Virus record (IMG/VR): IMGVR_UViG_3300022562_000702
DNA from: a virus
DNA: 64,000 nucleotides
Reading direction: 5' to 3' (one strand)
Positions 1-64,000 of the stretch are shown in pieces. Position numbers and translations under genes: made by a program. The number at the start of each line of letters is the position of its first letter. Positions within the stretch are counted from its first letter, which is position 1. The notes beneath the pieces are model-generated. The model was given only the letters and a program-made list of their open reading frames with translations, searched no databases and had not been told where the DNA came from.

Positions 1-1
1 T

Positions 2-988
2 GAGAAGATCGGAATCAACCCAACAGCACGAGCAACATGTGTCAAGCCAGCCGGAACAACATCATGTATTCTGGGAACGGCTTCTGGCATCCATGCTCAT
101 CATGCGAAGCGTTACATTCGACGTTCGCAGGCCAACTATCTCGAACCGCCGCTGCGACACTTCAAGAAGAGCAATCCAACTGCTGTTGAGAAATCTGTCT
201 GGTCGGCCAACGGTACTGATGAAGTCATTGCTTTCTGCATTGAGGTTCCCAAGGGAGCCAAGACCAAGAATGACATCGACGCCATCACTTTGTTGGAATA
301 TGTGAAGCTCACCCAGCAAAACTGGGTACAAGCTGGCACTGTCCGAGAGCGATGCACGGCTGATTTCTTGGTCCACAACGTCTCCAACACGATCACTGTG
401 CGGGAAGATGAATGGGAAGCTGTCACCGACTTCATCTATGACAACCGCAAGTGGTTCGCTGGTATCTCATTGTTGCCGATCACTGGCGACAAAGATTACC
501 CTCAAGCTCCATTTACGGCGATCTACACGCCAACAGAACTGGTTCGCATGTACGGCGATGGTTCGGTTATGGCGTCGGGGTTGATCGTGGACGGCCTTCA
601 TGCTTTCGAGAGCAATCTCTGGAAGGCGTGCGATGCGGTTTTGGGGCAAGGTGAGCCTGTCGTTGAACCCGCAGAGCCTCGTCCACACAACGGGAGTTCG
701 GTCATCAGCTATGAAGCGACCGAGCAGTACAAACTCCAAATGTTGGATTACGTCTCCAAGAAGGACTGGGTGCGACGAGCACACCAGTTCGCCGAACGCT
801 ACTTCGAAGGCGATGTCAAGAAAATGACGTACTGCCTGAAGGACGTGAACAACTGGAAGATGTGGTGTGATCTGAATCGAGAATACAAGGACGTTGACTA
901 CGCCTTGATGATCGAGGAAGAGGACAACACCAAGCTGGAGCAAACAGTGGCTTGTGCTGGTGGGGCTTGCACACTGAGCTACGCTTAG
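2..988 (+). CDS. nrdJ: adenosylcobalamin-dependent (class II) ribonucleotide reductase, C-terminal fragment (5' end outside window)
   Basis: The frame of ORF 290..988 is open back to the window edge. The upstream translation contains VKPAGTTSCILGTASGIH, which resembles the KPSGT-S region of class II RNR. The gene ends with TAG. Confidence 0.5.
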   Translation, partial: EKIGINPTARATCVKPAGTTSCILGTASGIHAHHAKRYIRRSQANYLEPPLRHFKKSNPTAVEKSVWSANGTDEVIAFCIEVPKGAKTKNDIDAITLLEYVKLTQQNWVQAGTVRERCTADFLVHNVSNTITVREDEWEAVTDFIYDNRKWFAGISLLPITGDKDYPQAPFTAIYTPTELVRMYGDGSVMASGLIVDGLHAFESNLWKACDAVLGQGEPVVEPAEPRPHNGSSVISYEATEQYKLQMLDYVSKKDWVRRAHQFAERYFEGDVKKMTYCLKDVNNWKMWCDLNREYKDVDYALMIEEEDNTKLEQTVACAGGACTLSYA

Positions 989-997
989 TCTTGACGG

Positions 998-1040
998 GAA
1001 ATTCGCCTCCTTGTATTCTTTAAGAGGATACAAGGAGGTA
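998..1040 (+). terminator. hairpin after nrdJ (10-bp perfect stem CCTCCTTGTA / TACAAGGAGG); its 3' arm also supplies the AGGAGG Shine-Dalgarno for the next ORF
   Basis: Inverted repeat read directly in the sequence. No clear T-run follows it. Confidence 0.35.
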
Positions 1041-1044
1041 TTCC

Positions 1045-1269
1045 GTGAATGACGGCTGGGAAGTTTTCGTGATTGTGGTTCTGCTCATTGTGGTATTTGC
1101 CCTCGTTATTTTGGGACCGATATTCACAATTTGGAGCCTAAACACGCTGTTTGGTCTGGGGATTCCCTATACTTTCAAGACGTGGTGTGCTACCATCTGG
1201 ATTCACACGATCCTGCATGGGATTCGCACCAGTTTTAAGCGTTCGGGCAATCAACAAACCACGCAATAA
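1045..1269 (+). CDS. small hydrophobic membrane protein
   Basis: GTG start 6 nt after AGGAGG. There is a strongly hydrophobic segment, VFVIVVLLIVVFALVILGPIFTIW. Confidence 0.4.
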   Translation: MNDGWEVFVIVVLLIVVFALVILGPIFTIWSLNTLFGLGIPYTFKTWCATIWIHTILHGIRTSFKRSGNQQTTQ

Positions 1270-1325
1270 ACCCACCTTTCCTTTACTACATAAGATAGAG
1301 AGATTCGAGAGAAAGGAAGGGACGA

Positions 1326-2948
1326 ATGGCAAAATACATCATTGTGGTCGGCGGCGTTTACAGCGGAACAGGCAAAGGTATCAGTGCCGCCTCTATCGGT
1401 TTGCTCCTCAAAATGCGGGGCTCCGGTGTCACTCTGATCAAGTGCGATCCCTACCTCAACATCAATGCAGGCACAATGAACCCTCGTCAACACGGCGAGG
1501 TTTTCTTATGTGATGACGGCTCGGAAACAGACCTCGACTTGGGGCACTACGAGCGGCTGGCGGGCATTACTGTCTCCCAGTTGAACATCTTCACCAGCGG
1601 AACTTTGTACAAGCAGATCATCGCAGAAGAAGAACAAGGTCAATACCTCGGCGAAACCGTACAAGTTGTGCCGCATGTCACTTGTAAGATTCAGAAGCGA
1701 CTACTTGAGGTGGGCGAGGGACATGATATTGTCATCGCAGAAATCGGCGGAACAGTAGGCGACTTTGAGAGCGGCCCCTTCTATGAAGCCATCTCAGAAT
1801 TCAAACAAAAGAACCCTGAAGATGTCATGGTTGTTATGGTGGCCCCGGTCATCTGGAACAACACCGTCAAGGAGTTCAAGACCAAGCCGCTTCAGAACGC
1901 CGTGCGTTCTCTGCGACATGACGGCCTGATCCCTGAGATGCTTCTCTGTCGTTGTGACAGAAGCATTCCAAAGGAGATACTCGATAAGGTGTCCCGGCTG
2001 AGCCGAGTCCCCCGAGAGGCTGTGTTTGAGGCCCCAGATGCCTCAACGATCTACGAAGTGCCCATCGAGTTTTACAATCGTCATGTTGACGATCTGGTTG
2101 CAGATCGATTCCACCTACCACGCAAAGGGGTGAGAATCCATAAGTATCGAGACCTTGTGGAACGCTACCTCAATGGTTCCGAACTTCCTCAAGTGAGCAT
2201 TGGCATTGTTGGGAAGTACGACAATTGCGATGAAGCCTATCTCAGCTTGAAAGAGGCGTTGATTCATGCCGCTGTCGAGGCCGGGATCAAGGTTCACATC
2301 AAGTGGATCAATGCTGAAGAGTTGGAAGAAGGAACGGACATGCGTTCTGTCTGGCGTCACTTCGATGACATTCATGGCGTGATCGTGCCGGGCGGGTTTG
2401 ATTCTCGTGCCGTGGAAGGCAAGATCAGAGCGATTCAGTATTGTCGTGAGAAACAAATCCCCTTCTTGGGAATCTGTCTGGGGCTGCAATGTGCAGTCAT
2501 CGAATTTGCCAGAAATGTGCTGGGGCTGCAACAAGCCACCAGCCAAGAATTTGACAAGAGTGCAGAAGAATGCGTGGTCCACTTCGTCGAAGGACAAGAA
2601 GAGACCATGAAGAAGTCAGGCACAATGCGTCTGGGAGCCTACGACTGCGAACTGGAGAGAGACAGTATCGCTCGGGAAGTCTATGGCAAGAAACTGATCA
2701 GCGAGCGTCATCGACATCGTTATGAAGTCAATGACGAGTACACCGCACAATATGCTGACCGTGGTTTTCGGGTGAGCGGCAGAAACCCTCAAACCAACCT
2801 TGTCGAAGTGATGGAGTTGGATCGTTCGGTACATCCATACTTTATTGGCACACAGGCGCATCCAGAGTTCAAGAGCCGATTGGGCGAACCCGCTCCATTG
2901 TTTCTTGGTTTGATGAAAGCTGCCGGTGGTCGGCTAAATAAGGTGTAA
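1326..2948 (+). CDS. pyrG: CTP synthase (glutamine-hydrolysing)
   Basis: The N-terminus MAKYIIVVGGVYSGTGKGI and the CDPYLNINAGTM motif match the synthetase domain. GICLGLQ with the HPEF region matches the C-terminal amidotransferase domain. Length 540 aa. Confidence 0.95.
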   Translation: MAKYIIVVGGVYSGTGKGISAASIGLLLKMRGSGVTLIKCDPYLNINAGTMNPRQHGEVFLCDDGSETDLDLGHYERLAGITVSQLNIFTSGTLYKQIIAEEEQGQYLGETVQVVPHVTCKIQKRLLEVGEGHDIVIAEIGGTVGDFESGPFYEAISEFKQKNPEDVMVVMVAPVIWNNTVKEFKTKPLQNAVRSLRHDGLIPEMLLCRCDRSIPKEILDKVSRLSRVPREAVFEAPDASTIYEVPIEFYNRHVDDLVADRFHLPRKGVRIHKYRDLVERYLNGSELPQVSIGIVGKYDNCDEAYLSLKEALIHAAVEAGIKVHIKWINAEELEEGTDMRSVWRHFDDIHGVIVPGGFDSRAVEGKIRAIQYCREKQIPFLGICLGLQCAVIEFARNVLGLQQATSQEFDKSAEECVVHFVEGQEETMKKSGTMRLGAYDCELERDSIAREVYGKKLISERHRHRYEVNDEYTAQYADRGFRVSGRNPQTNLVEVMELDRSVHPYFIGTQAHPEFKSRLGEPAPLFLGLMKAAGGRLNKV

Positions 2949-3460
2949 TGGACAGATTCAAGTATTTTCTTATCAACGAAAGCAAAAGCTATCTCGGGCA
3001 CCGAGTCAATGACGTTCTGACTGCGATCCAAGACGTGCAGAACGACATGCAGAATCTCGGCACACGCCATTTGACACGCCTTGCTGAGAACATCGTCAAC
3101 GAAATCCGCAAGATTCTGCACGGCCAGTGGGAAGTGCAGCATCAGAAGCACCTTCGTCAATTACAGAAGGTCGCCGTTGCAATTATGCGGACCATCGACG
3201 AAAAGGGCGACCTGCGAGAAGTGCTTCCGGCTGCGGCCCAATCCCTCCAGAATGTGGCCGGTCAACTGGGAGTCAAGACCAACAATCTGCAAGCTCCTGA
3301 GATGCCCGGAGAGCCTGTCTCGCAAGCTGATTTCGAAGAGACAGGCGATGGCACGTCCCAGCCGCCGATGTCCCAGCAGGCCCCACAGGGGCCACCAATG
3401 CAAACGCCCATGGCTCAATCTGGAACCATGGGCGGTGCGTCTCCTGCAATGGGAATGTAA
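2948..3460 (+). CDS. hypothetical protein with Q/P/M-rich C-terminal tail
   Basis: ATG overlaps the pyrG stop. The C-terminal ~60 aa are low complexity. Confidence 0.5.
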   Translation: MDRFKYFLINESKSYLGHRVNDVLTAIQDVQNDMQNLGTRHLTRLAENIVNEIRKILHGQWEVQHQKHLRQLQKVAVAIMRTIDEKGDLREVLPAAAQSLQNVAGQLGVKTNNLQAPEMPGEPVSQADFEETGDGTSQPPMSQQAPQGPPMQTPMAQSGTMGGASPAMGM

Positions 3461-3464
3461 AAGC

Positions 3465-4409
3465 TTACTCTGGGTAGTATTCGTACCGCTTGGTGTCGCC
3501 CGGATTCTTCCAGACGTTCGAGTAATTCATGATGCTCGGGTCGTAGCTGGCAGCCAAAGAAAATTCTTCACCGCCGCCCATACCCTGATCTGGCGTTCCA
3601 AAATTTGCATCAGATCCACCAACTGATCCGCCACCCATTGGAATTACGCCGCTCTGGCTGTAATTGTCGGCTGGCTTCTCGAAACCGTATCCTGTGCCAC
3701 CACTTCTGCCACTGGCTGTATCGCCATGATCGCTGCGAGGTGTGACTTCACGATTCTGCATCGTGTAGTTGCCCTGTGGTTGTTGTGGTTTTTGCCAAGG
3801 AGCAGCCTGCTGCGGGCGTTGTTGCATTTGAGGCTGTGGTTGCTGCATCTGCTGCTGTGGCTGAGGTTGAGGTCGTTGTGGTTGCTGCATTTGCTGCATC
3901 TGCTGCTGTGGCTGAGTCGCCTGTTGCATTTGCTGCTGCATTTGGCGATCAACCGCTGCTTGGTTAGCCTGCATCTGCTGTTCTGGTGTGGCAAAGCCCT
4001 CAATGCCCATCTTGCCAGCCCAAATTGGATACATTTTGTTGATGTAATGGGCTGTGGCACGGCGTCCCGGTGCATTGTTCAACCAGACCTTCGATCCATT
4101 GTTGAGTCCGAATGCGGGGCTCACATCCAAGAAGTCATATGAGTTGAACTTCTTACTGTGACCACCGCTATATGTTCTGTGGTGTACGTCGCCTGTGACC
4201 TTGCGGCCATCAACATTGTTCACCTTGAAACGACTGAAATTTCTCAGATTGGCGATTCCATCATTCTTTAAGCCACCCCGTCTGCCGATCACAGAATCCA
4301 TGAACGCTTTAGGATTCGTGATCACAAAATCTCCGGGTTTTGGCTCGGAATCAACGGCTTCTGAGATCGTCCGGGCTTCTGCCCAGTTCTTAAAGGAATA
4401 ATTCTTCAT
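3465..4409 (-). CDS. hypothetical protein with long poly-Q/P low-complexity core
   Basis: 314-aa ORF with a QQQMQQ...PQPQ tract flanked by non-repetitive N- and C-terminal regions. Confidence 0.5.
   Translation of the reverse strand: MKNYSFKNWAEARTISEAVDSEPKPGDFVITNPKAFMDSVIGRRGGLKNDGIANLRNFSRFKVNNVDGRKVTGDVHHRTYSGGHSKKFNSYDFLDVSPAFGLNNGSKVWLNNAPGRRATAHYINKMYPIWAGKMGIEGFATPEQQMQANQAAVDRQMQQQMQQATQPQQQMQQMQQPQRPQPQPQQQMQQPQPQMQQRPQQAAPWQKPQQPQGNYTMQNREVTPRSDHGDTASGRSGGTGYGFEKPADNYSQSGVIPMGGGSVGGSDANFGTPDQGMGGGEEFSLAASYDPSIMNYSNVWKNPGDTKRYEYYPE
3780..3960. repeat. imperfect CTG/CAG-type coding repeats, including a ~20-nt direct repeat (catctgctgctgtggctgag) present twice
   Basis: Direct repeats read in the sequence. 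They encode the Q-rich tract on the minus strand. Confidence 0.5.
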
Positions 4410-4452
4410 GTTCTCCCCTCTGCAAAAACGCCTTTACCTATTTATGTGTCTT

Positions 4453-4486
4453 GATCAGGATTTTCCAAACTGTTATACTCGTCCAG
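4453..4486 (+). promoter_or_regulatory. sigma70-like promoter (TTGATC - 16 nt - TGtTATACT extended -10)
   Basis: Hexamers read in the sequence upstream of the amidotransferase gene. A GAGGAG Shine-Dalgarno follows. Confidence 0.4.
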
Positions 4487-4498
4487 AGGAGAAGAAGT

Positions 4499-5743
4499 AT
4501 GTGTGGAATCGCTGGGTACATCGGAGCTTCTAAGAACCACAAGCTCACCTACGAACTAATAACCAACCTGTTTGACTACCTTGAATTGCGTGGCACGGAT
4601 GCTGCTGGCGTGTGGGGAACCGAGATCGCACCTAAAGGAAGAGTCATCTATCATAAAGAACCCATCCGGTCTTCAGAGTTCATTAAGAAGAAGTTCTGGA
4701 CAAATCGGATTCGTCGAACAAAACTCGACATGATGTTGGTTCATGCTCGGGCCACTTCGAAGGGTAACGGGCACGCCAGCGACAACAGCAATAATCACCC
4801 TTTCGTGAGCAGCGACAAACGAATCGGGATGGTCCACAACGGCACGATTGATGAGGCCAATTACTTAAAGAACAAGTACAAGATCATCTCGAATACAGAC
4901 TCAGAAGTTCTGTTGCGTATGTATGAGCACGCCGCTGAAGGTGATCAAATCGAACTGTCTGATGACATCCCCACACATGTTTCTGATCGACTCCACGGCG
5001 TGCGGGATATCTGGTCCACCATCTTGCACGGCGCAATGGCGGTGGCTTTTGGGGAACGAATCGACGATCACACTCGAATGTTGTGCCTGTTCCACAATGA
5101 GCAACGACCACTGTGGATGGCGGACTTACGAGAAAGCCTCGGCCAACTATTCTTCTTCTCATCGCCCGACATCTGGTATCGGGCACTGGATGTTTCGTCG
5201 AAGACTTTGCAGAACATCTGTTCGCAAGAGTTGAAGCTGCATGAAGTTCCTGTGCGAGAGGCTTGGTTCTTTATGATCGACGAAAAGCGTCCGCATTTCG
5301 AAGATCTGAGTCAGATGTACCCCATGAAGATGAAGGTCAAGAATACCAGTCGTCCTTGGCAGGAAGATTGCGTGCTGGACATCAAAGGCCCGGAAGTAGA
5401 ATTGAGCGTAATTACCGAGCTACAAGATGACAAACCACGCTCTCTTATAGTACACCCAAAAAACCGGCAAGCGGGCACGAGTGGTGCCCGCTGGCGACAG
5501 GATTGGCGAGATGGGCAACAAGATCAATACGAGGAACCATACGCACATGGTTACGAAGGTGGTGGAGTTGAGCACGAACAGGTGTGTCACGAGATCCGTG
5601 GCACCATGGATTCTATCTCTACTGCCATGACCAATGCCTGTCTTGAGGGCTCGATGAGCCCTGTAGACTATCAAGAATTCCTCGAAAACCTTGAGCAGCT
5701 TCGGCTAGACACGGAGGGTCTGCTCAGACTGGTGGAGGGCTAA
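4499..5743 (+). CDS. class-II (Ntn) glutamine amidotransferase domain protein with uncharacterised C-terminal half
   Basis: Starts MCGIAGYIG (Cys2 nucleophile). It has HARATSKGNG...NNHPF and VHNGTIDEANYL motifs, typical of GlmS/PurF/AsnB-type GATase domains. No PP-loop, SIS or PRTase motif is seen downstream. A start at 4499 is preferred over the listed 4451. Confidence 0.55.
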   Translation: MCGIAGYIGASKNHKLTYELITNLFDYLELRGTDAAGVWGTEIAPKGRVIYHKEPIRSSEFIKKKFWTNRIRRTKLDMMLVHARATSKGNGHASDNSNNHPFVSSDKRIGMVHNGTIDEANYLKNKYKIISNTDSEVLLRMYEHAAEGDQIELSDDIPTHVSDRLHGVRDIWSTILHGAMAVAFGERIDDHTRMLCLFHNEQRPLWMADLRESLGQLFFFSSPDIWYRALDVSSKTLQNICSQELKLHEVPVREAWFFMIDEKRPHFEDLSQMYPMKMKVKNTSRPWQEDCVLDIKGPEVELSVITELQDDKPRSLIVHPKNRQAGTSGARWRQDWRDGQQDQYEEPYAHGYEGGGVEHEQVCHEIRGTMDSISTAMTNACLEGSMSPVDYQEFLENLEQLRLDTEGLLRLVEG

Positions 5744-6333
5744 TGGATGAACAGTTTATTGAAGACATCTTAGAGAATCACGAAAAGAAAAAGAACAAGG
5801 TTGACGGCAAAGCCAAAGGAGACCGAACAGAAAGAAATCTCTGCAAGTTTCTGGGCAAGCACTTCGGGGAGGAATTCTCTAAGGCTCCCGGTTCTGGTGC
5901 CCGCACCAGTCAAGTCGCTTATCTGCCCGAGCACGCCAAGAAGACTCTCACCGGTGACATCTGCGTTCCAGAGGGATTCAAGTGGGTCATTGAGTGCAAA
6001 GGCGGGTATGAAGACGATATGAACCTGACAAATGTGTGTGAAGGAGTGGCTTGCCTCGATGAATTCATCGAACAAGTCACCAAAGATTCGGAATACTGCG
6101 GGCGAAAACCGATCATCTTTTGGAAGAGAAATCGGAAACCATGGTTGGCAATCCTTAAGATTGATGATGTGCCTTTCAAAAAACCGGGAGTGGGATATGC
6201 AGCGATTGATCCAACTCCTTGTTTGGAGACGTTCATCTTATACAAAGGTTGGGCCATCCTGCATTTGGAAGCACTTTTTGAAATGACAGAAAAGGAGTTC
6301 TGGTTCAATGAGACAAAGAATGGCATGTGTTGA
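5743..6333 (+). CDS. hypothetical protein, possible PD-(D/E)XK-type nuclease
   Basis: GDICVPEGFKWVIECKGG resembles a D-x(n)-E-x-K nuclease motif. This is otherwise unassigned. Confidence 0.35.
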   Translation: MDEQFIEDILENHEKKKNKVDGKAKGDRTERNLCKFLGKHFGEEFSKAPGSGARTSQVAYLPEHAKKTLTGDICVPEGFKWVIECKGGYEDDMNLTNVCEGVACLDEFIEQVTKDSEYCGRKPIIFWKRNRKPWLAILKIDDVPFKKPGVGYAAIDPTPCLETFILYKGWAILHLEALFEMTEKEFWFNETKNGMC

Positions 6334-6682
6334 TTTTGATGGCACCATCGTCCATCACCGGTTTCCCGCTATTGGAGAACCACTTCCAAACGCTTTCGAA
6401 GTTCTTAAAGAACTCAAGGAAGCTGGTTGGATTCTTATCCTCTGGACATGTCGTGAAAACGACAAACACGACATGAACCATCAGTATCTTCAAGATGCTG
6501 TAGACTTCTGTAAGGAAAACGGCGTCGAGTTTGATGGCATCAACGAGACTCCAATTGAATGTGAGTTCCGAGGCGAAGCTTGCTTCTTCAGACGCAAGGC
6601 TTATGCCGACGTGTATATCGATGATCGTAATCTTGGCGGATTCCCCGGCTGGGCAGCGGTCAGGGAGGAATTGCTGGGATGA
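6308..6682 (+). CDS. small HAD-superfamily phosphatase-like protein
   Basis: Motif I CVDFDGTI (DxDGT) and a C-terminal VYIDDRN (motif IV DD). 124 aa. Confidence 0.5.
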   Translation: MRQRMACVDFDGTIVHHRFPAIGEPLPNAFEVLKELKEAGWILILWTCRENDKHDMNHQYLQDAVDFCKENGVEFDGINETPIECEFRGEACFFRRKAYADVYIDDRNLGGFPGWAAVREELLG

Positions 6683-6963
6683 AACCGAAACTTAAGAGAA
6701 TCCATGTGAACCAACACAAGATTCGCCATAACAAAAAGACTGGCGAGAATGTGCCGGTCTTGACTTGTAAGACAACCAAGTCAAATGACTATGGACACAC
6801 CGTCATCATTTATGATAAAGATGGCAATGAGGCGGCTCGTGTGATCTACAGCTATTGCAAGCCGCTGTCTTGTGGTGCTCACTGCTGGGTTGAAACCTCA
6901 AACGAGGTCGATGTCATTGAGACCAACAAGAACGGAGACCCTCAGAAAACCACCCGTGTTTAG
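6679..6963 (+). CDS. hypothetical protein
   Basis: ORF with start overlapping the upstream stop (ATGA). Confidence 0.35.
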   Translation: MKPKLKRIHVNQHKIRHNKKTGENVPVLTCKTTKSNDYGHTVIIYDKDGNEAARVIYSYCKPLSCGAHCWVETSNEVDVIETNKNGDPQKTTRV

Positions 6964-6971
6964 GAGACGCA

Positions 6972-7187
6972 ATGAAACTTGAATTCACGCAAGCTGAAAT
7001 TGAAGACATGATCCGAAGACAACTGGTCGCTGACGGCTACGAACCCACATCGGCTGTGGAGTTCTCGCCCAAGAAACGATTCATGGGAGCGAAGCTCAAA
7101 GCAACTGTGCTCGTCAAAAAGTATCTCACGCCTGTTCCTGTTGAGGCCGAAGAGCCAACAACTCAGGAATCTGTGAGTTCTGATTGA
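6972..7187 (+). CDS. hypothetical small protein
   Basis: 71-aa ORF. Confidence 0.3.
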   Translation: MKLEFTQAEIEDMIRRQLVADGYEPTSAVEFSPKKRFMGAKLKATVLVKKYLTPVPVEAEEPTTQESVSSD

Positions 7188-7842
7188 CTTTATGAGAACT
7201 GCCTTTCACCCAGTGGAAGGCCACAGGCTTTTCTGGATCACCATAGAAGAGAGATCCCTTCTGGTTCTTGTACTTGAAGGCTTCGACGACATGGCATGGG
7301 ATCTTCTCTTGGATGATCTTTTGTCTCATTCTCCAGCCAGTTTCCTTCCATTCTTCTTCGCCTTCCTTTCTGGTCACAACGAATGTTTCCTGTAAGGCCA
7401 ATTGGCGATCAATGAACATGCCGAAGACGCATGGGGCCAGCCAACCGGCTCGCTCTGGATAGCGATCATTGACTTTAGTGAAGTCCTTGTACCAAAGTTC
7501 TGCGCCATAGCATTTGCAGCCATTGGCGAATTCCCTACGGACATCCTCCATGATGTCCGGTTTGAGCCAGAAGAAATCAGAATCACAGATTCCAATGATA
7601 TCCGACTCAGCTTTACGGACGAGGAAGTCTAGTGCCCCGCCGTGTTTCTCCCCATCAATGCCGCTGTATTCCTGTCGGAACACCAACATGTTTTCTCTAG
7701 TGATCGGGATGGGTTTGTATTCGTTTTTGGGGGTATTGTCACAAATCAAGAACCGGAAGTCGCCTTCGATCTTATCCCAGAACTCAAATTGCAAATCCAG
7801 CAACGCATAGTTGCGATAAATGACGATGCAGATATCAATCAT
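7126..7842 (-). CDS. putative glycosyltransferase (GT-A like)
   Basis: N-terminal IDICIVIYRN...FLICDNTP and a DSD acidic motif. It is the first gene of a co-directional sugar-modification cluster. Confidence 0.4.
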   Translation of the reverse strand: MIDICIVIYRNYALLDLQFEFWDKIEGDFRFLICDNTPKNEYKPIPITRENMLVFRQEYSGIDGEKHGGALDFLVRKAESDIIGICDSDFFWLKPDIMEDVRREFANGCKCYGAELWYKDFTKVNDRYPERAGWLAPCVFGMFIDRQLALQETFVVTRKEGEEEWKETGWRMRQKIIQEKIPCHVVEAFKYKNQKGSLFYGDPEKPVAFHWVKGSSHKVNQNSQIPELLALRPQQEQA

Positions 7843-8630
7843 CGAAGGCTCTCCTTGAACGTGTTGTAGGCTGTTCTATAGATATCCTTCGTAAGAAGAT
7901 CGTAGCTGCGAGTCCATTCTGCCTCGTACATTCTTTCCAGTTTTTCGTCATCAACACAGTAAAGGTCGGCCCAACGCTCTTTTGCTTTTTGGTGCCCGGA
8001 GACCTTGTATTGGATCTGCTTTTTTCTTTCTTTGACATAATCAAACGGAGACCAACCAAACCAACACAATACAAAATTTGGATCGATCTCCTGTGTGAGT
8101 TGATTAGTGTGTCTTCCGGGGCCGTATTTTCCGCTTGGATGATTGTGAATCACTCTGGATCGTGATGGATGGCGAGACCCAACTGTAGAAAGTTGTTTTC
8201 GACAATCTTCCTCCATATATCCAAATGTCTTTGTGAGAATCAATGGTTCTTCATAAGTGCTGCGATTGTCTGGATGATCGACAATTATAACGCCAGTAGC
8301 CCTCATTGCCCTTCGTTGCTGACTTTCAAGAGAAGCGACGTATTGTTTTAAGTTGGGGTGCAAGAGGAATTCTGTGGTATTTAGAACCATCTTCCATCCA
8401 TCAAATTCTCTCTCAATCTCCTCAACCTCTAGTCCAATGTAAGGCTCTTCGAAATACTGGTTCTTGGTGGTGCGAATTTCCCACTCGGGAGCTAGTTCCT
8501 TGATGATCTCAACCGATCTGTCGGTTGAGCGGTAGTCTATCATCACCGCATGGTCAAACAATGGTTTGTGGTGTTTGATCCAGTGAGGAAGTAGGAATTC
8601 TTCGTTGTAGAAATGGCTGATTAGGTACAT
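7839..8630 (-). CDS. putative glycosyltransferase
   Basis: N-terminus HFYNEEFLLPHWIKHH...AVMIDYRSTDRS is typical of nucleotide-sugar transferase folds. Its start overlaps the neighbouring gene. Confidence 0.4.
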   Translation of the reverse strand: MYLISHFYNEEFLLPHWIKHHKPLFDHAVMIDYRSTDRSVEIIKELAPEWEIRTTKNQYFEEPYIGLEVEEIEREFDGWKMVLNTTEFLLHPNLKQYVASLESQQRRAMRATGVIIVDHPDNRSTYEEPLILTKTFGYMEEDCRKQLSTVGSRHPSRSRVIHNHPSGKYGPGRHTNQLTQEIDPNFVLCWFGWSPFDYVKERKKQIQYKVSGHQKAKERWADLYCVDDEKLERMYEAEWTRSYDLLTKDIYRTAYNTFKESLR

Positions 8631-9847
8631 GATACTGCCGGGACGTACTTAATGTAATGGTGCCTTTCTCCGCACATAGCCCCAATGCGATTCACAATTT
8701 CGTCGAAGAAATTCCATGCCAGAATCACAATATACAACTCGCTTTCTTCTTTCATCACTTCCGGTGACTTGATCGGGATGTCCCGGCCCGGAGTCAGATA
8801 ATCCCACTTCATCGGATTGTCATCAACGATGTAGTCCAGATTGAGTTCAAAGAAATTGAGCATCGTGTTGCCTTTGGCGGATGCACCATATCCAATTACC
8901 TTCTTCCCTTGTCCTTTCAAGTCTGAGATCAACTTCTGCATGTCTTTCTTGTTCTGCTGAACCTGCTTGGCGAAGTCCACATATGTCTGCTTGGAAAGCA
9001 AGCCTCGCTTGTGCTCCTGCATAGCCAGATCGAGAGCGTCTGTGCAATGGTGTTTGTCACGACGCAGAAAGAATCGAATGCTTCCGCCGTGGATCGGGGT
9101 TCGCATGATGCGATCAATTCCCAGCTTCTTTCTTTCTACCAGAGCGATCATCGAGTTTACCAAGAAGTACGAAAGGTGCTCGTGATAGATCGTGTCGAAC
9201 TCGAAGTGAGAAATCATTTCGTCGCAGTACGGGAACTCCAAGATGATAACTCCATCATCTTTAAGTACGCTGATGCACTCATCCAGATAAGTGCTGACAT
9301 CATGGACATGGGCAAAGACATTGGTTCCCGTGATGATGTCGAACTTCTTGTCTCTCAATTTGTAGGCCGCACCGCTTCCCCAATAGATGACCTCGACCGG
9401 AATGTCCTTCTCCTTGGTGATCTCTCGAAGGTTTTGGGCCGGGTCCACGCCTTGCACAGAACATCCCATGTCCTTGAAGTTTCCGAGCAACGTGCCGTCA
9501 TTGCAGGCCACATCCAAAACGTAAGGCGGCATCCAACAGTCTATGGTCAAGAAAGGATGTCTGGCATTCCAATAGTTGACCGCATCATGAGCAAGATCCT
9601 TACAATGCTTTCTGAAGGTCTCGGTCGTACCACTAACATAGAGATAGTTCTTAAACATCAATGGCGGATCGACCACAATGCTGAGTTGGCTGTGAAAGCA
9701 GCTTTCGCAGAGATCAACTTGCAGCGGAAACTGCTTAAGCTCTTCTCCTTTGTGATAGCTGTTGGCGAGAGGCTGTTTTCCGAGATCGAGATATCGGTAC
9801 AATTTGTTGCCGCCACAACAGCGACATGCTTTCACATCCTTAAACAT
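8621..9847 (-). CDS. SAM-dependent C-methyltransferase with N-terminal zinc-ribbon domain (NDP-hexose C-methyltransferase-like)
   Basis: N-terminal CRCCGG...CESCFH zinc-binding domain. SAM motif I is LDVACNDGTLL. The architecture resembles TylCIII/NovU-type sugar C-methyltransferases. Confidence 0.65.
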   Translation of the reverse strand: MFKDVKACRCCGGNKLYRYLDLGKQPLANSYHKGEELKQFPLQVDLCESCFHSQLSIVVDPPLMFKNYLYVSGTTETFRKHCKDLAHDAVNYWNARHPFLTIDCWMPPYVLDVACNDGTLLGNFKDMGCSVQGVDPAQNLREITKEKDIPVEVIYWGSGAAYKLRDKKFDIITGTNVFAHVHDVSTYLDECISVLKDDGVIILEFPYCDEMISHFEFDTIYHEHLSYFLVNSMIALVERKKLGIDRIMRTPIHGGSIRFFLRRDKHHCTDALDLAMQEHKRGLLSKQTYVDFAKQVQQNKKDMQKLISDLKGQGKKVIGYGASAKGNTMLNFFELNLDYIVDDNPMKWDYLTPGRDIPIKSPEVMKEESELYIVILAWNFFDEIVNRIGAMCGERHHYIKYVPAVSCT

Positions 9848-10748
9848 ATTCTTTCCTTTCTCTAACTGTCTTGTGTGCTTCGTGCCATCCTCCTATAAGA
9901 GACTTGACAATACTGTCTACTGATTCACGAAACTCGAAATTGTAAGTTTGTTGGAACTTGCTGGTATCGATGCTGAAATTGTAGGCCGGGGCACTCCCCT
10001 TATCGACGATCTCAACCCCTCCCAAAGCCTGACTGATTGACTGGGAGATTTCATCGACTGAAGCATTGAAGCTGGCAAGGTTGTAGATACCTCTGTGATC
10101 GCCACCTTCAAGAATCGCCGCTACGGCTCGACATAGATCTTGGATGCCCAAGATCGGGCGATAGATGTCTTTGTTGAAAACGGAGATTGAACCCTCGTCG
10201 GCGGCGTGTTTGTACATCTTGTTCAACATGATGTCTGCACGCAGGTTTGGCGACCAGCCATTTACTGTGCCGAATCTCAGGCCATAGAACTCTACGCTAC
10301 TCAATCGAGCGTAGTAGTCAATCTCCTGCTTCTGGAGGTCGTAGTACGTCTTAGGATCGTACTGCGACCAGCCTTCAGGAGCGGCGATGTTCTTGGTGTC
10401 GCCATAGATGCTCGAACTGCTGGCGTAGAGGAACTTACAGTTGTGTCTTTCGAGCTTTTCGAGAAGTCTGACGAAGTTGACGACGTTGTTTTCAAACGAT
10501 GGCAGGCAATTGTCCAAGCACATCGGGACGCTGGAGTGACCTGCCAGCAGGACTACAGAATCGTAATCGCCCAGTTGGTAGTATCCGGGCTCGTCGAGCT
10601 TTTTGTAGTCCCACATCTTGTTGTCAGGATTGACAACATTGCCGAACCACTCCAAGTCTACCGTGTCAACTTCATGACCTTGTTCTTTAAGAAACAAGAA
10701 CAGTTTACTGCCGATATAGCCGCAGCCGCCAATGATGAGTATTCGCAT
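9840..10748 (-). CDS. NAD-dependent epimerase/dehydratase (SDR family)
   Basis: MRILIIGGCGYIGSKL Rossmann motif. An internal ATG at 10748 with a GGAGGAG Shine-Dalgarno is preferred over the listed start at 10793. Confidence 0.75.
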   Translation of the reverse strand: MRILIIGGCGYIGSKLFLFLKEQGHEVDTVDLEWFGNVVNPDNKMWDYKKLDEPGYYQLGDYDSVVLLAGHSSVPMCLDNCLPSFENNVVNFVRLLEKLERHNCKFLYASSSSIYGDTKNIAAPEGWSQYDPKTYYDLQKQEIDYYARLSSVEFYGLRFGTVNGWSPNLRADIMLNKMYKHAADEGSISVFNKDIYRPILGIQDLCRAVAAILEGGDHRGIYNLASFNASVDEISQSISQALGGVEIVDKGSAPAYNFSIDTSKFQQTYNFEFRESVDSIVKSLIGGWHEAHKTVRERKEYV

Positions 10749-10789
10749 TAGCTCCTCCGCTCTATATATGAGCGAAGGAGCTTCGATTA

Positions 10790-11539
10790 TCACTTAAGTT
10801 CGAACTCTTGCCCACGGACCACGAACCCCTGAAACCCATCTTCTGTGGGATTCTGAGGAGGATTGGGGCCATAATGGTAGAGCCACATCTTCTCTTTGTG
10901 TTTGTCAGGCAATGTCTTCAGATCATCGTAGTGAGCGTGGACACCGCTTTTGAACGGATACGTTTCGCAGTCATGGAAGACGATATCTGCCATGTCATAG
11001 AATTTCTCGATTTGCCGAGGACAGAACTGAGTGTCTGTGGTGAAGAACGTCTTGTCGTTGATGATCAGACCATAGCTGGGCACAATCCCCAGCCCGTTCA
11101 TTACATGAACTGTCTGGATCGGGCAGAATCGCACGCTCTTCCATGTGAAACAGTTGTTGATCTGAACGGTGGTGACATCGAAGAAACTGTCCAGAGTCAG
11201 CACGATGCCTTCATGCGACTGCATCCCACCCTTCAGGGAATCCCAGAGAGGCTCGACGAGACTGTCCACAATGAAGAGTTTGGGCTTCGATGCTTGGGGA
11301 TCGAAGTAGGTGCAGAATCCCAACCACTCCAAGCCGCCAATATGGTCGGCGTGCAGATGGCTGATGTAAACTGCGTCGATGTCCCTGTGAGACAGACCGA
11401 TCTCGCCGAGGCTGAACCGGGCATCGCTGCCGCAGTCAATTAGGAAGACCTTCCCTGTGTCTGGCCGGATCACGGCATTGCTTTGATAGTAGTCTTGTGT
11501 GGTGAAGGCCGATCCAACACCTGCGAATTGAAGCTTCAT
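10790..11539 (-). CDS. MBL-fold metallo-hydrolase
   Basis: HxHxDH motif (VYISHLHADHIGG). A start at 11539 (MKLQFAGVGSAF, preceded by AAAGGAGGAG) is preferred over 11650. Confidence 0.7.
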   Translation of the reverse strand: MKLQFAGVGSAFTTQDYYQSNAVIRPDTGKVFLIDCGSDARFSLGEIGLSHRDIDAVYISHLHADHIGGLEWLGFCTYFDPQASKPKLFIVDSLVEPLWDSLKGGMQSHEGIVLTLDSFFDVTTVQINNCFTWKSVRFCPIQTVHVMNGLGIVPSYGLIINDKTFFTTDTQFCPRQIEKFYDMADIVFHDCETYPFKSGVHAHYDDLKTLPDKHKEKMWLYHYGPNPPQNPTEDGFQGFVVRGQEFELK

Positions 11540-11621
11540 GGCTCCTCCTTTTTCTGGTTGAATGACTCGCACTTTGCGTGCCACTCTCAGATACCGAAGA
11601 ATACCGCAAACCGGACAAAAT

Positions 11622-12512
11622 TCACAGATCAGTTTGACTACATTGGTCATCAGTTTGATTCGGGATCAGCCCTCGAATGAGGAACTCCCGCATCTGGATC
11701 GTGCGACTATTCTGGGGCGATTGTTCCAGACAGAATAGGGCGACATCAGTTCTTCCGGCCTGATGCAAATTTTGGACCGACCGTAGAAGTTCGTCAGTCT
11801 CGGCGTGATTCACTGGCTGGAAGTTCAGGTCTGGCACCCAATTGAAGATTCGACGGGCGAGTTCTATGGTTTCTTCGTCGAAGTAGGACAGGTATTCTGG
11901 ATCGTCCTGCATGTGTTTGTAACTGTTGAGGGGATCGACCTTTCCGAAGCTGCTGCCGCCGCTATGCTTCCAGCCGTCCTGCGATCCAAATTTTTTGTCC
12001 GTAAATGCGAACCCGAGACGCTCTGATGTGTCTTGACGGTATTCGGGGTTTTTGTACCATTCGTTGAATGAGATGTTGGTGCATAGATACCCATCTAAGA
12101 ATGCTGTGGCATATTGTTTCCACAGATCGATTGCCCGACCGGAAAGGGCGTCGAGACACGAAAAACCAGACGACTTATTCGCATTGAAATTGCGAACCAT
12201 CTTCAGGCGACTTGCGAAGAGATTGAATGGATCTCTCAGCAGCAAGACTTGCCGTGGAGAATCACTCAAATGCTCTCGTAAAAAGCACAACTCGTAGTCC
12301 TCGAAACTCGCAAGAGTGAAGGGACGCTCTCCATAACCAGCACGCTCGACGTGCGTGGTTTCTGCTTGGCCGTTGTGCATGTAGCAGTTGTTGTAATGCA
12401 CCCAACAACTGGCATGGCCGAATATCCAGTCCATCACAGCGTGATTACCGCTGCGCCTTAGACCGAAGAAGGCATTCGTGTCTTTGGGGACTGGCTGTAG
12501 CTCATTTTTCAT
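11622..12512 (-). CDS. sulfotransferase-like protein
   Basis: GLRRSGNHAV resembles the PAPS 5'-PSB loop. LLLRDPFNLFASR resembles the 3'-PB RDP motif. Confidence 0.35.
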   Translation of the reverse strand: MKNELQPVPKDTNAFFGLRRSGNHAVMDWIFGHASCWVHYNNCYMHNGQAETTHVERAGYGERPFTLASFEDYELCFLREHLSDSPRQVLLLRDPFNLFASRLKMVRNFNANKSSGFSCLDALSGRAIDLWKQYATAFLDGYLCTNISFNEWYKNPEYRQDTSERLGFAFTDKKFGSQDGWKHSGGSSFGKVDPLNSYKHMQDDPEYLSYFDEETIELARRIFNWVPDLNFQPVNHAETDELLRSVQNLHQAGRTDVALFCLEQSPQNSRTIQMREFLIRGLIPNQTDDQCSQTDL

Positions 12513-12527
12513 ACTTTAAGAGAGGAA

Positions 12528-13181
12528 ATGACCATGAAATCTTACTGGTCAATTGACGGCCCATCCAAGGGCCATAAAGGTAAGCCGTGTTACGCTTTCG
12601 TCAAATACGATGGGAGCAACATGCGGTTCGAGTGGTCGAAGAAGCGAGGCTGGTACAAATTCGGTACTCGCAAAACCATGATCGACCACACTTCGAAGAT
12701 TTTCGGTCCCTGCATTCCGCTGTTCTTGCAAAAGTACGGGGATGGCTTGGCTGATGTCTTCAAGAAGGAGAAGTATTTCCACGGCGTGCAGTCGGTGGTT
12801 GTGTTTGGCGAGTATTTCGGAGCCAAATCGTTCGCCGGGATGCACCGTCCTTGGGACGATCAGCGGGATATCGTCTTGTTTGATGTGAATGTTCACAAGA
12901 AGGGGATTTTGGGTCCAAAACAATTTTTGGACTTGTTCGGTCATCTGGGGGTGGCTGAGGTTGCTTACCAAGGCAACTTCGGCGTGGAACTCGTAGAGAA
13001 GGTTCGTAAAGAAACCCTCGACATCGAGTCCAAGTATCCAGTAAAATCGGAAATCCCCGAAGGCGTTGTCTGCAAAGGCAGCAGCGGCCACGATCTGTGG
13101 ATGTGCAAGATCAAGACCGAGCGATACAAAGCCAAGCTCAAGGAAGAATATGAAGCCGACTGGGAGAAATACTGGGAATGA
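12528..13181 (+). CDS. minimal covalent nucleotidyltransferase of the RNA/DNA ligase superfamily (RNA-ligase-like)
   Basis: Motif I is FVKYDGSN (KxDG). Motif III is VFGEYFG, motif IV is LFDVNV and motif V is EGVVCKG. 217 aa. Confidence 0.5.
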   Translation: MTMKSYWSIDGPSKGHKGKPCYAFVKYDGSNMRFEWSKKRGWYKFGTRKTMIDHTSKIFGPCIPLFLQKYGDGLADVFKKEKYFHGVQSVVVFGEYFGAKSFAGMHRPWDDQRDIVLFDVNVHKKGILGPKQFLDLFGHLGVAEVAYQGNFGVELVEKVRKETLDIESKYPVKSEIPEGVVCKGSSGHDLWMCKIKTERYKAKLKEEYEADWEKYWE

Positions 13182-13371
13182 GTTGTTAGAGTTCGCCGAG
13201 TGGATTCGACAACAACGCCCACAAACCCCAGAGGAAAAGCAGGTTTTCATTGCTGAGCTTCGCCGTCGCAGGGCGGGGCTCAGCAAATTTTTTACCCCCG
13301 AGGTCAAAGAAGCCGTCAAGCAGGAGTTAATGCGACGGGAAAGGAGCAAGGATGAAAATCACGTCCCGTGA
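13150..13371 (+). CDS. small hypothetical protein (internal start of listed ORF 13066..13371)
   Basis: Only the C-terminal 73 aa avoid heavy overlap with the ligase-like gene. The region is basic and helical. Confidence 0.25.
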   Translation: MKPTGRNTGNELLEFAEWIRQQRPQTPEEKQVFIAELRRRRAGLSKFFTPEVKEAVKQELMRRERSKDENHVP

Positions 13372-14107
13372 GTACAAACTGATGTTGCGGCCCACAGAAG
13401 ATGTGACAGCCGTATGGCAGGATGTTGCGACTCTGGTGCGATCTACAGGAGACCTTGTTCTCCGCAAAACACAGAAGGTGTCCTTTCTCGATACGGCGGA
13501 ACACAGTCTGCGTGAAAATGGCTATGTTCTCAGACGCCGATTCCCGTCTTCTGGAGTGCAGTACACACTCAAGCGACGTTCCCCAGACATCTTCATTGCA
13601 CGAGGGGTGAAGATCAAATCCAAGCACGATCTGAGAACCAAGCTGGAAGAAGACATTTCTTTCCCTTTCCGAAGCAGATTTTCGTATTCAGGGACCATCG
13701 ATCTCAAAAAAGACGTTAAGCGACCGGAAAAACTATTCTCAAACCTGCAAGGGACGGAAAAACTGATTCCCGTCAACGGGGTTGAAGTCTCAGAAGAGGT
13801 CTACGAAGGTGTGATCGTTTTGGACTGCATCCCTGTCTCAGCCGGTGTTCTGCTTTGGAAAAGGGATGGGAAACCTCTTCTCGGCGAGTTTTCTTTCCGT
13901 TACAAAAGTCGTAATGGCAAGTACCCGCTGACTCTGGCCCTCGCTGCCAAGTCGCTTTACGAGGATCTCCAGACCTTGCCAACGGTTGATGCAACTGGTA
14001 TCACTAAAACTCAGTTCGTCTATGAGGAGCCGTCTTGGATGCAGGCAACCATGCTCCAAGCGACGGCCTGCAATTGGAGCATGAATGGACCATCCCAAGG
14101 AACTTGA
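13352..14107 (+). CDS. hypothetical protein, weak CYTH/triphosphate-tunnel-like pattern
   Basis: N-terminal SREYKLML, then VLRRRF and YTLKRR resemble the beta1 ExK, RxR and TxK motifs of CYTH enzymes. The match is degenerate. Confidence 0.4.
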   Translation: MKITSREYKLMLRPTEDVTAVWQDVATLVRSTGDLVLRKTQKVSFLDTAEHSLRENGYVLRRRFPSSGVQYTLKRRSPDIFIARGVKIKSKHDLRTKLEEDISFPFRSRFSYSGTIDLKKDVKRPEKLFSNLQGTEKLIPVNGVEVSEEVYEGVIVLDCIPVSAGVLLWKRDGKPLLGEFSFRYKSRNGKYPLTLALAAKSLYEDLQTLPTVDATGITKTQFVYEEPSWMQATMLQATACNWSMNGPSQGT

Positions 14108-14402
14108 GTGGATTGAGGGCGATCTCCCGCCCGTCGAAGATGTCCCGTACAATTGTTGGGTTCTTGTATGGTTCGTCCATGACATCACACAAGAAGAACA
14201 CGACCGTTGTGCCAAAATGATGTCCAACTATCCCAACATGATAGAGCCCGGCCCAGAGCACAACGGCAAGTTGCGACGGATTGAGATGTGTCATCCATGG
14301 ATGGACAATCTCAATCCTCTCAGATGGTGCGACAGCAGCGGAATGCCTGTAGGATACCACGAAAAGGCTGGATTTTGGGCTTGGCTCAACAAGGGCAGTT
14401 GA
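14085..14402 (+). CDS. hypothetical protein
   Basis: 105-aa ORF, co-directional with neighbours. Confidence 0.35.
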   Translation: MDHPKELEWIEGDLPPVEDVPYNCWVLVWFVHDITQEEHDRCAKMMSNYPNMIEPGPEHNGKLRRIEMCHPWMDNLNPLRWCDSSGMPVGYHEKAGFWAWLNKGS

Positions 14403-14511
14403 TTTTCTCTACAAAATGGGTATCGTGCTTTAACCCGCCCGGTTTCCAGCCTTACAATGTCGGTGTGACCGGTCAGCTTGTACGAAATTCCCAAAGCATG
14501 AGGAGACATGT

Positions 14512-16095
14512 ATGACGACTCGAACTCAAGATCTTGATCGTGAGGAAGACTTCGACGAGATCGAGGACACCGCCGAACAGAACGGCAAGCCCAAAAAGAA
14601 AGTTCGGCGAGTCAACGTCGAATGGGAAGGGGAGCGGATGATTCTCCCCGAAGGAATGGATTACCCGGAAGCGATCAAGGCTCTGGAACTGCGACAGCAG
14701 CAGGACGAGCAAGAGATCTCGATTTCGGAAACGATCCGTGCCTTCCCGCATGACGGTGCCGTCGCTTTCCAGAAGGCGTTGCGTGACATCTATGGCTGGA
14801 CCAACCTGAAGCCGACCTATGGTTTCTGGGGAGACGAACGGCCACCGCAATTGATCTCGGTGCCGATCTCTCACAATGAAACCGTTCAAGTGCCGTGGGG
14901 CAACTGCGCCGTGCCGAAGATCCGGGGCACCCTATCCACCGGTTGGACGGAAGTGGACGGCCTGCCGCAGTTCCGATTGTCGGGTTCGATTCGTCGTGCC
15001 GATGAGAAGGCGTTCCGCCGCATCATCGAACTCACGAAGCAGTACATCGCCGAAGACTCCATCTACAAGGGACAGGCCATCAAGGTCCAGTTCCGTGACA
15101 AAGATGGTGATCCTCGGGATTTCGATCCCGCCTTCTCGCCGAAGTTCATGGACCTGAAGTCGTTCGATCCGACTGAACTGGTTTACCCGGAGACGACGGA
15201 ACGATCCGTGACGACGAATCTGTTCAACCTCATCCAGTACACGGAGAAGTGCCGCTCTCAGAAGATTCCGCTGAAGCGTGGCATCGTGCTGGAGGGGACG
15301 TTCGGCACCGGCAAGACGTTGACGGCCTACCAAACCGCACAACTCTGTGTGGCGAACGGCTGGACCTTCATCCTGCTGGACGATGTGCGTGACCTTCATC
15401 AAGCCCTTCAATTCGCTCGCATGTATGAGCCGTGCGTCGTCTTCGCCGAAGACATCGACCATGCGGCAGGCGGGAAGCGGAATGATGACATGAGCCGCAT
15501 CTTCAACACCATTGACGGCATCGAGGCCAAAGGCCACGAAATCCTGACGGTGCTGACGACGAACCGTGTCAACACGATCCATCCGGGCTTCATTCGTCCC
15601 GGTCGTATCGACGCCGTGATCAACATCGGCCCGCCCGATGCTCCCGCCACAGTCAAGCTGGTTCGCCGGTACGGCCAGTGCGAGAAGCGGGACAGCATCC
15701 TCGACGCCGAATTGACGGACGATCAGATTGTCGAGGCCATGAAGCCGGTCAAGATGGCGAATGCCGCCTTCATCCGGGAAGTGGTCGAGCGAGCCAAACT
15801 GGCGGCTGTGGCGCACTCGGACGAACGGCTCAACATTACGCAAGCCGATCTGTCGGCGGCAGCCGAGTCGATGCAGCAGCACCTCAAGCTGGTCTGCCCG
15901 GAAATCGCCGAGATGAACGAGATGCAGAAGTTGCTCTCCGATGCCGAACAGGTCGATCCGATCCAGTTCGCCATGGAGACGATTTTGGACGAGTTCGTGT
16001 TCAAGATTTTCGACAGCATCGCCGATCCTTCGGTGCTCAAGAAGATCATCCTCAAGCAGAAGAAGCGGCGACCGAGCGGCTTCTCCAACAACTGA
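14512..16095 (+). CDS. AAA+ family ATPase with ~250-aa uncharacterised N-terminal domain
   Basis: Walker A GTFGTGKT and Walker B VVFAEDID. Sensor/arginine-finger region TTNRVNTIHPGFIRPGRID. Confidence 0.85.
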   Translation: MTTRTQDLDREEDFDEIEDTAEQNGKPKKKVRRVNVEWEGERMILPEGMDYPEAIKALELRQQQDEQEISISETIRAFPHDGAVAFQKALRDIYGWTNLKPTYGFWGDERPPQLISVPISHNETVQVPWGNCAVPKIRGTLSTGWTEVDGLPQFRLSGSIRRADEKAFRRIIELTKQYIAEDSIYKGQAIKVQFRDKDGDPRDFDPAFSPKFMDLKSFDPTELVYPETTERSVTTNLFNLIQYTEKCRSQKIPLKRGIVLEGTFGTGKTLTAYQTAQLCVANGWTFILLDDVRDLHQALQFARMYEPCVVFAEDIDHAAGGKRNDDMSRIFNTIDGIEAKGHEILTVLTTNRVNTIHPGFIRPGRIDAVINIGPPDAPATVKLVRRYGQCEKRDSILDAELTDDQIVEAMKPVKMANAAFIREVVERAKLAAVAHSDERLNITQADLSAAAESMQQHLKLVCPEIAEMNEMQKLLSDAEQVDPIQFAMETILDEFVFKIFDSIADPSVLKKIILKQKKRRPSGFSNN

Positions 16096-16123
16096 TCCCG
16101 TCTCATCTTCATGCGGGAAGAGA

Positions 16124-16153
16124 AAGGCCGGGGAGGCAACTCCCCGGCCTTTG
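16124..16153. terminator. bidirectional rho-independent terminator (13-bp stem AAAGGCCGGGGAG/CTCCCCGGCCTTT, GCAA loop, T-rich tail)
   Basis: Read in the sequence between convergent genes. Confidence 0.65.
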
Positions 16154-16158
16154 TCGTT

Positions 16159-17160
16159 TTACTCCTGTTGGAGTTCTTCAAGCTCTTTCTTCAGCTTCTC
16201 ATTTGTCTCTTGGAGAAGCTTCTCCTTGTCCTCACGCTGCTTCTTGCGCCTCTTCTCGGACTTGAGCCGGTCGATCTCCTGACGAAGCTGATCGTTCTCA
16301 TCCTCCAGATTGTCAATGATCTGGTCCTTGTTGGTCTTCCGCTTCTTTGTTGCCTTGACGACGGCAACCTCTTCAACCTCTTCCTCGACGCCCTGAAGGA
16401 AGATCTTCAAAGACGTGAACGTGCTTTCGGTATCACAGAAGACGGTGCGGAAGTTCTGACCTGTCAGATTGCCTTCGACCGTGCAACCATCCTGAGTCAC
16501 AGGCTCTTCGTTGAACGATAGGTTCTGTGTCTTGACGGTTCTCGACTTGGCTGATCTCAGCGGCCCGCTGCTCATGCTTGTGCCGCCACCAGTGCTACAC
16601 TGGATGCTGTTTGAGGCATAGAGATCGCCGCCACCGCTGCTCATACCATAGCTGACACCGCCGCCACCTTTGGAGGCTTCGCCAGCGTCACAGGTCCACG
16701 TCGGGCCGTTGTACCATGGGTACGGCTGGGGCTTGGGCATCGGCACAGGCCGAGGATAGTAGTGGTCGTGGTGATGATGAACATCACGGTAGATCACCTG
16801 CGGCTGTTCCTTCTCAAGATAGAAGCGAGCTTCGATGGTTCCCTTCACCTTGTCAGGATTCGGGCCGTTCTTACCGTGCTCGATGGCGTCTTCGCTGTCC
16901 AGACTGACGAACTTGAACGCACGATCCACATCGTGGTGGCGTTTGATGTCCGTGTAGTCGTTGGCATTGACGATATAACCGGCTCCAGAGACGTTTTCGC
17001 CGTCGATATAGATCTGGACGACGGCTCTCCGGTTATTCTTGTTGCGGAACCTGAGAACGTATTCGGTTCCAAAAGGAAGGGTGACTACGCCGTTGGCGAG
17101 TTCTTTTTGTGGGCGTCCGTTGACGAGAACGCACATGACAAACTTATTAGAGTACACCAT
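16159..17160 (-). CDS. hypothetical protein with Gly/Ser-rich middle and Lys/Glu-rich C-terminal coiled coil
   Basis: 333-aa ORF. The C-terminus is KKRKTNKDQIIDNLEDENDQLRQEIDRLKSEKRRKKQREDKEK. Confidence 0.5.
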   Translation of the reverse strand: MVYSNKFVMCVLVNGRPQKELANGVVTLPFGTEYVLRFRNKNNRRAVVQIYIDGENVSGAGYIVNANDYTDIKRHHDVDRAFKFVSLDSEDAIEHGKNGPNPDKVKGTIEARFYLEKEQPQVIYRDVHHHHDHYYPRPVPMPKPQPYPWYNGPTWTCDAGEASKGGGGVSYGMSSGGGDLYASNSIQCSTGGGTSMSSGPLRSAKSRTVKTQNLSFNEEPVTQDGCTVEGNLTGQNFRTVFCDTESTFTSLKIFLQGVEEEVEEVAVVKATKKRKTNKDQIIDNLEDENDQLRQEIDRLKSEKRRKKQREDKEKLLQETNEKLKKELEELQQE

Positions 17161-17320
17161 TGTACCTCCTAGCTGAGCTAACCCTCATCCTCTGTTGGGC
17201 AATGCGAAAGTGCTTTGGGGCTAAGTCAAACCCCGAGGAATGCTGCTCAATGTCTTATAGTATTGTTTGCGTCTTAAAAAATCAACCTGAATCCTAAATA
17301 GTTTAAGATAGGAGAAAGCC

Positions 17321-17821
17321 ATGGCAGTTCGAACATTTGATGATTTTTTGGCCGAGCAGGCGTTGAATGAGAATATCGGGGCGATTTTGGGGAACGTCTT
17401 CAAGATGGCTGGCCCCGCTATGAAAGGTCTGTTGCAGAAAGCCGGTCCAATGTTGACGAAAGCCGCCGAGCAATATGGCCCTCAAATGGTGCAATCCGCC
17501 GCTCAACAAGTGATTACTCAGATGGGTAATGGTGGTGCTCAGCAGGGCCAGCCGGGACAAGTCCCACAGCAAACTCAGGCTGGGCAGGCCCCTCAGACGA
17601 CGCAGCAGCGTCAAACAACTCAGCAATCTCAGATGCCCCAGACGCCAGATCCTCAGAACTCTAAAGCCTTCGAGGACTTACTTCAGGCATCTCTCAATCA
17701 GTTGGCGATCAAAGGCACTCAGGCCGGTATGAATGCTCTGGGCAGCATGTTTCAGGGAAGACAGACTGCCGGGGCACCAACATCGACGGGAGCAATGCCA
17801 GCGGCCCCAGCAGCCGTTTAA
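17321..17821 (+). CDS. hypothetical Q-rich low-complexity protein
   Basis: QQGQPGQVPQQTQAGQAPQTTQQRQTTQQSQ tract after a helical N-terminus. Confidence 0.45.
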   Translation: MAVRTFDDFLAEQALNENIGAILGNVFKMAGPAMKGLLQKAGPMLTKAAEQYGPQMVQSAAQQVITQMGNGGAQQGQPGQVPQQTQAGQAPQTTQQRQTTQQSQMPQTPDPQNSKAFEDLLQASLNQLAIKGTQAGMNALGSMFQGRQTAGAPTSTGAMPAAPAAV

Positions 17822-18388
17822 TCAGACTTGCACAGTCTGCCACTCTTCGTCCATGGCTTTCTGTTCGTCCATGGATGCAGCCGCTTCTGCCTCTGCGTGT
17901 TGAATTGGCAACACCTTGTGGTCCGCATACTGGATCACGATCTTGTGTGATACATGATCGCATGGCGCACCAGCACCGAAAGTGTCACAGTCCGTTCTCA
18001 GCGGACATTCGTGGCTAAGTAGCTTCAGGTTCTTGAACTTGAAGCAGGCCACTTCCCTTGACTGTTGATCGAGGAAATATAGTTTCAGGCTGTCTTGCTC
18101 GAAGTCCACAAAGGAACTCTTCTGGCCTTCAGCGTAACGATCATTGATGGTGCTGAACCAAGCGAATGCTTCGAAGTTCGGCGTCTCAAGAATCTTCACT
18201 TCCAGTGTCTTTTCCACGCAGTTCCATTCAACTCGGGTGACGAACTTTTCGAGTTGAGGCAAGAACTTGGGAATCAAGCGAAACGTGTTGGTTGACGGAT
18301 ACAAATTTCTCGCCTTCTTCAGCTTCATAGGCGGGTCGCAAGCCCGGCCTTCGCTGAGGTCAATCCTGACCTTCTCGTGTTTGTTCAT
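17822..18388 (-). CDS. hypothetical protein
   Basis: 188-aa ORF. Confidence 0.45.
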   Translation of the reverse strand: MNKHEKVRIDLSEGRACDPPMKLKKARNLYPSTNTFRLIPKFLPQLEKFVTRVEWNCVEKTLEVKILETPNFEAFAWFSTINDRYAEGQKSSFVDFEQDSLKLYFLDQQSREVACFKFKNLKLLSHECPLRTDCDTFGAGAPCDHVSHKIVIQYADHKVLPIQHAEAEAAASMDEQKAMDEEWQTVQV

Positions 18389-18397
18389 TCATTCTCC

Positions 18398-19138
18398 TTA
18401 ATCGTAGATCTGAAATTGGTGACGGTCGCTGATGTAGCGGTTTCCGCCAAAGTCCAATTGGAACCAGATATCATAGATGCCGCAGTCCAAATCTTCGGTG
18501 TCGAACTGGTAGAAGCCAAATCGCTTCTCTCGGTAATCAACCAATTCCTTGTCAACGATCAATCTAAGATCTTGTTCGGCGGGCAAACAATCACCACATT
18601 TCTGCTCGATTGAAATCTTGAGGTCTGACACGATTGCCAGATTCTCATAGTAGGCTCTGAGATCGCTGGCCGTAGGCACGTTCGGTAGGATCTCGATGAT
18701 GATGTATTGTTTTGATCCCTGTCGGAGTTTGTTCGGCTGAAAGCGGAACTGGAAGTCATAGACAATAGGAATCGGAGTGGTGTACCACAGATTCGGATAA
18801 ACCTCGAAGCATTGCTCGACGCTTGCATCCGGCTCATCTGTGGAAAAACTTACGGTCCACACATCAAGGTATCGACCGATGGTGTAGACATTCTGGCCCA
18901 GTGGCAGAGTTAGAAGATGTGTGCCTGTATCCTCCAACGTGACTGCTGTGCCATCAATAGTTTCGACAAGTCTGCGGCCATCTGGGTTGGCAGCCGAGGC
19001 GTTGTCTCTTTCGAGGACATAGATGTCAACCTTGCTGATCGCTTGAAGATCGGCTAGGTTGTTGCTGTTGTAAGTGAATAACCGAAGATTTACGGTGTCC
19101 CCTACGGCTGGGTTTTGATACCGTTCTTTTGTCGCCAC
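18398..19138 (-). CDS. hypothetical protein
   Basis: 246-aa ORF. Confidence 0.45.
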   Translation of the reverse strand: MATKERYQNPAVGDTVNLRLFTYNSNNLADLQAISKVDIYVLERDNASAANPDGRRLVETIDGTAVTLEDTGTHLLTLPLGQNVYTIGRYLDVWTVSFSTDEPDASVEQCFEVYPNLWYTTPIPIVYDFQFRFQPNKLRQGSKQYIIIEILPNVPTASDLRAYYENLAIVSDLKISIEQKCGDCLPAEQDLRLIVDKELVDYREKRFGFYQFDTEDLDCGIYDIWFQLDFGGNRYISDRHQFQIYD

Positions 19139-19443
19139 GACTTGCCTCCTCCTTTGAGCTTGTTGATCTTCTGGTTGATGACACCTTGGACAATGGAGTT
19201 GATTTGATTAACTCTTTCGTGCATTTTTCTTGAGTTGTGTCGTCTTAACCAGAAGTTTTTCATGGGCTTATTTCCTTTGTTTCTTCATCTTATCTATGGC
19301 CTCTTGCTCCTTTCTTTTCTGTTCAATGAACCGCTGAATGAGCCACTTGCGTTCATGCACTGGCAGCGTCATGCAGTCCTGTTTCGACATGTGCATGTGA
19401 TATTGGAAGAAGAATAGCTCCTCCATGAGCGTCTGCCATAGCT

Positions 19444-20664
19444 CTACGCTGGGACTTCGCTTACCATCTTCTTCCTTGGGAAGAAAAAAGATGTCTCCAA
19501 CGGAAGATCGATTGTGAATTCTTCCGTGCAAGAGGGACAAAGCATTCCAATTTCAGTGTCCACCCCGAAAGGAGGAACGCTGATTTCGTTTCTCAGATGA
19601 GCAACATCGGCAATCGGCAATCTCTTCAATAGATGCTGGATTTCCTTAATCATCGTGACGCCTTCAAGCTCTTCCAGAAGCAACGCAGTTCGGTACAAGA
19701 GAGTGTCGTCTTCGCTCTGATCACCCCACTTAGAGATGCGTCGGTCTCGGTACTGCGAGATGGCTTGTTCGTCAGTACCAGTAGACAAGCGATAGCGATA
19801 GCTGAAGCCGCTCACTGGCAGGATGCCAGAAAGCTGATCTTGTCCGAAGTCTTCGGGACAGTCTTCCACGTCGAGCATGTTCAAGTCGATGACGGTCGAG
19901 AACTTGATACCACACTCTGGGCATTTGATTTCCACGTCGTATTCCGGCGTATAGGAAATACCACGCAGATAGATCAAAAGGTGCGTTCGGTCTGCCGACA
20001 GGAGATTTTCGGTGATGATGTTTTCCTGAATGCACCGCTGGAAGATCATGTCGATGGCCTTCCCTCTCTTGACAAATCGAGGGGTCGCCAAAATCTGCTC
20101 TTCTTCACCGGTCATCGGTCGCACATGAACCGTCTCAGGGATGTCGTCATAGAACTTCGCTCGGGACGGCCAAGTGAAGGTTTCCCAGTGATGCTGTCCA
20201 GCAAGCTTCTGCAAAGCCGCTTCCAGATTGTCAGTTCCGGTAACTCGGTAGGCTTGGCTGTCAGGAGTGGGAGTCTTTCCTGTGGCCGCACGGCGTTCTT
20301 GAAACTTGTTCTGGGCCTTGGGTCGCATCTGAGATGATTCATTCATCGGACGATTCTCAATATCGTCCATGTGCTGGCGTGCCCTCATAGCTGCTTGGAA
20401 CTGTGGCGGTACATTGCCAGAGATCTCAAAAGGGGCATCCTTGGGAGTGAAAGGAGTCGGCGGTTCTCTGCCAGTTTCTCTGGCAACTGCCTGCTGCACA
20501 TTTCTGATTTGGGCCAAGGGGTCGCCTTCCTGCGACTCTGGGACATTTCCCAAATCGTTCTCTGAAGCCTGATCAATTTCTTCACGACTGATCTTCTTCT
20601 GTTGTCTGTAGACATTATCGTCTGCCATATTCGTCTCCTTCACACTATGATGATTCAGATCCAT
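19444..20664 (-). CDS. hypothetical protein with two CxxC zinc-ribbon motifs
   Basis: CPECGIKFS and CPSCTEEF motifs in a 406-aa ORF. Confidence 0.5.
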   Translation of the reverse strand: MDLNHHSVKETNMADDNVYRQQKKISREEIDQASENDLGNVPESQEGDPLAQIRNVQQAVARETGREPPTPFTPKDAPFEISGNVPPQFQAAMRARQHMDDIENRPMNESSQMRPKAQNKFQERRAATGKTPTPDSQAYRVTGTDNLEAALQKLAGQHHWETFTWPSRAKFYDDIPETVHVRPMTGEEEQILATPRFVKRGKAIDMIFQRCIQENIITENLLSADRTHLLIYLRGISYTPEYDVEIKCPECGIKFSTVIDLNMLDVEDCPEDFGQDQLSGILPVSGFSYRYRLSTGTDEQAISQYRDRRISKWGDQSEDDTLLYRTALLLEELEGVTMIKEIQHLLKRLPIADVAHLRNEISVPPFGVDTEIGMLCPSCTEEFTIDLPLETSFFFPRKKMVSEVPA

Positions 20665-20683
20665 CAGGTGTGAGTATTACAGT

Positions 20684-21061
20684 ATGATCCTCTTGAATTT
20701 TTCCACCGTCGAGGAGCTTCTCTTTTACGACCGAGAGGCCCAGAAGTATTTGCCGACCCACATGTTCAGTCTGTTCGAACAGTGGCGGTTGGCTAAACGC
20801 CTACCAATGCTCCGTGATCTGGGAAAGGCGGCTGTGTTGGATGTCCTTAATGGACTCACCGACAGTGACGTTGCTTCATTGGAAGAGTATTTTGGTGACA
20901 GAATCTTCTTAGAGAAGCTCAATTATAGCATAGTGAGGAACATTAAGGTTCCGCTCAAAGATCAACAGGAGATCTGTAAAATTCTGTGCGAATTGGATGG
21001 GTTCAATTACTTCAGCACATGGCGGGACAGTGATTTCCTGTATGTAAGCTTCTGGCGATAG
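20684..21061 (+). CDS. hypothetical protein
   Basis: 125-aa ORF. Confidence 0.4.
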   Translation: MILLNFSTVEELLFYDREAQKYLPTHMFSLFEQWRLAKRLPMLRDLGKAAVLDVLNGLTDSDVASLEEYFGDRIFLEKLNYSIVRNIKVPLKDQQEICKILCELDGFNYFSTWRDSDFLYVSFWR

Positions 21062-21074
21062 AAATGGAGGTCAA

Positions 21075-21365
21075 ATGAAAGGCATCATCACATTCTACAT
21101 CAACGTAGAAACGGCAGAGGAGGGCAAGAAACTGGAGTTTCTTTCCCTCATGAAACAAGCAAACACGGAACTGATCCAAAAATTGGAACAGCACGGGTAC
21201 TGGGTTATGGTCGTTCCCGTTGAGAAGGAATCCAGCCGAATTGAGAAGGTTGACTTCGATCTGCCCTTCCCACGATATGTTCTGCCGCACATTGATCTGG
21301 CGGAACAAGAGAAGATCATGGACGAGATCAAAACCAAGGCCCTCAAAGATGTGGAGAACGAATGA
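21075..21365 (+). CDS. hypothetical protein
   Basis: 96-aa ORF. Confidence 0.4.
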   Translation: MKGIITFYINVETAEEGKKLEFLSLMKQANTELIQKLEQHGYWVMVVPVEKESSRIEKVDFDLPFPRYVLPHIDLAEQEKIMDEIKTKALKDVENE

Positions 21366-21706
21366 TTACACTAACAATGTTTATCTTGGCGACAATTGGC
21401 CTCACCAACATCCTTGTACACGGAAAGGTCTTGGATCTGATCAAGATCGGGGACAAGTCTCTGAGAGGTTGGATGAAAACTCCCAGCTTTCTCGGCGAAA
21501 TGTTGGATTGCTACGAATGCACCGGCTTCTGGGCCGGGTTGCTCATGGGCCTGATTTTCTTCTGGGGATCATGGCTTTTTGTTCTGACAGCCGCTTTTGC
21601 TGGCAGCGTGGTCGCTCAAACTTACACCGATCTGATGTACCTACTACGGAGCAAGATTGATTTTGTAGTGGAGGATTCAGATGCCCAAGAAGAGAGAAAC
21701 GGTTAA
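21362..21706 (+). CDS. hypothetical membrane protein
   Basis: Hydrophobic segments (ITLTMFILATIGLTNILV, WAGLLMGLIFFWGSWLFVLTAAF). Confidence 0.4.
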   Translation: MITLTMFILATIGLTNILVHGKVLDLIKIGDKSLRGWMKTPSFLGEMLDCYECTGFWAGLLMGLIFFWGSWLFVLTAAFAGSVVAQTYTDLMYLLRSKIDFVVEDSDAQEERNG

Positions 21707-22055
21707 ACGATACCTGATCTTTTGCGAACCCTGTTCGTTTAAGAAGGTGGTTGAAAGCGACAAGCCCGAGGATATGGTGTTGATCAAACGCAGTCCTGTG
21801 CCGGGCGGATCGCCACGTCTTGATGCGGCTACCAAACAGATTAAGGGACGACCCGTACAAGAACAAAAGACAATGTGCAAGTGCCCTCAATGTGGCCGTG
21901 GCGCAACACTCAAAGATCTACCGTCTGTGTACAAGATGACGTTTGAACAACTTGATGAGCAGGCACGATTGCGTGAAGAAGAACTCGAAAAACAACGACG
22001 CCTTGAAGATGGTCGGCCTCACGAAAGAAGGCCAGACCCAGACTTCATTGGATAA
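21681..22055 (+). CDS. hypothetical zinc-ribbon protein
   Basis: CEPCSF...CKCPQCGRG four-cysteine pattern. Confidence 0.4.
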   Translation: MPKKRETVKRYLIFCEPCSFKKVVESDKPEDMVLIKRSPVPGGSPRLDAATKQIKGRPVQEQKTMCKCPQCGRGATLKDLPSVYKMTFEQLDEQARLREEELEKQRRLEDGRPHERRPDPDFIG

Positions 22056-22063
22056 GGAGAAGC

Positions 22064-22396
22064 ATGAAGAATTTTTGGTTGAATAGGAAGAAAGTGGAAC
22101 CCATCGTGAATTTCGATTCGAGTGATTTGAAGATTTGGGGGACTACCTCAGCATTGGATCGTGTCTCTCTCAGAAGAGCCATTATCGTTGTGAAGAAAGA
22201 GGTCCAGCGGCTCGTTCGAGAGAATTTGTTCGAGCCAGAAGGGAAGCTGATCGCTGTAGTCTCAGACTATCTGTTCTCAATCATCGGCAGCAAATACATT
22301 CGTTCCTACCAAGTTTGTTCCGACTATACTCTGGTAATCTTTGCAGATGATGTAAGATTAAGGGTAACGTATGAAAAAACGAATCAGCATTCATGA
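22064..22396 (+). CDS. hypothetical protein
   Basis: 110-aa ORF. Confidence 0.35.
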   Translation: MKNFWLNRKKVEPIVNFDSSDLKIWGTTSALDRVSLRRAIIVVKKEVQRLVRENLFEPEGKLIAVVSDYLFSIIGSKYIRSYQVCSDYTLVIFADDVRLRVTYEKTNQHS

Positions 22397-22763
22397 TGTG
22401 AAGCAGGCACTTCTCGATGAACGGTTTCGATCTAAACTACCAGAAAACCTACGAGAAGACGTTCAGAAGTTTCTGAAGAATCCGGGTTGTGCCTGCAATC
22501 ATCCTATATACATCAGGGTGATGCAGAACGCACGCCCTCAACTGGTGGAATACTTCCCGACGAAGGAAACACCAACCGAAGAGGAAGCCAAGAAGGAGTT
22601 TGAAAGCCTCTCCAAGAACAATTGGCAAGTCATCAACTGTTCTGTCCACGAATTGGCAGGGGAGTTGAAGAAACTTGGTCCGGGGCGAAAGCAACTCGAC
22701 ATTGCACGATTCGAAGACCAAGTGACAGTAGTAGTGAATCACTTGGACGAAATCTATGGCTAA
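22371..22763 (+). CDS. hypothetical protein
   Basis: 130-aa ORF. Confidence 0.35.
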   Translation: MKKRISIHDVKQALLDERFRSKLPENLREDVQKFLKNPGCACNHPIYIRVMQNARPQLVEYFPTKETPTEEEAKKEFESLSKNNWQVINCSVHELAGELKKLGPGRKQLDIARFEDQVTVVVNHLDEIYG

Positions 22764-23037
22764 CTTTTGGATTGCTCAGCGACATAAGATCATCTTATAC
22801 ATTGAAGCCATGCTGGCTAAGGATTCGATGTCCGTGCCGATGAGGTACATCCAGTTTGCCATCAACCACAATCGACAATTCCTTCAAGCCGACAACATCC
22901 AGTATGATCGTCAGGAGTTGATTGAGGGATGCTTCCTTCACTGTCGGTATCTCTTCTACTCCGATGCCAACGATCAGGCCAAGATGGATTCCGCTGCCCA
23001 GCGATACAACCGCTGGAAGAAGTCTATGACCGGGTAG
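22756..23037 (+). CDS. hypothetical protein
   Basis: 93-aa ORF. Confidence 0.35.
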   Translation: MANFWIAQRHKIILYIEAMLAKDSMSVPMRYIQFAINHNRQFLQADNIQYDRQELIEGCFLHCRYLFYSDANDQAKMDSAAQRYNRWKKSMTG

Positions 23038-23962
23038 GAGCATAGAAGGCGGCTGTCTGGAGCTTCTGGCAGGATTCGATCATCTTCTCGGGATATGCCC
23101 GGTACTTCGTCAGATCCATCGGCCACTTGTCTGTTCTGAGCCGTCTGGCCCCTAATTTCATAGCATCCCCGTAGAACGTCTGTGCTCGCTTGAAATCCCT
23201 TGACAGGTGATAGAAGGCATCTCCCATCAAACACCAGAACTCGGCCATCAGGGGCCTTTCTGAGAGGCATAGAGTGAGATTCTGAAGGGCTGGCCGGATC
23301 TTCTTGGAATACACAATGCTCGCCATGGCGTAATAGTACCGATTCATGATCGCCGACATCGAATTTGAGGGGTCCAGAGCCATGTAATGCTCCGAGATCG
23401 GCATGAACCTAGCCCAATTCCCTTGCGCCAGCAAGGTGCAGGCTTCATAGTACCACGGCGAAATGGCTGTTGGCTTGTCTTTCTTCCAACTCTCAATCCT
23501 GCGGAGAACATCATCGTAGTCCGTTCGGCCACTGGAATAGAAGACAGTGCCCACTTCCTCGTCACAATCTGAAATTAACCTCTCATAGACGGGATTTTGG
23601 AACTTGTGATTACGGCCCTTCCAGAATCGAACCTCTTTTGACACAACCTTGTTATTAACAATTGTTGCATATCGGTGGACGCCATCGCAGGAATCAATGA
23701 GATGGTGCCCTTGAACCAATGCTTCCCACGGTTCGATGAAGAAGTTCCAGCCCTCTGATCCCATAGAGATCAGATGATTTCGTGCTTCGTGGCGTGGTCG
23801 GTCGAGTTGTTCCACGAGGGCACCGTGATTCTGGCAAATGGCAACGGTGTCATCTGTGCTGCCGAGATCGGCGACCAAGATTTGATCCACGAACGAGATC
23901 GACTCAAGGGTTTTGAGGATTGTCTGGCTGTTGTTCTTGGTCAGAATGTGTGCGACGGCCAT
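23024..23962 (-). CDS. glycosyltransferase family 2-like protein
   Basis: N-terminal VAHILTKNN...VADLGSTDDT (GT2 DxSxD-type motif). Confidence 0.65.
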   Translation of the reverse strand: MAVAHILTKNNSQTILKTLESISFVDQILVADLGSTDDTVAICQNHGALVEQLDRPRHEARNHLISMGSEGWNFFIEPWEALVQGHHLIDSCDGVHRYATIVNNKVVSKEVRFWKGRNHKFQNPVYERLISDCDEEVGTVFYSSGRTDYDDVLRRIESWKKDKPTAISPWYYEACTLLAQGNWARFMPISEHYMALDPSNSMSAIMNRYYYAMASIVYSKKIRPALQNLTLCLSERPLMAEFWCLMGDAFYHLSRDFKRAQTFYGDAMKLGARRLRTDKWPMDLTKYRAYPEKMIESCQKLQTAAFYAPTRS

Positions 23963-24098
23963 ATTTCTCCTTGATCAACTCTTCGAAGGCTTCCGCTTCG
24001 TTGGTCCGATTACAATTTTTGTAATAGGCGGCGATGCGTTCATACGCCATCTTGGTCGGGCTGGCCTGCAAATCCGCATAGAGCCTTACTATGTTCAT

Positions 24099-24200
24099 GT
24101 AAGTAAATGAGTTGCGGGGAAAAAGGATTTTCCTTCGGAAAAAGATTGCCGTGGTGCAGATATATAGATACCCATTTAGCACCCTGTTTCGGAGGACATC
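24099..24200. promoter_or_regulatory. intergenic control region upstream of the sigma-factor gene
   Basis: Contains the GGAAAA...TTTTCC inverted repeat within GGAAAAAGGATTTTCCTTCGGAAAAAG, and a GATATATAGATA element ~60 nt upstream of the ATG. Confidence 0.3.
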
Positions 24201-24761
24201 TTGGCAAGCGAATATCTGAACAACAAGAACTTCGAAGCGATCATCCAGTCGTTTCAATACCACAAGCGAGAGAAGTCTCGCTACGAATTGATCCTGAAAG
24301 ATTTTGCAGAGACCCACCAACGCCGCCTTAAGAAATACAAAGATGATCTGAGGAAAGCCCAGCTTGAGCAAGCTTTGGGAGACTACCAAGAGTCGCTCTC
24401 AAACTTTAAGGGATTCCAAGATCAGTTGGCCTATGCGTTCTACTTGCTTTCTGAGAACATCGCCAACTACGCCAAGTTCAGCGGAATCGATGTAGACGAC
24501 GCCGTACAAGAGGGCGTCCTTATTTGCTTTGAGAAGATCGACCGATTTGATCCTCGAAAGGGCAAAGCGTTCAACTACATGACGACTTGCATCTTAAACC
24601 ATTACCGGCAGTTGTACCGAAGTGCTCGAAATTACAATGAATTGAAGAAGCGATATCACGTCTTTCTACAAGACAAGTTCGAAAGCGTGGTTTTCAGAAA
24701 TGGCAAAGAACATTCGGGTCAATTCAAAAGTTATGTTGACCAAACTTCTTCTTCGTGGTAA
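24201..24761 (+). CDS. small sigma factor containing only sigma70 region 2 (T4 gp55-like late sigma factor)
   Basis: DDAVQEGVLICFEKIDRFDPRKGKAFNYMTTCILNHYRQ fits the sigma70 region 2.1-2.3 pattern. 186 aa with no region 4. Confidence 0.7.
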   Translation: MASEYLNNKNFEAIIQSFQYHKREKSRYELILKDFAETHQRRLKKYKDDLRKAQLEQALGDYQESLSNFKGFQDQLAYAFYLLSENIANYAKFSGIDVDDAVQEGVLICFEKIDRFDPRKGKAFNYMTTCILNHYRQLYRSARNYNELKKRYHVFLQDKFESVVFRNGKEHSGQFKSYVDQTSSSW

Positions 24762-24767
24762 ACTTCT

Positions 24768-25055
24768 ATGGATATGACAAATACCAGCGTAGCCAATCCG
24801 GTACACGCAATCGAAATGCAAGAAATTATACAGAAGCTCAAGGACAACGGGTATGGGGAGCTTGTCACCTGTCTCTTGGAAAACGAGACTGACTGCTACA
24901 CCAAACGGGGTCGCCTTAATAAGAGTGCCACTTCTAGGAAGATGGGCTGGAAGTCCAAGCAACTAGAAGATGCTCTTCAGGGCATGAGAGAGATTCTCGG
25001 CAACGAGTTCTGTGATTTCATAGAAGAACAAGAAGAGGATGGCGACGAGGATTAG
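24768..25055 (+). CDS. hypothetical acidic protein, possible late-transcription co-factor (gp33-like?)
   Basis: 95 aa with a strongly acidic C-terminus EEQEEDGDED. It lies immediately downstream of the sigma gene. The gene ends with TAG. Confidence 0.3.
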   Translation: MDMTNTSVANPVHAIEMQEIIQKLKDNGYGELVTCLLENETDCYTKRGRLNKSATSRKMGWKSKQLEDALQGMREILGNEFCDFIEEQEEDGDED

Positions 25056-25609
25056 GCCCCGGCCCCAAGTCCATCGCCAGCCGCATCTTGTTCGATATAT
25101 GCTCTTGCATAGCGAATCGTGATCTCGGCCATCAATACATCTGCTTGTGCGTAGTCCAGTGTTTGGAAGTTGAGTTGCTGAGGCCAGCAATCCTCAAAGA
25201 TCCAGCTTTCGACTGTTCTACCGCACCCGTCAAGCATTCGTAACGAACACTCACGGATAAACCCGACTTGAGGGCCTTTCTCCGTGTTGGGCGGTCGAAA
25301 TATGCCATCTTTGGGTTCGTACAGATTCTTGATCCATTCCCACAGTTTGTTTTCGTTCTTCTTGAGATCGAACACCGTGACTGTGATGGGCTTCCAATCC
25401 GGCTTGCCGGGGATGGCTACATCCTCGATCAAATGGCGGACGGGGATTTCTGTAAACGTCAGATGAGGACGTGCGGCTTTGGATGGCGGCAAAGCATTGA
25501 TCGCATTCTTCTCGTCCCCAATGATGTTGTTGACCACGAAGATCCAGCGGTTCTGTCTCTTGCAGTATTGTCCGCTCTCAAGTCCAAATTGTAGTCCCAT
25601 CTTAGCCAT
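25052..25609 (-). CDS. tail tube protein paralog (gp19-like)
   Basis: Shares IPGKPDW, MLDGCG and W.QDCWPQ.LNF..LDY...D....EITIRY blocks with the three upstream paralogs. Confidence 0.6.
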   Translation of the reverse strand: MAKMGLQFGLESGQYCKRQNRWIFVVNNIIGDEKNAINALPPSKAARPHLTFTEIPVRHLIEDVAIPGKPDWKPITVTVFDLKKNENKLWEWIKNLYEPKDGIFRPPNTEKGPQVGFIRECSLRMLDGCGRTVESWIFEDCWPQQLNFQTLDYAQADVLMAEITIRYARAYIEQDAAGDGLGAGA

Positions 25610-25624
25610 CGGCGCATCTCCATG

Positions 25625-25655
25625 AAAAAAGGCGGCGGCACAGAGTACCGCCGCC
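25625..25655 (-). terminator. rho-independent terminator on minus strand (GGCGGCGG/CCGCCGCC stem followed by T6 on the minus strand)
   Basis: Read in the sequence between tube paralogs. Confidence 0.55.
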
Positions 25656-25687
25656 TTATATGATAGTATCGGGCACTGTCAGGATTC

Positions 25688-26228
25688 TTACGAACCACAC
25701 GGCGTGCAGCAGTTCTCGATAGCAAAACTCGGGCAAATAGGTGTGTATCTGACACTGGAGTAACGGAGTGTCAAATCAATCGTGGCTTCGTCCGAAGTTG
25801 CATAATCCAAGTCACCAAAATTAACCGAGGTCGGCCACAGGTCCGCAAGCTCCCATACTTCGAGGAGCCCACCGCAACCATCGTACATTCTAAGGATTCC
25901 CACCGCTGCGTAATTATTCCTCGATGCCCCCATTGGAAGCTCTGTTTGGCTTGCTGAATGATACGTTGGTTGGGTCGATGGCATCGATGTAAGTTACATT
26001 GATGGTTTCCCATGCGGCCTTCCCCGGAATCCAAGTCTTGGCGTTCAAGAAGTTGATTTCCGTTTCTTCGATACTGAGATTTGGGCGAGCAGCCACCTTG
26101 ACAAAGTGCGGCGGCACTGACCGGCTGGAATCGCCACAAATCCCCTGTACCTCGAAGGTAAATCGGAACTTCCTCTTGAAAATGAGGTTTCTGAAGCCCA
26201 AAGGCCCAATACCCATATTTTGTGCCAT
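25688..26228 (-). pseudogene. tail tube protein paralog interrupted by a frameshift (two overlapping ORF halves, 25914..26228 and 25688..25984)
   Basis: The N-terminal half aligns with paralogs up to TYID. The C-terminal half (RMYDGCGGLLEVWELADLWPTSVNFGDLDYATSDEATIDLTLRY) continues the alignment in another frame. A short direct repeat, tcgatggcatcgatg, lies at the junction. Confidence 0.5.
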
Positions 26229-26255
26229 ACTTGATCTCCTTCAACTCCAGTTCGA

Positions 26256-26858
26256 TTAGAACTGGAGGGCCTGTCCTCCCTGAGACGTAGAACCACAACC
26301 ATTGCAGCAAGGCGTTGGCTGGAAGTCCGGGCAGAAGCTTCGGTAAACAACGTCCCAGTAACGGAGCGTCAATTCGATTGTTGCTTCGTCAGAAGCAGAG
26401 TAATCGAGATCGCCGAAGTTGATCGCTGTCGGCCAGAGGTGTTGCATCTGCCATTGTTCAAGCAGAACACCACAGCCGTCGTACATGCTCAGAACACCAG
26501 TAGCATCCCAGTCACGACGTGTGCCTTGTGTCAGGCGAATCGGGTCTGTGAAGTCATACATGGTAGCCAGCCAGTTCCATAACTGCTGCATTTCTGAGTG
26601 TGCTACGTCGATGTAGGTCACGGTGATGGTTTCCCAAGACGCTTTGCCGGGAATCCACATCTTACCGTTCAAGTGGTTGATTTCTGTTTCCTCAATACTG
26701 AGGTTTGGTCGTGAAGCTACCTTCACGAAGTGTTCGGGAATGACGTTTTTCTCGTTATTGCAGAACCCGAACACCTCGAAAGTCCAACGGAACTTTCTCT
26801 TAAAGGTGATATCGGGTTGGCCGATAACGCCAATACCCATCGGTTTTCTTTCAGCCAT
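26256..26858 (-). CDS. tail tube protein paralog (gp19-like)
   Basis: 200 aa with conserved blocks FVKVASRPNLSIEETEI, WIPGK, YDGCG and NFGDLDYSASDEATIELTLRY. Confidence 0.65.
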   Translation of the reverse strand: MAERKPMGIGVIGQPDITFKRKFRWTFEVFGFCNNEKNVIPEHFVKVASRPNLSIEETEINHLNGKMWIPGKASWETITVTYIDVAHSEMQQLWNWLATMYDFTDPIRLTQGTRRDWDATGVLSMYDGCGVLLEQWQMQHLWPTAINFGDLDYSASDEATIELTLRYWDVVYRSFCPDFQPTPCCNGCGSTSQGGQALQF

Positions 26859-26884
26859 TGTTACTCCTGAATTTGATTAGATCT

Positions 26885-27466
26885 TTAGGATTCGCAGCCT
26901 TGGCAGGTTCCCTGTGGGTTTGCCATACATGCCACACCTTCGATCTTCGCTTTGCTGAATCTAAAGGTTACGTCGATTGTGCATTCATCGGACGATGAAT
27001 AGTCCAAGTCGCCAAAGTTGACCGACTGGGGCCACGCATCTTGAAATGTCCATCGTTCCATTACTGTTCCGCAGCCGTCGAGCATCTCTAAGGTGCCCGT
27101 ACCAGCCCATCCTCTCTTTTCTGACTGCGGCAAATCTCCACTTCCACTGGAGCCTGCTTCACCAACAGCTTTGTTGAAGTCGTAAACACTAAGAATCCAA
27201 TCATAAAGCGGCCCTAGTTTTGAGTCGGCCACGTCATAATAGGTCACTGTAAGGGGTTGCCAGCGACCCTTGCCCGGAATCCAAGTGATTGCGTTCAGAA
27301 AATGGAGTTCTGTTTCATCGATATCCAACTGAGGACGACTCGCCACCTTAACAAACTGCTTTTCAACAGATTGCCCGTTGGGAGTGATCCACTCCATCAA
27401 ATATCGAAATTTGCGTTTGAGGATGATGTTGGGTTGCCCTAGCTCCCCAATTCCCATATTTGCCAT
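26885..27466 (-). CDS. tail tube protein paralog (gp19-like), first after the sheath
   Basis: 193 aa with the same conserved blocks. It lies immediately downstream of the sheath gene. Confidence 0.65.
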   Translation of the reverse strand: MANMGIGELGQPNIILKRKFRYLMEWITPNGQSVEKQFVKVASRPQLDIDETELHFLNAITWIPGKGRWQPLTVTYYDVADSKLGPLYDWILSVYDFNKAVGEAGSSGSGDLPQSEKRGWAGTGTLEMLDGCGTVMERWTFQDAWPQSVNFGDLDYSSSDECTIDVTFRFSKAKIEGVACMANPQGTCQGCES

Positions 27467-27497
27467 CTAACTACCTCTTCCTGAGAATCAAAGGTTT

Positions 27498-27518
27498 GGG
27501 GCTGGCGGGACCAGCCCC
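27498..27518 (-). terminator. GC-rich hairpin (GGGGCTGG/CCAGCCCC) between sheath and tube genes, possible partial terminator or attenuator
   Basis: Inverted repeat read in the 66-nt intergenic gap. Confidence 0.35.
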
Positions 27519-27532
27519 GGAACCTTATTTGA

Positions 27533-29887
27533 TTAGAATGTATCTGCGTTCTCAGCGAAGCTTCCTGTTCGGTGGACTGAGAACTCGATGAAGATGAACT
27601 CCGCAGCCCGGATCGGGATGACGCCAACTCGTGCTCGCATTTCATTGCGGTCGATAACGTCTGGAGTATTCAGTTCTTCATCACACTTGACTCGGAAGTC
27701 ATCTACGCCTCGTCCAACCTGAATCTCTGTGAGAATGGCGGTTGCGATTCTGATGAACTTCTGTCGCAAGATCTCGTCATGCGGATCGAAGAGCAACTGG
27801 CGAGAGGCCGCACGGATTCGTTTCTCGATCACGAACATGAGTCGTCTCACATTCACACGGTCGAGAGCCGTTGGGCGTCGTTGCAGTGTCTTCTGGCCCC
27901 AGACAAGGAAGCCGTCGAAGTCCACGAACTGCACAATCGGGTTGATTGCGTTTCTGTAGCCGTACATCAGGTCACGTTCTTCAAGCGTTGGTCGGCTGAA
28001 GACATCTGTGATCTGCGGGACGATACCTCGGGTCACACCGGCTGGTGCGAACCACGGGGCCGACAACTGATCGCTTCGAGCGATGGTAGCCATGATCGAT
28101 CCCGAAGGAGGACACCACACGTCTACTCTGTTGAAGTTGTCACGCAGCTTGACCCACGGCCAGTACAGAGCACCGAAGTCGCTGTCGAATCGAGTGGTGT
28201 TCAGCGGGTGAGCACCATTCTGCCAATCGATGATTTCCTGAACGGTCAAACCGAACGGAGGATCGATGATTGCCAAGCAGTCCATACGCACGTTCTGGCA
28301 CAGATCCAACAGGGCTGTAACAACAGTTGTGCTGCTGTGGCCCGGAACTGCGATCAGGTCGATGTCGATCTGCTCGGGTTCGCTGAGAGCGAAGATGCCT
28401 GTAAAGGCAAGTTGATTTCCGACGATCAGAGCATCTTGCAAGTCAGGATCAGATGGGATACCGTCCGAGCCCCCAGAGAGGGAGTAGGTGCCATCCAGCG
28501 GCGGTGCCGAAATCGAGGTGTTGTCTTCGATACGGAGCCAATCACTCACGAGTGAGATGAAGGTCTCAACATAGAAGCGAGAGTTCTGATCTTTCGTCAG
28601 ACCACCCCAAGATTCGACCTGCACACCGTTGTTATAAACCTGAATGATGAAGTTGCCTTCTCGTACATTGTTTTCAACGACGATCTGAGTCTGGTTGCCG
28701 TCGATACCCGCCGAGTCTGCCATAGCCGTGAAGGTGATGGCCCCGAGGGCATTCGCCGAACCGTTGATTCGACCGTAAGTTGCAATTGCTGCATCGCCCG
28801 ATGTTCCGATTGGGCTCAGACCAGCCTTGGTAACGGACTCGAAACCAAAGATGTCCAATGCAGTGCTGTCAGGCTTGAGAAGCATTCGGGCGTCTCGACC
28901 ATGGTGGTCGGTCGTGAATGTCAGGTTGTCACCAGTTGCACTGGCTGTCCAACCGCCCGGCAGAGTTCCGCCGTTCTCAACCTTCTGCGAGTTGATTTCT
29001 GTAACGACTTCAGCAATCGTTACCTCTGTTCCTTCCAAAGCGGCCAGATCGATTGTCTGAACCACGTTGTCGATCAGAACATTGTCCGTACCGTCGATGA
29101 CGATCAGGATGTTCTGGTCAGTCAGACCTGCGAAGTCGTACTCGCCTGCGACCTGATACGAAGCTGGGTATCTGTCTTTGCTACCAGTGATTGTGGCTTG
29201 CGTCATACCAGTACCAAGACCGGTGACGTTGCCGTCCACAACCAAACCGCCATAGATGGCGTCTTGAACAGAGACGAATTCCAGTTCGGCATCAGGACCA
29301 AAGGCCCATGTTGTTCGCACGCCGATCTTGGTGTCCGTGGTGTGGCTGAAGAACTCGATACCATCAATGCTACCGTCAAGCTGTAGGTTCAGGTCTTCTG
29401 CCAATTGTGCCGCAGTGTATGTTCCGGCCAACACCACCAATGTCTTCGAGTGAAGAACGCTGTTCAGTCTCCATCGGAAGAAGGAGTCATCAGCGAAGGT
29501 GTATGGTCCAGCGGTGTCAGATTCAACACTGATCTGCCCACCAGCAGAAGGAACATCTACTGATGCCGTTTGTGCTGCTTCGTCACTTACGGCGTCCTCA
29601 TCAGCAACACGGACAACATAAAGTTCGTTTGCAATGAGGAGGTATTGTTCTGCTGCATAGATGAGGTAAGGATCGCCAGATTCAGGATGTGGGTATCCAA
29701 ACACTGTGTTCAGTTGTCTCTGGGTGGCGATCAATGTGGGAACATTAACCGGACCCTTGCTGGCGAAGCCAACAAGACCTGCACGGTGGAAGGATTGCTC
29801 CGGTGCAACGAAGCTGAGATCCTTTTCGGTGATTCTTACGCTCGGTGAAATTGTGTTCGACGGTGGAAATCCCCTTAAAATAGCCAT
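27533..29887 (-). CDS. contractile tail sheath protein
   Basis: 784 aa. The C-terminal region (…FDPHDEILRQKFIRIATAILTEIQVGRGVDDFRVKCDEELNTPDVIDRNEMRARVGVIPIRAAEFIFIEF) has the conserved sheath C-terminal domain pattern. Tube genes follow. Confidence 0.85.
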   Translation of the reverse strand: MAILRGFPPSNTISPSVRITEKDLSFVAPEQSFHRAGLVGFASKGPVNVPTLIATQRQLNTVFGYPHPESGDPYLIYAAEQYLLIANELYVVRVADEDAVSDEAAQTASVDVPSAGGQISVESDTAGPYTFADDSFFRWRLNSVLHSKTLVVLAGTYTAAQLAEDLNLQLDGSIDGIEFFSHTTDTKIGVRTTWAFGPDAELEFVSVQDAIYGGLVVDGNVTGLGTGMTQATITGSKDRYPASYQVAGEYDFAGLTDQNILIVIDGTDNVLIDNVVQTIDLAALEGTEVTIAEVVTEINSQKVENGGTLPGGWTASATGDNLTFTTDHHGRDARMLLKPDSTALDIFGFESVTKAGLSPIGTSGDAAIATYGRINGSANALGAITFTAMADSAGIDGNQTQIVVENNVREGNFIIQVYNNGVQVESWGGLTKDQNSRFYVETFISLVSDWLRIEDNTSISAPPLDGTYSLSGGSDGIPSDPDLQDALIVGNQLAFTGIFALSEPEQIDIDLIAVPGHSSTTVVTALLDLCQNVRMDCLAIIDPPFGLTVQEIIDWQNGAHPLNTTRFDSDFGALYWPWVKLRDNFNRVDVWCPPSGSIMATIARSDQLSAPWFAPAGVTRGIVPQITDVFSRPTLEERDLMYGYRNAINPIVQFVDFDGFLVWGQKTLQRRPTALDRVNVRRLMFVIEKRIRAASRQLLFDPHDEILRQKFIRIATAILTEIQVGRGVDDFRVKCDEELNTPDVIDRNEMRARVGVIPIRAAEFIFIEFSVHRTGSFAENADTF

Positions 29888-29890
29888 CTG

Positions 29891-30115
29891 TTAATCTCCC
29901 TTGCGAATTTCTTGGTTAGGAATGTATCTAGTGGAGATGAAGCCATCTTTCTCCAGCCTATCGATGTATTCCGTGTGTAATTCGTCTTCGATACGCCTGA
30001 CGTTTTGATTCTTGCCGACTCCCGGAATGTTTAAGGTCGTGAACTGGCGAGGGGCCGTCCTTGATCTCACAATCACTTGGATAGGGCTCTTGAGTTTGTT
30101 TTTGATCTCAATCAT
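29891..30115 (-). CDS. hypothetical small protein upstream of sheath
   Basis: 74-aa ORF with start/stop overlaps to neighbours. Confidence 0.35.
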   Translation of the reverse strand: MIEIKNKLKSPIQVIVRSRTAPRQFTTLNIPGVGKNQNVRRIEDELHTEYIDRLEKDGFISTRYIPNQEIRKGD

Positions 30116-31128
30116 TCTTCCAATTCCTTTACTGCTTGTTCCAACCTTGCCAAGACTTCGGTAATGTCGTCGTCGTTTGGATGATCGGTGATTTCCACTC
30201 TGGTTTTCAGAACAGCCTTTTTTCTAACAATCGGTTGAGCGACGAATGTTTCAGCCGTCACTCCGAATTGATACTTAAAGACTCTTACTGCTTGATCCCC
30301 CGGTTCAACGTCCACGTTATTAGCGATGGAATCAATTTTTACACCTATCTCCCAAGCGATGCCTCTTACCCGTATGTATGCCAACGGGCTAAATTTTGTG
30401 ACGATTTGAGTGAGAATCTGATTCATGTCCTCTTCGTACAAAGTCCATGCGTAAAGCGTGTAGCCAATGTCGATTGGGATACCTCTCGAAACACCGAAAA
30501 TTGTGTCCCGTTCATACTTCTCACTGACTGTGAAGCCCGGCTTCCAGTCATTTTTCATCGTCCTTAAATAATCGATGGCCTTGTGGTAGGTGTAGCGGTT
30601 CTGGTTGTAGTTGTACTGAGTGGCATTGATCGCCAACATTGGCAATCGAACACGATCAACTACAAGGCTTTCGTCTTTTCTGACGTTCTCTTGAAGGATG
30701 TAGGCTGCGGCCTTCTCCTGAGTTGCCCAAATGATGGGGATCTGATGAGCCTTCCCTGATTCATCTAAGACTACAATATCACGAAACAAATCCATCACGG
30801 CTTCATCAGTCCCTCGAATCGATTTGGCGTATCGGTAGACTGTGTTACGATTGGGTTTACTTAAACCTTGTTCGTTAATGATGTGACCGGTCTGTTGTGG
30901 ATCGCAAAGAGCACTTGCCCCTTGCCCGAGTTTGCTTTGGGTCGCTTGCTCCAGCCACGACATGTCACGTCCTGTAACGTCCTTCTGACTATCAAGAAAT
31001 GGCTTATGATCCAACGTGCCTGAATCTTTGTCCGTTTCGCCATCCCGACAATAGGGTGGCGGCGTGTCGATGTTCAAGCTCGGGATCTGGCCCGGTTCGT
31101 TACAAGGATTGAGATCTGGTTCTGACAT
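30112..31128 (-). CDS. hypothetical protein, possibly tail/neck-associated by position
   Basis: 338-aa ORF immediately upstream of the sheath module. Confidence 0.4.
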   Translation of the reverse strand: MSEPDLNPCNEPGQIPSLNIDTPPPYCRDGETDKDSGTLDHKPFLDSQKDVTGRDMSWLEQATQSKLGQGASALCDPQQTGHIINEQGLSKPNRNTVYRYAKSIRGTDEAVMDLFRDIVVLDESGKAHQIPIIWATQEKAAAYILQENVRKDESLVVDRVRLPMLAINATQYNYNQNRYTYHKAIDYLRTMKNDWKPGFTVSEKYERDTIFGVSRGIPIDIGYTLYAWTLYEEDMNQILTQIVTKFSPLAYIRVRGIAWEIGVKIDSIANNVDVEPGDQAVRVFKYQFGVTAETFVAQPIVRKKAVLKTRVEITDHPNDDDITEVLARLEQAVKELEE

Positions 31129-31192
31129 TTATGCCTCTGCTTATTTATGCGGTTCTGGTGTGTTTCTGACTCTAATAAGATGGTGCCCCATC

Positions 31193-31333
31193 ATGAAACC
31201 ATACAAGATAATTAAGACACAACATTCCAAGAAGAAGCCGGTTATCATCAACAAGCTTCATGCGCCCAGAATTCCTCTGCGGTTCTTTAAGGCAAAGAAG
31301 CCGTATCTCAAGAAGTACGAAATCGAGTGGTAG
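31193..31333 (+). CDS. very basic 46-aa ORF on opposite strand inside a minus-strand intergenic gap
   Basis: MKPYKIIKTQHSKKKPVIINKLHAPRIPLRFFKAKKPYLKKYEIEW. No clear Shine-Dalgarno. Confidence 0.15.
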   Translation: MKPYKIIKTQHSKKKPVIINKLHAPRIPLRFFKAKKPYLKKYEIEW

Positions 31334-31334
31334 G

Positions 31335-31934
31335 TTATTGAGGCCCCTGCTGCCCGCCAGCCAAACCCAAGTCTGTGCCGCTTCCCAGATCCTTGACGCT
31401 GTTGATCTTGAAGTCCGGTTCCCTCTGTGTGACTTTGCCTTCGCCAGTCGTAAGCGACTCCTGAAAGCGTTGGCACATGACCTGAAGTCGGAGTTCTCCC
31501 CAAAGCTTGAAGACCTCGACGTTACGCTGAATGATCACCCAGTTCTCCCGCTTGTGCGGCGTGAAGATGCGCCCTCCAATTTTTGGAGCGTGACCAATCT
31601 GAGCAAGGACGTGGCGATAGTTGAACTCAAACATCATCTCGTCTGGTGAGTCGATACCGAAAGCCGTCATGGCATTCTGAGAATGGATCGGCTCGTAGTA
31701 TCCTGTGATGCAGATCGGATGCTGAGACCAAAGCTTGTCACGAGCTTCAACATACAAGTTGTCGATGTTGTTGACGTTGATGAACAAGTCGTAATAGAAG
31801 AGTGGCGAGCCGCCGATCTCAATCACTTCTTGGTCCCAAATGTTGAAGAGATCGTGCTCGGGATTCTCCGGGTCAAACTGTTGCAGTGTGCCCGTTACGT
31901 TGTACTTTGATCCGTCTGGGTTGAATATCGCCAT
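31335..31934 (-). CDS. hypothetical protein
   Basis: 199-aa ORF. Confidence 0.45.
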   Translation of the reverse strand: MAIFNPDGSKYNVTGTLQQFDPENPEHDLFNIWDQEVIEIGGSPLFYYDLFINVNNIDNLYVEARDKLWSQHPICITGYYEPIHSQNAMTAFGIDSPDEMMFEFNYRHVLAQIGHAPKIGGRIFTPHKRENWVIIQRNVEVFKLWGELRLQVMCQRFQESLTTGEGKVTQREPDFKINSVKDLGSGTDLGLAGGQQGPQ

Positions 31935-32026
31935 GCCATTATGTAGGTGTTCTTAACTCAGTTTCCGGTTATTGAGGGATACATAAGACAGATCGAGAGA
32001 ATTGTCTCGCAAACAGGAGGTTTCAA

Positions 32027-32203
32027 ATGCCGAAGAAAGTTGAATTGTTCGGGTGGATTTTTGGCAGCGACAAAAAGTACACCGTCGAAGACGTGAAGTA
32101 TCTCATTGAACGTGTCAAGGAATTCAATGCTGGTTGTATTGACGAGTACCTTTCCAAGCACGTCGATGAGGTATTCAAAAAGTGGCTTGAAGAACACAAT
32201 TAA
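32027..32203 (+). CDS. small hypothetical protein (58 aa) not in the supplied ORF track
   Basis: AGGAGG Shine-Dalgarno 8 nt upstream of the ATG. Translates as MPKKVELFGWIFGSDKKYTVEDVKYLIERVKEFNAGCIDEYLSKHVDEVFKKWLEEHN. Followed directly by the Shine-Dalgarno and ATG of the next gene. Confidence 0.5.
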   Translation: MPKKVELFGWIFGSDKKYTVEDVKYLIERVKEFNAGCIDEYLSKHVDEVFKKWLEEHN

Positions 32204-32214
32204 GGAGGACCATC

Positions 32215-32709
32215 ATGGATATCCAACTCAAAGACGCATCGAATCCAGTAGGTGCGGTAATCGCAGATGAAGGTATCGACAACTTCATCACAGTCATGTC
32301 ATCCGTTTGGGACTCAGAGAAGGAAGATGTTCCTTGGTACAAGCCATGGAAGAGAATCAGCTTCACTAGAGTCACCGACTTCTTGATGAAGTCTCTGGAT
32401 GACCTCATCGCATACGTCGATGATTATGTCGATGCAAATGGTGCAGATAAGAAGGCCACAGTGCTCGATGCCATCAGCCGTCTCTATGACTATGTTGTCG
32501 TCGAAGCCATGCCCATCTTCCTGAAACCATTTGCTGGTTCCATCAAGAACTACATCATCAATGACTTGATTTCCACAGCCATCGACTGGATCGTGGACAA
32601 GTATCGCAATGGGGAGTGGAGAAAGAAGGACAGTGCCGAACTGAAAGCACTGTGGGCCGCTGAAGTCGCAGCACTGAGTGCTGTGCCCGGTGGCATGTTG
32701 CCTAACTAA
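32215..32709 (+). CDS. hypothetical protein
   Basis: 164-aa ORF with a GGAGG Shine-Dalgarno. Confidence 0.5.
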   Translation: MDIQLKDASNPVGAVIADEGIDNFITVMSSVWDSEKEDVPWYKPWKRISFTRVTDFLMKSLDDLIAYVDDYVDANGADKKATVLDAISRLYDYVVVEAMPIFLKPFAGSIKNYIINDLISTAIDWIVDKYRNGEWRKKDSAELKALWAAEVAALSAVPGGMLPN

Positions 32710-32727
32710 CAACAACAAAAAAGAAAA

Positions 32728-32754
32728 GCCCATGTGTCTCACATGGGCTTTTTT
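32728..32754. terminator. bidirectional rho-independent terminator (9-bp stem GCCCATGTG/CACATGGGC, T6 downstream, A-run upstream)
   Basis: Read in the sequence between convergent genes. Confidence 0.7.
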
Positions 32755-32755
32755 G

Positions 32756-33031
32756 TTAGCCTCGATATTCAAGTCCGAAGAACTTGTGGAATTCCTCGTC
32801 CGACATGGGCTTCCCCAACTTCGTCGGGTTATGCCCTGAATCCTTCATCTGCTGGAAGTAATTTTGCATGTCGTCAGCAGCCACTTGCCCCATATCCTCA
32901 TCAGATAGAGGCCGTAGCTCCGCACCCGATCCCGAGTAACCCATTGTCTGTAGTTTGTACTCGGTGGGAGGCGGGACATCAGCATAGGGCTCACCATTGA
33001 GCCTGTTCCAAAATTGACAGAAGTTATCCAT
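32756..33031 (-). CDS. hypothetical protein
   Basis: 91-aa ORF. Confidence 0.4.
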   Translation of the reverse strand: MDNFCQFWNRLNGEPYADVPPPTEYKLQTMGYSGSGAELRPLSDEDMGQVAADDMQNYFQQMKDSGHNPTKLGKPMSDEEFHKFFGLEYRG

Positions 33032-33033
33032 GC

Positions 33034-33435
33034 TTAGCTCAATGTCAGTTTCGCTGTGATCGAAATCGTTCCACCGCCATCCGGGATATCGAACGGAGCA
33101 CCCGAGAATCGCTCCAACCAGAGAAGCTGGCCTGTCTCGTTGGTCACATAGTAGCCATAAGACGTGGCGTTCGTCGTGAATGTGAAGGTTTGCTCGGAGT
33201 AGACGGCTGTGGTCACACCACCAGATTGAGTCGTGGTCCAGTTGGCCGACAACAGGGTGATGGAAGCATAGCCCGTCGAACCAGCCACTTCTGTCAGATC
33301 ACCAACCACCGTGGAATCGGATGGGGTCACATCGTTCGAGAATAGGTGAATTACTGGGTTGTCGGCATTGACCATGCCGACGATGTATTGGAGAAGTAGA
33401 ATCTCTCCATGAACGTCAGGACATACAAGAGTCAT
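33034..33435 (-). CDS. hypothetical protein (Thr/Ser/Gly-rich, beta-rich)
   Basis: 133-aa ORF. Confidence 0.4.
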   Translation of the reverse strand: MTLVCPDVHGEILLLQYIVGMVNADNPVIHLFSNDVTPSDSTVVGDLTEVAGSTGYASITLLSANWTTTQSGGVTTAVYSEQTFTFTTNATSYGYYVTNETGQLLWLERFSGAPFDIPDGGGTISITAKLTLS

Positions 33436-33483
33436 TTCTTTCTCCCTTTTCGTTTCTTGTGTGGGTTCTTCTTATATAGAAAC

Positions 33484-33514
33484 GGGAGAGTGAATTTCCG
33501 AAGGGAGAGTGAAT
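33484..33514 (+). promoter_or_regulatory. two 12-bp direct repeats, GGGAGAGTGAAT, 7 nt apart; the second overlaps the RBS of the HTH gene
   Basis: Read in the sequence. TTATATAG lies just upstream. Confidence 0.4.
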
Positions 33515-33515
33515 A

Positions 33516-33731
33516 ATGGCCCGGCCCAAGCAGATTGCCCAAGAAACCGTCTATGAAATTCGACGATTGTATGCCGAAGGTAGTCAGACTCAGACTGAGT
33601 TGGCTAAGTCATTTGGGCTCAGCCAGAGCACGATTTGTAAGATTGTGAACAACTACATACACAAGACCACCGCTAACCTAATCATGGGAGGCGAAGCCGA
33701 AGTTAGGGTAGGATACAGACATGGCGATTAA
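33516..33731 (+). CDS. small helix-turn-helix DNA-binding protein
   Basis: ELAKSFGLSQSTICKIVNN is an HTH pattern. 71 aa. Confidence 0.5.
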   Translation: MARPKQIAQETVYEIRRLYAEGSQTQTELAKSFGLSQSTICKIVNNYIHKTTANLIMGGEAEVRVGYRHGD

Positions 33732-34398
33732 AGACAAAGACGGTAATGTCTACAAATTGAGGGGCGTCAATCCAATCATGCGGGATCAAGCAGATTGGGA
33801 TAAGAAGCGGATGCAACTCATCAACATGAAAGAGTGGAAGTCAGAAGTCATCAACGACGAACGGAATCCCGTCGAGAAGTTTAAGACAGACTTCAATGTC
33901 GTCGAGATTGGCGAAGAACTGGGATTGTTTGAAGGCCCTGAGCCGCCCGAAACCGAAGTCATCAAGGCCAAAGATTTCATTGACGACATCAACTCGGTGG
34001 CCGTCGAAGAACCACCAGCCCCGCCCGTAGAACCAAAGGTCGAAGAGCCTGTCGTGCTGAATTTGGACGCCCGTATGGCTCGACTCATCCGTGAGCGAGG
34101 GGCCGAGTATTACTGCGCCCCCGCCATTGGCGTCAAAGAATATCGAGATGATCTCTATGGCACGTCTTACAACACTGTGCAGTACGGCGATCAGTTTGTC
34201 TTCGATGCTGTGGTCATCGACCAGTCTGATTTGGAATTGCAGTTCTGGTGCGTGCGGCCAGTCACCATCAATTCGGTGATCTATAAGAAGCACCGACAGG
34301 GCGGCGAACGCTGGTGGAGAGTGCGAGACTTAGAACCCAAGACGGGCGGATATCTGGTATCCGCTATTGTGTCGGATTCGAATCCTGACTTTTCATAG
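33721..34398 (+). CDS. hypothetical protein with acidic Pro-rich central linker
   Basis: 225-aa ORF. Confidence 0.45.
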   Translation: MAIKDKDGNVYKLRGVNPIMRDQADWDKKRMQLINMKEWKSEVINDERNPVEKFKTDFNVVEIGEELGLFEGPEPPETEVIKAKDFIDDINSVAVEEPPAPPVEPKVEEPVVLNLDARMARLIRERGAEYYCAPAIGVKEYRDDLYGTSYNTVQYGDQFVFDAVVIDQSDLELQFWCVRPVTINSVIYKKHRQGGERWWRVRDLEPKTGGYLVSAIVSDSNPDFS

Positions 34399-34675
34399 GC
34401 TTGTGGGTGATCTTTACTTTGATCCCCAGCTTCTCGGCTTCCTCTTTGTAGTCGCTGATTGCTTTACGATACGCCTTGTCATAAACATGGGCGATCATGG
34501 CTCCCAGTTCTTGAAGATCTGAGTCGGTCTGCAAAGATGCCGAGATACGATCCACGATGGGATCGTACTTGGCGTAGTCTTCTTGGAGAATCTCAAGTAT
34601 CCACTTTTTTAGAGTGAACGCCCTTGGATTCGCCATGTAGCTGATGAAGTTCTTTCGCTTGGTGTTGTCTTCCAC
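34364..34675 (-). CDS. hypothetical protein
   Basis: 103-aa ORF. Confidence 0.4.
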   Translation of the reverse strand: MEDNTKRKNFISYMANPRAFTLKKWILEILQEDYAKYDPIVDRISASLQTDSDLQELGAMIAHVYDKAYRKAISDYKEEAEKLGIKVKITHKPMKSQDSNPTQ

Positions 34676-37600
34676 TATCGAATTCCTTTCTTTCCTGTTG
34701 GATCTTCCTTGGCTGTGTCAGCCTCGCCATCAATGCTTTTTTGGGGAACCCTACCTTGCGGTGGTGCGCCCCACACATTGAACGTGCGACCCTTCTTCTT
34801 TGCCGCTTTGGGATCATAGACAACTTCTGTCTCGGCCAGCCATTGCGAGTAGCTCTTCATCAAGACGTGATCGAATAATCCACTCTTCGGTTTCTTGACC
34901 ACGGGCTCATCGTCATCAAAACTGCTGACAGGTCGTTTCTGCGGTGCTGGAGCAGAAGGAGCAATCTGTTGAGGTCTGGCCTGAGATGCGGCACCACCAA
35001 TCTGAGGCAACTGGTTTTGCACCTTGTGAGGAGCAAAGACCGGTACTGTTCGGCCAGCCAAGTCGTCAGTTCGCTTGCGGCCAATGATTGGACCTTCTTC
35101 GTCGCCGCCGATGTTACCGCCAGCCGATGTTCCCAAATTGAATTGCTTGCCCTTCGACAAGTCGCTTCTCTTGCGTCCACGTCGCAGCTTCTCATATTCC
35201 TGCGACACATCTTCGCCCTTGTCTTTTCTGGCCTGAAGCTGTGCGATGAGCTTGTCCACATCGTCATCATAGCTACCGCCAGCAGACGAAAGGTCGTCGA
35301 TCTGGAACCCAGATCCATATTCGTCATCAGTATCGTCGTGACGGCCAATTTTCTCGTCGTCATCGTACCCGATGTCCTGAAGATATCCCATCTCTTCATC
35401 TTCTTCAGGAGCTTGGATCATGCTCATTGGATCGAATTCTTCTTCGTCGCTGCCAGCACTTCCGCCTTGGCCTCGACCAACTTGTCGGGCATCATATTCA
35501 CGACGTGCATCGGATCGAATTGCACTTGCCGCTGCTCGTTTTCTCCACAACCAACCATTTCTCAAGATGGCTTGGAAAACATCTTGACGGAACATGTTGG
35601 GAGCAACAAACAACTCTTGTCCGGTGTGTGGCTCGGCCCACTGCTGGTTGTTGAAGATCGACTCTTGGATCGCCGGGATAACCTGTTCGATTTCTTCGGG
35701 CTTGAGACCAGCTTCAGCCAGCAGTTTGTAGATGTCTTCGCCCGATCTCTTTTTCAAATCACCATGGCGGAATCGAATGTCCGCAATTCTATCGGCAACA
35801 GCCATCGTGGCTGAGGAAAGGTAGTCTTCGGCTCTCTGACCACGGCCAACTTCAACGCCCTGATATCCAGCCGTCACGGAGACGGGCAGGTCTGGGTACT
35901 TGGTGCTGCGGCGATCACCGTAGTCCTCCAAGTTGTTCATGAAGGCTTCCCACTCGGCTTGATTCTTCTGAGAACTGTAGCCGATACGCATGGTCTGGCC
36001 TTGCCCTGTGTTGACTGTGGCAAAAAGACCGGTGATGTATGGGTTTGTCAAGCTGGACTTCTTCGGCGGCGTGACATACATCCATACGTCTTTGCCGTCA
36101 ACAATCTTTCTCTTGAGAATCTTTTCGTCACCCAGTTCTGGATGGTAAAGTCTCAGGAACTTCTCGTGTTCGCCGAGGTATGAAGCCTCATAGCCTTGCT
36201 CGATGTAATTCTTCACATTGGCGACATGCGATCCTTCTGGAACCACCTCGACCCATGGTGTGTCGGGCGACATGCGGGCGATCTTCTTTACGATGTTCGC
36301 ACCGGGCAATACAATTTTTGTAACCATGACATCATCTGGAATCTGATCCATGGTTTCAGCTTGGTATCGCTTGTCGTGTGGCACCCAGCCCTGTTGCAAC
36401 AGTTTGTCGAATTCCAACGGTTTTTCGCTGGTTGGAGCGAAGTGCGAAACTTGAACGCCGGGAGTCGTGAAGATGTGCTTCTTAGATTGCTCCATTCGTT
36501 CGAAGAGTTCGCTTCGAGGAACAGAAATCTTCTGCCCCTTGTATTTGACCGCAACATCGTTGCCTTGCTCTTGAACCTTGTACCACTCTCCGTTCTTAGC
36601 GTTGCGACGAAGGTGCATGATCTTGCCATCGGGATGACTCAGGGTGAGCAACTTGCCAGCCTTCTTTGGGTCTTCGTTGGGCATCCACCCCGAATCCAAC
36701 AACTTCTGAAACACATCTGGCGTAATCGCCGATGTTGTTTGAGCCGAAGTGACGGCCAAACCGCTCGACCTTGCTGTCGAGAGCATGGATGGAACTGTGC
36801 GATCTTTGTAGTAGCTTCTGCCTCCACGAGTCCAACTGATCTTTCGAGCGATGGTTCCATCTTTCTCATTGAAGATCAGATCGGTCAGGATGTCAGCGGC
36901 CATTTCCTGCTTTGCAGGATTGTCGTTCAAATCTTCCCACTGAGGATCGGCCAAATTCAGCTTGCCTCTTTTGCCAGAGACGGTGATCTCGGCTGGCATG
37001 AACTTGCCGGTCTTCGAATTGCCCAAAGCGTTTGTTGTTGTTTCGCTGGGCTGTTGCGATTCTGGATCGATTTCTGCCGGGAAGGACAACATGTACATCA
37101 AGTTGGCTTTCACAGCGGCCTTGGCGTTGATCCAGTCGTTGGCATCTCCACCAGCTTGCTGCACCTCACCGCCCGAAACGCCTCTGTCGATGATATTCAG
37201 AACATCTTTCAGCAGTGCATCACGAGAAGTCAAAGACTCTTTTGTAATCTGGCCGTCATCAACAAGCTGTCGCAGCCATTCGATTTCTGGAAGTTCCAAG
37301 TCATCAATGCTGCCTCCTTGTGAAACCACATCGACAACTTGCTTCAACATCTCAGAACTTACCTTTTCTGAAAAGTCAAGACGCTTCGACCAATGTGACG
37401 AATACATCGGTGGCTGGAAGCTGCAAGGAGATCTGGTCTCTCCGCTTCCTTGTGGGTCAGCATCAAGTCCAAAGCAGAAGAACTTTCTGCCAGTCTCGGG
37501 ATCTTCTCGCAAACCATCAGAGCCTTCGTCCAAAGACAGGTTGATGCCCTGTTTGCCGAATTCTGGATTCTTGTGAATTGGGTGCTCTCGCCAGTTGCCC

Positions 37601-38127
37601 TGCTCGATGTATTCGATCAGGCCATTGCGTCCACCGAAATACAAAGGGGTCTTCCCTTGTCGAAGTAGCAAGGCATTGATGTCACGAAGATCGATGGCAA
37701 CGATCTGTGCAGCGTTTCCGCTACGACCCGGCAGGGTGATCGTTCTGGGTTCGTATCGCACCAGCCATTCTTTTTCTAGCTCGTCGATGATGTTGGCGAG
37801 TCCGGGGATTTGCTCTAAGGCCGCTTCTGAGAAAACACCGTCTTGGGGCACATCCACTGGTTGGCCTGATTGCTTGGAAAGATAGGCAGAAACGTATTTG
37901 GCGAACTCACGTCGCTTGACCAGCGTTTGTCTCAGACCTTCAGTAAAAATCCACGCCAACACTCGTCCGTGCAGGCTCGGAGAAATCATGTTCAAGACAT
38001 TCATAACTGGCATCGGGATCGGAAAGGTGTCGTTCGGGATCGACGAATACCGCATGTAATGTCGTCGCTCGGACAGCAGCCCTCTGAAAAAATGCTTGCC
38101 AGACTTGAAGAACTTTCTGAATTCCAT
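34675..38127 (-). CDS. large hypothetical protein (1150 aa) with acidic/Gly-rich disordered C-terminal ~300 aa; possibly virion-associated
   Basis: Long uninterrupted ORF. The C-terminus is rich in D/E/G/K. No P-loop or other catalytic motif was recognised. Confidence 0.55.
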   Translation of the reverse strand: MEFRKFFKSGKHFFRGLLSERRHYMRYSSIPNDTFPIPMPVMNVLNMISPSLHGRVLAWIFTEGLRQTLVKRREFAKYVSAYLSKQSGQPVDVPQDGVFSEAALEQIPGLANIIDELEKEWLVRYEPRTITLPGRSGNAAQIVAIDLRDINALLLRQGKTPLYFGGRNGLIEYIEQGNWREHPIHKNPEFGKQGINLSLDEGSDGLREDPETGRKFFCFGLDADPQGSGETRSPCSFQPPMYSSHWSKRLDFSEKVSSEMLKQVVDVVSQGGSIDDLELPEIEWLRQLVDDGQITKESLTSRDALLKDVLNIIDRGVSGGEVQQAGGDANDWINAKAAVKANLMYMLSFPAEIDPESQQPSETTTNALGNSKTGKFMPAEITVSGKRGKLNLADPQWEDLNDNPAKQEMAADILTDLIFNEKDGTIARKISWTRGGRSYYKDRTVPSMLSTARSSGLAVTSAQTTSAITPDVFQKLLDSGWMPNEDPKKAGKLLTLSHPDGKIMHLRRNAKNGEWYKVQEQGNDVAVKYKGQKISVPRSELFERMEQSKKHIFTTPGVQVSHFAPTSEKPLEFDKLLQQGWVPHDKRYQAETMDQIPDDVMVTKIVLPGANIVKKIARMSPDTPWVEVVPEGSHVANVKNYIEQGYEASYLGEHEKFLRLYHPELGDEKILKRKIVDGKDVWMYVTPPKKSSLTNPYITGLFATVNTGQGQTMRIGYSSQKNQAEWEAFMNNLEDYGDRRSTKYPDLPVSVTAGYQGVEVGRGQRAEDYLSSATMAVADRIADIRFRHGDLKKRSGEDIYKLLAEAGLKPEEIEQVIPAIQESIFNNQQWAEPHTGQELFVAPNMFRQDVFQAILRNGWLWRKRAAASAIRSDARREYDARQVGRGQGGSAGSDEEEFDPMSMIQAPEEDEEMGYLQDIGYDDDEKIGRHDDTDDEYGSGFQIDDLSSAGGSYDDDVDKLIAQLQARKDKGEDVSQEYEKLRRGRKRSDLSKGKQFNLGTSAGGNIGGDEEGPIIGRKRTDDLAGRTVPVFAPHKVQNQLPQIGGAASQARPQQIAPSAPAPQKRPVSSFDDDEPVVKKPKSGLFDHVLMKSYSQWLAETEVVYDPKAAKKKGRTFNVWGAPPQGRVPQKSIDGEADTAKEDPTGKKGIR

Positions 38128-38195
38128 CGTGATTCAAATACCTCTCTGTTAACCGTATATACCCTGTTACAACATCTTTTGGAGAGGCAAATAAC

Positions 38196-39122
38196 ATGGC
38201 ATGTGGCGGTTCGCAGACTCTCGTGATTGGAAGACCATCCCAGCAGCAATACAACTCTTTGTGCTCAGGCAATGGAAGCGGCACAGTTGCTACGGCAGCC
38301 GGGTGCAATGGCACAGATGCCTGCAAATATGTAGGACCACATGACAAAAAGATTGGTCCTCGGAAGCATCGAGAAAAAGTTCGTGAAGACATCAAGGACT
38401 ATGTTCTTCTGATGCTTGGTGCTCCTGTTGTTAAAGTAGAACTCAACGAGCAAAATTTAGACCTTGCTGTCAATCAGGCCCTCAAAGTCTTCGAAGACTA
38501 CGCTGGCCGGGAATACTACGACTATTACACGTTCTACACATCGCCCGGCAAGAGCGTCTACAAGATGCCCGATGACGTGGGCATGATTCGCAACGTCTTC
38601 TATAAAGAACAGGGGACATTTGCCTTTCAGGCAAGCGATCTCGACGGAGCGATCCCCATCGAATACTTCTATCCCGGTGGTGCTTATTCCAGCATTCAGG
38701 GTGGTTTGATCGACCCTGTGCAACCCATCTGGGGACGCATGGGCGAGTGGGTGCTTTACAAGCAATACGAACAGATGTACTCTCGTGTGTCCTCCAACCT
38801 CGGGGGATGGGAGTGGGTTTCGGACATGGGCTGGATCAAGCTCTACCCGATTCCATGCAAACATCAAAAGGTGATTGTGCATTACCTGCAAAAGTGCAAG
38901 GACTGGAAAGAAGTTACGCAGGCTATGCAGGAAGGTGCATTGGCGCACGCTATGATCATGCTGGGTCACATCAGAGGCAAATACGCCCAGCCGCCCGGAC
39001 CCGGTGGCGGAATGCAACTCGACGGAGATTACATGCGCCAAAAGGGCTGGGAACTCAAGGAGAAGTGGCAAGAAGAACTCATTTACAAGTTCGGCGACAT
39101 TCCTCCTATTACCATGGACTGA
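38196..39122 (+). CDS. hypothetical protein with Cys-rich N-terminus
   Basis: 308-aa ORF. Confidence 0.45.
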   Translation: MACGGSQTLVIGRPSQQQYNSLCSGNGSGTVATAAGCNGTDACKYVGPHDKKIGPRKHREKVREDIKDYVLLMLGAPVVKVELNEQNLDLAVNQALKVFEDYAGREYYDYYTFYTSPGKSVYKMPDDVGMIRNVFYKEQGTFAFQASDLDGAIPIEYFYPGGAYSSIQGGLIDPVQPIWGRMGEWVLYKQYEQMYSRVSSNLGGWEWVSDMGWIKLYPIPCKHQKVIVHYLQKCKDWKEVTQAMQEGALAHAMIMLGHIRGKYAQPPGPGGGMQLDGDYMRQKGWELKEKWQEELIYKFGDIPPITMD

Positions 39123-39125
39123 TCT

Positions 39126-39500
39126 ATGAAAAAACTTTTGTGTCTGGCAGTGCTTCTGTTTTGCTCTGCTCCAGCAATGGCCGCTGACTTTGTTTATGAA
39201 GGTCAATGGAAAACCACAGGTCGTCGGAAGCTCGATGGCATCATGACGGCAGAGGTCGATATGGTCGGCAAAGAGAAATGGAAGGCTCGCTTCTACGGAG
39301 TCTGGCAGGGGGTTGACTACGATTACACGGTCAACTTTACTGGCCCCGCCGACAATCTCAAGGGAACCGCTGTCATCGACGGTGCGGATTATCAATGGAC
39401 TGGCAAAATTGACCAAGAGTCACCCGGCTGGTTCTCTGGAGATTTTACAGGAAGTCGATACGACGGCTGGTTCAAACTGAAGCAGAAAACGCCAAAGTAA
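39126..39500 (+). CDS. secreted or lipoprotein-like hypothetical protein
   Basis: N-terminal signal peptide MKKLLCLAVLLFCSAPAMA. Confidence 0.5.
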   Translation: MKKLLCLAVLLFCSAPAMAADFVYEGQWKTTGRRKLDGIMTAEVDMVGKEKWKARFYGVWQGVDYDYTVNFTGPADNLKGTAVIDGADYQWTGKIDQESPGWFSGDFTGSRYDGWFKLKQKTPK

Positions 39501-40118
39501 ATGCAACATCAGCAGGTCGAACATTTGGAAGAATTTGTCCAAAGCGGCGAATTCAAGAAATCCATCTATGGTTACGTCTGGGGACACCCTCTGATTCATC
39601 GCCAGCTAGTCCACCAGTGGATCATTCCTGCTGTTCGAAAATACAAAAGAATTGTTGAGGTAGGCGTCGGCGGTGGACGATGGATTTTGACATACCTTTC
39701 CGCCATCGACCATGCTTATCTGGTTGATGGTACAACTTGTGCGGAAACAGCCGTTAGGCACTGGCATTCTGGGCCGTTCGATTTCATTGTCTCGACAGAT
39801 GGATTGATGAATCAGATTCCATCCGAGACAGAGCCATACATCTTCAGCTATGACGCTTTTGTTCATTTTGACAAAGAATTATTTGATAGCTACCTCTCAG
39901 AAGTGTCTAGGATTTTGACGCCAACCGGCGTCTTCCACTTCAATTTCGCCTACAAGCCCAACTCGAAAACAGACGACTCGTCGAACAACTTTGTCTATCG
40001 AGACTTAGATGAACTCAAGTCTGTGTTGGCGTCCAATGGATTGATGACGACGGACAGACAAATCAACATGGGCGGCTACGGTTCGCTGGTAATTGAGGTT
40101 CAGAAATGTCCTCGATGA
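39501..40118 (+). CDS. class I SAM-dependent methyltransferase
   Basis: Motif I VEVGVGGGRW. LVDG acidic loop. Motif II FDFIVS. Confidence 0.55.
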   Translation: MQHQQVEHLEEFVQSGEFKKSIYGYVWGHPLIHRQLVHQWIIPAVRKYKRIVEVGVGGGRWILTYLSAIDHAYLVDGTTCAETAVRHWHSGPFDFIVSTDGLMNQIPSETEPYIFSYDAFVHFDKELFDSYLSEVSRILTPTGVFHFNFAYKPNSKTDDSSNNFVYRDLDELKSVLASNGLMTTDRQINMGGYGSLVIEVQKCPR

Positions 40119-40131
40119 TCTCTAATAAGGT

Positions 40132-40920
40132 ATGGACGAGATCATCTGCTGCAATTGCATAGACGGAATGTCAGATCTGGAGGCCGACTCCATCGATCTC
40201 ACCGTGACATCGCCGCCCTTTGGAAAATTACGCACCTATAAGGGCTATGAGTTCAATCACGAGGCTGTTCTGGACGGCCTCTTCAGAGTCACCAAACCCG
40301 GTGGCGTGGTTGTCTGGGTCGTTGCTGACCAAACCGACAATGGCAGTGAGAGCGGCGACAGCTTTCGACAAGCCCTCTATGCTAAAGAGATTGGGTTCAA
40401 GTTGCACGACACCATGATTTACATGCGGAACTCAGTCACCAACCCTTCACCCATTCGATACTACAGTTGCTTTCAATACATGTTTGTCTTCTCGAAGGGC
40501 GTTCCGAAGACCACCAATCTTATCAAAGACCACAAGAACAAGACAGCCGGTCGCAAAGCCACAGACAAACATCAGCGTGAGCCAGATGGCACTTGGCGAG
40601 AGCGGTCCTGTTACAAGCAAGGCAAGGTGCGACCCGAGTATTCTGTTCGCTGGAATGTCTGGACCTATGATGTGGGATCAAAGTGCATGGCCGATGACAG
40701 AGAATGGGTCGGCCACCCTGCCATCTTCCCCCTCAAATTGGCAGAGGATCACATCAAATCGTGGAGCAATGAAGGAGATGTCGTCTTCGATCCCATGGCC
40801 GGGAGCGGTCAGACTCTTTGTGCTGCGAAAAAGCTGGGCAGACGATATGTGGGCATGGATATCTCGGAAGAGTATTGCGATTTGATCCGGCGAAGATTGA
40901 AGCTTTACGGGCCTATATAA
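40132..40920 (+). CDS. DNA methyltransferase (N6-adenine/N4-cytosine, beta class)
   Basis: Motif IV TSPPF, followed later by motif I FDPMAGSGQT. Confidence 0.85.
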   Translation: MDEIICCNCIDGMSDLEADSIDLTVTSPPFGKLRTYKGYEFNHEAVLDGLFRVTKPGGVVVWVVADQTDNGSESGDSFRQALYAKEIGFKLHDTMIYMRNSVTNPSPIRYYSCFQYMFVFSKGVPKTTNLIKDHKNKTAGRKATDKHQREPDGTWRERSCYKQGKVRPEYSVRWNVWTYDVGSKCMADDREWVGHPAIFPLKLAEDHIKSWSNEGDVVFDPMAGSGQTLCAAKKLGRRYVGMDISEEYCDLIRRRLKLYGPI

Positions 40921-40926
40921 AGTGAC

Positions 40927-41394
40927 ATGAAAGACTTCATTGCTTGGATCAAAGATCAGAACCAGTTGAGCGAGGCCGACACACGGTACAGCGTTGAGGT
41001 GAACTTTCGCACAAATCTTGACGAAGTGCTGAACCAGTCTGCCAAAATCACACTGGGATACGCCTCAGCCGCTCTGAAAAAGTCGGACTTCCATGTGAAG
41101 CAGGTCTTCGAGGAAAACCCGATGCGAATCCTCATTTCTTCCCGAAACTGGGACGATGGAGAGTGGGTTTCGCTGGCATCATGGAACCCCCATCACAGAG
41201 CCTATGTGCTCTCCAAGGGCTTCTACAACAAAGATCGCAAGACTGTCTCCATTCAGGATTCCAAAATTTGTAACGCCACCAACGCCTCACAGCTTGTGTC
41301 TGAGATCAAGAACCTGATGCACGATTTGAAGGACAAACCCGACCGAAAGATCGAGAAATTGAAGAAGGTGCCCCTCAAGCGTGGCCCTAAGTGA
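40927..41394 (+). CDS. hypothetical protein
   Basis: 155-aa ORF. Confidence 0.4.
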   Translation: MKDFIAWIKDQNQLSEADTRYSVEVNFRTNLDEVLNQSAKITLGYASAALKKSDFHVKQVFEENPMRILISSRNWDDGEWVSLASWNPHHRAYVLSKGFYNKDRKTVSIQDSKICNATNASQLVSEIKNLMHDLKDKPDRKIEKLKKVPLKRGPK

Positions 41395-41442
41395 TGATTT
41401 TTTAACAAGCCCCTTGTAGACAAGGGAGTGTGAGGCGATACA

Positions 41443-41934
41443 ATGAGGGATAGACGATTGGGTAGTGGCGGCACGAAAGTCAAAGGACAGAGTGGCGCAG
41501 CAATCTTTTTCACGGATGGTACGTCCGTGCTCCTACTCAAGCGTTCTGATAGTGGGGACAACCCTGACACATGGGCACTCCCCGGAGGGACGGCCAAGCA
41601 AGGTGAATCGGCCATCGGTACAGCAATCCGAGAGACTAAGGAAGAGACTGGGTTGGATTCAATCCCCGGCTATAGGATTGAGTCTCTCGACACAAAGAAT
41701 GGTCGTCAGAAATTCACTGTCTTCATCTATCGTGTCGGCAAGCAGTTCGACATCGATCTCTCCCACGAGCACACCGATTGGGCGTGGGTCAGCTTTGCCG
41801 ATCTTTCTGGCAAAGATTTGCACCCCAAATTTGAGGAACATGTTGATCGCTACCTTCGGGTTGTCCGTCGCAAAATGGGGAGCTTCCAAGAGTGGGTGGA
41901 TCTGACTACCCTGATCGAGCACCGATCTTTATGA
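41443..41934 (+). CDS. NUDIX hydrolase
   Basis: Nudix box GGTAKQGESAIGTAIRETKEETGL. Confidence 0.8.
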   Translation: MRDRRLGSGGTKVKGQSGAAIFFTDGTSVLLLKRSDSGDNPDTWALPGGTAKQGESAIGTAIRETKEETGLDSIPGYRIESLDTKNGRQKFTVFIYRVGKQFDIDLSHEHTDWAWVSFADLSGKDLHPKFEEHVDRYLRVVRRKMGSFQEWVDLTTLIEHRSL

Positions 41935-42296
41935 TCAAAAATCTGCCAGCAATCACACCAAAATCACGTTTCTTTCCTGTGGCGCACGATTTGCACCATA
42001 CCACACAGGACAAACTACACCTACCCTCAAGAAAGGCCGATGATGTGAAAGACGTATTCTACAGTGAACAACTTGGTGACTACGTTGTGGATGAACTGTG
42101 CAAGTGTGGACACTTGAAGTCAGAGCATGGAAGTAAGCTTACGAAAATCAATGAGAAGGCCACTCTTCGTGAGCCTCACAATGGCAGTTGTTGCACAGGC
42201 GGATGTGCGTGTGCTCAATTTGCGTTCGCTCGATATGTGACCGTAGAGGAAGCGGCTGGCGTTGTGGTGGCGAAACGAGGTCTGATGCCTGCATGA
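41892..42296 (+). CDS. hypothetical Cys-rich protein
   Basis: CKCGH...CCTGGCACAQF. Confidence 0.35.
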   Translation: MGGSDYPDRAPIFMIKNLPAITPKSRFFPVAHDLHHTTQDKLHLPSRKADDVKDVFYSEQLGDYVVDELCKCGHLKSEHGSKLTKINEKATLREPHNGSCCTGGCACAQFAFARYVTVEEAAGVVVAKRGLMPA

Positions 42297-42300
42297 AAAA

Positions 42301-42327
42301 AGCCGACTTGGCTGGGCCAAGTCGGCT
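42301..42327. terminator. bidirectional terminator hairpin (12-bp perfect stem AGCCGACTTGGC/GCCAAGTCGGCT, A6 upstream)
   Basis: Read in the sequence between convergent genes. Confidence 0.65.
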
Positions 42328-42348
42328 TGATTCTCGTAGCACTGACGC

Positions 42349-43956
42349 CTATTTCTGCGGCAAAGGCGTAGCAGGCTTGTTGTCGAGAGGGATCTGGACC
42401 CTTGCGCCCAGATTGTTCATGTCTGTCCACAAGGTTCCCTGCCCGGCGTACAACAACTTGAGATCGACGTTCTCGGGAAGCCCCGTTGCGAAGATCCAGT
42501 TGTTGTAGGCTTGTGGGGTTCCGAAGGCTTGCACTGCCAAACGGAAACGATCCGACTTGGCTTCTTCCTGCAACTGAATGCCGGATTGCTCAGCCTGTCC
42601 CAAGATCTCCTTGGCTTGCGCCTTGAAGGTTGCCGTCTCTTTTTCAATGGCAGCGACAAGCTTGGTGGTTTCGGCACGGATTCCTTCTGCCTCACGGTCG
42701 CCAGCGGCGAGACGTGTCTGAACAAGCTTCTTGGTTTCGGCTTCGACAGTCTTGGATGCCAACTCGACCTTTTGCTCAGCCTCACGCAACGACCCTTCTT
42801 CTTTGGCCGTCAATTGCTCTTGAGCACGGGTCAGCTTCAATTCATCAGCGATGAATGAATTCTGGATTGGCTCACGAACAGTGCGAGGAATGTAGACGTG
42901 TCTCACAAGGCCGTAGAGCAATGTGATCTGCTTTTCATCGAGCACCTGATGAAACTCAGCCAAGCTCTCGCTTTGGTACTTCTCTCGGTCGTTTCCGACC
43001 AGTAGTTGCACAGCCTTGTACTCCGATCCATTGTTGCGACAGATTGACTCAATCTGCGGCAACACAATCTTCTGTTCAACCATTTCGACATTGCCAATGG
43101 TACGCACTGCGTGCGGGGCTTGGTTGGGCATCAGTCCCCAGATCGCCGTGAAGTCCATGTGAATCGAGAACCCGTCGCTTGAAGGGAATTCGATGCCACT
43201 GTTGTCATCAGCGATTTGTGGTTCCCCGGTTTCGGCGTCAACCAGTGGTCTGCCATCCGGTCCACGCTTCACATCCATCTGGATTGTGCTCTGGCGAAAC
43301 CCAATCTCCACGATGTCGATGTTTTGCTCACGTCCGTTGACAGGGTAAATGCCGGGTGGCAACACGTTGTCTTGAATGCCTGTCTTAGCACCAGTCGCAG
43401 GATTTGGAGCCAAATTGGTGACGACGCCAACGTATCCTGTCGGAATCGAGACCCAACCAGCAACCTTCTTCTGATTGCCAGATTCGAACTCCTGAGTTTG
43501 GACGATCTCAACATCGTAGCCGTAAGGGTTGATTCGATATCGTCCGGGATGAAGAACCTTACGCAAGATTCCCTTGTGTTCGGTCTTCCCAATATCGCCT
43601 TCAACCAGATATTCTCCTGCCGGTAGATCTTTCCCCAATTTGCAGGTGACGACTCCAACTTCTCCGGGTTTGATCACAATGTCGGGGACGACTGTGCGTT
43701 CATACCAGATCGGGCAGTAGAAGTGTCTTCCGGGGCCTCGTAGATTGGCGAGGACGCCCATCTGGCCTTCCTCGGCCCACATGCCGGTTTCCGCTTGTGT
43801 GCGAGATCCGAAGATCAGCGGGCCTTTGTAGCGGAGCATCAGGCTTTCACCATCCTCCACATACACACGGTTCACGATCCAATGGAATCCGAGCCCCAAG
43901 AGGAGCAACATGACTCCAAGGACTCCAACGATACTCAACATTGTCTTGCGGTTCAT
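42349..43956 (-). CDS. SPFH/band-7 family membrane protein (HflK/C- or flotillin-like)
   Basis: N-terminal transmembrane helix. GPGRHFYCPIWYER-type SPFH start. C-terminal Ala/Glu-rich coiled coil (EAEGIRAETTKLVAAIEKETATFKAQAKE). Confidence 0.6.
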   Translation of the reverse strand: MNRKTMLSIVGVLGVMLLLLGLGFHWIVNRVYVEDGESLMLRYKGPLIFGSRTQAETGMWAEEGQMGVLANLRGPGRHFYCPIWYERTVVPDIVIKPGEVGVVTCKLGKDLPAGEYLVEGDIGKTEHKGILRKVLHPGRYRINPYGYDVEIVQTQEFESGNQKKVAGWVSIPTGYVGVVTNLAPNPATGAKTGIQDNVLPPGIYPVNGREQNIDIVEIGFRQSTIQMDVKRGPDGRPLVDAETGEPQIADDNSGIEFPSSDGFSIHMDFTAIWGLMPNQAPHAVRTIGNVEMVEQKIVLPQIESICRNNGSEYKAVQLLVGNDREKYQSESLAEFHQVLDEKQITLLYGLVRHVYIPRTVREPIQNSFIADELKLTRAQEQLTAKEEGSLREAEQKVELASKTVEAETKKLVQTRLAAGDREAEGIRAETTKLVAAIEKETATFKAQAKEILGQAEQSGIQLQEEAKSDRFRLAVQAFGTPQAYNNWIFATGLPENVDLKLLYAGQGTLWTDMNNLGARVQIPLDNKPATPLPQK

Positions 43957-43993
43957 TCTGTGTCTCCTGTTCTATGTTCTGAGCCGGTGAGGC

Positions 43994-45589
43994 TTAGTTG
44001 TTGGGTTGAGGTTGAGGCTGAGTTGGCTGCTGAGTCGGCACAAACCCTTCAAACACCCGCATCAACGGAGAGTCAGCGGTGTTCGTCATGATCTGCCGAT
44101 AGCCGGGAGCGAGCTTCTGATACAACACATAGCGAGCAAACGCCTCACCATCGTTCCCCAGAGCTTCCACAGCTTTCTTCCAGCCTGCGGCCTGAGCGAC
44201 GTTCTCGAAGCCGATGATTGCGGCTTCTGCCTTCGCTTTGGCGAGAATTGCTTCAGCTTGATCTTTGGCCGCTGCCAACTCTTTCTCTGCAACTTCTTTG
44301 TCACGGTTGGCGTTTTCCAAAGCCACGCTTTGCTCTTCGTTGGCCTTCGTCACAGACTCCACAACGCTCTTGTCAGCACCGACGAGTTCTTGCCGTTGTT
44401 TGATCATGGCCTGTTCGGTCGCCAGCTTCGCTTCTTCGCTTTGCTGGAGAATCTGTTGTGTGTACTGTTTCAATTCCTGAGCAGCCACTTCTCGATCTCT
44501 CAGCGGGCCAGCGATGGCTTCCGGTGGTTTGATCTTCGTGATCAGGGCTTGGATGATCTCGATGCCTTGTGCGTCACAGGTCTCCGTAATGGACTTTTGG
44601 AACGCTTGTTGGAAGGCAGTACGAGTATCGCCGCCGATGAACTCACGAGCGGACGAGTTGGCTCCTTGCAAACGACAGAAGGCCCGAGCGTTCGGCATGA
44701 TCACCTTGGAGATGATTTCGTCTGCAATCGCACTGGAATCCCCCTTGTCATTGCTTATATCGTTGTAAGTAACGTATGTGTTGGCGGCGGTATCAGGCTT
44801 CACTCGAAATTCGATGATGCCATCCAGTGTAATTGGAAAGCCGTCCTTCGATGGGAACATCATGTCCCCGCCTTCGGCCAAGTTGAATCGCTGTGAGCGA
44901 GTATCGATGGCGTTGATGCGGTACATGTATGGATTCAGATAGTATGTCCCTTCATCGAGGGTCTTTTCCTGTGGCCCACGTTCGCCCGCCCCGACAAGCA
45001 GGACATTGGGTTCTTTCGGCATTGGGCCAGCAAGATTCGTGACGATTCCTTTGTAACCAGCGGGAATGATCTTCGGCTCCCACAGTTCAATCACTTCAAC
45101 ATAGTCCGATTTCTTTCGGGGCGTCCCCACTTCTTGCTTCGTCTCTTTGTCGATCACGATGGCATTGATGGCGTAACGACCGGGGCGAAGCACTTCTTCG
45201 ATGATCCCTTTTTGGTCCTCTGTCTTGGCAAGGAAATCGCCGGGCGGAAGGTCTTCGCCATACATGCGGATGCGAACGCCCATTTTGTCCCGAGGGATCT
45301 CGATCATCGGATAGACCGACCAGTCCCATGTCCAGCAATTGCGGAAGTAACGCCCTTCTGGCAGGACTGCGAGTTGGAGACCTTTGTGCTTGGCATCCGG
45401 GGCCACTTCTTGTTCGTTGTCGATGTTATCGCCAGTCTTGCGAGTCAAGACGGCGAAGTGCTTTGCGGGCACATCAATGCGGAACTGCTTGTAGACGATG
45501 TATGCTCCGAAGGTCAGCAAAATCACCATCACGCTGAGGGCCATCAGGCCGATTCTTCGCACACTTCGTTGTGTGTCACGATAAGTCAT
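43994..45589 (-). CDS. SPFH/band-7 family membrane protein, paralog of the preceding gene
   Basis: Same architecture: N-terminal transmembrane helix, LPEGRYFRNCW, C-terminal coiled coil AKLATEQAMIKQRQEL...AAAKDQAEAILAKAKAEAA. Confidence 0.6.
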   Translation of the reverse strand: MTYRDTQRSVRRIGLMALSVMVILLTFGAYIVYKQFRIDVPAKHFAVLTRKTGDNIDNEQEVAPDAKHKGLQLAVLPEGRYFRNCWTWDWSVYPMIEIPRDKMGVRIRMYGEDLPPGDFLAKTEDQKGIIEEVLRPGRYAINAIVIDKETKQEVGTPRKKSDYVEVIELWEPKIIPAGYKGIVTNLAGPMPKEPNVLLVGAGERGPQEKTLDEGTYYLNPYMYRINAIDTRSQRFNLAEGGDMMFPSKDGFPITLDGIIEFRVKPDTAANTYVTYNDISNDKGDSSAIADEIISKVIMPNARAFCRLQGANSSAREFIGGDTRTAFQQAFQKSITETCDAQGIEIIQALITKIKPPEAIAGPLRDREVAAQELKQYTQQILQQSEEAKLATEQAMIKQRQELVGADKSVVESVTKANEEQSVALENANRDKEVAEKELAAAKDQAEAILAKAKAEAAIIGFENVAQAAGWKKAVEALGNDGEAFARYVLYQKLAPGYRQIMTNTADSPLMRVFEGFVPTQQPTQPQPQPNN

Positions 45590-45667
45590 GGAATTCTCCT
45601 TGGGTTTTGTTCTGTGTTCGGTTTCAGTTTATCTCTTTCGACATGGGTTGCTGCGGCAGCCTCCTTT

Positions 45668-47416
45668 CTACTTGAACTTGATTCTGTAGAGTTTGCTACC
45701 ACGAGCAAAACGAGCTTCCGTGCCAACGTGACACAGCCGCATGTCTGATTCGATGGCGGGGTCATCAACCGATTTGATGTCGGGACGATCTTTCTTCGCC
45801 GAGAAGACCTCGATCTTTTCGTCTTCGGTGAGAGAAATAACGATTCCATTCTCCAACACGGTAAAGTTGATACCGGTGGGTGCGATGTTCTCCAGCTTGC
45901 GGAGATCATGGCTCGCCCAGTCCGTGGCGAATCTGTACACAAAGCGGTCATACTGACCAGATTCTTTGTGCATGGCAACAATCATTAAGACGTTGCCTTC
46001 GTACTTGGCCTCAGTTATACGGTATTCTTTAATTTCGTCAAGACGAATCTGGCGGTGGTGGCCTGCTGCGGGGAAGATCGACGCAACGTAATTGCCCATC
46101 ATGTCTTGGATCGCCACCCCCTGATACATCTCGGTGGCGTTCGGCAAGATGGTGGCGACCGACTTAGGCGCAGCTATCACCGTTGACCCCGCTTCGATGA
46201 AGTCAATCTCAAAGATGTGGTCGTTGCTCTGAACATACACTCGGCCTTCGCTGCTCATTAAAGTCTTGCCGAGCAGACCAACTTTGATGGGGGAGTCGCT
46301 GTCCAGATCTTGCAGGTGCAAAACTTCATCGTCGAGCCATGCAGCATAAGGAATGTTCCTGCTGGGCGTGAACCCAACACGGAACCTCTCAGCCGGGCGG
46401 TTCAGTTGTTTGCCACCGATATGCAACTTCTCACGAGTCACAACAACTTCTCGGCCATTGTGAGCATAGAAGCCAATGATCTGTTCGGCAAATTGCTTCA
46501 GTTCTGTGATGTCGAAGTTGTTGCTGCCGATGATCTCTTTCACCTTTGCCACGAAGGTCAGAATGGCTTGGAAGTCCTTCGGCGCAGCCGCACGTCGATT
46601 TTCGTTGAAGACGGCTCGATACCACTGCATGTAAGCACCGTCTTTGCCGCCCGGAATGTAATCCTCGAACGGACAGTAGACAGCACCTTTTGGATAATCG
46701 ACTTCAGGAAGCAAGACGGATTTGCAGTGTTGCATGTTGTCCGTCAACATCGTCTTCATGTTTGTGTAGTCCGGGTGGAACCCTTTGAAGGGGTGGATGC
46801 CGGTGAACATGTAGAAGCTGATGATGGCGAACGAGTACCAGTCCGAGAGTTCTGTAAACAGATAGCGGCCTGTCCCATCTTTGGCGACATGCCAATCTCG
46901 GATCGACGGCATGATGACTTCGGCGGGATAACTGGGTGTTTGGTAGCTGTTGGTGTCGATGCCATAGACATCATCGAAGGTGTCGGGCACCATGTAGTTG
47001 AACTCGTTCCCGTCCACTTGGAGGTAGCCTTTGTGGCTGTGGATGAATCGCACGATGCCAGCGATCTTCTGAACCAGCTTCATCATGTGATCTGGGGTAA
47101 CGCCTTCACGTTCACGGAAGGTCTTTGTGAGAATTTGGGCGAGCGGTTTGGGGTTGCCGGGGACGGCTCGCATGGTGTAGCCAGTGGGCTTCTTGCGATA
47201 AAGCAGCGTCTCTTGTGGAACGATGATGTTGGGGTGATCCAACACTCGAAGTTCTTGGAATTTGCCGGGCGGAATCATCTTCCCGTCTTCGCAAACCTTG
47301 TAGACAACATCACCGATGATGTAGATCGACCCTTCGCCACCCTTCGCTTTGAAGTGGGTATCATTGAGTTCAACTTTATCGCCGGTTCGTTCAATCGTAT
47401 AAGTAGGCATCACCAC
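45668..47416 (-). CDS. protein kinase-like domain protein (atypical)
   Basis: Gly-rich loop KGGEGSIY, followed by VYKV. Catalytic-loop-like VDGNEFN (D-x4-N). 582 aa. Confidence 0.4.
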   Translation of the reverse strand: MVMPTYTIERTGDKVELNDTHFKAKGGEGSIYIIGDVVYKVCEDGKMIPPGKFQELRVLDHPNIIVPQETLLYRKKPTGYTMRAVPGNPKPLAQILTKTFREREGVTPDHMMKLVQKIAGIVRFIHSHKGYLQVDGNEFNYMVPDTFDDVYGIDTNSYQTPSYPAEVIMPSIRDWHVAKDGTGRYLFTELSDWYSFAIISFYMFTGIHPFKGFHPDYTNMKTMLTDNMQHCKSVLLPEVDYPKGAVYCPFEDYIPGGKDGAYMQWYRAVFNENRRAAAPKDFQAILTFVAKVKEIIGSNNFDITELKQFAEQIIGFYAHNGREVVVTREKLHIGGKQLNRPAERFRVGFTPSRNIPYAAWLDDEVLHLQDLDSDSPIKVGLLGKTLMSSEGRVYVQSNDHIFEIDFIEAGSTVIAAPKSVATILPNATEMYQGVAIQDMMGNYVASIFPAAGHHRQIRLDEIKEYRITEAKYEGNVLMIVAMHKESGQYDRFVYRFATDWASHDLRKLENIAPTGINFTVLENGIVISLTEDEKIEVFSAKKDRPDIKSVDDPAIESDMRLCHVGTEARFARGSKLYRIKFK

Positions 47417-47545
47417 GCCCTTTCCGACACTTTGTCAGGTAGAAACCGTTTCCACAACCAGTAGTCCAACGCCTTATTCAAGGTGGACTTTTTCCAAGGC
47501 GGCTTCTTCCCGTCAGGCAAGAAGAGCCACCGTTTGTAGATCTTC

Positions 47546-48160
47546 TTAGCCTGTCTCCGTTTCATGATATCCGTAGAGTCCTCCGTTCTTGATGTAATCC
47601 CACACCTTGGAGTCAAGGTGCGCCGCAGCGAAGTCGTTGCGGCCTTCCCGGATCGCTGTACGAATATCGGTGGAACTGGCGTCGTTCTCGAAATCGAAGA
47701 CCTGATGTGGCTCGTGATTGAACCAGTCTGCCGTTTCGGGACAGCCATCCCGCCTGAGAACGATGAAGGGGAACTCTTGGATCAACAGATTTCCGTGAAT
47801 CCACTTCGTTTCGATGATGTTGGCATTGTCCATGCCAATGACGATGTGGAACTTGACATCTGGATACTCTTGCACGAGTTGCTGCATGGTCGAATACATC
47901 GACCCGTCGTGCCGGTGTGCGATCTCCCAGTCGAAGGCTCGCATGATCTCCCAGTCTTCACATGCCAAGGTGAGCATATTCCAACGATGGGATGATTCGA
48001 TGAGTTCAGAGTCCTTGCTGAAGAGGTGGCGATAGCAAGGCATGATCCATGTGGGGAGGCCGGTCTTTTGAAAGACCAAGCGTGCCATCAGTTCGTGGTG
48101 CAGTCCCGTGGGGTTGCATCCGCTGCCGAAGATCGCCGCCTCACCCTGTCGGATTCTCAT
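47546..48160 (-). CDS. nadD: nicotinate/nicotinamide mononucleotide adenylyltransferase
   Basis: FGSGCNPTGLHH (GxFxPxHxxH nucleotidyltransferase motif) and the SSTDIR motif (ISSTxIR of NadD). Confidence 0.6.
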   Translation of the reverse strand: MRIRQGEAAIFGSGCNPTGLHHELMARLVFQKTGLPTWIMPCYRHLFSKDSELIESSHRWNMLTLACEDWEIMRAFDWEIAHRHDGSMYSTMQQLVQEYPDVKFHIVIGMDNANIIETKWIHGNLLIQEFPFIVLRRDGCPETADWFNHEPHQVFDFENDASSTDIRTAIREGRNDFAAAHLDSKVWDYIKNGGLYGYHETETG

Positions 48161-49172
48161 GGATCACTCCTACTGCCACATCGTCTCCATTGAGCCAGTT
48201 GCGGCGGCGGAAAGTTCCCGCCTTGTCTTGTCGAAAGACCCAGTTCGATTGCAGTCTGGCGAAACCGGGCCGCACCGTCACAAAGTCCAGTAAGACACGC
48301 AACACGTCCAGCACACAGACAGGCTCGTTGTATTTGCGTCGAGGCGACTTCACGGGAATGTAAAACGCCTCGGGGCCATCCGAGCAGATGAACGTGAATT
48401 CGTAGTCATCTGCTGGGAAGACAAACTCATTGTATGGCTTGATTACTGAGAAGTTTTGCTCTTGGGTCGAAAATGTTACATGATTCGACCAAGCTCCCAT
48501 ACGCTCCTTAGAAGACGGCGGCTGGTCGGCCCATTCTGGAAATTCCATCTCCGGGCTGCGGATGTTCCCGAAGTAGGTGTGAATCTTGTATGTCTGCCCG
48601 AACTGCTCAATCCATTTCGGTGTTTCGCCGAACATCTGGTACTTGAGGTAGTATGGCCCACCGGGAAACTCAACGACATGAATCTTCCAGCGGCCATCAC
48701 GACGCCTTCCGCCGACAACACCATCGCCAACCAACAGGGCTCTATGGGAGTCGCCGACTTTGCGAAGAGTCCCCAGCGTGGCCGTCAGGCAAGCATCAGG
48801 AAGATTGGGGAATGCTCTCTGTTGGGTGCGGGACGTTGCCGACACGCCTTGCAGGAAGGCTTCTACGTTGTCTTGATAGATGTGCTCTTCTGCGGCCTTC
48901 GTCAAGATGCGTGACCCGAAGTCGGTGTGAATGCGAGGGCCACCAGCATTGGAACAACCATCTGAGATGATCGCATAGTCGCCACCATGAACAGCATAAT
49001 CTTCGCACACTTCGTGCGTTGTGCCTTGAACAAAAAACGAGTCTGTCAACATGGTAGTTTCTCCTCGACATACGGGGCAGAGCCAATCGCTCTCCCCGCT
49101 GTCCGTTCCATCAGAGATGAGTTTGAGATCGCTGAACGTCAGTCCGCAGGAATCGCACTGATCAGTCTTCAT
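48141..49172 (-). CDS. hypothetical protein with N-terminal zinc ribbon; possible PP2C-type phosphatase
   Basis: CDSCG...CPVCRG zinc ribbon. ISDGCSNAGG and KVGDSHRAL resemble PP2C DGHGG and GDSRA motifs. Confidence 0.3.
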   Translation of the reverse strand: MKTDQCDSCGLTFSDLKLISDGTDSGESDWLCPVCRGETTMLTDSFFVQGTTHEVCEDYAVHGGDYAIISDGCSNAGGPRIHTDFGSRILTKAAEEHIYQDNVEAFLQGVSATSRTQQRAFPNLPDACLTATLGTLRKVGDSHRALLVGDGVVGGRRRDGRWKIHVVEFPGGPYYLKYQMFGETPKWIEQFGQTYKIHTYFGNIRSPEMEFPEWADQPPSSKERMGAWSNHVTFSTQEQNFSVIKPYNEFVFPADDYEFTFICSDGPEAFYIPVKSPRRKYNEPVCVLDVLRVLLDFVTVRPGFARLQSNWVFRQDKAGTFRRRNWLNGDDVAVGVIHENPTG

Positions 49173-51234
49173 GGTCGTCCAGTGTCCTTAGCCAAGCAGC
49201 CGGGGACGCATCAGACGGCATTCTCCAGTCGCCACGAGGCGACAGGCTGACTGTTCCGACTTTTGGTCCATCAGGCACATCGTTCCGCTTGTATTGCTGA
49301 GCAAAGGCACGTTTGATGTTGACTCGCAACCAATGCTCCAGAGTGTGTTCGTCGTACTCACCTTCCCATCCCTCGGCTTGGAGACCGAGGTAGAGAATCT
49401 TCGCTGGGCTGAATCCGTTGCGGACGAAGTAGAACATCACGAAGTCATGGATCTCATAAGGTCCGATGGTCTCTTCGGTCGATTGTTCGATTTCGCCATC
49501 CGTACCGGCAGGCAGCAATTCGGGAGAGATTGTGGTGTGGGCGATGTCCATCAGCGTGACATATACTGGGTCGCCATCGAATCCCTGATGCGGCGGTTCG
49601 CCACCCTCTGTCTCGGCGATGTATTCGACGAGGAACTTCACCAGCGTCTTTGGCACAGAGCAGTTCACGTTGTACATGGATTGGTGGTCGCCGTTGAATG
49701 TACACCAACCCAACCACAATTCCGACATGTCGCCGGTGCCCAAAACGAAACCGTGGGACATCAGCACCAGCGTCCGTTGTCTTGCTTGCACATTCTCGAA
49801 GACGAGATCCCCTTTGTCCTTCTGCTCTTGCGAGAGATGGGCTAGAGCATCCACGAGGCATTCGACAGTGAAGTTTTCGAGATCGACGCTGGCATCAAAC
49901 ATGCCCATGCCGAACGGGTCGTGTCCAATGTCTTTGAAGACCTGCAAGCACGCCGGGCGAATATCGATTTCCTTCTGGGAGATTTCCAGAACATCCATCA
50001 GTCGCTTGGCGTTCTCCAGAGTCTTGTTGGTTGTGCCGAAGCCGGGCATGGTGATGCCCAGAATGTTCTTGCGAGGCAGGCCAAGCATGTCGAACGTCTT
50101 CACGGCAACCATGAGAGACAACGTGGAATCGAGTCCGCCCGAGATGCCAATTACAACTTTTGGATCAGGGCCGAGTTGTTCGAGCCGTTTCGCCAGAGCA
50201 CAAGTCTGGATGCCGAAGATCTCTGCACAACGAGAGTGCAACGTCTTCGGATCTTTGGGCACAAATGGCCGGGCATCGATCTTTCGCAACAATGGCGAAT
50301 CCATGTGATTCAACTTGAAGCTGACGTTCCGCTGTGAGTGCCCGGCCAGATATCGACGACCCTCGTTATAGCTGGTTGTGGTTCGTCGCTCTGTGTGGAG
50401 CTTCTCAACATCCACATCGGTTGAGGTCCAATAAGAGCCTCGATTTGGTGTCTTGCCGTTGCCTACTCGGTCGCTCTCGACCAACATGTGCCCGCCTTCT
50501 GCGATCAAACAGTGCCCGCCGAAGACAAGATCAGAGGTGCTCTCTGTGGGGCCGCAGCTTGCGTAGGCATAGGCGGCAACGCAACGGCCCGACTGCCCAA
50601 TCACCAGATTGCGGCGATAGTCGGGCTTGCCGATGGTTTCGTTGGACGCCGATGGATTCAAGAGAATGTTCGCCCCGGCGATGGCACTGAAGCTGGATGG
50701 CGGGATTGGCATCCAGATCGCTTCGCAGATCTCGATAGAGACGACGGCTTCGTGGGCATCCCCGACCGGGGCACGGAACAAAAGGTCTGTCCCAAACGGG
50801 ACGCTCCACTCTCCGAACTGAACACGAGTGTTTCGGTCGTTACGAGCCGAAGCAAACCAACGACCTTCGTAGAACTCGTTGTAAGTCGGGATGAATTCTT
50901 TCGGAACAAGGCCGATCACCCTGCCATCATGAAGCACGGCGGCACAGTTGTAGAGGGCGTTCTCGACTCGGAAGGGAAGTCCAACAACCACCAGTTCGTT
51001 GTTGACGTGTGACGCCAATTCGATGACGTTCTCGACGGCGGAATCGAGCAGTGCCTTCTGGTGAAACAGCTTGCCGCATGTGTAACCGGTGATGTTCAGT
51101 TCCGGGAACAGCACAATATCAGATTGAAGCTGCTCCAAGATGCGTGCCACTTCCGCCGTATTGGCGTCAGGATCGGCAACGACGATCTTGTTTGAGACAG
51201 TGGTTACTCGGACAAAGCTGTGGTTGGAGTTCAT
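49162..51234 (-). CDS. nadE: glutamine-dependent NAD+ synthetase (nitrilase domain + PP-loop synthetase)
   Basis: N-terminal carbon-nitrogen hydrolase domain (IVLFPELNITGY). C-terminal GISGGLDSTLSL PP-loop. A start at 51234 is preferred. Confidence 0.8.
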   Translation of the reverse strand: MNSNHSFVRVTTVSNKIVVADPDANTAEVARILEQLQSDIVLFPELNITGYTCGKLFHQKALLDSAVENVIELASHVNNELVVVGLPFRVENALYNCAAVLHDGRVIGLVPKEFIPTYNEFYEGRWFASARNDRNTRVQFGEWSVPFGTDLLFRAPVGDAHEAVVSIEICEAIWMPIPPSSFSAIAGANILLNPSASNETIGKPDYRRNLVIGQSGRCVAAYAYASCGPTESTSDLVFGGHCLIAEGGHMLVESDRVGNGKTPNRGSYWTSTDVDVEKLHTERRTTTSYNEGRRYLAGHSQRNVSFKLNHMDSPLLRKIDARPFVPKDPKTLHSRCAEIFGIQTCALAKRLEQLGPDPKVVIGISGGLDSTLSLMVAVKTFDMLGLPRKNILGITMPGFGTTNKTLENAKRLMDVLEISQKEIDIRPACLQVFKDIGHDPFGMGMFDASVDLENFTVECLVDALAHLSQEQKDKGDLVFENVQARQRTLVLMSHGFVLGTGDMSELWLGWCTFNGDHQSMYNVNCSVPKTLVKFLVEYIAETEGGEPPHQGFDGDPVYVTLMDIAHTTISPELLPAGTDGEIEQSTEETIGPYEIHDFVMFYFVRNGFSPAKILYLGLQAEGWEGEYDEHTLEHWLRVNIKRAFAQQYKRNDVPDGPKVGTVSLSPRGDWRMPSDASPAAWLRTLDDHED

Positions 51235-51247
51235 TGGGGTTCCTCTC

Positions 51248-51796
51248 TTAACCGTATGTGGGTTCGCCAAGATCGTATTCTGGTTCGTCGTCGTCGTCGT
51301 CGTCGTGATGGCCGAGTTCGCCGAACCGTTGTTCGAGTTCGGCACGCAATTCAGCAGGCAGGTCTTCCGGGTTGATCGGGATCATTCCGCCCCGACCTTC
51401 ACGAATGGCTTGTTGGATATGAGGCGGCAGCATGTGGAAGGGTGGAATCCCCATCACCGCTGTCATGATTCGTCCCCAGCGACCGGTCTGCGTGTGGATG
51501 GTGTCGAGGTCATCGACACGCACATAGAACTCGATCTCGCTTGCTTCCCATTCGTCGGTTGCCAACATCACCTTGAACGTCACAAGAGGGAAGACCCCTT
51601 CAATGACTTTTAGGTTGCTGGTAATCAGGCCGTCAAACCCCCGTCCCTTGATCCGCTGCGAAGTGCGACCATCTTCGAACATATCAACGGCGTTGTACAT
51701 GAGGATGTCACAGACTCGTGGAGTCAATGGCTTCCCAGTGTTGATCATGCAGTAAATGCCACCATGTCGTTCGGGGTCAGGGGTGAAGCCGCTCAT
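51248..51796 (-). CDS. hypothetical protein with poly-Asp C-terminus
   Basis: ORF between nadE and the Nudix gene. Internal start chosen to avoid overlap. Confidence 0.4.
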   Translation of the reverse strand: MSGFTPDPERHGGIYCMINTGKPLTPRVCDILMYNAVDMFEDGRTSQRIKGRGFDGLITSNLKVIEGVFPLVTFKVMLATDEWEASEIEFYVRVDDLDTIHTQTGRWGRIMTAVMGIPPFHMLPPHIQQAIREGRGGMIPINPEDLPAELRAELEQRFGELGHHDDDDDDEPEYDLGEPTYG

Positions 51797-52311
51797 TAGT
51801 CTCGTCTCCAAAGCTGTTTGAGGTAAAACAACACCTGATGGATCGGAATCCATGTCCGTTGATCTTCCGATTGTACCAGTGCTGCTAACTCATCCAAGGA
51901 AACCCATCGCCATCCTTTGCATTTCTTGGGCTCAAGTGGTTCGATCATTTCTTCGTCACCCTTCTTCTTCAGGGTGCCGCCGTGAAGGTAGTCGGCGATC
52001 AGGTAACATGTCACATAGATCGCCGAACCATCTGTTGATTTCTTCAGAATGTCATACGTCGTGAACAGGTCTTGGCGGTAGTGGTCGGGACTGAAGACCC
52101 GACACACCATGCCCGTCTCTTCTAAGACTTCACGTTCGCCGCAGTGAGCGAGGGTCGCATCAGTTGGATCGATATGCCCACCGGGAAAGGCATAGAGGCC
52201 AGCACCATGACTGCCTTGTCGCTCTCCAATCAAAACCTTCTGGCCTTTGACGACAATGACGCCGACACCGGCTTTGACTTGTGGTTCGACTTCTTTCTTC
52301 TTCTTCGTCAT
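51796..52311 (-). CDS. NUDIX hydrolase (candidate ADP-ribose or NADH pyrophosphatase)
   Basis: Nudix box GGHIDPTDATLAHCGEREVLEETGM. Confidence 0.8.
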   Translation of the reverse strand: MTKKKKEVEPQVKAGVGVIVVKGQKVLIGERQGSHGAGLYAFPGGHIDPTDATLAHCGEREVLEETGMVCRVFSPDHYRQDLFTTYDILKKSTDGSAIYVTCYLIADYLHGGTLKKKGDEEMIEPLEPKKCKGWRWVSLDELAALVQSEDQRTWIPIHQVLFYLKQLWRRD

Positions 52312-52613
52312 GGCAGCACCAATCTAATCAAGCTGAAAGCGACAATGTAGACGATTACAGGGAACAGAACGTGCATCGCCACAACGTGTTTGATTCCGGG
52401 GAATTGTCGAGCCCAATCTTCGTCGCCGTTCACGGCCCGCAGTCGTCTCTGCCAACCTCCGGGCGAGTTGAACCTGATGTCGTCCCACAGACACCGGAAA
52501 GGCAGTTCCCAGCCGCCCATGCCGCCGTTGATGAAGCATTCCAGTCCGTAGACCAGATACCACACTCCGAAGGCGATGATTGCTGCAAAGGCGACTGACA
52601 TTGTTACCACCAT
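52308..52613 (-). CDS. small membrane protein
   Basis: Two hydrophobic helices. Confidence 0.3.
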   Translation of the reverse strand: MVVTMSVAFAAIIAFGVWYLVYGLECFINGGMGGWELPFRCLWDDIRFNSPGGWQRRLRAVNGDEDWARQFPGIKHVVAMHVLFPVIVYIVAFSLIRLVLP

Positions 52614-52807
52614 AAAAGTTTCCAGAGGAATTTGATCGCAACGAGCATAGCCAACAAGACGATTACGACCAGCAGGCAACCGAAGCAACCGCTACCATCG
52701 CCGTCGCCGTCGTCATCTTTGTCTTCCTGCGCCGGTGGCGGTGGGGCCATCGTGGCAGTGCTCTTTCCATTTCCGTTGAATCGGTTTAGTCGAGGGTCAG
52801 GCTGCAT
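52604..52807 (-). CDS. small membrane protein
   Basis: C-terminal hydrophobic helix CLLVVIVLLAMLVAIKFLW. Confidence 0.3.
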   Translation of the reverse strand: MQPDPRLNRFNGNGKSTATMAPPPPAQEDKDDDGDGDGSGCFGCLLVVIVLLAMLVAIKFLWKLLWW

Positions 52808-54035
52808 GGTCTAACGGTGTCCCAAAGAAAGTCCAGTTCGCCACTCGTCGTGCATCGGGATCGCCGATTTGTTTGCCGGGCACATCGCTGAGCTTCACCA
52901 CCGGCACGCCCATGACCGACCACAATTTGATGACCATGTTGAGTGCCTTGCACTCGGGGAAGTCATTGGTCAGATGTGTGCCGATGCCGAAGGCTGTTTT
53001 GATCTTGCCTCGGAAATACTTCTCGATTTTCGCCGCCAACTCAGAGTCCAATCCGTCGCTGAACACAATTGTCTTCCCAAGCGGATCGATTCTCTGGCTG
53101 ATGTAGTGGTCAATGACCTGATCGCCGAACTTGTATGGGTCAGCGGAATCATGTCGCACACCGTCGAAAGCCCGTGCCAGCATTCCGACGAAATCGCCGA
53201 AGAATGCTTTGGTTCCAAAGGTGTCGGTCAGTGCGATACCCACTTCGCCGTTGAATGTTTCCATCCAGTCTTCGAGGACATAGCGGTTGGCATGACGCAA
53301 ACCACGCAGAACCGAATAGCCCATGAACATCTCGTGTGCCATCGTGCCGATGGGTTTCAGGCCATGTTTCATCGCCATGTGAACATTGCTGACGCCGACA
53401 AACTTGGGGTGGCACTCCTTGAGGGTGCGAACCACCAAATCCTGAACGTCATAGCTGTGTCGCCGACGCAGGCCAAACTCTGCCAAGATGCACGCTTGGA
53501 GGATCTCAGCTTTTGCCTTTGTCCGCTCCATGTAGCGGGTGGCCCAGTCGCCTTGTCGCCAGCTTGTCTCGCAGTGCTCGAAGAACAGTTCTGAGATCAA
53601 AGCCATGACGGGGACTTCCCACATCATGGCTGTTTCCCATGGACCTTTGAAGAAAGCCTCAAGCTCGCCTTCTGGTGTCAGTCGTGCTTCGACCTGTGAG
53701 GGGTCGTAACGAAAGTTCTTGATGAACTGGAGGAAGTGTGGACGGAGCCACGGCATTTCCTGATGGATGAAGTCCACTTCATCGTCACGAGTTCGCAGTT
53801 CTCCCATCGCCCGGATTTCCCGGTTGAAGGCATTCATGAATCCTTCGTTGAACTTCCCTTCGGGCCGACGATTGTTGAACCGGAACTCGACGGGCACTCC
53901 CGGATGGTGGCGAAGGATATTCGCACACATGTTGTACTTGTAAACATCTTGTTCAAGATTTGACCGGATAATGCTCATCATGTCTCCATCCCAAAATTTG
54001 TACTGAAGCGTCCCCGGAGGGACTCGAACCCTCAC
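52797..54035 (-). CDS. pncB: nicotinate phosphoribosyltransferase
   Basis: QDVYKYNM (PncB TDAYK..M motif) and GPWETAMMWEVPVMALISE (PncB GPWRE..LWEVPLLAVISE). 412 aa. Confidence 0.75.
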   Translation of the reverse strand: MRVRVPPGTLQYKFWDGDMMSIIRSNLEQDVYKYNMCANILRHHPGVPVEFRFNNRRPEGKFNEGFMNAFNREIRAMGELRTRDDEVDFIHQEMPWLRPHFLQFIKNFRYDPSQVEARLTPEGELEAFFKGPWETAMMWEVPVMALISELFFEHCETSWRQGDWATRYMERTKAKAEILQACILAEFGLRRRHSYDVQDLVVRTLKECHPKFVGVSNVHMAMKHGLKPIGTMAHEMFMGYSVLRGLRHANRYVLEDWMETFNGEVGIALTDTFGTKAFFGDFVGMLARAFDGVRHDSADPYKFGDQVIDHYISQRIDPLGKTIVFSDGLDSELAAKIEKYFRGKIKTAFGIGTHLTNDFPECKALNMVIKLWSVMGVPVVKLSDVPGKQIGDPDARRVANWTFFGTPLDHAA

Positions 54036-54083
54036 TCAGAGATTTAGAATCCCTTGCTCTAACCAATTGAGGCATACGGGGAC
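54009..54083 (-). tRNA. tRNA with anticodon CUA (amber-suppressor type); D-arm slightly non-canonical
   Basis: Folds by hand into a cloverleaf. Acceptor stem GTCCCCG/CGGGGAC, with U8. T-arm GAGGG-TTCGAGT-CCCTC. Anticodon stem AGGGA/TCTCT with loop TTCTAAA. D-arm GC(C)TC-AATTGGTTA-GAGC with one bulged C. No encoded CCA. Confidence 0.5.
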
Positions 54084-54086
54084 GTT

Positions 54087-54110
54087 GGTGGGGGCTGTTG
54101 CCAACCCCCG
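54087..54110 (-). terminator. GC hairpin (GGGGG...CCCCC) between the upstream gene and the tRNA
   Basis: Inverted repeat read in the sequence. Confidence 0.3.
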
Positions 54111-54115
54111 ACCTA

Positions 54116-54844
54116 TCAAAACGTCAGCGATTGCGAAGGGCCACCGCTGCCGAGGGCTTGCGACTGACTCTGAACGCTGGCACTGATGAAGTTCGCCAGC
54201 TTGGCGAGCGTCTTCTCGTTGGCGTCCGAGAGCGGAACGTACTGCGTGTACCCCACGGCCTGTGCGTGCCGCTTGAGTTCGGCTTGCACTCGGGCATCGT
54301 CGTTGACGCCGATGAGGATCGACATCACCGATTCGAGGGCTTCGCAGGACACCGCATCAGCCATCGCCTGAACGGCGGCGTCTTCCACGATGTTCTGTCC
54401 CGGAGTGTAGTGGGCACCGTCTGTGATTCCGTAGATGATCCCGTTGACCATATACCGCTTCGCAGCTTGCTGCTCGGCGTAGTCGATCATCGCACGGAGC
54501 ACGTTCTCTTCGCACCCGTACAAGTTGGTGCAACCACCGCCAGCCCAGCAACCGTCGTAGTCGTCTTCGTGACAATCGACTTGCGGCTTGTAGCCGTGGA
54601 ACTCACGGACCTGATCGTCGAAGTGGACTTGCCGATAGAGCAGTTTGTCGGCGACCGGCGAGTGTCGGAGGGACTTGACCACTTCCTTGATGCAGAGTTC
54701 CATCTGGCGAGCGTATCTGCGGGTTGAACCGCTCTCGTCGAAGAACGCCGTGGCGATGGTGTTGTCCACGTTGGTCAGGTCGTCAATGGGCGTCCCGGTG
54801 TAACCGAATCCGCCGCCCGGAATTGTGAAACTTTGCGAAGTCAT
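54116..54844 (-). CDS. von Willebrand factor A (vWA)-like domain protein
   Basis: MIDAS-like FFDESGST (DxSxS) and a later GITDGAHY. Confidence 0.4.
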   Translation of the reverse strand: MTSQSFTIPGGGFGYTGTPIDDLTNVDNTIATAFFDESGSTRRYARQMELCIKEVVKSLRHSPVADKLLYRQVHFDDQVREFHGYKPQVDCHEDDYDGCWAGGGCTNLYGCEENVLRAMIDYAEQQAAKRYMVNGIIYGITDGAHYTPGQNIVEDAAVQAMADAVSCEALESVMSILIGVNDDARVQAELKRHAQAVGYTQYVPLSDANEKTLAKLANFISASVQSQSQALGSGGPSQSLTF

Positions 54845-54903
54845 GGTTTGGATCTCCCTCTGAGTTGTAGGCTAACCGAAGTGCGGGCCGCTGTGCTGCC
54901 CGC

Positions 54904-55881
54904 TTACGCCTTCAGTTCACGGATCAGGTCGTTGGTCTTCATCACCCGAGCACCTCGGTTGACCATCTCGTCCAAGAAGTCGAGACGCCACTGTCCGAAG
55001 TCGGGACCACCGGGCACGTTGCCCACAGGAGCCGAGGCATCTTCGACGAAGACACACTTGGTGATGAATTCGTTCTTCTTGCCTTTCGCTTTGTCTTCGT
55101 CGGTCGGCTCGAAGAAGTCCACGGCGTCGAGGCCGGTCCACTTCAGGCAGTGGCTCCCTGCCCAGCCGGTCCAGATAACGAGGTCTGCCCGCATCACGTT
55201 CTGGACGCACGGAGCATTCATCTGGGTTGCCGGAACGGTCGGATCGGGCACGTCGGCCTTCAGGGCGGAATAGTGTTCCGTCCACTGGAACTGGCCTTTG
55301 GTGATCCAGTCGATCCAGCCGCCAGTGCGACGAGTCCAACGACTGTACGCATCCATGAGCGGCTTGTAGACCTGATTGCCCCATGTGCCGATCAGGCAGT
55401 GGGCGGGCCACAAGCAGAGTGGGTTGCGACCGAAATCTTCGAGGGCCTTCGTGTACTTGAGAGCCCATTCGAGCGGAGCGACCTTCTTGCCTTCCCACAC
55501 GCCGTAGGCGAAGTTCGGCACGAAGTTCTGAGCCACCACGTCGGCGTGAGTGACGATCTGGAACGGGTTCGCCATGTTCCCGGCTCGATCTTGCCAGACG
55601 TTGTTGTGGGCACCATCGTTCTCGTGGTGGCAGTCGAGCGACGGGTGGATCTGATCGATCCGATGGCGACGGGAATCGGCAGGGTCGGCGAGTTCGTCGA
55701 TCAGGCGGGCGACGTTGAACGCTTCCTGATCTGCACCAACGACTTGTAAGGCCCCCGGTCTTGGTCCATTACCCGGCGAAGGCCAATCTGCGGGTTCGTT
55801 GCCACTGGCACAGAAGTCGTTCTGTCCGTCAATGACGAACATATCGACTCGTTTCGCATTGCGAAAGAAGCTGTCCGACAT
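54904..55881 (-). CDS. pncA: isochorismatase-family hydrolase, likely nicotinamidase
   Basis: VDMFVIDGQNDFC (D-x-QNDFC motif of the PncA/isochorismatase family). A candidate catalytic Cys in GSHCLKW. 325 aa, longer than canonical PncA. Confidence 0.5.
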   Translation of the reverse strand: MSDSFFRNAKRVDMFVIDGQNDFCASGNEPADWPSPGNGPRPGALQVVGADQEAFNVARLIDELADPADSRRHRIDQIHPSLDCHHENDGAHNNVWQDRAGNMANPFQIVTHADVVAQNFVPNFAYGVWEGKKVAPLEWALKYTKALEDFGRNPLCLWPAHCLIGTWGNQVYKPLMDAYSRWTRRTGGWIDWITKGQFQWTEHYSALKADVPDPTVPATQMNAPCVQNVMRADLVIWTGWAGSHCLKWTGLDAVDFFEPTDEDKAKGKKNEFITKCVFVEDASAPVGNVPGGPDFGQWRLDFLDEMVNRGARVMKTNDLIRELKA

Positions 55882-55943
55882 GTCTCAATCTCCTGAAAAG
55901 GTTTCGGTTTCCGGCCCATCCACAAACATGATATGGCACGTTT

Positions 55944-56522
55944 TCAGGAGCGTAAAGCAGAAATGGCAGGTTGCAGATCGTCCCAGACGCTCTTTTTAGC
56001 GGAGGGCTGCCTCAGAAGGTAAGATGGGTGATATGTGCATGTGACCTTTCGGCCTTCGTATTCGTGGGTTTTCCCTCGCAAAGAGCCGATTGTGGTGTCT
56101 GGTTCTTGCCCTAGTAGGAAAACCGAAGCGATCCGCCCAAAACAGATGATCCATTTGGGATCAACGCATTTGATCTGCATATCAAGAAATTTTCGGCAGT
56201 TTGCGGCTTCCTCGGGTTTGGGGTCTCGATTCCCCGGTGGGCGGCATTTCAGGATGTTGGCGATGAACACGTCATCTCTTGTCCACCCTGCCGCCGCAAG
56301 AATGTTGGTGAGAAGCTGACCAGCTTTCCCCACAAATGGGACGCCTTGCTCAGCCTCATTCTGGCCGGGAGCCTCACCAAGCACGAACAGGTCGGCGTTA
56401 GCATTGCCGACTCCGGGAACTGTTTTCCAGCCGCTTGCAACCCTCAGTTCTGAGAGTTCTTGGCACAATGTACAGTTCGCAATCTTTTGGTCCAAAATTT
56501 GTAATGCTTCGCTTTTCAGCAT
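55944..56522 (-). CDS. family-4 uracil-DNA glycosylase
   Basis: GEAPGQNEAEQGVPFVGKAG and HPSYLLR motifs. Confidence 0.85.
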   Translation of the reverse strand: MLKSEALQILDQKIANCTLCQELSELRVASGWKTVPGVGNANADLFVLGEAPGQNEAEQGVPFVGKAGQLLTNILAAAGWTRDDVFIANILKCRPPGNRDPKPEEAANCRKFLDMQIKCVDPKWIICFGRIASVFLLGQEPDTTIGSLRGKTHEYEGRKVTCTYHPSYLLRQPSAKKSVWDDLQPAISALRS

Positions 56523-56543
56523 CCTTGCTCTCCAAATGAAAAC

Positions 56544-56561
56544 GGCCCTCCGAAGAGGGCC
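56544..56561 (-). terminator. rho-independent terminator on minus strand (GGCCCTC/GAGGGCC stem, T-run on the minus strand)
   Basis: Read in the sequence. Confidence 0.5.
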
Positions 56562-56567
56562 ATTGTA

Positions 56568-56819
56568 TTAGTCGGAATCAACGTAATCAATCCCGAATGG
56601 ATCGTCGTCGCCGTCCTTCCACCAGTCGGCGGGGTCACGGTTTTTTCGTTTGCGTTCTTTTTGTTCTTCCTTGAGTTCTCTGAAAGCCGCTCGAAGAGCA
56701 CATGCGTTGACGACGTGTCCCAACAGTAAGCCGATGCAAATTCCAATGATCAAAAACAAAAATCCGTCAGACATCCTTGTCCCCTTCTTTCCTATAGAGC
56801 TTCCGGCACTCCTTTGCAA
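56568..56819 (-). CDS. small membrane protein
   Basis: Hydrophobic segment FLFLIIGICIGLLLGHVV. Confidence 0.3.
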   Translation of the reverse strand: MQRSAGSSIGKKGTRMSDGFLFLIIGICIGLLLGHVVNACALRAAFRELKEEQKERKRKNRDPADWWKDGDDDPFGIDYVDSD

Positions 56820-57634
56820 AGGTCGCTGGTGATGACAACAAGTGGCTTCTTGCCTTCGAAGATCACCTCTTCTCGGTTGTGAATGCGAGACATTGGAACA
56901 AAGTCCTCTTCAACCACTGCTGTTCGCTTGATGGTCAAATTGGGGTTTTGGTGAGCGTGGTGCTTCGGCGGAAGAGCAGAAAGTTCTTCTGTCGTGAACG
57001 CACGCTCGACATCCCGGCGTCTCACATAAGTTCCTCGCTTGAAGAAGCGGGGATACTCTGCCCACTTGACTCCTTTTTGGAACAGCAGTTCGTGCAAAGC
57101 CGACGTGTCTTTGCCGTGCAGTTCTTCATGTGAGTAGTAGGCCCTCGCCGCCATTTGCAATGAGTTTCGAGTGGCGTCGTTCTCTCGCCAGATGAAGTAG
57201 TTACACGCTTCATACAAGACAGGCACTTCCCAGACACGGTTGTCGAAGAGAGCCATCTTGTCGGCGTGACTGGGGATATAGTCTGGCAACAGCTTGTTGA
57301 AGAAGTAGGTTGCCAGCGATCCCACGACAGAACACATCTTCGACAACTTGCCTCCGAAGAAGATTTCTGAGTCGGGATCTTCAGTCAGCCAGACCAACGA
57401 AATTTCATCGCTTTGCGTGTATCCGCAGCGAGCGTTCGTCTCTTCAACAAGAAACTTGGTCGTCTCGATCATCAGTCGAGACAGACGGTCATCGTAAGGT
57501 CGCTCCAGACCTTTCGTGAAGCTGTGAAAGGCTCGTCCGTCCACCCGTGCCAACACGGGGACCATCGGCATCATTTCATGGGCGTACCGTTTCTCGTACC
57601 ATTTCATCCGGTCGCCAAGCGAAGTTGTGTCCAT
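56792..57634 (-). CDS. Thg1-like protein (tRNA-His guanylyltransferase family 3'-5' nucleotidyltransferase)
   Basis: N-terminal MKWYEKRYAHEMMPMVPVLARVDGRAFHSFTKGLERPYDDRLSRLMIETTKFLV...GYTQSDEISLVWL. This fits the Thg1 pattern KFEYV...RIDGxxFxxFS...xxSDExS. Confidence 0.6.
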   Translation of the reverse strand: MDTTSLGDRMKWYEKRYAHEMMPMVPVLARVDGRAFHSFTKGLERPYDDRLSRLMIETTKFLVEETNARCGYTQSDEISLVWLTEDPDSEIFFGGKLSKMCSVVGSLATYFFNKLLPDYIPSHADKMALFDNRVWEVPVLYEACNYFIWRENDATRNSLQMAARAYYSHEELHGKDTSALHELLFQKGVKWAEYPRFFKRGTYVRRRDVERAFTTEELSALPPKHHAHQNPNLTIKRTAVVEEDFVPMSRIHNREEVIFEGKKPLVVITSDLCKGVPEAL

Positions 57635-57675
57635 GATTTACCTCCATGTAAAGGACACGAGTGAACCGTTTAGGT

Positions 57676-58575
57676 TCAGTCGTCGAATCCGCCGCCGCTG
57701 TCCCAGCCGCCACCATCATCGTAGCTGCTTCCGCCATCGTCGTAGGACGGCGGATCAGGGTCGGGGATATAGGTGTCTCGTTTGGTGTCATCCTCGAAGT
57801 CGAAGCTCTCATCGGTTACTTCCGCAGGAGCCTCATCGGGAACGTCTTCGACGATGGGTTGAGTCAAAATCGGTTCGGGCTCGGGTTCCGGTATTGGTGC
57901 CGGTTCAGGCTCGGGTGCCGGTGTTGGATCAGCCGTCACATCGTCGAAGATTCGCTCGTCGATAGGTGGACGATCATCAGGGAACTCGTAGGCTGGCATC
58001 TCGTAGTTGTCGTAGTAGTCGAACGGTTCATGGAACCCATCGAAGATGAAGTAGTAGAACAACAGAGCATCGAGCATGTCGTCATCGCCGAACATACTTT
58101 CTTCACGCAGCCAATCTCGATTGGCCCGCTTGTCTCTGTCGCTGTAGTGATCGAAGGCGTTGCTGCCGATGATGCGTTCTACGAAACCGATACGCCAGAC
58201 GCCGGTGTGTCCGCCATACCTTGTTGCCATTTCAGGGCTGAAGTAATCGCCTTCAAAGCAAGCTTGGCCCACGAAATCAGCATTCTGCAAGTTGACACAA
58301 CGTGGGTCGGCATCAACCACCATCGTCACCCGAAAGTTCTGAGGGCCAAATGGCGTGAGTGCCCACACCATGTCGTTGACGTTGAGATCGTATGCGAGTT
58401 GTTTGCGACCCTCATTGTTTAAGAAGAGAGGTGCCCCCAACCCGGTGCCGTTCTCGCCGATGTCTGATTCGGGCTCTGTGGTCTCTTCGCTGCTGCTCGA
58501 TCTTGTGCCAATTAGGATGGCGACAATCACAGCAATGATGGACAACACAATCAGGAAGATGAGGGCATTGGTCAT
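57676..58575 (-). CDS. membrane-anchored protein with acidic Pro-rich C-terminal tail
   Basis: N-terminal transmembrane helix. C-terminal PEPEPAPIPEPEPEP and D/G/S-rich tail. Confidence 0.45.
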   Translation of the reverse strand: MTNALIFLIVLSIIAVIVAILIGTRSSSSEETTEPESDIGENGTGLGAPLFLNNEGRKQLAYDLNVNDMVWALTPFGPQNFRVTMVVDADPRCVNLQNADFVGQACFEGDYFSPEMATRYGGHTGVWRIGFVERIIGSNAFDHYSDRDKRANRDWLREESMFGDDDMLDALLFYYFIFDGFHEPFDYYDNYEMPAYEFPDDRPPIDERIFDDVTADPTPAPEPEPAPIPEPEPEPILTQPIVEDVPDEAPAEVTDESFDFEDDTKRDTYIPDPDPPSYDDGGSSYDDGGGWDSGGGFDD

Positions 58576-58578
58576 CTC

Positions 58579-59115
58579 TTACTCCTCTGTGGGCGGCGTT
58601 GGTGGTTGTTCGGATTCTTCCTCTTCTGCCCCGGCCTGTTGCAACAGATCGCCAAGAGCCGTGAATCCTTCTCCGAGTCCTTTCAGACCACGAAGGCCGA
58701 GACTGCGAACTTGACCAATGGCCTTTTCGCCGTTTTCTCGTGCCATTTTCAAGACCTCATCGGCGTTCCCAGCCAAGTCGATCTCTTCGAGTCGCTTCAA
58801 GACTTCATCGAGTCTCGATGGACCTTCTTCCTCAACACAACTTTTGGGTTGTGTGTTGTTCTGATGTGACGTGAGTGCAGCAGAGAGTTCCGCCAGCGTT
58901 GTCACAGTAGACATGGTGGCACCGGACTTTGAGTCCAAAACATTGAGTGCCGCCTCTCGATCTGCTCCCAAGAAGTGGATCGAGCCTTCTGCCAAGACTG
59001 CGTACATGAAAGTAGCCTCCGTGAATGAAAGGAGTTTCCTTAGTTCCCAGAGGCTACGATACGCTTTTTGCGAATGTTGGTCAAGCTTAATCGCCGACGA
59101 TGACAAAACCATCAT
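58579..59115 (-). CDS. hypothetical protein
   Basis: 178-aa ORF. Confidence 0.4.
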   Translation of the reverse strand: MMVLSSSAIKLDQHSQKAYRSLWELRKLLSFTEATFMYAVLAEGSIHFLGADREAALNVLDSKSGATMSTVTTLAELSAALTSHQNNTQPKSCVEEEGPSRLDEVLKRLEEIDLAGNADEVLKMARENGEKAIGQVRSLGLRGLKGLGEGFTALGDLLQQAGAEEEESEQPPTPPTEE

Positions 59116-59563
59116 CGACCGGGCTTTCGTTGATCAGCACATCTGGCTTCGGCTGATTGCCGCCCTCGTGAAGAGGTTGAGCCGGTGTCTGTGCTTGAAC
59201 GTGCTCGACATGTCCGTGTTCTGTGATCGTGTCGGGCTGATCAAGGATCAGTTTCGGTTGTTCTGATGTCATAATCTCCTCGTTGGTTGCAGCCTCTTGC
59301 AAGGCTTTCTCTTGTGCAGGTGATTGCAATTCTTGAATCAATCTCAGATGACCCACTCGGACCATCTGCATGTAGTAATTGTCACCCTGAAACCGTTGTC
59401 TCGGACCCACTGTTCTGAGACCGCTCTTTGTGGGCCTCGGCAGAGTCATGTCAGCATTGGTGTTGTTTTCATACAAATACAACCCCTCGCCATGCAAGGC
59501 TTTTGTGACTTGTGCTCTGTTGATTTCTTTTCGTTCGTACTTATTGAATTTTCGGTACTTCAT
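59087..59563 (-). CDS. hypothetical protein
   Basis: 158-aa ORF. Confidence 0.4.
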   Translation of the reverse strand: MKYRKFNKYERKEINRAQVTKALHGEGLYLYENNTNADMTLPRPTKSGLRTVGPRQRFQGDNYYMQMVRVGHLRLIQELQSPAQEKALQEAATNEEIMTSEQPKLILDQPDTITEHGHVEHVQAQTPAQPLHEGGNQPKPDVLINESPVDDGFVIVGD

Positions 59564-59574
59564 GAAAGACTCCC

Positions 59575-59603
59575 TTTGACTTAACTAAACTACCTCAGTA
59601 TAA
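59575..59603 (+). promoter_or_regulatory. consensus sigma70-type promoter (TTGACT - 17 nt - TATAAT)
   Basis: Exact hexamers with a 17-nt spacer, 38 nt upstream of the ATG at 59641. A GGAGG Shine-Dalgarno follows. Confidence 0.6.
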
Positions 59604-59640
59604 TAGTCGCCAGCTATTAGTTTTTTGGAGGAAAACTCAT

Positions 59641-60036
59641 ATGACAACTCCCAAGAAGTGGCACGAAGTCTACCCGTATGGGACCAAAGAAGGTGATGAA
59701 GAGGCCAAAGTTTTTCGGTCTCTCTCTCGACATTCCAAGTTCGAATACCGAAGCACCGGGGCAATCATTAAGGCAACCGGGTTGCCTCGTGAGCGTGTCG
59801 AAGAAATCATCGACAAGTACGCCGAGCAAATCGACCCGCCCTTAATCTATCCACATCCAAATCAAGACGATCACTGGGGATACTGGGAAAGATGCGGCCT
59901 TCCCAAGACTTCTAAGAAGTCAATCTCCGGGCAAGATCAGCAAAACCGAATCGACAAGCATCTTGTAACGACGCCAGACATGGTTGTTTCCAAGGGCGAC
60001 GATGCTGTGGCGGCTGAGTGGGTTTGCGACCTGTAA
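59641..60036 (+). CDS. hypothetical protein
   Basis: 131-aa ORF downstream of the consensus promoter. Confidence 0.5.
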   Translation: MTTPKKWHEVYPYGTKEGDEEAKVFRSLSRHSKFEYRSTGAIIKATGLPRERVEEIIDKYAEQIDPPLIYPHPNQDDHWGYWERCGLPKTSKKSISGQDQQNRIDKHLVTTPDMVVSKGDDAVAAEWVCDL

Positions 60037-60096
60037 ACAGAAAAACCCCGTATCACTACGGGGCCTTTCCGCCTTTATCCAAGTGACTCACATCAC

Positions 60097-60318
60097 TTAA
60101 AGAGGTGTGTTTCCAGCGTCCTTCCTGTCCTTCATCTTCTTGGCATTTTTGAGATCCAAGTAGGATGTAGCCACGATTGGCGAAAAGTACGCATCGGGGT
60201 ACTGATTGCGGATGTATCCTGATGGATATTCCTGACTCAGACCTGCACGCTTTGTGTTTTCGTCCGTCGTAGGAAGAGGAAGCTTCTTGCTCTGGCACCA
60301 GTTGACAAAATCGATCAT
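60097..60318 (-). CDS. hypothetical small protein (internal start of listed ORF)
   Basis: A start at 60318 avoids overlap with the divergent promoter. Confidence 0.3.
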   Translation of the reverse strand: MIDFVNWCQSKKLPLPTTDENTKRAGLSQEYPSGYIRNQYPDAYFSPIVATSYLDLKNAKKMKDRKDAGNTPL

Positions 60319-60378
60319 GGCTTTTCCTCTCTTGTATTGAGTGTTGAGTAAGCTTACTGAGGTTATATAGGATTCCCG

Positions 60379-60407
60379 TTGCCAAATTTCCCGGCAACTA
60401 TTAAAAT
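60379..60407 (+). promoter_or_regulatory. sigma70-type promoter (TTGCCA - 17 nt - TAAAAT)
   Basis: Read in the sequence. An ATG at 60415 and a GGAGG + ATG at 60430 both follow. Confidence 0.45.
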
Positions 60408-60429
60408 CGACGGCATGGAGGTCTCGATT

Positions 60430-61104
60430 ATGCAAGTTCACGACGTGGACGTGATTCCGGTAGAAAACGAATCGGGGGAGCTTTCAGACACCTTCTATCG
60501 AAACTGCCACTTCTGTAAGAAAATCGTCAGAATCACACCTTCCAACCTCAAATCCTGCCTGCAACTGGGTGGCCCCAACTTCTACTGCCCGTTTTGCTTA
60601 AGAAACAACCACCACTACAAATCGGCCCAAAATATCCTGATCATGTCGTACCGGGGAATCATCGGTTACTACTATCTGGAGTTTTATCAAGGGACCAATC
60701 CAAGACAGAAGGTCTGGTACTCGGAGATTGTGCGAACCATCGAACGCCATGTGTCTGTGGGACTTCAGAGCCCCGTCTTCACTTATGATCCGGGCACGTT
60801 CTTATGGTTCGTTGACTTCAACAGAATTGGCGCAGGGCGAAAGAAAGCCCCCATTGAGGAAGTCAAACAAGTCTCCGAAGCGATCCTCAAGGAGTTTGAT
60901 CTCCAACGCTACATCAGCACATTCGCCGAGACTGACGTTTGGGATCGGTTCGACAAAGCCATCGATGCCTTCTATTCGCAACGCAAGCGACCCAAAGACA
61001 GAAGAATGCTGATCCCAACTCTGAAGGGATTCAACAACTTCCAGAAGGACGGCTTCTGGGAGAGGACGAGAGATTTCCGGCCAGCCAACATGGTCCTCAA
61101 ATAA
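60430..61104 (+). CDS. hypothetical protein with CxxC...CxxC zinc-binding pattern
   Basis: A start at 60430 (Shine-Dalgarno GGAGG 8 nt upstream) is preferred over the TTG at 60379. An alternative leaderless ATG lies at 60415. Confidence 0.45.
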   Translation: MQVHDVDVIPVENESGELSDTFYRNCHFCKKIVRITPSNLKSCLQLGGPNFYCPFCLRNNHHYKSAQNILIMSYRGIIGYYYLEFYQGTNPRQKVWYSEIVRTIERHVSVGLQSPVFTYDPGTFLWFVDFNRIGAGRKKAPIEEVKQVSEAILKEFDLQRYISTFAETDVWDRFDKAIDAFYSQRKRPKDRRMLIPTLKGFNNFQKDGFWERTRDFRPANMVLK

Positions 61105-61105
61105 A

Positions 61106-61134
61106 AACACCGTCGAAGTTCATTCGACGGTGTT
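61106..61134. terminator. bidirectional terminator hairpin (12-bp perfect stem AACACCGTCGAA/TTCGACGGTGTT)
   Basis: Read in the sequence between convergent genes. A-run upstream. Confidence 0.6.
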
Positions 61135-61163
61135 CTCACTCGTTGTGGCACAAAAGAAGTAGT

Positions 61164-61541
61164 TCACTTCTTCTTCGACTTGGACTTGGCCGTTGTCGGC
61201 TTGGAAGTCTTTGAAGTCTTGGCCTTGGTTGTGGTCGGCTTGGAAGTCTTCGTGGCCGTAGTAGTCGGCTTGATGCTCTTCTTTGCCTTGGCGGTTGTCG
61301 TCTTTGACTTGACGCTCTTCTTGGCAGCCTGCTTGACAGGTTCGTCGTAGCTGACTTCCAAACCGAGGCGTTGCCCGAAGGCACGAGCCGACGACTTGAG
61401 GGCACTTGTTGTCGGAAAGAGGGTCGTGCCATCCTTGCGTGTCAGCTTGGTTGGCTTTGCTCCCTGCAATGCGACTGTCCCTTCGAAGCGATCACCTTGT
61501 TCGGTGGTACGCTGCTTCACTGTTACTGTTACTGTGCTCAT
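61164..61541 (-). CDS. lysine-rich histone H1-like DNA-binding protein
   Basis: C-terminal KPTTT/KTSK/AKKS repeats (KAKKSIKPTTTATKTSKPTTTKAKTSKTSKPTTAKSKSKKK). Confidence 0.45.
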   Translation of the reverse strand: MSTVTVTVKQRTTEQGDRFEGTVALQGAKPTKLTRKDGTTLFPTTSALKSSARAFGQRLGLEVSYDEPVKQAAKKSVKSKTTTAKAKKSIKPTTTATKTSKPTTTKAKTSKTSKPTTAKSKSKKK

Positions 61542-61611
61542 CTCTTTCGTTTCCTTTCTTTGAGGTTCTCCGAACACAAGGTGGCCTTTGTACTAAAAAC
61601 ACGCTTCAAGG

Positions 61612-62469
61612 TCAAGCTCGAAGCTGTGTCGCCAGTGCATCAAGTGCCACCAACTTATCCCACCCCTTACGCTCTGCGAGCAACTTATCTCGCATCGCTT
61701 GGAAGTGGATCTCTGAAGCGGCCTCATGGCCGTCCAGTTGATTCGTCAATTCATCGATCATCAGATCAATGGCCCAAGGCTCCATCAACATGTGATGGAT
61801 GTGCCCTGAGAAGGTCAGGTCTGTATGACATGCCACGCCGGGAATGCACAGAGCCAACCTGCGTTGTTTCTCTTCATGTAACTGCGTGAAGATTTTGTGG
61901 TCATGCGGATGAGTTTCACTGGTGAACTCCTTCCAGATGTCCAAGTCTTTCCGCAGCGTTCCAATTTTTGTACCGAACGTCATGCAAGTGCTGGCGGTGT
62001 ATCTCCAATGGCTGGAAGGGGTTTTGATCACCTTGGAGATCTCCCCTCCGTTGTAGTACCGTGTGTACTTGTCTGGGTGATCGTAGAGCGTCACATAGTC
62101 GGCCCGCTTGATCCCTTCCTCCAGCAACTTCGGCGCAGAACCCAAATGGAGATAGTCGTCCTCGCAGAAGTAGACAAGTTCATCGTCCTCGCACTCTTCC
62201 AAAGCCACGTTCAGCGTCTTCCACAATGAGCCAGCATTTCCTTCTGCTGTTGCTGTGTATGGCAATCCCGTATCATGAATCATCTTGATCGTTTTGCGTT
62301 GGCAGTTATCACAAACGATTTTGATCGGCGGCACATCCTCTTCGGATTTTGGGAAGATGACTTCTGCGAAAGCCTTGCAAAAGTTCATCAGGCAAACTTC
62401 TTTGGTTGCCCCCGGCAGCTTTTGCTTTTCGTAGCTGTTATCGCTGATTCGATAGTAGAGTTTCATCAA
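61612..62469 (-). CDS. putative nucleotide-sugar glycosyltransferase (GT-A like)
   Basis: YFCEDDYLHLG acidic DxD-type motif. 285 aa. Confidence 0.35.
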   Translation of the reverse strand: MMKLYYRISDNSYEKQKLPGATKEVCLMNFCKAFAEVIFPKSEEDVPPIKIVCDNCQRKTIKMIHDTGLPYTATAEGNAGSLWKTLNVALEECEDDELVYFCEDDYLHLGSAPKLLEEGIKRADYVTLYDHPDKYTRYYNGGEISKVIKTPSSHWRYTASTCMTFGTKIGTLRKDLDIWKEFTSETHPHDHKIFTQLHEEKQRRLALCIPGVACHTDLTFSGHIHHMLMEPWAIDLMIDELTNQLDGHEAASEIHFQAMRDKLLAERKGWDKLVALDALATQLRA

Positions 62470-63991
62470 GCTCCTTCTTTACCCGTTCGAAGACGCCTTC
62501 CCAGTCGCCTCGCTTTGATTGACGGAAGATTCTTACAGAATCATACCAATCTGTAGTATCTCCTTCAATACCCCATCGCCAGTCTGGATTATATGGGAGA
62601 CACATCCAACATGGAATGCCCATTGCTCCCGCCAAGTGGATGATGGCGGTGTCGCATGAGATCACCAAATCAAGACCCGCTAGAATAGTACAGGTATCTT
62701 CTAAACTCTGAATCATTGTCGTCAAATCAACAAGTTGCATATCTTCGCAACCCTCGGCCAGATCTACGATCTTTCCGTCGCTGCCGGGTCTCATTTCAAA
62801 TCCGTTCCCATACTTTCTGGGTCGAGTATCGAACTGGAGACTGAACAGCTTAACGCCGGGAGTTTCATAGATTGCCTTGAAGTGCTTTAAGGGAATTGAA
62901 CGACGTTGATCGTGCGGATGGGCCGGGCTCCCGGCCCAAACAATTCCCACCTTCATGTCTTCCTTGCCATACTCATCTTCAACAAACTGACGGAAGTTCT
63001 GGGTGACTGGCTTGATGTAAGGCTTCCCACACAACTCGTAATCTTTCAACAGATGTGGTAAGCTCATCATGGAACACTGATAGTCATACTCAGGGAACTC
63101 GTCTCCCTTGTTGTTCACGATGTCACGGTTGACAGTCTCGTCTACCCCTTCACATCTCTTAAGGATGGCGTCCAAATTGGGACTACAGTGAACAATGACG
63201 TGTGCTCCTCGTTCTTTAAGTTGAGGGACGTAGCGAATGAACTGGATTGCGTCTCCCAATCCTTGTTCAGCATAGACCAACAATCGCTTGCCTTCCAGTG
63301 GGTTTCGGCCATTCCAACGCTTCGTCTGATCGTATGACTGTTTGTAGTAGTCCATCTGGTTGAAGTAATCAAATCGCCATTCGTATTCTTCGAAGCCGGT
63401 TTTCCAGTGACCCAGAAGATGATGGGCAAATGCCAAGTCAACATGAGCCGCAGGATATCCCGGTTCATGCTTCAAAGCTGTCTCAAAACAACGAAGTGAT
63501 TCTTCAACATCCTTGAGTTCTCCATACAATCCACCGAGGTTAGTCCACATCTGAGGGCTGTCAGGGCAAAGCTCCAAGGCTTTCCTTAAGGTTGCAATGG
63601 CGGCTTCGTAGTCTCCGATAATTCGGTACTGGAGAGCAAGATTGTTTGAGAAAAGATACTGTTGAGGGTTCAGTTCGATGGCCTTCTTGATGTTCTCGAT
63701 GGCTCGCTCGTGGTTCTCCAAGCCTCCGTAAGCCAAGCCGATGTTATTGTAGTTGTCGGCGTTGGTGGGATCGATATCGAGTGCTGTCTGAATGATCTCG
63801 ATAGCCTCGGCATTTTTGCCCATGCGATGCTTGGCAAGGCCGAGCAATTGCAGACCAGCGAGATGTTCTGGATCGCATCGAAGAAGTTGCTTCAGGATGA
63901 TTTCGGCGATCTCTGGCTTCTTCTCTAAGTATTCGCCAGCCGTATCGACGGCATCATCCATAATGCTCTTTGCTTTGTCTGCCGTCATCAA
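62438..63991 (-). CDS. TPR-repeat protein fused to a glycosyltransferase family 9-like (heptosyltransferase-like) domain
   Basis: ~6 N-terminal TPR repeats (AEAIEIIQTALDIDPTNADNYNNIGLAY...). C-terminal LLVYAEQGLGDAIQFIRYVP and later IIHLAGAMGIPCWMCLP are typical of GT9 (GT-B) enzymes. Confidence 0.55.
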   Translation of the reverse strand: MMTADKAKSIMDDAVDTAGEYLEKKPEIAEIILKQLLRCDPEHLAGLQLLGLAKHRMGKNAEAIEIIQTALDIDPTNADNYNNIGLAYGGLENHERAIENIKKAIELNPQQYLFSNNLALQYRIIGDYEAAIATLRKALELCPDSPQMWTNLGGLYGELKDVEESLRCFETALKHEPGYPAAHVDLAFAHHLLGHWKTGFEEYEWRFDYFNQMDYYKQSYDQTKRWNGRNPLEGKRLLVYAEQGLGDAIQFIRYVPQLKERGAHVIVHCSPNLDAILKRCEGVDETVNRDIVNNKGDEFPEYDYQCSMMSLPHLLKDYELCGKPYIKPVTQNFRQFVEDEYGKEDMKVGIVWAGSPAHPHDQRRSIPLKHFKAIYETPGVKLFSLQFDTRPRKYGNGFEMRPGSDGKIVDLAEGCEDMQLVDLTTMIQSLEDTCTILAGLDLVISCDTAIIHLAGAMGIPCWMCLPYNPDWRWGIEGDTTDWYDSVRIFRQSKRGDWEGVFERVKKELDETLLSNQR

Positions 63992-64000
63992 TCCAGCAGA

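What the first reader, a model, noticed from the sequence alone, without database searches (positions are those of the whole stretch)
7126..12512. Six-gene sugar-modification cluster (GTs, C-methyltransferase, epimerase/dehydratase, MBL hydrolase, sulfotransferase-like)
Six co-directional minus-strand genes with overlapping start and stop codons encode, in order along the minus strand from upstream to downstream:
- a sulfotransferase-like protein;
- an MBL-fold hydrolase;
- an SDR-type NAD-dependent epimerase/dehydratase;
- a zinc-ribbon plus SAM C-methyltransferase of the NDP-hexose C-methyltransferase type;
- two GT-A glycosyltransferases.

That is the toolkit for making and transferring an unusual, possibly C-methylated and/or sulfated, deoxy-sugar. 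In a phage the likely targets are hypermodified DNA bases or virion proteins, or host surface remodelling.

Elsewhere the window adds a GT2 (23024..23962), a TPR-GT9-like protein (62438..63991) and another GT-A-like protein (61612..62469).
Basis: partly seen in the sequence, partly recalled or inferred. Interest (0 to 1): 0.6.

Follow-up and report, generated by a model that had tools for sequence, protein, structure and literature searches.

The report
Phage branched-sugar cassette plus anti-defence gene
An uncultured phage carries enzymes predicted to make a methyl-branched sugar, attach it to an unknown target and probably sulfate it, but the "hydrolase" in the middle is an unrelated enzyme that destroys bacterial alarm nucleotides.

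Summary
The six minus-strand ORFs are real, but they are a mosaic rather than one pathway.

- All 18 loci retrieved with C alone carry D within 1.5 kb.
- E is nearby in 9 of those 18.
- Paenibacillus sp. P96 encodes C and D fused in one 693-aa protein, followed by E.

**F (7126-7842).** A second GT-A-like protein with an invariant DxD motif.

**B (10790-11539).** It is an Apyc1 anti-Pycsar phosphodiesterase (Pfam 105 bits against a cutoff of 50; solved Apyc1 E 4e-34). It has its own ribosome-binding site and accompanies C-D in no other locus.

- Only three of the five junctions truly overlap.
- "Deoxy" is unsupported, because C lacks the 4,6-dehydratase signature.

**Open points.**
- The acceptor is unresolved.
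- No DNA base-activating enzyme was found among the window ORFs scanned.

**Verdict.** A new variant of a known kind, of moderate interest.

The parts
11622..12512 (-). Gene A: 296-aa sulfotransferase-fold protein from a family with no Pfam model. Putative PAPS-dependent glycan sulfotransferase.
11540..11621 (-). 82-nt spacer between A and B, ending in the AAGGAGG ribosome-binding site of B.
   Evidence: Read directly from the sequence. No terminator or strong promoter consensus was found here.
10790..11539 (-). Gene B: 249-aa Apyc1-family MBL-fold cyclic-mononucleotide phosphodiesterase (anti-Pycsar). An independent anti-defence gene embedded in the cassette.
   Evidence: Pfam PF23023 scores 105.5 bits against a cutoff of 50. 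Solved Apyc1 structures match at 7u2r E 4e-34, 7u2s 2e-31 and 7t28 1e-28, while the next MBL protein is at 1e-6. The HxHxDH motif and the further His/Asp metal ligands align. It is 32-35% identical over its full length to the Apyc1 genes of Bacillus SPO1-like phages, including SBSphiJ7. No homologue appears in any of the fetched loci that carry a close C-D pair.
9840..10748 (-). Gene C: 302-aa extended SDR (GalE/Cj1427-like, NAD-type). It handles the C4 keto/hydroxyl step for D.
   Evidence: Pfam Epimerase E 3e-23. The best PDB match is 6vo6 at E 3e-11; from my own knowledge 6vo6 is Cj1427, which is a C4-dehydrogenase with tightly bound NADH (PMC10680097; the paper does not cite the PDB code). 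GGCGYIGS, D31, SSSS and Y136-x3-K140 are present, and the TDE dehydratase signature is absent. The start at ATG 10748 sits behind GGAGGAG.
8621..9847 (-). Gene D: 408-aa NDP-hexose C-methyltransferase (TylC3/TcaB9/MtmC type) with an N-terminal Cys4 zinc module.
   Evidence: Methyltransf_13 plus a SAM domain plus Methyltransf_14. PDB 4rv9 (MtmC) matches at E 5e-65 and TcaB9 at 2e-52, both over the full length. The FDTIYHEHLSY motif is identical to that of MtmC, and CxxC...CxxC is present.
7839..8630 (-). Gene E: 263-aa GT-A-fold glycosyltransferase from a large family that carries N-x-T-E-F where a DxD motif is expected. The transferase of the conserved C-D-E core.
7126..7842 (-). Gene F: 238-aa second GT-A-like transferase with a canonical DxD motif.
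   Evidence: Glycos_transf_2 scores only 14.7 bits. About 40 homologues were found, some with a precomputed PF00535 hit. D35 and D87-S-D89 are invariant. The family profile's best PDB hit is the GT2 mannosyltransferase 6yv7 at E 0.012. F pairs with an E homologue in L051 and with a GT9-like gene in L052.
62438..63991 (-). TPR + GT9-like (GT-B) protein, linked to A and F by gene neighbourhood in other phages. Probably part of the same glycosylation system.
   Evidence: It has TPR repeats and a weak Glyco_transf_9 hit at 18.6 bits, below the cutoff of 22. Among natural proteins its TPR region is most similar to OGT (E 7e-34); engineered consensus TPR proteins score higher. Homologues lie next to A in L003, 4-7 kb from A in L001, L055 and L057, and next to F in L052.
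61612..62469 (-). 285-aa protein with no family hit. Its homologues lie 1.5-4 kb upstream of C-D in three viral contigs.
   Evidence: No Pfam or NCBIfam hit. tblastn finds homologues in L070, L071 and L077 near C-D.

Best explanation
The locus is a mosaic accessory island of three separable units.

**1. A conserved, translationally coupled module, C-D-E with F appended, that makes and transfers a methyl-branched sugar.**
- D is an NDP-hexose C-methyltransferase. Enzymes of this family need a 4-keto sugar nucleotide (established knowledge of TylC3, TcaB9 and MtmC).
- C is a GalE/Cj1427-like NAD-type SDR that is not a 4,6-dehydratase. I infer that it supplies and/or resolves that 4-keto group.
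- My preferred reading (inferred) is a redox-neutral cycle: C oxidises C4 of a host NDP-hexose, D methylates the adjacent carbon (C3 most likely), and C re-reduces C4.
- The alternative is that C simply reduces the methylated product of host-made dTDP-4-keto-6-deoxyglucose.
- E (GT-A with N-x-T-E-F) and F (GT-A with DxD) then transfer sugars to an acceptor.

**2. Gene A**, a stand-alone sulfotransferase-fold protein that probably sulfates the resulting glycan using host PAPS (inferred).

**3. Gene B**, an Apyc1-family phosphodiesterase that degrades cyclic mononucleotide alarm signals such as cCMP and cUMP. It has nothing to do with sugar chemistry and merely sits in the same accessory slot.

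**Acceptor and precursors.**
- All six proteins are predicted to be soluble.
- The acceptor is not shown. My leading guess (about 0.35) is a protein, either virion or host.
- The phage encodes no detectable nucleotidyltransferase or RmlB/RmlC, so the precursors must come from the host.
For: **Domain and fold assignments**
-.

**C-D linkage**
- All 18 loci fetched with C alone (42-69% identity) have D within 1.5 kb, usually overlapping or abutting in the order C then D.
- Paenibacillus sp. P96 encodes one uninterrupted 693-aa protein. Residues 5-296 match C (45% identity, E 8e-84) and residues 294-692 match D (41% identity, E 1e-105).
- That fusion gene is followed, with a 4-nt overlap, by an E homologue carrying NITEF. 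No other sugar genes lie nearby.

**E linkage**
- E follows or precedes C-D in 9 of those 18 loci, and also in L080, L081 and L082.

**Sulfation linkage**
- A lies next to C-D in a second, divergent contig, L058. There A is 45% identical, C 66% and D 63%; A is on the opposite strand and B is absent.
- In L080 a non-orthologous Sulfotransfer_2 gene sits directly upstream of C-D-E.
- Other A homologues neighbour GT9-like, RmlC-like, SDR and nucleotidyltransferase genes.

**B independence**
- B has its own strong Shine-Dalgarno sequence and is flanked by gaps of 82 and 41 nt.
- No B homologue occurs in any related locus.
- Among the phage records searched, its relatives are all Apyc1-type genes of Bacillus and Staphylococcus phages.

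**Translational coupling**
- C/D, D/E and E/F overlap.

**Solubility**
- No 19-residue window exceeds a Kyte-Doolittle hydropathy of 1.6 in any of the six proteins.

**Lean towards a protein acceptor**
- E's best structural match is SunS, a peptide S-glycosyltransferase, and its best profile match is GmaR, a flagellin O-GlcNAc transferase.
- The partner TPR+GT-B architecture resembles OGT.
Against: - No enzyme activity, substrate or product is shown; everything is inferred from sequence, predicted structure and gene neighbourhood.
- A's 5'-phosphosulfate loop is RSGNHA, not the canonical (K/R)(S/T)G(S/T)T. No sulfotransferase HMM reaches significance for A, and only 3 of 56 homologues give weak Sulfotransfer_3 hits.
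- A is linked to C-D in only two fairly related contigs, plus one case of analogous displacement.
- E lacks a DxD motif and clears its Pfam cutoff by only 1.5 bits.
- C matches Cj1427 only marginally better than other SDRs (E 3e-11 against 5e-11), so its exact reaction is open.
- A divergent branch of the C family has Leu in place of the catalytic Tyr.
- Related loci often add RmlC and a nucleotidyltransferase-kinase fusion that the window lacks, so the window's product may differ from theirs.
- The SunS, GmaR and OGT similarities are weak or generic and do not fix the acceptor.
- Apyc1-like MBL enzymes can differ in nucleotide preference. YhfI prefers cAMP and cGMP (PMC9117128).
Confidence: 0.6

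Rival explanations
1. All six genes, including the MBL hydrolase, form one sugar pathway. On this view the MBL protein acts on a sugar phosphate, a sulfate ester or a nucleotide by-product.
For: - B lies between A and C on the same strand, and there is no recognisable terminator.
- MBL-fold arylsulfatases exist. PDB 8gyg matches B weakly at E 3e-6.
Against: - B is about 28 orders of magnitude closer to solved Apyc1 proteins than to any other MBL protein, and it passes Pfam's Apyc1 cutoff two-fold.
- None of the related C-D or A loci carries a B homologue.
- L058 has A, C and D without B.
- B has its own ribosome-binding site and flanking gaps.
Confidence: 0.07
2. The cassette glycosylates phage DNA. 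It would add a branched or sulfated sugar to a hydroxymethylated or hydroxylated pyrimidine to evade restriction.
For: - Phage DNA-glycosylating gene clusters with a sugar epimerase paired with a GT-A or GT-B transferase are documented (bioRxiv 10.1101/2023.12.21.572611; PMC13326640).
- The cassette lies among nucleotide-metabolism and nucleic-acid genes: CTP synthase, a PDDEXK nuclease and an RNA ligase.
- All six proteins are soluble.
Against: - Those published clusters sit beside a base-activating enzyme (5mYOX with C5-MT, or a ThyS-like hydroxymethylase). None was found among the window ORFs scanned with Pfam.
- In other genomes the C-D-E module sits in multi-GT, O-methyltransferase and RmlC clusters typical of glycan synthesis. 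In Paenibacillus it is a stand-alone bacterial module.
- Only about 64 kb of a probably larger genome was examined, and small ORFs were not scanned.
Confidence: 0.13
3. The cassette remodels a host envelope polymer (wall teichoic acid, LPS or O-antigen, capsule, or an S-layer glycan) during infection, for example to block superinfection or alter receptor display.
For: - Related loci carry RmlC, GT1, GT7-like and O-methyltransferase genes, as in polysaccharide clusters.
- 3-C-methyl sugars are known in bacterial surface polysaccharides (my own knowledge).
Against: - The window has no membrane-anchored component, flippase, polymerase or lipid-carrier transferase.
- The phage shows no lysogeny genes in the window, and its structural genes are of the T4 type.
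- The partner protein has a TPR domain, a protein-binding module in OGT-type transferases (my own knowledge).
Confidence: 0.22
4. A is not a sulfotransferase but another P-loop-like transferase or kinase, and the cassette produces an unsulfated glycan.
For: - The phosphosulfate loop is the non-canonical RSGNHA.
- No sulfotransferase HMM is significant.
- Foldseek E-values are only about 2e-3, with TM-scores of 0.3-0.4.
Against: - The R-x7-S 3'-phosphate motif is invariant, correctly placed at a strand-helix junction, and resembles the Sulfotransfer_2 signature.
- A true Sulfotransfer_2 gene occupies the equivalent position in L080.
Confidence: 0.2

Closest known systems
NDP-hexose 3-C-methyltransferases TylC3, TcaB9, KijD1 and MtmC (antibiotic deoxysugar pathways)
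   Same: D shares the full three-domain architecture: a Cys4 zinc module, a class-I SAM domain and the Methyltransf_14 C-terminal domain. It has the YHEH active-site motif and aligns end to end with MtmC (E 5e-65) and TcaB9 (E 2e-52).
   Different: D is phage-encoded. It is always paired with, and in Paenibacillus fused to, a GalE/Cj1427-like SDR rather than embedded in an RmlA/RmlB, 2,3-dehydratase or aminotransferase deoxysugar pathway. Its substrate nucleotide and regiochemistry (C3 or C5) are untested.
Apyc1 anti-Pycsar phosphodiesterase (Bacillus phage SBSphiJ gp147, Bsp38 and Paenibacillus homologues; Hobbs et al. 2022, PMC9117128)
   Same: B passes Pfam PF23023 and aligns over its full length to three solved Apyc1 structures. 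It conserves the HxHxDH motif and the other metal ligands, and has the same size of about 250 aa.
   Different: Identity is only 32-35%. B sits in a distantly T4-like phage of unknown host, whereas all 89 hits in the phage collection are Bacillus or Staphylococcus phages. It is embedded inside a glycosylation cassette. Its substrate range and the Apyc1-specific loop were not verified.
Cj1427, the GDP-heptose C4-dehydrogenase of Campylobacter jejuni, and GalE-type extended SDRs
   Same: C has the same extended-SDR fold family, an NAD-type Asp after strand 2, a Ser/Tyr/Lys triad and no dehydratase signature. Its top PDB hit is 6vo6, which from my own knowledge is Cj1427; Cj1427's C4-dehydrogenase role is from PMC10680097.
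   Different: Similarity is low (E 3e-11) and barely above that to other SDRs. Whether C oxidises, reduces or does both is inferred, not shown.
PAPS-dependent carbohydrate sulfotransferases (Sulfotransfer_2/HNK-1 type) and the CurM/OLS sulfotransferase domains
   Different: No HMM membership. The 5'-PSB loop is RSGNHA. A has an extra helical C-terminal region (residues about 237-280). The acceptor is unknown.
SunS (sublancin S-glycosyltransferase, SPbeta prophage) and GmaR (Listeria flagellin O-GlcNAc transferase), both GT2 protein or peptide glycosyltransferases
   Different: Identity is 16% or less. E has N-x-T-E-F instead of DxD. It has no substrate-binding extension comparable to the TPR-like domain of SunS. 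The acceptor is unknown.
Phage glycosylation cassettes: epimerase+GT clusters for 5hmC glycosylation (Pyle et al.) and mycobacteriophage virion glycosylation genes (Freeman et al. 2023, cited in PMC12619734)
   Same: These are soluble phage-encoded transferases paired with a sugar-nucleotide tailoring enzyme that rely on host sugar nucleotides.
   Different: Here the tailoring is C-methylation with probable sulfation. My one full-text search pairing '3-C-methyltransferase' with 'phage' returned no paper, and my searches found no description of phage glycan sulfation either. There is no adjacent base-activating enzyme, and the cluster is not adjacent to capsid or tail-tube genes.

Membership tests
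NDP-hexose C-methyltransferase (TylC3/TcaB9/MtmC) | N-terminal Cys4 zinc-binding module (Methyltransf_13) | tested here: met
   PF08421 matches at E 3e-15. C8-x2-C11 ... C47-x2-C50 aligns with the cysteines of MtmC.
NDP-hexose C-methyltransferase (TylC3/TcaB9/MtmC) | Class-I SAM domain followed by the Methyltransf_14 C-terminal domain, with full-length homology to solved members | tested here: met
   PF08484 matches at E 1e-40. PDB 4rv9 matches at E 5e-65 over residues 4-399, and 3ndi at E 2e-52.
NDP-hexose C-methyltransferase (TylC3/TcaB9/MtmC) | Active-site Tyr/Glu/His cluster (Y222, E224 and H225 in TcaB9) | tested here: met
   FDTIYHEHLSY is identical in D and MtmC in the HMMER alignment. 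The residue roles are from my own knowledge of the TcaB9 literature.
NDP-hexose C-methyltransferase (TylC3/TcaB9/MtmC) | SAM-dependent methylation of an NDP-4-keto sugar at C3 | not testable with these tools
   Needs an enzyme assay. The regiochemistry and the nucleotide carrier are unknown.
Apyc1 anti-Pycsar phosphodiesterase | Passes the curated family model | tested here: met
   PF23023 scores 105.5 bits against a cutoff of 50, covering profile positions 3-224 of 250.
Apyc1 anti-Pycsar phosphodiesterase | MBL metal-binding residues (HxHxDH plus the downstream His, Asp, His and His) | tested here: met
   HLHADH, tvHv, ttDt, fHd and vHa align with the corresponding residues of 7u2r and 7u2s.
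Apyc1 anti-Pycsar phosphodiesterase | Closer to Apyc1 than to the cAMP/cGMP-preferring YhfI-type MBL phosphodiesterases | tested here: met
   Apyc1 chains match at E 4e-34 to 1e-28. The next MBL chains are at 1e-6 or weaker, with 1zkp at 4e-5. The distinction between the two groups is taken from PMC9117128.
Apyc1 anti-Pycsar phosphodiesterase | Apyc1-specific loop reaching into the nucleotide pocket; hydrolysis of cCMP and cUMP; rescue from Pycsar | not tested
   The alignment to 7u2r is nearly gap-free (227 against 222 residues), which suggests the loop is kept, but the loop was not mapped. Activity needs experiments.
PAPS-dependent sulfotransferase | Sulfotransferase alpha/beta fold | tested here: met
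PAPS-dependent sulfotransferase | 5'-phosphosulfate-binding loop (K/R)(S/T)G(S/T)T between strand 1 and helix 1 | tested here: inconclusive
   The loop is at the right place (strand 13-17, helix 21-31), but it reads R20-S21-G22-N23-H24-A25. It is nearly invariant in the family.
PAPS-dependent sulfotransferase | 3'-phosphate-binding motif R-x7-S at a strand-helix junction | tested here: met
   R93 and S101 are invariant and follow strand 88-92 into helix 95-111. The motif aligns with RNPFDRFVS of a Sulfotransfer_2 protein.
PAPS-dependent sulfotransferase | Significant match to a sulfotransferase sequence model | tested here: not met
   There is no Pfam or NCBIfam hit for A. Three of 56 homologues give weak Sulfotransfer_3 hits, the best at E 0.014. 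The family profile finds nothing in PDB sequences.
Extended SDR NDP-sugar epimerase/dehydratase superfamily | GxxGxxG NAD-binding motif and Ser/Thr-Tyr-Lys triad | tested here: met
   GGCGYIGS, SSSS and Y136-D-L-Q-K140 are present, and PF01370 matches at E 3e-23.
NDP-hexose 4,6-dehydratase (RmlB/Gmd type) | Asp-Glu pair after the catalytic Thr (TDE), needed for 6-deoxygenation | tested here: not met
   C has ASSSSIYG at that position. It falls far below the NCBIfam dehydratase cutoffs, scoring 56 bits against 365. The motif definition is from my own knowledge.
GT-A (GT2-like) glycosyltransferase: gene E | GT-A Rossmann-like fold with a nucleotide-binding Asp | tested here: met
GT-A (GT2-like) glycosyltransferase: gene E | DxD metal-binding motif | tested here: not met
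   The position reads N84-T-T86-E87-F88. N84, T86 and E87 are invariant in the 61-sequence alignment; in the 58-sequence set E87 is invariant and N84 and T86 are at least 90% conserved.
GT-A (GT2-like) glycosyltransferase: gene F | DxD motif and a family-model match | tested here: inconclusive
   D87-S-D89 and D35 are invariant in 34 homologues. However, PF00535 scores only 14.7 bits against a cutoff of 23.3, the profile match to PDB 6yv7 is E 0.012, and no structure was predicted.
Phage DNA sugar-hypermodification gene cluster (Pyle et al.) | A transferase adjacent to a base-activating enzyme (5mYOX/TET with C5-MT, or a ThyS-like hydroxymethylase) | tested here: not met
   None was found among the roughly 45 window ORFs scanned. 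The only DNA methyltransferase is an N6/N4 type, 28 kb away. Small ORFs and the rest of the genome were not examined.

The most novel reading that the evidence does not exclude
C-D-E is an uncharacterised, self-contained system for branched-sugar glycosylation.
- A GalE-like SDR "lends" a C4 oxidation so that the fused or adjacent C-methyltransferase can methylate a common NDP-hexose. This would be redox-neutral and need no dehydratase.
- A DxD-less N-x-T-E-F GT-A enzyme then places the sugar on a protein.
- In this phage the glycan is extended by F and the TPR-GT-B protein and sulfated by A, giving a sulfated, C-methyl-branched glycan on virion proteins. My literature searches found no description of such a glycan on a phage particle.
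Probability: 0.12. Interest if true: 0.7.

Novelty: new variant of a known kind. Interest (0 to 1): 0.4.

Why it matters
- Phage-encoded glycosylation is known for DNA and for a few virions. C-methyl branching and sulfation would add new chemistry to what phages display or hide behind.
- The comparative result has wider reach than this phage. An SDR, C-methyltransferase and GT-A triad recurs across many uncultured phages and is fused in a Paenibacillus genome, yet I found no description of it. It offers a compact, testable route to branched sugar nucleotides, which could be useful for glycoengineering.
- The reassignment of the "MBL hydrolase" to Apyc1 is a practical caution. Anti-defence genes can be embedded in metabolic-looking operons and mis-read as pathway enzymes.
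- It also extends Apyc1 to a phage lineage far from the Bacillus SPO1-like phages in which it was defined.

Tried and rejected
**Searches that found nothing**
- Nucleotide search of the cluster against the phage collection: no match.
- tblastn of A against the phage collection: no match.
- Sequence and profile searches of A against PDB: nothing useful; the one hit, ActVA-Orf6 at E 0.77, is noise.
- The search for related loci with single proteins (D, and the AAA ATPase) in viral contigs: no relatives. The phage has no close relative in IMG/VR, so I could not compare isogenic genomes with and without the cassette.
- Rfam: no regulatory RNA in the cluster.
- Literature search pairing "3-C-methyltransferase" with "phage": no papers.

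**Searches that were uninformative**
- The genome-contig scan with the C-family alignment chose patterns that were too generic (GxGYIG, YASSS). It returned mostly unrelated SDRs; only a Chloracidobacterium MAG has a close C-D pair.
- Promoter and terminator scans of 6500-13500: counts at or below the shuffled expectation, so uninformative.
- GC and GC3 per gene: E is somewhat lower (GC3 0.47) and B somewhat higher (0.66), but both fall within the spread of the window, so there is no clear foreign-origin signal.

**Ideas considered and rejected**
- C as a 4,6-dehydratase: rejected, because the TDE signature is absent.
- E as a decayed pseudo-enzyme: rejected, because N-x-T-E-F is conserved across the family alignments, drawn from 845 clusters.
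- B as a PAP or sulfate-ester hydrolase serving A: rejected on its homology and its distribution.

Full report
**Observation**

ORF listing confirms six co-directional minus-strand ORFs at exactly 7126-12512. I call them:
- A: 11622-12512
- B: 10790-11650
- C: 9840-10793
- D: 8621-9847
- E: 7839-8630
- F: 7126-7842

The window matches JGI metagenome 3300015263, contig Ga0183003_10000294 (64.8 kb). It comes from an uncultured contractile-tailed phage:
- it has a tail sheath, a T4-type baseplate protein and a gp19-like tail tube protein;
- it has no nucleotide-level relative among 50,697 phage records.

- B's alignment to solved homologues begins at residue 37 of the long ORF. ATG 11539 is preceded by AAGGAGG.
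- C's Pfam match begins at residue 18 of the long ORF. ATG 10748 is preceded by GGAGGAG.
- With these starts the layout is A, an 82-nt gap, B, a 41-nt gap, then C. Only C/D (8 nt), D/E (10 nt) and E/F (ATGA) overlap.

**What each gene is**

*Gene D* is an unambiguous NDP-hexose C-methyltransferase.
- It has Methyltransf_13, a SAM domain and Methyltransf_14.
- It matches MtmC (4rv9, E 5e-65), TcaB9 (E 2e-52) and the sugar 3-C-methyltransferase 5t6b (E 9e-51) end to end.
- The Cys4 module and the FDTIYHEHLSY active-site stretch are conserved.

*Gene C* is an extended SDR (PF01370, E 3e-23).
- It has GGCGYIGS, an NAD-type Asp and an S/Y/K triad.
- It has SSSSIYG where 4,6-dehydratases have TDE.
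- Its top PDB hit is 6vo6, at E 3e-11, which is only marginally better than other SDRs. From my own knowledge 6vo6 is Cj1427, the Campylobacter GDP-heptose C4-dehydrogenase that holds NADH tightly (PMC10680097).

*Gene E* barely passes PF13704, but it folds with pLDDT 96.9 into a GT-A fold.
- Its family is large, with 845 clusters at 50% identity.
- The family carries N-x-T-E-F instead of DxD: N84, T86 and E87 are invariant in the 61-sequence alignment and at least 90% conserved in the 58-sequence set.

*Gene F* has weak HMM support but an invariant D35 and D87-x-D89.

*Gene A* has no family hit at all.
- A 56-sequence alignment gave a confident model, with pLDDT 92.
- The invariant R93-x7-S101 lies at a strand-helix junction, like the 3'-phosphate-binding motif.
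- The 5' loop reads RSGNHA, which is a variant of the usual motif.

*Gene B* is not a generic MBL hydrolase.
- It passes Pfam's Apyc1 model (105.5 bits against a cutoff of 50).
- It matches three solved Apyc1 structures at E 4e-34 to 1e-28, with all metal ligands aligned. The next MBL proteins are at 1e-6.
- All 89 of its relatives in the phage collection are in Bacillus and Staphylococcus phages, including the SBSphiJ family in which Apyc1 was defined (PMC9117128).

**Which genes belong together**

I fetched loci using A, C, E and F separately, then searched each locus for all six proteins.

*C and D*
- All 18 loci retrieved with C alone (42-69% identity) contain D within 1.5 kb, nearly always directly downstream.
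- E follows or precedes the pair in 9 of the 18.

*Retrieval through E* gave three further cases:
- L081.
- L080.
- Paenibacillus sp. P96, where one uninterrupted 693-aa ORF is C (residues 5-296, E 8e-84) fused to D (residues 294-692, E 1e-105). An E homologue with NITEF follows it with a 4-nt overlap, and no other sugar genes lie nearby.
- A gene fusion plus conserved order is strong evidence that C and D act on the same intermediate and that E uses their product.

*F*
- It pairs with E in L051 and with a GT9-like gene in L052.

*A*
- It lies beside C-D in L058. There A is 45% identical, C 66% and D 63%; A is on the opposite strand and B is absent.
- In other phages it neighbours homologues of the window's TPR-GT9-like protein: adjacent in the 527-kb contig L003, and 4-7 kb away in L001, L055 and L057. 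It also neighbours RmlC-like, SDR and nucleotidyltransferase genes.
- In L080 a bona fide Sulfotransfer_2 gene sits directly upstream of C-D-E. Its 3'-PB motif RNPFDRFVS is the only stretch that aligns with A, at RDPFNLFAS.
- A non-orthologous sulfotransferase at the same position argues that sulfation really is coupled to this module.

*B*
- It was found in none of these loci.

**Mechanism**

*Shown*
- The family memberships and folds described above.
- The C-D fusion and the conserved gene order.
- The translational coupling of C-D-E-F.
- The absence of transmembrane segments.

*Established knowledge*
- TylC3/TcaB9/MtmC-type enzymes methylate the carbon next to a C4 ketone of an NDP-sugar.

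*Inferred*
- C provides and/or removes that ketone.
- C is not a dehydratase, it is NAD-type, and it travels with D even where no other sugar gene is present (the window and Paenibacillus).
- I therefore favour a redox-neutral oxidise, methylate and re-reduce cycle on a common host NDP-hexose.
- A plain 4-ketoreductase role on host dTDP-4-keto-6-deoxyglucose is almost as likely.
- Related loci add RmlC, RpiB and a cupin-nucleotidyltransferase-kinase fusion. The window lacks these, so this phage depends on host precursors and may make a D-configured product.
- E and F then transfer sugars, and A sulfates.
- B separately hydrolyses cyclic mononucleotide signals.

**Target**

The target is unresolved.

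*DNA glycosylation*
- Published DNA-glycosylating clusters sit next to 5mYOX with C5-MT, or next to ThyS-like enzymes.
- I found none among the roughly 45 window ORFs scanned.
- I rate this low, but it is not excluded.

*Envelope-glycan remodelling*
- It is possible. TarP, TarS and RmlT appear among E's structural neighbours.
- However, no membrane component is present.

*A protein acceptor*
- This is my leading guess.
- The evidence is weak: the similarity to SunS and GmaR and the OGT-like TPR+GT-B partner.

**Comparison and novelty**

- Each enzyme type is known, and phage glycosylation cassettes are known.
- My one full-text search pairing "3-C-methyltransferase" with "phage" returned no paper.
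- The specific conserved SDR, C-methyltransferase and N-x-T-E-F GT-A triad, and its association with sulfotransferases, appear to be undescribed.
- A and E belong to families with no, or only marginal, curated models.
- I classify the finding as a new variant of a known kind.
- B is a new, divergent member of Apyc1.

**Caveats**

- Everything is computational.
- L058, L059-L064, L080 and L081 belong to a related group of phages, so part of the synteny is inherited rather than independent. The Paenibacillus fusion and the more distant viral loci (42-50% identity) are the independent support.
- A divergent branch of the C family has Leu in place of the catalytic Tyr, so C's role may not be uniform across the family.

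Noticed in passing
window 54008-54083 (-): A tRNA with anticodon CUA, an amber-suppressor type that ARAGORN labels tRNA-Pyl. It was also found by Rfam at 38.8 bits. It lies immediately upstream of, and slightly overlaps, the NAPRTase ORF. TAG ends 8 of 55 long ORFs, so wholesale recoding is not evident. None of the six cluster genes ends in TAG.
   Followed up: partly
window 47546-54035 (-): A Preiss-Handler-like NAD+ synthesis set. It comprises NAPRTase (52797-54035, E 4e-58), a glutamine-dependent NAD synthase (49162-51345, NCBIfam 787 bits) and a cytidylyltransferase-like, possibly NadD/NMNAT, protein (47546-48160). It could be a counter-measure to NAD-depleting defences.
   Followed up: partly
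window 12528-13181 (+), 56792-57634 (-): An RNA ligase (PF09414) and a Thg1-like tRNA-His guanylyltransferase, both RNA-repair-type functions. Together with Apyc1 and the NAD genes, they suggest a phage rich in counter-defence genes.
   Followed up: no
window 12513-12527: Only 15 bp separate the divergent start codons of A and the RNA ligase gene, so the promoters for both must lie inside coding sequence. At the other end, F's 3' end overlaps the convergent 71-aa ORF at 6972-7187 by 62 nt.
   Followed up: no
window 7839-8630 and the E family (A3, A4): This is a large GT-A family, with 845 clusters at 50% identity. Some bacterial members are annotated as "glycosyltransferase family 2". It carries a conserved N-x-T-E-F (invariant in the 61-sequence alignment) instead of DxD, which suggests unusual metal or donor handling.
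   Followed up: partly
L073-L076, L078 (C homologues): A divergent branch of the C family replaces the SDR catalytic Tyr of YxxxK with Leu (GLTLSK) while keeping the adjacent D gene. The SDR may be non-redox in that branch.
   Followed up: partly
L064 3437-9659 and L080 49-7248: Relatives of the cassette carry what looks like a complete de novo sugar-nucleotide pathway. It includes a cupin-nucleotidyltransferase-APH-like kinase fusion (about 620-640 aa), a GatZ/KbaZ-like aldolase, a shikimate-dehydrogenase-like protein, RpiB and RmlC. This hints at an unusual, possibly higher-carbon, sugar.
   Followed up: partly
whole window; B, E, sheath: There are weak hints of a Firmicute, possibly Paenibacillus-like, host. 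The best solved-structure matches of B are Paenibacillus Apyc1 proteins. The C-D fusion with E is in Paenibacillus. The sheath scores best against Bacillus phage SP-15. The Shine-Dalgarno sites are strong AAGGAGG, and the GC content is 51%. None of this is decisive.
   Followed up: no
window 1326-2948, 4451-5743, 6308-6682, 40132-40920, 41443-41934: Other auxiliary genes: CTP synthase, a class-II glutamine amidotransferase with an unassigned C-terminal half, a BT0820-family HAD phosphatase, an N6/N4 DNA methyltransferase and a NUDIX hydrolase.
   Followed up: no
window 42349-45589 (-): Two adjacent paralogous proteins of about 530 aa match phrog_200 ("lipoprotein"). Further downstream lie a weak PP2C-like ORF (48141-49172) and a weak protein-kinase-like ORF (45668-47416).
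   Followed up: no

Follow-up and report, generated by a model that had tools for sequence, protein, structure and literature searches.

Contractile tails are usually described as containing one tube protein and a few highly diverged tube-fold adaptors. In phage T4 the corresponding genes are scattered over 47 kb (gp3 at 75.4 kb, gp19 at 100.6 kb, and gp48 and gp54 at 120.7-122.7 kb), with gp19 forming the tube, gp54 and gp48 acting as tube initiators and gp3 as the tube terminator. These genes are too diverged for sequence alignment, and gp48 (364 aa) and gp54 (320 aa) carry extra domains. Tandem arrangements are found in other phages. In the Rak2-like phages GAP32 and CBB (Mimasvirus; phages of Cronobacter and Pectobacterium), three tandem tube-fold genes (GAP32_199-201 and CBB_205-207) directly follow the sheath gene, and CBB_205 and CBB_207 have been found in virions by mass spectrometry (PMC5259590), a precedent for several tandem tube paralogs serving as virion proteins. 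Among other very large myoviruses, Atu_ph07 possesses two tandem tube genes by its sheath gene, and phage G has two adjacent tube paralogs in the same position, both of which were detected as tube subunits by proteomics (PMC12484599). Tube-fold paralogs of ~150 aa are also present in extracellular contractile injection systems (Afp1, Afp5, and Afp7; Pvc1, Pvc5, and Pvc7), one of them making up the tube and the remainder single rings at the baseplate; these systems are bacterial injection particles without a capsid. In the literature on tube paralogs of jumbo phages and megaphages we found no description of a four-gene tube array.

The window analyzed here, a 64,000-nucleotide stretch of viral DNA (IMGVR_UViG_3300022562_000702), carries four tube-fold genes directly after the sheath gene, all on the minus strand in the order gp15-sheath-A-B-C-D. 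The conserved module opens with a gp15-like tail sheath stabilizer of 338 aa (30112..31128, minus strand; PF16724 E 4e-16, phrog_227), which lies upstream of the sheath gene in every relative long enough to show it. The tail sheath protein (784 aa, 27533..29887, minus strand; PF04984, PF17482, phrog_23 E 2e-82) is 77-90% identical across clade relatives, and its gene is followed on the same strand by those of tube paralogs A (193 aa, 26885..27466), B (200 aa, 26256..26858), C (25688..26228, split into fragments of 104 and 98 aa), and D (185 aa, 25052..25609). All four match phrog_4542, "tail tube protein", with E-values of 9e-26 for A, 4e-29 for B, 7e-10 and 2e-10 for the two fragments of C, and 1e-22 for D; these profile matches bear out a preliminary description of the locus as a sheath gene followed by four tube-type paralogs. 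An HMM search representing all four groups recovered no further tube-fold ORFs in the window. The surroundings of the array are T4-like, comprising the gp15 sheath stabilizer, a gp55-like sigma factor, and baseplate genes including a hub gene. Taken as a whole, the best explanation, to which we assign a probability of roughly 0.6, is that the locus belongs to the late structural operon of an uncultured megaphage of the T4 superfamily and forms its sheath-tube portion.

As tandem tube paralogs already occur in GAP32 and CBB, Atu_ph07, and phage G, the four-gene array is a variant of a known theme, and the arrangement, likened in the preliminary description to that of injection systems or unusual myoviruses, has precedents in these cultured jumbo phages. 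The contrast that had been drawn with the scattered genes of T4 holds, the four paralogs here being adjacent, alignable, and 185-200 aa in length. By hhalign, GAP32_199 pairs with A/B/C (E 1e-10 to 1e-14) and GAP32_200 with D (E 2e-8), both being members of phrog_4542, and Atu_ph07 gp127 matches A/B/C with E 1e-16 to 1e-18. GAP32 and CBB differ from this locus in having one tube-proper copy rather than three, in lacking a C-terminal cysteine motif, and in possessing a longer third paralog (364 aa, phrog_13438), of which no counterpart lies beside D here; their identity to A-D is ~25-33%. The likeness to phage G is one of arrangement, with two adjacent paralogs there versus four here. The nearest sequenced relatives outside the clade, with 47% identity to B, are LR756511.1 (an uncultured huge phage, 595 kb) and two IMG/VR loci, L042 and L043. 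These share with the clade the gp15, sigma-factor, and glycosyltransferase neighborhood as well as the C-terminal cysteine motif, but contain only two paralogs, one of A/B/C type and one of D type, and in LR756511 the sheath gene is not located between gp15 and the tube genes as it is here. A megablast search of window positions 25000-30000 against the phage collection matched nothing.

The assignment of A-D to the gp19-type family is based on significant family profile matches, on the tube fold itself (a beta-sandwich with one flanking helix, like solved tube proteins), and on the position of the genes adjoining a tail sheath gene in a contractile-tail module. Against PF06841, D scores 29.6 bits, over the cut-off of 28.2, while A (22.2 bits) and B (24.9 bits) fall under it but match the right region. 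A profile of B orthologs matches T4 gp19 in the PDB over nearly its full length (E 1.7e-4), and hhalign of ortholog profiles, built for A, B, and C from the intact genes of relatives, gave E-values to gp19 of 6.5e-3, 3.2e-4, and 3.6e-6, respectively. Comparison of each ortholog profile by hhalign to the single T4 sequences of gp3, gp48, and gp54 gave no signal for any copy. An identity of these proteins with the T4 gp54/gp48 tube initiators was rejected, given this lack of homology and the length of A-D, only 185-200 aa. AF2 models of B and D resemble tube proteins: Foldseek ranks the T4 tail tube (5w5f, E 3e-9) first for B, and the top TM-score of D, 0.61, is to T4 gp3, although the folds do not separate tube, initiator, and terminator roles. 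In PDB sequence searches the D profile best matched Afp5, Pvc1, and Afp1 with marginal E-values of 0.05-0.1, and Afp/Pvc proteins are top matches to D in fold as well as sequence and among the top matches to B.

Across A, B, and C (the latter restored as described below), 53 conserved positions are identical, and 25 positions are common to all four paralogs. The sequence blocks originally attributed to the whole array are shared by A, B, and C, with D, at 26-36% identity to these, carrying only diverged versions. The C-terminal cysteine motif C-x7-8-CC-x2-C is likewise present in all A, B, and C orthologs and absent from D. Paralog-specific conservation within the A/B/C triplet, with the residue conserved in each copy but different between copies, is limited to two sites; set against the 53 shared sites, this amounts to a rate shift and not a switch of function.

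The gp15-sheath-A-B-C-D order recurs in ~30 related loci, some of them on contigs of 693, 668, and 652 kb. In a neighbor-joining tree, from which GAP32 and Atu_ph07 were left out because of saturated outgroup distances, positional orthologs group together and each position is monophyletic, with bootstrap values of 89% for A, 99% for B, 29% for C, 37% for D, and 63% for B+C; the values for the monophyly of C and D are weak. Ortholog identity is 45-57% at position A and 63-82% at position B, and dN/dS is 0.03-0.22 for every paralog. Together with the hhalign pairing of A/B/C with GAP32_199 and of D with GAP32_200, and with the single A/B/C-type and single D-type genes of the more distant LR756511, L042, and L043, these comparisons establish two old lineages: the tube proper (A/B/C type, including GAP32_199 and Atu_ph07 gp127) and a divergent D type (GAP32_200). 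Within this clade, the tube gene evidently gave rise to A, B, and C by a triplication that predates the radiation of the clade, probably with the branching order (A,(B,C)), and D is, by the same comparisons, an older paralog than the copies of the triplet. All four genes have evidently been retained since, in the same order and under purifying selection.

Both hairpins noted in the preliminary description are present. The spacer between the sheath gene and A contains a GC-rich stem-loop (27495..27521, minus strand; dG -27.9 kcal/mol, z -3.85) with no U tract, and in 20 relatives a hairpin of -24 to -35 kcal/mol occurs in the same place with a different sequence. Between C and D lies a canonical intrinsic terminator (25629..25657, minus strand), whose 13-bp stem contains nine GC pairs and runs into TTTTTTC; folding of the 79-nt C-D spacer gave -29.5 kcal/mol (z -3.6). 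This stem and T run are kept structurally, not by sequence, in most of 22 relatives, and the ribosome-binding site of D comes after them; L004 and L006 lack the terminator, and in L013 and L037 none could be clearly recognized. The motif ACTNTNATANAA beside the terminator was considered as a general promoter and rejected, since it is present only once in the window. A, B, and C lie in one transcription unit, their spacers being 15-26 nt and unstructured in most relatives.

The four copies differ in constraint and in codon usage. B is the most conserved, with a median pN of 0.166 compared to 0.22 for C, 0.285 for A, and 0.324 for D, and its sheath-referenced CAI is the highest in 14 of 17 genomes, although the differences in median CAI are modest (B 0.705, C 0.675, D 0.639, and A 0.613). 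The codon usage of A and D is like that of the low-copy (six-copy) gp15 gene. Of the four copies, B is also the nearest to T4 gp19 and has the codon usage most like that of the sheath gene, and A is the least constrained of the A/B/C triplet. From its conservation, its closeness to gp19, and its codon usage, we infer that B is probably the major tail tube subunit, the lowest amino-acid divergence and the highest sheath-referenced CAI both pointing to this role, and it would polymerize inside the sheath. The other three copies probably encode subunits of low copy number, as judged from conservation, codon usage, and the terminator. D would be transcribed only via terminator read-through or from its own promoter, and its product is probably a terminal tube ring of low copy number, for which a gp3-like head-proximal terminator is slightly favored over a gp54-like initiator; the conserved terminator before D, its lack of the cysteine motif, and its top TM-score to gp3 are all consistent with a minor subunit. 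A and C, both duplicates under relaxed constraint, most likely contribute minor, position-specific rings or sub-stoichiometric subunits, and it is improbable that they act on a par with B.

In the window, C is broken into two overlapping ORFs (25914-26228 and 25688-25984). The break arises where the window lacks 41 bp, at 25946/25947, that are present in JGI contig 3300015263 Ga0183003_10000294; over window positions 21297-31858 (10.6 kb) the two are otherwise 100% identical, and the contig encodes an intact C of 193 aa. The window and this contig differ by three mismatches in 19.8 kb, the window being an independent assembly, and alignment to L002 reveals one 41-nt gap in otherwise identical sequence. 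C is again 193 aa in Logan contig SRR14699976, and is intact, at 187-216 aa, in all relatives with a full array (22 distinct arrays). The segment missing from C encodes LFDWLSSVYAFHLP, the only alpha-helix of the tube fold. The spacing of B and C is 624 nt measured between N-terminal blocks and 598 nt between C-terminal blocks, a difference of 26 nt that is no multiple of three and that becomes 15 nt after the 41 nt are restored. The truncated 104-aa product has no record in the protein collection. Scans of IMG/VR and JGI metagenome contigs for the deletion junction found no match, but the intact junction, included as a positive control, was equally unmatched, so these scans are uninformative on the presence of the deletion in public data. 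Alignment to these contigs and arrays shows that the break is a deletion private to the window sequence, and neither a programmed nor an ancestral frameshift. The earlier characterization of one paralog as frameshifted is thus accurate for the window sequence but not as a biological feature, the gap being absent from the otherwise identical contig and from all relatives, and the apparent frameshift or pseudogene annotation of C is corrected.

The two overlapping ORFs of C together span most of a tube protein, as might be expected if C were expressed via a programmed ribosomal frameshift or were an ancestral pseudogene of the lineage. We consider this highly improbable, as the shift stems from the lack of 41 nt that an otherwise identical contig retains, the difference in B-C block spacing is a multiple of three only with the 41 nt restored, and the break is found in none of the 22 distinct related arrays. 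The absent codons moreover encode the sole helix of the fold, so that no complete frameshift product is possible. A programmed frameshift gene was rejected on these grounds, the break occurring in no relative and the deletion removing essential codons. It is also improbable that A and C serve as spare or condition-specific counterparts of B, suited for example to other hosts or to escape from tube-sensing defenses, in which case the loss of a copy would be tolerated. The window is an independent assembly, and should its deletion be genuine and predominate in the sample it came from, C would be dispensable, at least in the short term; the constraint on A and C is also relaxed compared with B. 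However, every other relative carries an intact C, whose dN/dS of ~0.05-0.2 indicates that it is not neutral, and related assemblies contain frameshift artifacts, such as a split sheath gene in L004 and a split B in L041.

A, B, and C may alternatively co-assemble throughout the tube, in hetero-hexameric or regularly alternating rings linked through the cysteine motif by metal or disulfides, with D capping one end, which we regard as doubtful. All three have been retained under purifying selection through the whole history of the clade, they belong to a single transcription unit with short unstructured spacers, and their 53 identical positions, which include the N-terminal arm, the core strands, and the cysteine motif, should allow them to fit one lattice. 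A hetero-hexameric tube ring is known elsewhere, the Bacteroides fragilis T6SS Hcp2-Hcp3 heterohexamer by the title of PDB entry 9vnd. Nevertheless, constraint and codon usage are unequal, B clearly leading C and A, and proteins sharing one lattice on equal terms should experience similar constraint; obligate heteromeric interfaces ought to have fixed more than two paralog-specific residues; and a single A/B/C-type gene builds the tail in more distant relatives. The specific arrangement in which all three occur in mixed hexamers or ordered rings, with the strictly conserved C-x7-8-CC-x2-C cross-linking the subunits and D as a cap, is unlikely; if true, it would be the first tube of a tailed phage to be heteromeric and stapled covalently or by metal, and the cross-links would stiffen a very long tube. 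The suggestion in the preliminary description of a heteromeric tube or specialized initiator and terminator layers may hold. Far less credible is that the four genes are a repeat assembly artifact, or that the locus encodes an extracellular contractile injection system. Assemblers can be misled by tandem homologous genes, but the copies are only 67-79% identical in DNA, in best blocks of just 125-136 nt, which argues against an assembly duplication, and the four-gene order was found independently in dozens of samples and assemblers; the artifact raised as a possibility in the preliminary description is refuted. Its likeness to injection systems, for which the matches of the D profile to Afp5, Pvc1, and Afp1 might speak, also fails, as the array lies in a T4-like phage late module with gp15, a gp55-like sigma factor, and a baseplate hub gene, and orthologous arrays occur on phage-like contigs of 652-693 kb; an Afp/PVC-type system was rejected on this basis.

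With B as the probable main tube subunit, annotation of uncultured phages of this clade could treat B as the tube proper and D as a GAP32_200-type minor paralog. With contigs of ~650-693 kb, the clade ranks among those with the largest phage genomes known, and its three recently duplicated, alignable tube genes beside an older fourth provide a natural experiment on initiator, terminator, and mixed-lattice specialization. The conserved cysteine-rich tail of the tube proteins may stabilize very long tails. Elsewhere in the window, the T4 late promoter TATAAATA was not found at any position. A 199-aa ORF upstream of gp15 was considered as a gp3 equivalent and rejected, as it has no PDB sequence match, its only signal being a weak hhalign match to T4 gp14 (E 0.018). 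A 74-aa ORF between gp15 and the sheath gene (29891..30115, minus strand) has no Pfam or PHROG match but is positionally conserved, a gene of 73-74 aa being called at the same position in L002, L003, L004, and L006.

The sheath-tube module lies on the minus strand and runs from a gp15-like sheath stabiliser (338 aa, 30112-31128; PF16724, E 4e-16) through a conserved 74-aa ORF with no family match (29891-30115) and the tail sheath gene (784 aa, 27533-29887; PF04984, PF17482 and phrog_23, E 2e-82) to four tandem genes of the T4 gp19 type. These are A (193 aa, 26885-27466), B (200 aa, 26256-26858), C (split into ORFs of 104 and 98 aa that overlap, 25914-26228 and 25688-25984) and D (185 aa, 25052-25609). 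Downstream of the array, on the opposite strand, come a small conserved ORF and the gene of a gp55-like sigma factor (24201-24761). With E-values of 7e-10 to 4e-29, every tube ORF matches the PHROG family phrog_4542, which is annotated "tail tube protein". A, B and D match the T4 gp19 family PF06841 weakly, as does the C-terminal part of C; D alone exceeds the Pfam cut-off, and Pfam has no match for the N-terminal part of C. No tube-fold ORF other than A-D was found within the 64-kb window with an HMM built from all four groups. DNA identity between copies is only 67-79% over the best blocks of 125-136 nt, so the array is not a collapsed or duplicated repeat. The four paralogs 3' of the sheath gene proposed in the preliminary description are real and non-random. 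Upstream of the gp15-like gene is a 199-aa ORF (31335-31934, minus strand), 55-80% identical in relatives, which has no Pfam, PHROG or PDB sequence match. A weak hhalign match to the T4 neck protein gp14 (E 0.018 over 102 columns) would, if it reflects homology, make a T4-like order gp14-gp15.

The interruption of C, previously described as a frameshift, is instead a private 41-bp deletion, as the gene is intact in a near-identical contig and in relatives. An exact-protein look-up of B identified this contig, JGI 3300015263 Ga0183003_10000294 (64,830 bp; locus L002), where the third tube gene reads through as a single ORF of 193 aa; the same genes are called in a Logan contig from SRR14699976. 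L002 is 100% identical to window positions 21297-31858 apart from 41 extra bases at 25946/25947. Within the window itself, the B-to-C spacing is inconsistent, being 624 nt when measured between N-terminal blocks and 598 nt between C-terminal blocks. Rescue of C by programmed frameshifting is ruled out, since the missing bases encode LFDWLSSVYAFHLP, which corresponds to the sole alpha-helix in the modelled tube fold of B, and a frameshifting ribosome could not restore the complete protein. The window is an independent assembly of a near-identical population, as its positions 1-19847 differ from contig Ga0183003_10000294 (compared as L049) by 3 mismatches in 19,847 bp and it runs approximately 10.7 kb past the end of that contig. 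The deletion may therefore reflect either genuine strain variation or a fault in assembly. The truncated C product has no record in the protein look-up, and scans for the deletion junction are uninformative because even the intact junction, used as a control, was not recovered.

The array is conserved in a clade of related uncultured megaphages, which includes the 693,098-bp contig ERZ26692762 ctg84252 and the 652-kb contig ERZ25039605 contig_87554. More than 1,200 metagenome proteins are homologs of B, the best 120 of them being 65-92% identical, and contigs bearing some of these 120 measure 693, 668, 652, 622 and 477 kb. In a comparison of three large contigs and 34 IMG/VR loci, the order gp15, 74-aa ORF, sheath, A, B, C, D, convergent small ORF and sigma factor is kept wherever the contig is long enough, and C is always intact (187-216 aa). 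Identity tracks position in the array: orthologs are 63-82% identical for B, 59-66% for C, 45-57% for A and 38-52% for D, as against 44-62% among A, B and C and 26-36% between D and the other three. Each positional group is monophyletic in a neighbour-joining tree (bootstrap 89% for A, 99% for B, 29% for C, 37% for D and 63% for B+C). Where synonymous sites are unsaturated, dN/dS is 0.03-0.22 in every paralog, indicating that all four genes are functional in the clade. Some assemblies carry further breaks: the sheath gene is split in L004, a 667-kb ENA contig (343 + 467 aa, L004:2793-5193), in which D (L004:7354-7785) is also truncated relative to the Logan contig L005, the A-D proteins being otherwise identical, and B is split into 106 + 80 aa in L041. 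These breaks, comparable to the one in C, look like assembly artefacts, and frameshift artefacts are common in assemblies of this clade. In the L004/L005 lineage two genes are inserted downstream of D, before that of the sigma factor, one coding for a LAGLIDADG homing endonuclease (379 aa) and one for a DUF4379 protein; L006, a further large contig, has a LAGLIDADG gene of its own upstream of the module. This conserved structural region appears to be a target of mobile endonucleases.

The four genes represent two old lineages, one of them recently triplicated. Only two tube genes, one A/B/C-like and one D-like, are present in loci L042 and L043 and in LR756511.1, a more distantly related uncultured phage of 595 kb. 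In profile comparisons A, B and C pair with GAP32_199 (E 1e-10 to 1e-14) and Atu_ph07 gp127 (E 1e-16 to 1e-18) and D pairs with GAP32_200 (E 2e-8), which places the split between tube-proper and D-type genes before the Rak2-like/GAP32-like jumbo phages. The triplication that produced A, B and C is confined to this clade.

The tube fold of these proteins is certain, but fold comparison cannot assign their roles. The profile of B aligns nearly full-length with T4 gp19 in PDB (E 1.7e-4), and Foldseek ranks the T4 tail tube first for an AF2 model of B with pLDDT 73 (E 3e-9). Ortholog profiles taken from intact genes of relatives match gp19 in hhalign at E 6.5e-3 (A), 3.2e-4 (B) and 3.6e-6 (C), and no copy gives any signal to gp3, gp48 or gp54 by this approach. 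B is probably the major tube subunit, judging from its constraint, its codon usage and the manner in which the copies have diverged. Its median pN is the lowest (0.166, compared to 0.22 for C, 0.285 for A and 0.324 for D), and in 14 of 17 genomes it is the copy whose codon usage comes nearest to that of the genome's own sheath gene, A and D being more like the gene of six-copy gp15. A, B and C are identical at 53 conserved positions, and only two positions are conserved within each group yet differ between them, from which we infer that they diverge by rate rather than by fixed switches. A and C are candidates for position-specific rings, minor subunits or true partners of B in a mixed tube.

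D is probably a low-copy ring, as it lies behind a conserved terminator and is the sole copy without the C-terminal Cys motif. In phiKZ and Goslar, the tube subunits have C-terminal extensions that thread into the overlying layers (PMC13250141; bioRxiv Goslar paper); by analogy, a subunit such as D, with no tail of this kind, would suit the head-proximal end. This point and a slightly higher TM-score of D to gp3 lead us to weakly prefer a terminator role for D over an initiator role.

Both hairpins noted earlier are present: the C-D spacer holds a 13-bp stem and, directly after it, a run of T (25629-25657, minus strand), and the sheath-A spacer a strong stem-loop without a U tract (27495-27521, minus strand). 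The intrinsic terminator before D is kept as a structure in most relatives with differing sequences, and in most relatives A is separated from B, and B from C, by 15-26 nt of unstructured sequence. Abutting the 5' side of the C-D stem is a conserved motif, approximately ACTcTgATAgAAg (25656-25667, minus strand), which occurs once in the whole window and is kept in most relatives despite their differing stems; it could be a promoter or processing site for D. The T4 late promoter TATAAATA is found nowhere in the window. Short strings occur before the gp15-like gene (CATAAATAAG), D (CATATAAGG) and the 199-aa ORF (CATAATGG), at positions that include 31145-31165 and 31940-31960 (minus strand); they may serve as a late-promoter element recognised by the gp55-like sigma factor encoded alongside.

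A, B and C end in a Cys motif, LRYS[DE]VxY-x2-3-C[PG]-x5-6-CC-x-[GP]-C, strictly conserved across the loci compared (L001-L043) and encoded in the window at 26885-26945 (A), 26256-26330 (B) and 25688-25760 (C), all minus strand. LR756511 and L042 have it too, in their one gene of the A/B/C type, and it is absent from all D-type proteins, GAP32_199, Atu_ph07 gp127 and L043. The motif may bind metal, or it may staple tube subunits together through disulfides.

The preliminary interpretation is only partly right: the locus belongs to a phage, not to an injection system, the frameshift is a private deletion, and very large myoviruses are already known to carry tube paralogs in tandem. In T4 the tube-fold genes stand at separate sites (gp3 at 75.4 kb, gp19 at 100.6 kb, gp48/gp54 at 120.7-122.7 kb). 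In contrast, GAP32 has three annotated tandem tube-fold genes after its sheath gene (229, 258 and 364 aa), the first two of which share a PHROG with A-D; all three are also present in CBB, and Atu_ph07 has two. CBB_205 and CBB_207 are present in virions by mass spectrometry (PMC5259590). Within the limited literature covered, we found no description of this clade's four-gene array or its Cys motif. New here are the clade-wide, selected triplication of the tube gene proper, the conserved internal terminator setting D apart, and the Cys motif that is strictly conserved at the C-termini of A, B and C; the array would gain further interest if the tube proved heteromeric.

Elsewhere in the window, also on the minus strand, are a tandem pair of Band_7/"lipoprotein" paralogs (42349-43956 and 43994-45589; 535 and 531 aa), a fused CN-hydrolase/NAD synthase gene (49162-51345) adjoined by NUDIX and cytidylyltransferase-like genes, and a metallo-beta-lactamase-fold gene (10790-11650) flagged as anti-Pycsar Apyc1-like.

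Follow-up and report, generated by a model that had tools for sequence, protein, structure and literature searches.

The locus examined here raises the question of whether two tandem SPFH/band-7 membrane proteins, a kinase-like protein, a PP2C-like protein and a vWA-domain protein, encoded near one another by a phage, belong to a single signalling unit, as proposed in an earlier note on the sequence. The window, i.e., the whole stretch of 64,000 nucleotides that was analysed, is phage DNA encoding a tail sheath, a baseplate hub, a sheath stabiliser and a neck protein. We assign it to a huge T4-like tailed phage (myophage), of which it is a part and whose host is probably a planctomycete.

Organisation of the gene array

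The coordinates of the SPFH-A, SPFH-B, kinase, nadD and PP2C-like ORFs, all on the minus strand, agree exactly with those first reported. The array to which the region 42349-49172 contributes the 3' half spans ~14 kb, from 56.5 to 42.3 kb, with all its genes on the minus strand. It is composed as follows, from its upstream edge:

56541..56564 (-), terminator-like hairpin, upstream edge of the array
55944..56522 (-), uracil-DNA glycosylase, first gene of the array
54904..55881 (-), nicotinamidase PncA, 325 aa, with inserts
54116..54844 (-), stand-alone vWA protein of 242 aa; MIDAS residues invariant, C-terminal tail highly conserved (...FISASVQSQSQALGSGGPSQSLTF)
54008..54083 (-), suppressor-type tRNA, anticodon CUA
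52797..54035 (-), PncB, nicotinate phosphoribosyltransferase (ORF as listed)
51796..52311 (-), Nudix hydrolase
51248..51853 (-), 201-aa protein with no family match, kept in the closest relatives only
49162..51345 (-), NadE, glutamine-dependent NAD+ synthetase (ORF as listed; NCBIfam PRK02628)
48141..49052 (-), PPM/PP2C phosphatase, 303 aa from M41
47546..48160 (-), NadD-family nicotinate-mononucleotide adenylyltransferase
45668..47410 (-), Hanks-type Ser/Thr kinase (residues ~1-290) with a C-terminal beta-propeller (~300-580), no TM helix
43994..45589 (-), SPFH-B, 531 aa, paralog of SPFH-A with the same architecture
42349..43956 (-), SPFH-A, 535 aa: TM helix, ~130-aa insert, Band_7 core (170-386), Ala/Glu-rich coiled-coil region
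42300..42328 (-), strong intrinsic terminator (13-bp stem, 8 GC pairs, T run)

A promoter-like site (56562-56590) lies by the upstream hairpin, and the strong terminator ends the array directly 3' of SPFH-A. No strong internal terminator is found between these two hairpins, and the gaps in the SPFH/kinase region measure 37-129 nt. We infer that the array is an operon, the SPFH pair probably sharing one transcript with the rest.

Some gene starts probably differ from the listed ORFs. As the 5' end of the pncB ORF overlaps the tRNA, whose position is the same in relatives L001 and L004, the true start of PncB is probably near 53981; that of NadE is probably near 51234. The kinase (longest ORF 45668-47416, minus strand) probably starts at the ATG at 47410. 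For PP2C, M41 (position 49052) is the probable start and the one used by the public gene call; the extra part of its longest ORF (48141-49172, minus strand) is a non-conserved CxxC...CxxC extension overlapping the nadE stop codon.

Our analysis presents this array as three layers with separate histories: a four-gene cassette, a set of Preiss-Handler NAD+ genes and a captured SPFH pair. We regard this organisation, with a TerY-P-like, NAD+-linked cassette, as the best overall explanation of the locus, and as a fairly likely one.

A four-gene cassette in phages and bacteria

The kinase had been described as atypical. As a single sequence it matches Pfam Pkinase marginally (E 0.009). A profile of 56 orthologs matches 215 PDB kinases (best E 3.6e-6), the AF2 model (pLDDT 92) comprises a kinase domain and a beta-propeller, and the G-loop, K38, E53, D133, N138 and D152 are invariant across orthologs. 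The core is therefore not atypical: the protein is a complete Hanks-type Ser/Thr kinase whose catalytic core looks active, and its ~280-aa propeller had been overlooked.

The PP2C assignment also stands, on a partly different basis. The Pfam PP2C_2 match (E 3.5e-4) falls short of the cut-off, but the top Foldseek matches of the AF2 model (pLDDT 97) are all PPM phosphatases (tPphA, PppA, PstP and Stp1, probability 1.0), and all the metal-binding Asp residues of the PPM fold are present. The "GDSxRA" pattern previously taken as a motif lies in a non-conserved stretch, the conserved motif being GDG, eight residues downstream. The profile searches put forward as a check have a mixed outcome: Band_7 is clearly above cut-off (see below), Pkinase is marginal and PP2C_2 is sub-threshold, the kinase being supported by its ortholog profile and AF2 model and the PP2C by its AF2 model.

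The vWA gene, at 4.9 kb from the PP2C gene, is indeed where it had been noticed, ~5 kb away. Its MIDAS residues (D36, S40, T106 and D142) are invariant in 54 orthologs, VWA_2 being matched by 17 of them in Pfam and VWA by 12. The Ser/Gln/Gly-rich C-terminal tail is conserved from phages to bacteria, and most of the best 150 representatives align up to residues 238-242 of the 242-aa query. No TM helix was found in the kinase, PP2C and vWA proteins. The fourth protein, PncA, has invariant catalytic residues (D18/K195/C245) and metal ligands (D83/H85/H161), and its ortholog profile matches yeast Pnc1 (E 3e-17).

We counted the cassette genes in the 73 viral loci that extend 6 kb or more upstream of the kinase. 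PP2C occurs in all 73, vWA in 72, PncA in 70 and the four genes together in 70, mostly in the order PncA, vWA, PP2C, kinase. Kinase identity drops to 28% across this set. The median gap from PncA to vWA is 22 nt between stop-to-stop frames, and small or overlapping gene junctions are common. The 47 MAG loci that reach 4 kb or more beyond the kinase on its upstream side contain both PncA and vWA in 42 cases and all four genes in 38, PP2C being undetected in nine; the phage or bacterium label of metagenomic contigs is imperfect in such counts. A Capsulimonadaceae chromosome of 3.84 Mb carries the four genes as one uninterrupted block (7314-11656 of L086), with bacterial genes on its flanks that include ppk1, rpoC and rtcB; L125, L159 and L136 also provide non-phage contexts. 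Bacterial cassettes lie near genes for an AbiEii-like AAA_21 ATPase, RtcB/RlaP, a C5 methylase, a transposase and a patatin. The cassette is mobile and spread across several phyla.

The kinase/PP2C/vWA trio is a conserved module, as had been suspected, with the nicotinamidase PncA rather than SPFH as its conserved partner. The PncA-vWA-PP2C-kinase cassette, common to huge phages and bacterial chromosomes, was previously undescribed. Gene order in the phages may persist through descent alone.

Inherited synteny in one huge-phage lineage, with occasional block transfer to bacteria and no functional coupling, could be evoked, all the more so as the Nudix genes, a gp13-like gene and the gene for a 1150-aa protein are also syntenic in the close clade and contig labels are uncertain. 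We find it very improbable: the four genes are still together in bacterial loci with wholly different flanks, the surroundings vary among phage loci whose kinases are 28-40% identical, and tight junctions are frequent.

Host origin of the SPFH pair

The SPFH genes are tandem paralogs of ~530 aa, as initially recognised. SPFH-A and SPFH-B match Band_7 with E-values of 3e-21 and 8e-29 (76.5 and 101.3 bits, gathering threshold 23.6) and are 25% identical (E 2e-28), i.e., diverged. Each contains one N-terminal hydrophobic helix and a ~100-aa stretch rich in Ala/Glu/Lys/Gln (55-60% AEKQ), in agreement with the membrane helix and coiled coil first predicted.

Over their full length, SPFH-A is 68% identical to the second gene, and SPFH-B 69% identical to the first gene, of a chromosomal tandem pair of Gimesia alba (Planctomycetota), the gene order matching that of the phage pair. 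Aeoliella carries the same tandem. In planctomycetes the pair is a stand-alone operon, found in unrelated chromosomal contexts. Judged by these similarities, the phage pair is a captured host operon. The earlier note had considered that a recently acquired host gene fragment without expression would refute its proposal; the host origin is confirmed, but the genes are full length and conserved.

The pair resembles HflK/HflC and other bacterial SPFH pairs, in which two paralogs are likewise anchored in the membrane at their N-terminus and combine an SPFH core with a coiled-coil region. It differs by the size of its proteins (~530 aa each) and the ~130-aa insert ahead of the SPFH core and, unlike HflK/HflC, is orthologous to a planctomycete-specific tandem pair. 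No NCBIfam model, HflK/HflC equivalogs included, matches SPFH-A or SPFH-B at E <= 0.01. Phage-encoded SPFH proteins are known (PHROG 200), with single genes in the large T4-like phages 44RR, Aeh1 and RB43 (PMC1524935). SPFH-A and SPFH-B would most likely build a hetero-oligomeric, membrane-anchored cage of HflK/HflC type, which, in infected cells, could take the place of the host complex or strengthen it.

Such a cage could also recruit the kinase and phosphatase to the host membrane, the SPFH pair, kinase, PP2C and vWA forming one membrane-microdomain unit. The co-directional, probably co-transcribed and closely spaced genes would fit with this, as would SPFH genes of other origin that adjoin the cassette in four distant loci (L040/L041, L047 and L067). 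However, of the 73 viral loci only 8 have an SPFH gene of any kind at 10 kb or less from the kinase, and the MAG loci have none; this ~10% co-occurrence is, by a rough estimate, about that expected by chance for one SPFH gene per ~300-kb genome. The adjacent pair is seen in five fetched viral loci and one incomplete locus, all from a few close relatives, next to the kinase in no MAG locus, and not in the close relatives L005 and L006. Moreover, the pair nearly copies a host operon that stands alone, and the three putative partners are devoid of TM helices. A single unit is thus very unlikely, and this part of the original proposal is not supported: the SPFH pair is not a member of the four-gene cassette. 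Because of the non-orthologous SPFH genes in the four distant loci, a weak SPFH link is possible.

NAD+ salvage and the putative role of the cassette

In this phage, the Preiss-Handler genes pncB, nadE (787 bits against PRK02628, cut-off 473) and nadD, together with the Nudix gene, are interleaved with the cassette, between whose genes they have been inserted in this lineage. nadD thus belongs to the picture and is not an interruption. With PncA, the predicted enzymes make up a complete route from nicotinamide to NAD+. NAD genes other than pncA lie within 10 kb in 38 of the 73 phage loci, about half of the loci having none. Furthermore, four Capsulimonadaceae loci have pncB directly 3' of the kinase, as does Variovorax sp. 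SRS16, which shows a PP2C-kinase-pncB variant without adjoining PncA and vWA.

By its architecture, the cassette combines a TerY-P-like phosphorylation triad with the first enzyme of nicotinamide salvage. TerY-P, the nearest system described so far, associates a TerY-like vWA protein, a PP2C and a Ser/Thr kinase (Anantharaman, Iyer and Aravind, 2012, cited in PMC11090510). In both, a MIDAS vWA, a PP2C and a Hanks kinase bearing an accessory domain at its C-terminus are encoded together as three separate proteins, the two enzymes looking active, and both form mobile cassettes in varied contexts with a proposed phosphorylation-dependent switch. In contrast, the accessory domain is a beta-propeller here and a zinc ribbon or OB fold in TerY-P; a nicotinamidase is here a near-constant fourth member; and both huge phages and bacteria carry the cassette. 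The cassette flanks examined show no ter genes. As the PADLOC models, TerY-P included, do not match the vWA or PP2C orthologs, the analogy is architectural only.

In actinobacteria, kinase, PP2C and stand-alone vWA neighbourhoods are tied to GAP1-N2 GTPase systems (Kaur et al., 2020; PMC7159879). There too the kinase is active and often carries a fused domain rich in beta-strands, and its gene adjoins those of an active PP2C and a stand-alone vWA protein; here the GTPase partner is absent, PncA/NAD genes are present instead, and the taxa differ. In the threonine-phosphorylation pathway of the T6SS (PpkA/PppA), a Hanks kinase and a PP2C, together with a vWA domain, steer machine assembly, and PppA is among the best structural matches of our PP2C model. 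PpkA unites the kinase with a periplasmic vWA domain in one protein, whereas the proteins here are cytoplasmic and separate, and Fha/T6SS genes are absent.

A defence or superinfection-exclusion role, of bacteria against phages and of huge phages against competitors, has to be considered. Upon sensing of infection, the kinase switch would free PncA, nicotinamide would be destroyed and the nicotinamide-dependent NAD+ reconstitution of the rival blocked. TerY-P-like triads act against phages on their own (Gao et al., 2020, cited in PMC11090510), and NARP1 and NARP2 both require nicotinamide (PMC13464706); the mobility of the cassette and its bacterial neighbours listed above would also be consistent with this role. 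However, pncB after the kinase and the interleaved NAD+ route point to NAD+ building, not to nicotinamide destruction. The cassette is also devoid of a toxic effector domain, and in PADLOC its kinase has faint PD-T4-6 and mad6 matches only. We hold this role to be rather unlikely.

The kinase might alternatively act broadly in counter-defence or host takeover, like T7 gp0.7, with PP2C limiting harm to phage proteins, vWA serving as chaperone or adaptor and the proximity of NAD genes reflecting incidental clustering of auxiliary genes. Its intact catalytic residues would allow this, promiscuous phosphorylation by phage kinases can disarm many defences (PMC13645617), and a prophage kinase-kinase-phosphatase module governs lysogeny and defence (PMC11341870). 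Nevertheless, the cassette is also a bacterial chromosomal operon with no phage genes nearby, its pncA linkage extends to 70/73 phage and 42/47 MAG loci, and the propeller and invariant vWA tail would fit a dedicated partner better than promiscuous action. This makes a takeover kinase quite unlikely.

A jumbo-phage Preiss-Handler gene cluster has been described (Li et al., 2024; PMC11662467), with pncB, nadD and nadE likewise grouped; among the genes named in that description there is no kinase, phosphatase, vWA or SPFH gene. The phage pathways NARP1-3, validated for NAD+ reconstitution (Osterman et al., 2024, cited elsewhere; PMC13464706), use an ADP-ribose-recycling route, a nicotinamide-to-NMN route and PnuC/NadR, enzymes unlike those found here. 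The shared presumed role is NAD+ supply during infection or the countering of NADase defences; for the Preiss-Handler route, counter-defence is a presumed function.

We infer the substrates of the cassette and its tie to NAD+ levels or defence as follows. The kinase, with its propeller as a docking or sensing domain, and PP2C would act as a two-way switch on the vWA protein, whose conserved tail is the most plausible target. Depending on its state, the vWA protein would then gate NAD+ salvage from nicotinamide, itself released from NAD+ cleaved by host NADase defences or by NAD-consuming enzymes of the phage. The recurrence of the cassette in huge phages and bacterial chromosomes points to phosphorylation-controlled NAD+ salvage as its putative role in phage-host conflict.

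A co-directional gene array in a huge phage

The five minus-strand open reading frames that the earlier note placed between 42349 and 49172 are found exactly at those positions, and form the 3' portion of a co-directional array of 14 genes, which runs from 56522 to 42349 on the minus strand. The array also carries a tRNA and is bounded on both sides by terminator-like hairpins.

Genes and sites of the array, in its direction of reading
56541-56590, second terminator-like hairpin and promoter-like site, directly upstream of the UDG gene
55944-56522 (-), uracil-DNA glycosylase (UDG)
54904-55881 (-), PncA-like protein (nicotinamidase)
54116-54844 (-), vWA-like protein
54008-54083 (-), tRNA
52797-54035 (-), PncB
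52308-52807 (-), two small ORFs with transmembrane (TM) helices
51796-52311 (-), Nudix hydrolase
next in order (-), 201-aa protein of no assigned family
49162-51345 (-), NadE
48141-49052 (-), PP2C-like protein
47546-48160 (-), NadD
45668-47410 (-), kinase-like protein
43994-45589 (-), SPFH-B
42349-43956 (-), SPFH-A
42300-42328, terminator-like hairpin of 13 bp, GC-rich and followed by a T run, directly after SPFH-A

The junctions are tight, with overlaps at nadE/PP2C and PP2C/nadD and remaining gaps of 37-129 nt, and no terminator of a strength like that of the two edge hairpins was found within the array. Taken together, these features make its co-transcription plausible.

The window is of phage origin, with genes for the tail sheath, the baseplate hub, the sheath stabiliser and a neck/adaptor protein. 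Contigs bearing orthologs of its genes measure 250-693 kb; in GenBank, relatives occur in just three phage records, all of uncultured huge phages (462-595 kb), and no GenBank phage matches the interval at the DNA level.

Several further features of the region can be described. The tRNA located between the vWA gene and pncB is of the suppressor type (anticodon CUA; Rfam tRNA, 38.8 bits), and a suppressor-type tRNA occupies the same place in the relatives L001 (3193-3269) and L004 (3092-3166), while an ochre-type tRNA (UUA) directly follows the vWA gene in the relative L003 (6809-6882). TAG is the stop codon of 7 of the 50 long ORFs in the window, including those of SPFH-A and the kinase, for which read-through is predicted to add 66 and 12 residues, respectively. 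In L001, an inserted GIY-YIG/NUMOD3 homing-endonuclease-like gene (3364-4044) separates the suppressor tRNA from pncB. The two small ORFs between the Nudix gene and pncB (126 and 67 aa) have strong hydrophobic helices, match no family and may or may not be genuine genes. Directly upstream of the array, a Thg1-like tRNA-His guanylyltransferase is encoded (56792-57634, minus strand; Pfam Thg1, E 6e-28), an unusual tRNA-maturation or repair enzyme to find in a phage. A 1150-aa protein without Pfam or PHROG match (34675-38127, minus strand) adjoins the gp13-like neck gene and is kept in close relatives. Finally, two distinct Nudix hydrolases lie on either side of the region (41443-41934, plus strand, and 51796-52311, minus strand), one of which matches the PADLOC candidate PDC-S07 (E 1e-7); their substrates may be NADH, ADP-ribose or mutagenic nucleotides.

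A kinase, a PP2C and a vWA protein encoded with a nicotinamidase

The domain assignments proposed for the kinase-like, PP2C-like and vWA ORFs from the sequence alone all hold. The window kinase scores only marginally as a single sequence against Pfam Pkinase (15.8 bits for a cut-off of 31.7), but many of its orthologs have a precomputed PF00069 match, 639 full-length relatives are found, and a profile built from the orthologs matches 215 PDB kinases. In an alignment of 56 sequences, residues G24-G27, K38, E53, D133, N138 and D152 are all invariant, covering the Gly-rich loop, the VAIK Lys, the helix-C Glu, the catalytic Asp and Asn, and the DFG Asp. As no Arg precedes the catalytic-loop Asp, the protein is a non-RD kinase. 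Its AF2 model (pLDDT 92, pTM 0.89) combines an N-terminal kinase domain with an all-beta domain at the C-terminus (about 28 strands). With Foldseek, the former matches the bilobal fold of PDB protein kinases (TM-score 0.5-0.63, normalised to the target) and the latter matches 7- or 8-bladed propellers (clathrin terminal domain, BamB, G-beta). The same full-length kinase-propeller architecture is present in one UniProt viral protein, and no TM helix is detected in the kinase.

The PP2C-like protein likewise falls below the Pfam PP2C_2 cut-off on its own (20.6 bits for 24), and PF13672 is precomputed in most of its orthologs. Its AF2 model (pLDDT 97) has PPM-family phosphatases as best Foldseek matches (tPphA, PppA, PstP, Stp1 and others, bacterial enzymes; probability 1.0 for most), and D18 (in ED), D31-G32, D225-G226 and D290-D291 do not vary across 56 aligned sequences; these we take to be the metal-binding Asp residues of PP2C motifs 1, 2, 8 and 11. 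The GDSxRA pattern on which the earlier note had partly relied sits in a variable stretch, the conserved element being the GDG after it. The longest PP2C ORF begins at an ATG overlapping the nadE stop and carries 40 additional residues with a zinc-ribbon-like CxxC-x22-CxxC pattern (49053-49172, minus strand). A zinc finger, proposed from a PDB-sequence match, was rejected because this N-terminal extension is missing from L004 and from the public gene call; the true start is probably M41.

The vWA protein of the window has no Pfam match itself, and a profile comparison with the PDB only weakly retrieves the alpha2-delta VWA domain (E 0.16). It nevertheless contains a MIDAS motif (DESGS...T...TDG), of which D36, S40, T106 and D142-G143 are invariant across 54 orthologs, and about one-third of these match VWA_2 (17/54, best 3e-5) or VWA (12/54, best 2e-6). 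The most conserved stretch of the protein is its C-terminal tail, of consensus LAKLAxFVSxSISSQSQALGTGGPSQSLTF reaching the C-terminus, which is similar between phage and bacterial copies. An exhaustive search of 1.84 billion representatives retrieved 680 relatives, 136 of them at E <= 1e-30; among the best 150 of the 680, nearly all measure 240-260 aa and most are aligned up to query residues 238-242 (of 242).

The 325-aa PncA-like protein was analysed in the same way. A profile of 52 orthologs matches yeast Pnc1 (E 3e-17) and other nicotinamidases, and the triad D18/K195/C245 and the metal ligands D83/H85/H161, invariant in these 52 orthologs, line up in the profile alignment with the Pnc1 motifs DxQNDF, DWH, WPVHC, DKG and YCV. 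The protein is a genuine member of the nicotinamidase family. The Preiss-Handler genes of the window are readily recognised (NAPRTase, 197 bits; NadE PRK02628, 787 bits; NadD-family models, E 1e-23), and pncB, nadD and nadE are clustered in the same window as phage structural genes. The NAD+ route of the array is PncA-PncB-NadD-NadE, and no match to the defining enzymes of NARP1, NARP2 or NARP3 is present among its 14 genes. This link to NAD+ had been missed in the earlier note.

To what extent these genes travel together was assessed by iterative scans, with the window proteins, of 79 viral loci containing kinase relatives (28-58% identity); the counts refer to the 73 loci in which the flank upstream of the kinase measures at least 6 kb. 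PP2C is present in 73/73, vWA in 72/73 and PncA in 70/73 of these; all four genes occur in 70/73, mostly in the order PncA-vWA-PP2C-kinase, and PncB, NadE or NadD lies within 10 kb in 38/73. The cassette is also found in bacteria. When every GTDB species was represented by one genome, scanning yielded 80 MAG loci, multi-megabase contigs among them, from Armatimonadota, Acidobacteriota, Myxococcota, Desulfobacterales, Thiotrichales, Spirochaetota and others. When at least 4 kb is available upstream of the kinase, PncA and vWA are both present in 42/47 loci and all four genes in 38/47. The kinase, PP2C and vWA genes, contiguous in bacterial operons and almost invariably associated in viral loci, do form a module, as had been suggested.

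On a 3.84-Mb Capsulimonadaceae chromosome (L086), the four genes are contiguous, of uniform high GC, and flanked by an ATP-grasp/Alpha-E pair, an AAA_21 ATPase, RlaP, RtcB, polyphosphate kinase and rpoC; further large contigs have likewise non-phage flanks. That all MAG copies are mis-binned phages is ruled out by the flanking genes of L086 and of three other MAG loci (L125, L159 and L136), and copies on short contigs could possibly have this origin. The kinase tree shows viral sequences mixed with genomic ones. Directly 3' of the kinase lies pncB in four Capsulimonadaceae loci. In cultured Variovorax sp. SRS16, a PP2C-kinase(propeller)-pncB arrangement is present on the 801-kb replicon 'plasmid 2' (L167, NZ_LR594667.1 609967-625337), and this locus could offer an experimental handle on the cassette. 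The arrangement is repeated in two sister Variovorax strains. The neighbours at L167 are mostly hypothetical, with in addition AlkB, a NADAR protein and a MazG-like pyrophosphohydrolase, giving the locus a jumbo-phage-like look; 'plasmid 2' is not among the 12 matches listed in a tail-sheath tblastn search.

On two Armatimonadota chromosomes, the RNA-repair ligase RtcB is encoded a few kb from the cassette (L086, 13299-15396, with RlaP; L136, 800-2083). Close to the cassette in L086/L136 or other loci there is also a patatin, a transposase, a C5 DNA methylase or an AbiEii-like AAA_21 ATPase, a setting that resembles a defence island.

The tandem SPFH pair

Both SPFH proteins are well above the threshold of the Band_7 profile (PF01145, cut-off 23.6 bits), with 76.5 bits for SPFH-A (E 3e-21) and 101.3 bits for SPFH-B (E 8e-29), and both match PHROG 200, confirming the SPFH-type core. 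The N-terminal transmembrane helix described for each is equally found, as a single hydrophobic 19-mer window at each N-terminus (Kyte-Doolittle 2.3-2.5). A stretch of about 100 aa in each protein contains 55-60% A/E/K/Q, a matter of composition only, and is taken as the C-terminal coiled-coil region. The two proteins are 25% identical to each other and are old paralogs. Neither is matched by an NCBIfam model at E <= 0.01, HflK/HflC equivalogs included, and some public sources label their orthologs only by the generic COG name 'HflC'. Single-sequence searches of PDB sequences with the SPFH, kinase and PP2C proteins gave nothing usable. By analogy with other SPFH pairs, SPFH-A and SPFH-B most likely form a membrane-anchored hetero-oligomeric cage, which would act apart from the cassette.

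SPFH-B has 1260 relatives, and all named ones are from Planctomycetota. In Gimesia alba and Aeoliella mucimassa, the SPFH-B homolog comes first in a tandem Band_7 pair of about 540 aa each, in ordinary chromosomal surroundings that differ between the two species. Compared over their full length and in the same order with the G. alba pair, SPFH-B is 69% and SPFH-A 68% identical. A crude neighbour-joining tree divides the phage SPFH copies into two or more groups, with cellular copies in between. On this evidence the pair is a host operon carried by the phage, an auxiliary operon of an ordinary though informative kind. The host of this huge-phage clade is accordingly probably a planctomycete.

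The pair is intact in the window and is kept in the relatives L001, L004, L007 and L038, the kinases of which are only 53-61% identical, and it is missing from other close relatives (L003, L005, L006, L009 and L010). Only 8/73 viral loci, and no MAG locus, have any SPFH gene at all at a distance of 10 kb or less from the kinase. The interpretation of the earlier note is upheld in part, for its domain calls and for the triad, but not for the SPFH pair and the triad as one unit.

Four distant huge-phage loci have single, non-orthologous SPFH genes (21-25% identity to the window pair) upstream of the cassette; in L067, this gene directly adjoins the vWA gene. Such recurrent neighbours might mark a real link between SPFH and the cassette, but by a rough estimate their rate is close to that expected by chance at one SPFH gene per genome of about 300 kb.

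Single SPFH genes upstream of the cassette
L040, 1994-3757
L041, 2150-3970
L047, 880-1896
L067, 7386-8381

Relation to known systems and possible role

The closest described system is the TerY-P triad, in which a TerY-like vWA protein is combined with a PP2C and with a Ser/Thr kinase carrying a zinc ribbon at its C-terminus; the three are proposed to act as a phosphorylation switch that senses metal. Antiphage activity is described for a variant whose kinase has an OB fold (Gao; PMC11090510). The three-component logic is the same, as vWA, PP2C and Ser/Thr kinase are separate, co-encoded genes here too. Two differences are apparent, however: the cassette kinase carries a beta-propeller instead of a C-terminal zinc ribbon or OB fold, and the cassette has a near-constant nicotinamidase. 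PADLOC gave no TerY-type match for the kinase, 54 vWA orthologs or 56 PP2C orthologs, although the release used may not include TerY-P models; nor did the single proteins, or the sets of vWA and PP2C orthologs, produce a meaningful match to any of its defence families. The vWA 'ternary systems' of Kaur et al. were rejected as a match, as these are vWA-MoxR/NTPase systems; only a side remark on a kinase-PP2C-vWA neighbourhood in actinobacteria is relevant (Kaur et al., 2020; PMC7159879).

On the NAD+ side, the pncB-nadD-nadE cluster of jumbo phages is already published, without mention of the cassette neighbours (Li et al., 2024; PMC11662467). The validated NARP pathways are simple two-enzyme routes using other enzymes, namely ADP-ribose recycling (NARP1), nicotinamide-to-NMN conversion (NARP2) and PnuC/NadR (NARP3) (PMC13464706). 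The cassette is absent from the Aravind-lab survey of viral NAD+/ADPr systems, and nothing on this combination was found in the open-access literature. The PncA-vWA-PP2C-kinase(propeller) cassette is a variant of the TerY-P kind, with an unexplained tie to NAD+ metabolism.

The kinase and the PP2C, paired throughout, both have the appearance of active enzymes, and the simplest interpretation is that they act as a reversible phosphorylation switch. The vWA protein, third constant member, would be either the substrate of this switch, its invariant Ser-rich tail being the obvious candidate, or a ligand of the propeller. The constant nicotinamidase, the repeated juxtaposition of pncB and the complete, interleaved Preiss-Handler route of this phage all suggest nicotinamide salvage as the controlled process. 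For a phage, this would mean rebuilding NAD+ from the nicotinamide that NADase defences, or NAD-consuming enzymes of the phage itself, set free; in bacteria, the cassette could serve homeostasis or defence. One tentative possibility, in which we place rather less than even confidence, is that the cassette is an unrecognised, horizontally mobile 'NAD+ guard', whose phosphorylation switch would sense NAD+ cleavage or infection and toggle nicotinamide salvage, bacteria and huge phages using it on opposite sides of an NAD+-depletion arms race. We know of no regulator of NARP1-3. If true, such a guard would be the first regulated, as opposed to constitutive, NAD+ reconstitution system, and would add a fourth phage route, the Preiss-Handler one.

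A huge phage carrying a near-copy of a planctomycete two-gene membrane-scaffold operon indicates a likely host phylum for an uncultured clade, and its pair provides a handle on the role of the conserved planctomycete pair. As for the cassette, the depletion of NAD+ by the host and its rebuilding by the phage are an active front of phage-host biology, and the switch and the nicotinamidase are physically tied in dozens of huge-phage lineages and, on the chromosome, in several bacterial phyla, often accompanied by pncB or by the complete Preiss-Handler route. If this coupling is functional, it would join bacterial Ser/Thr phospho-signalling to NAD+ homeostasis, give a TerY-P-like triad a function and provide a testable candidate for a fourth, regulated route of NAD+ reconstitution.
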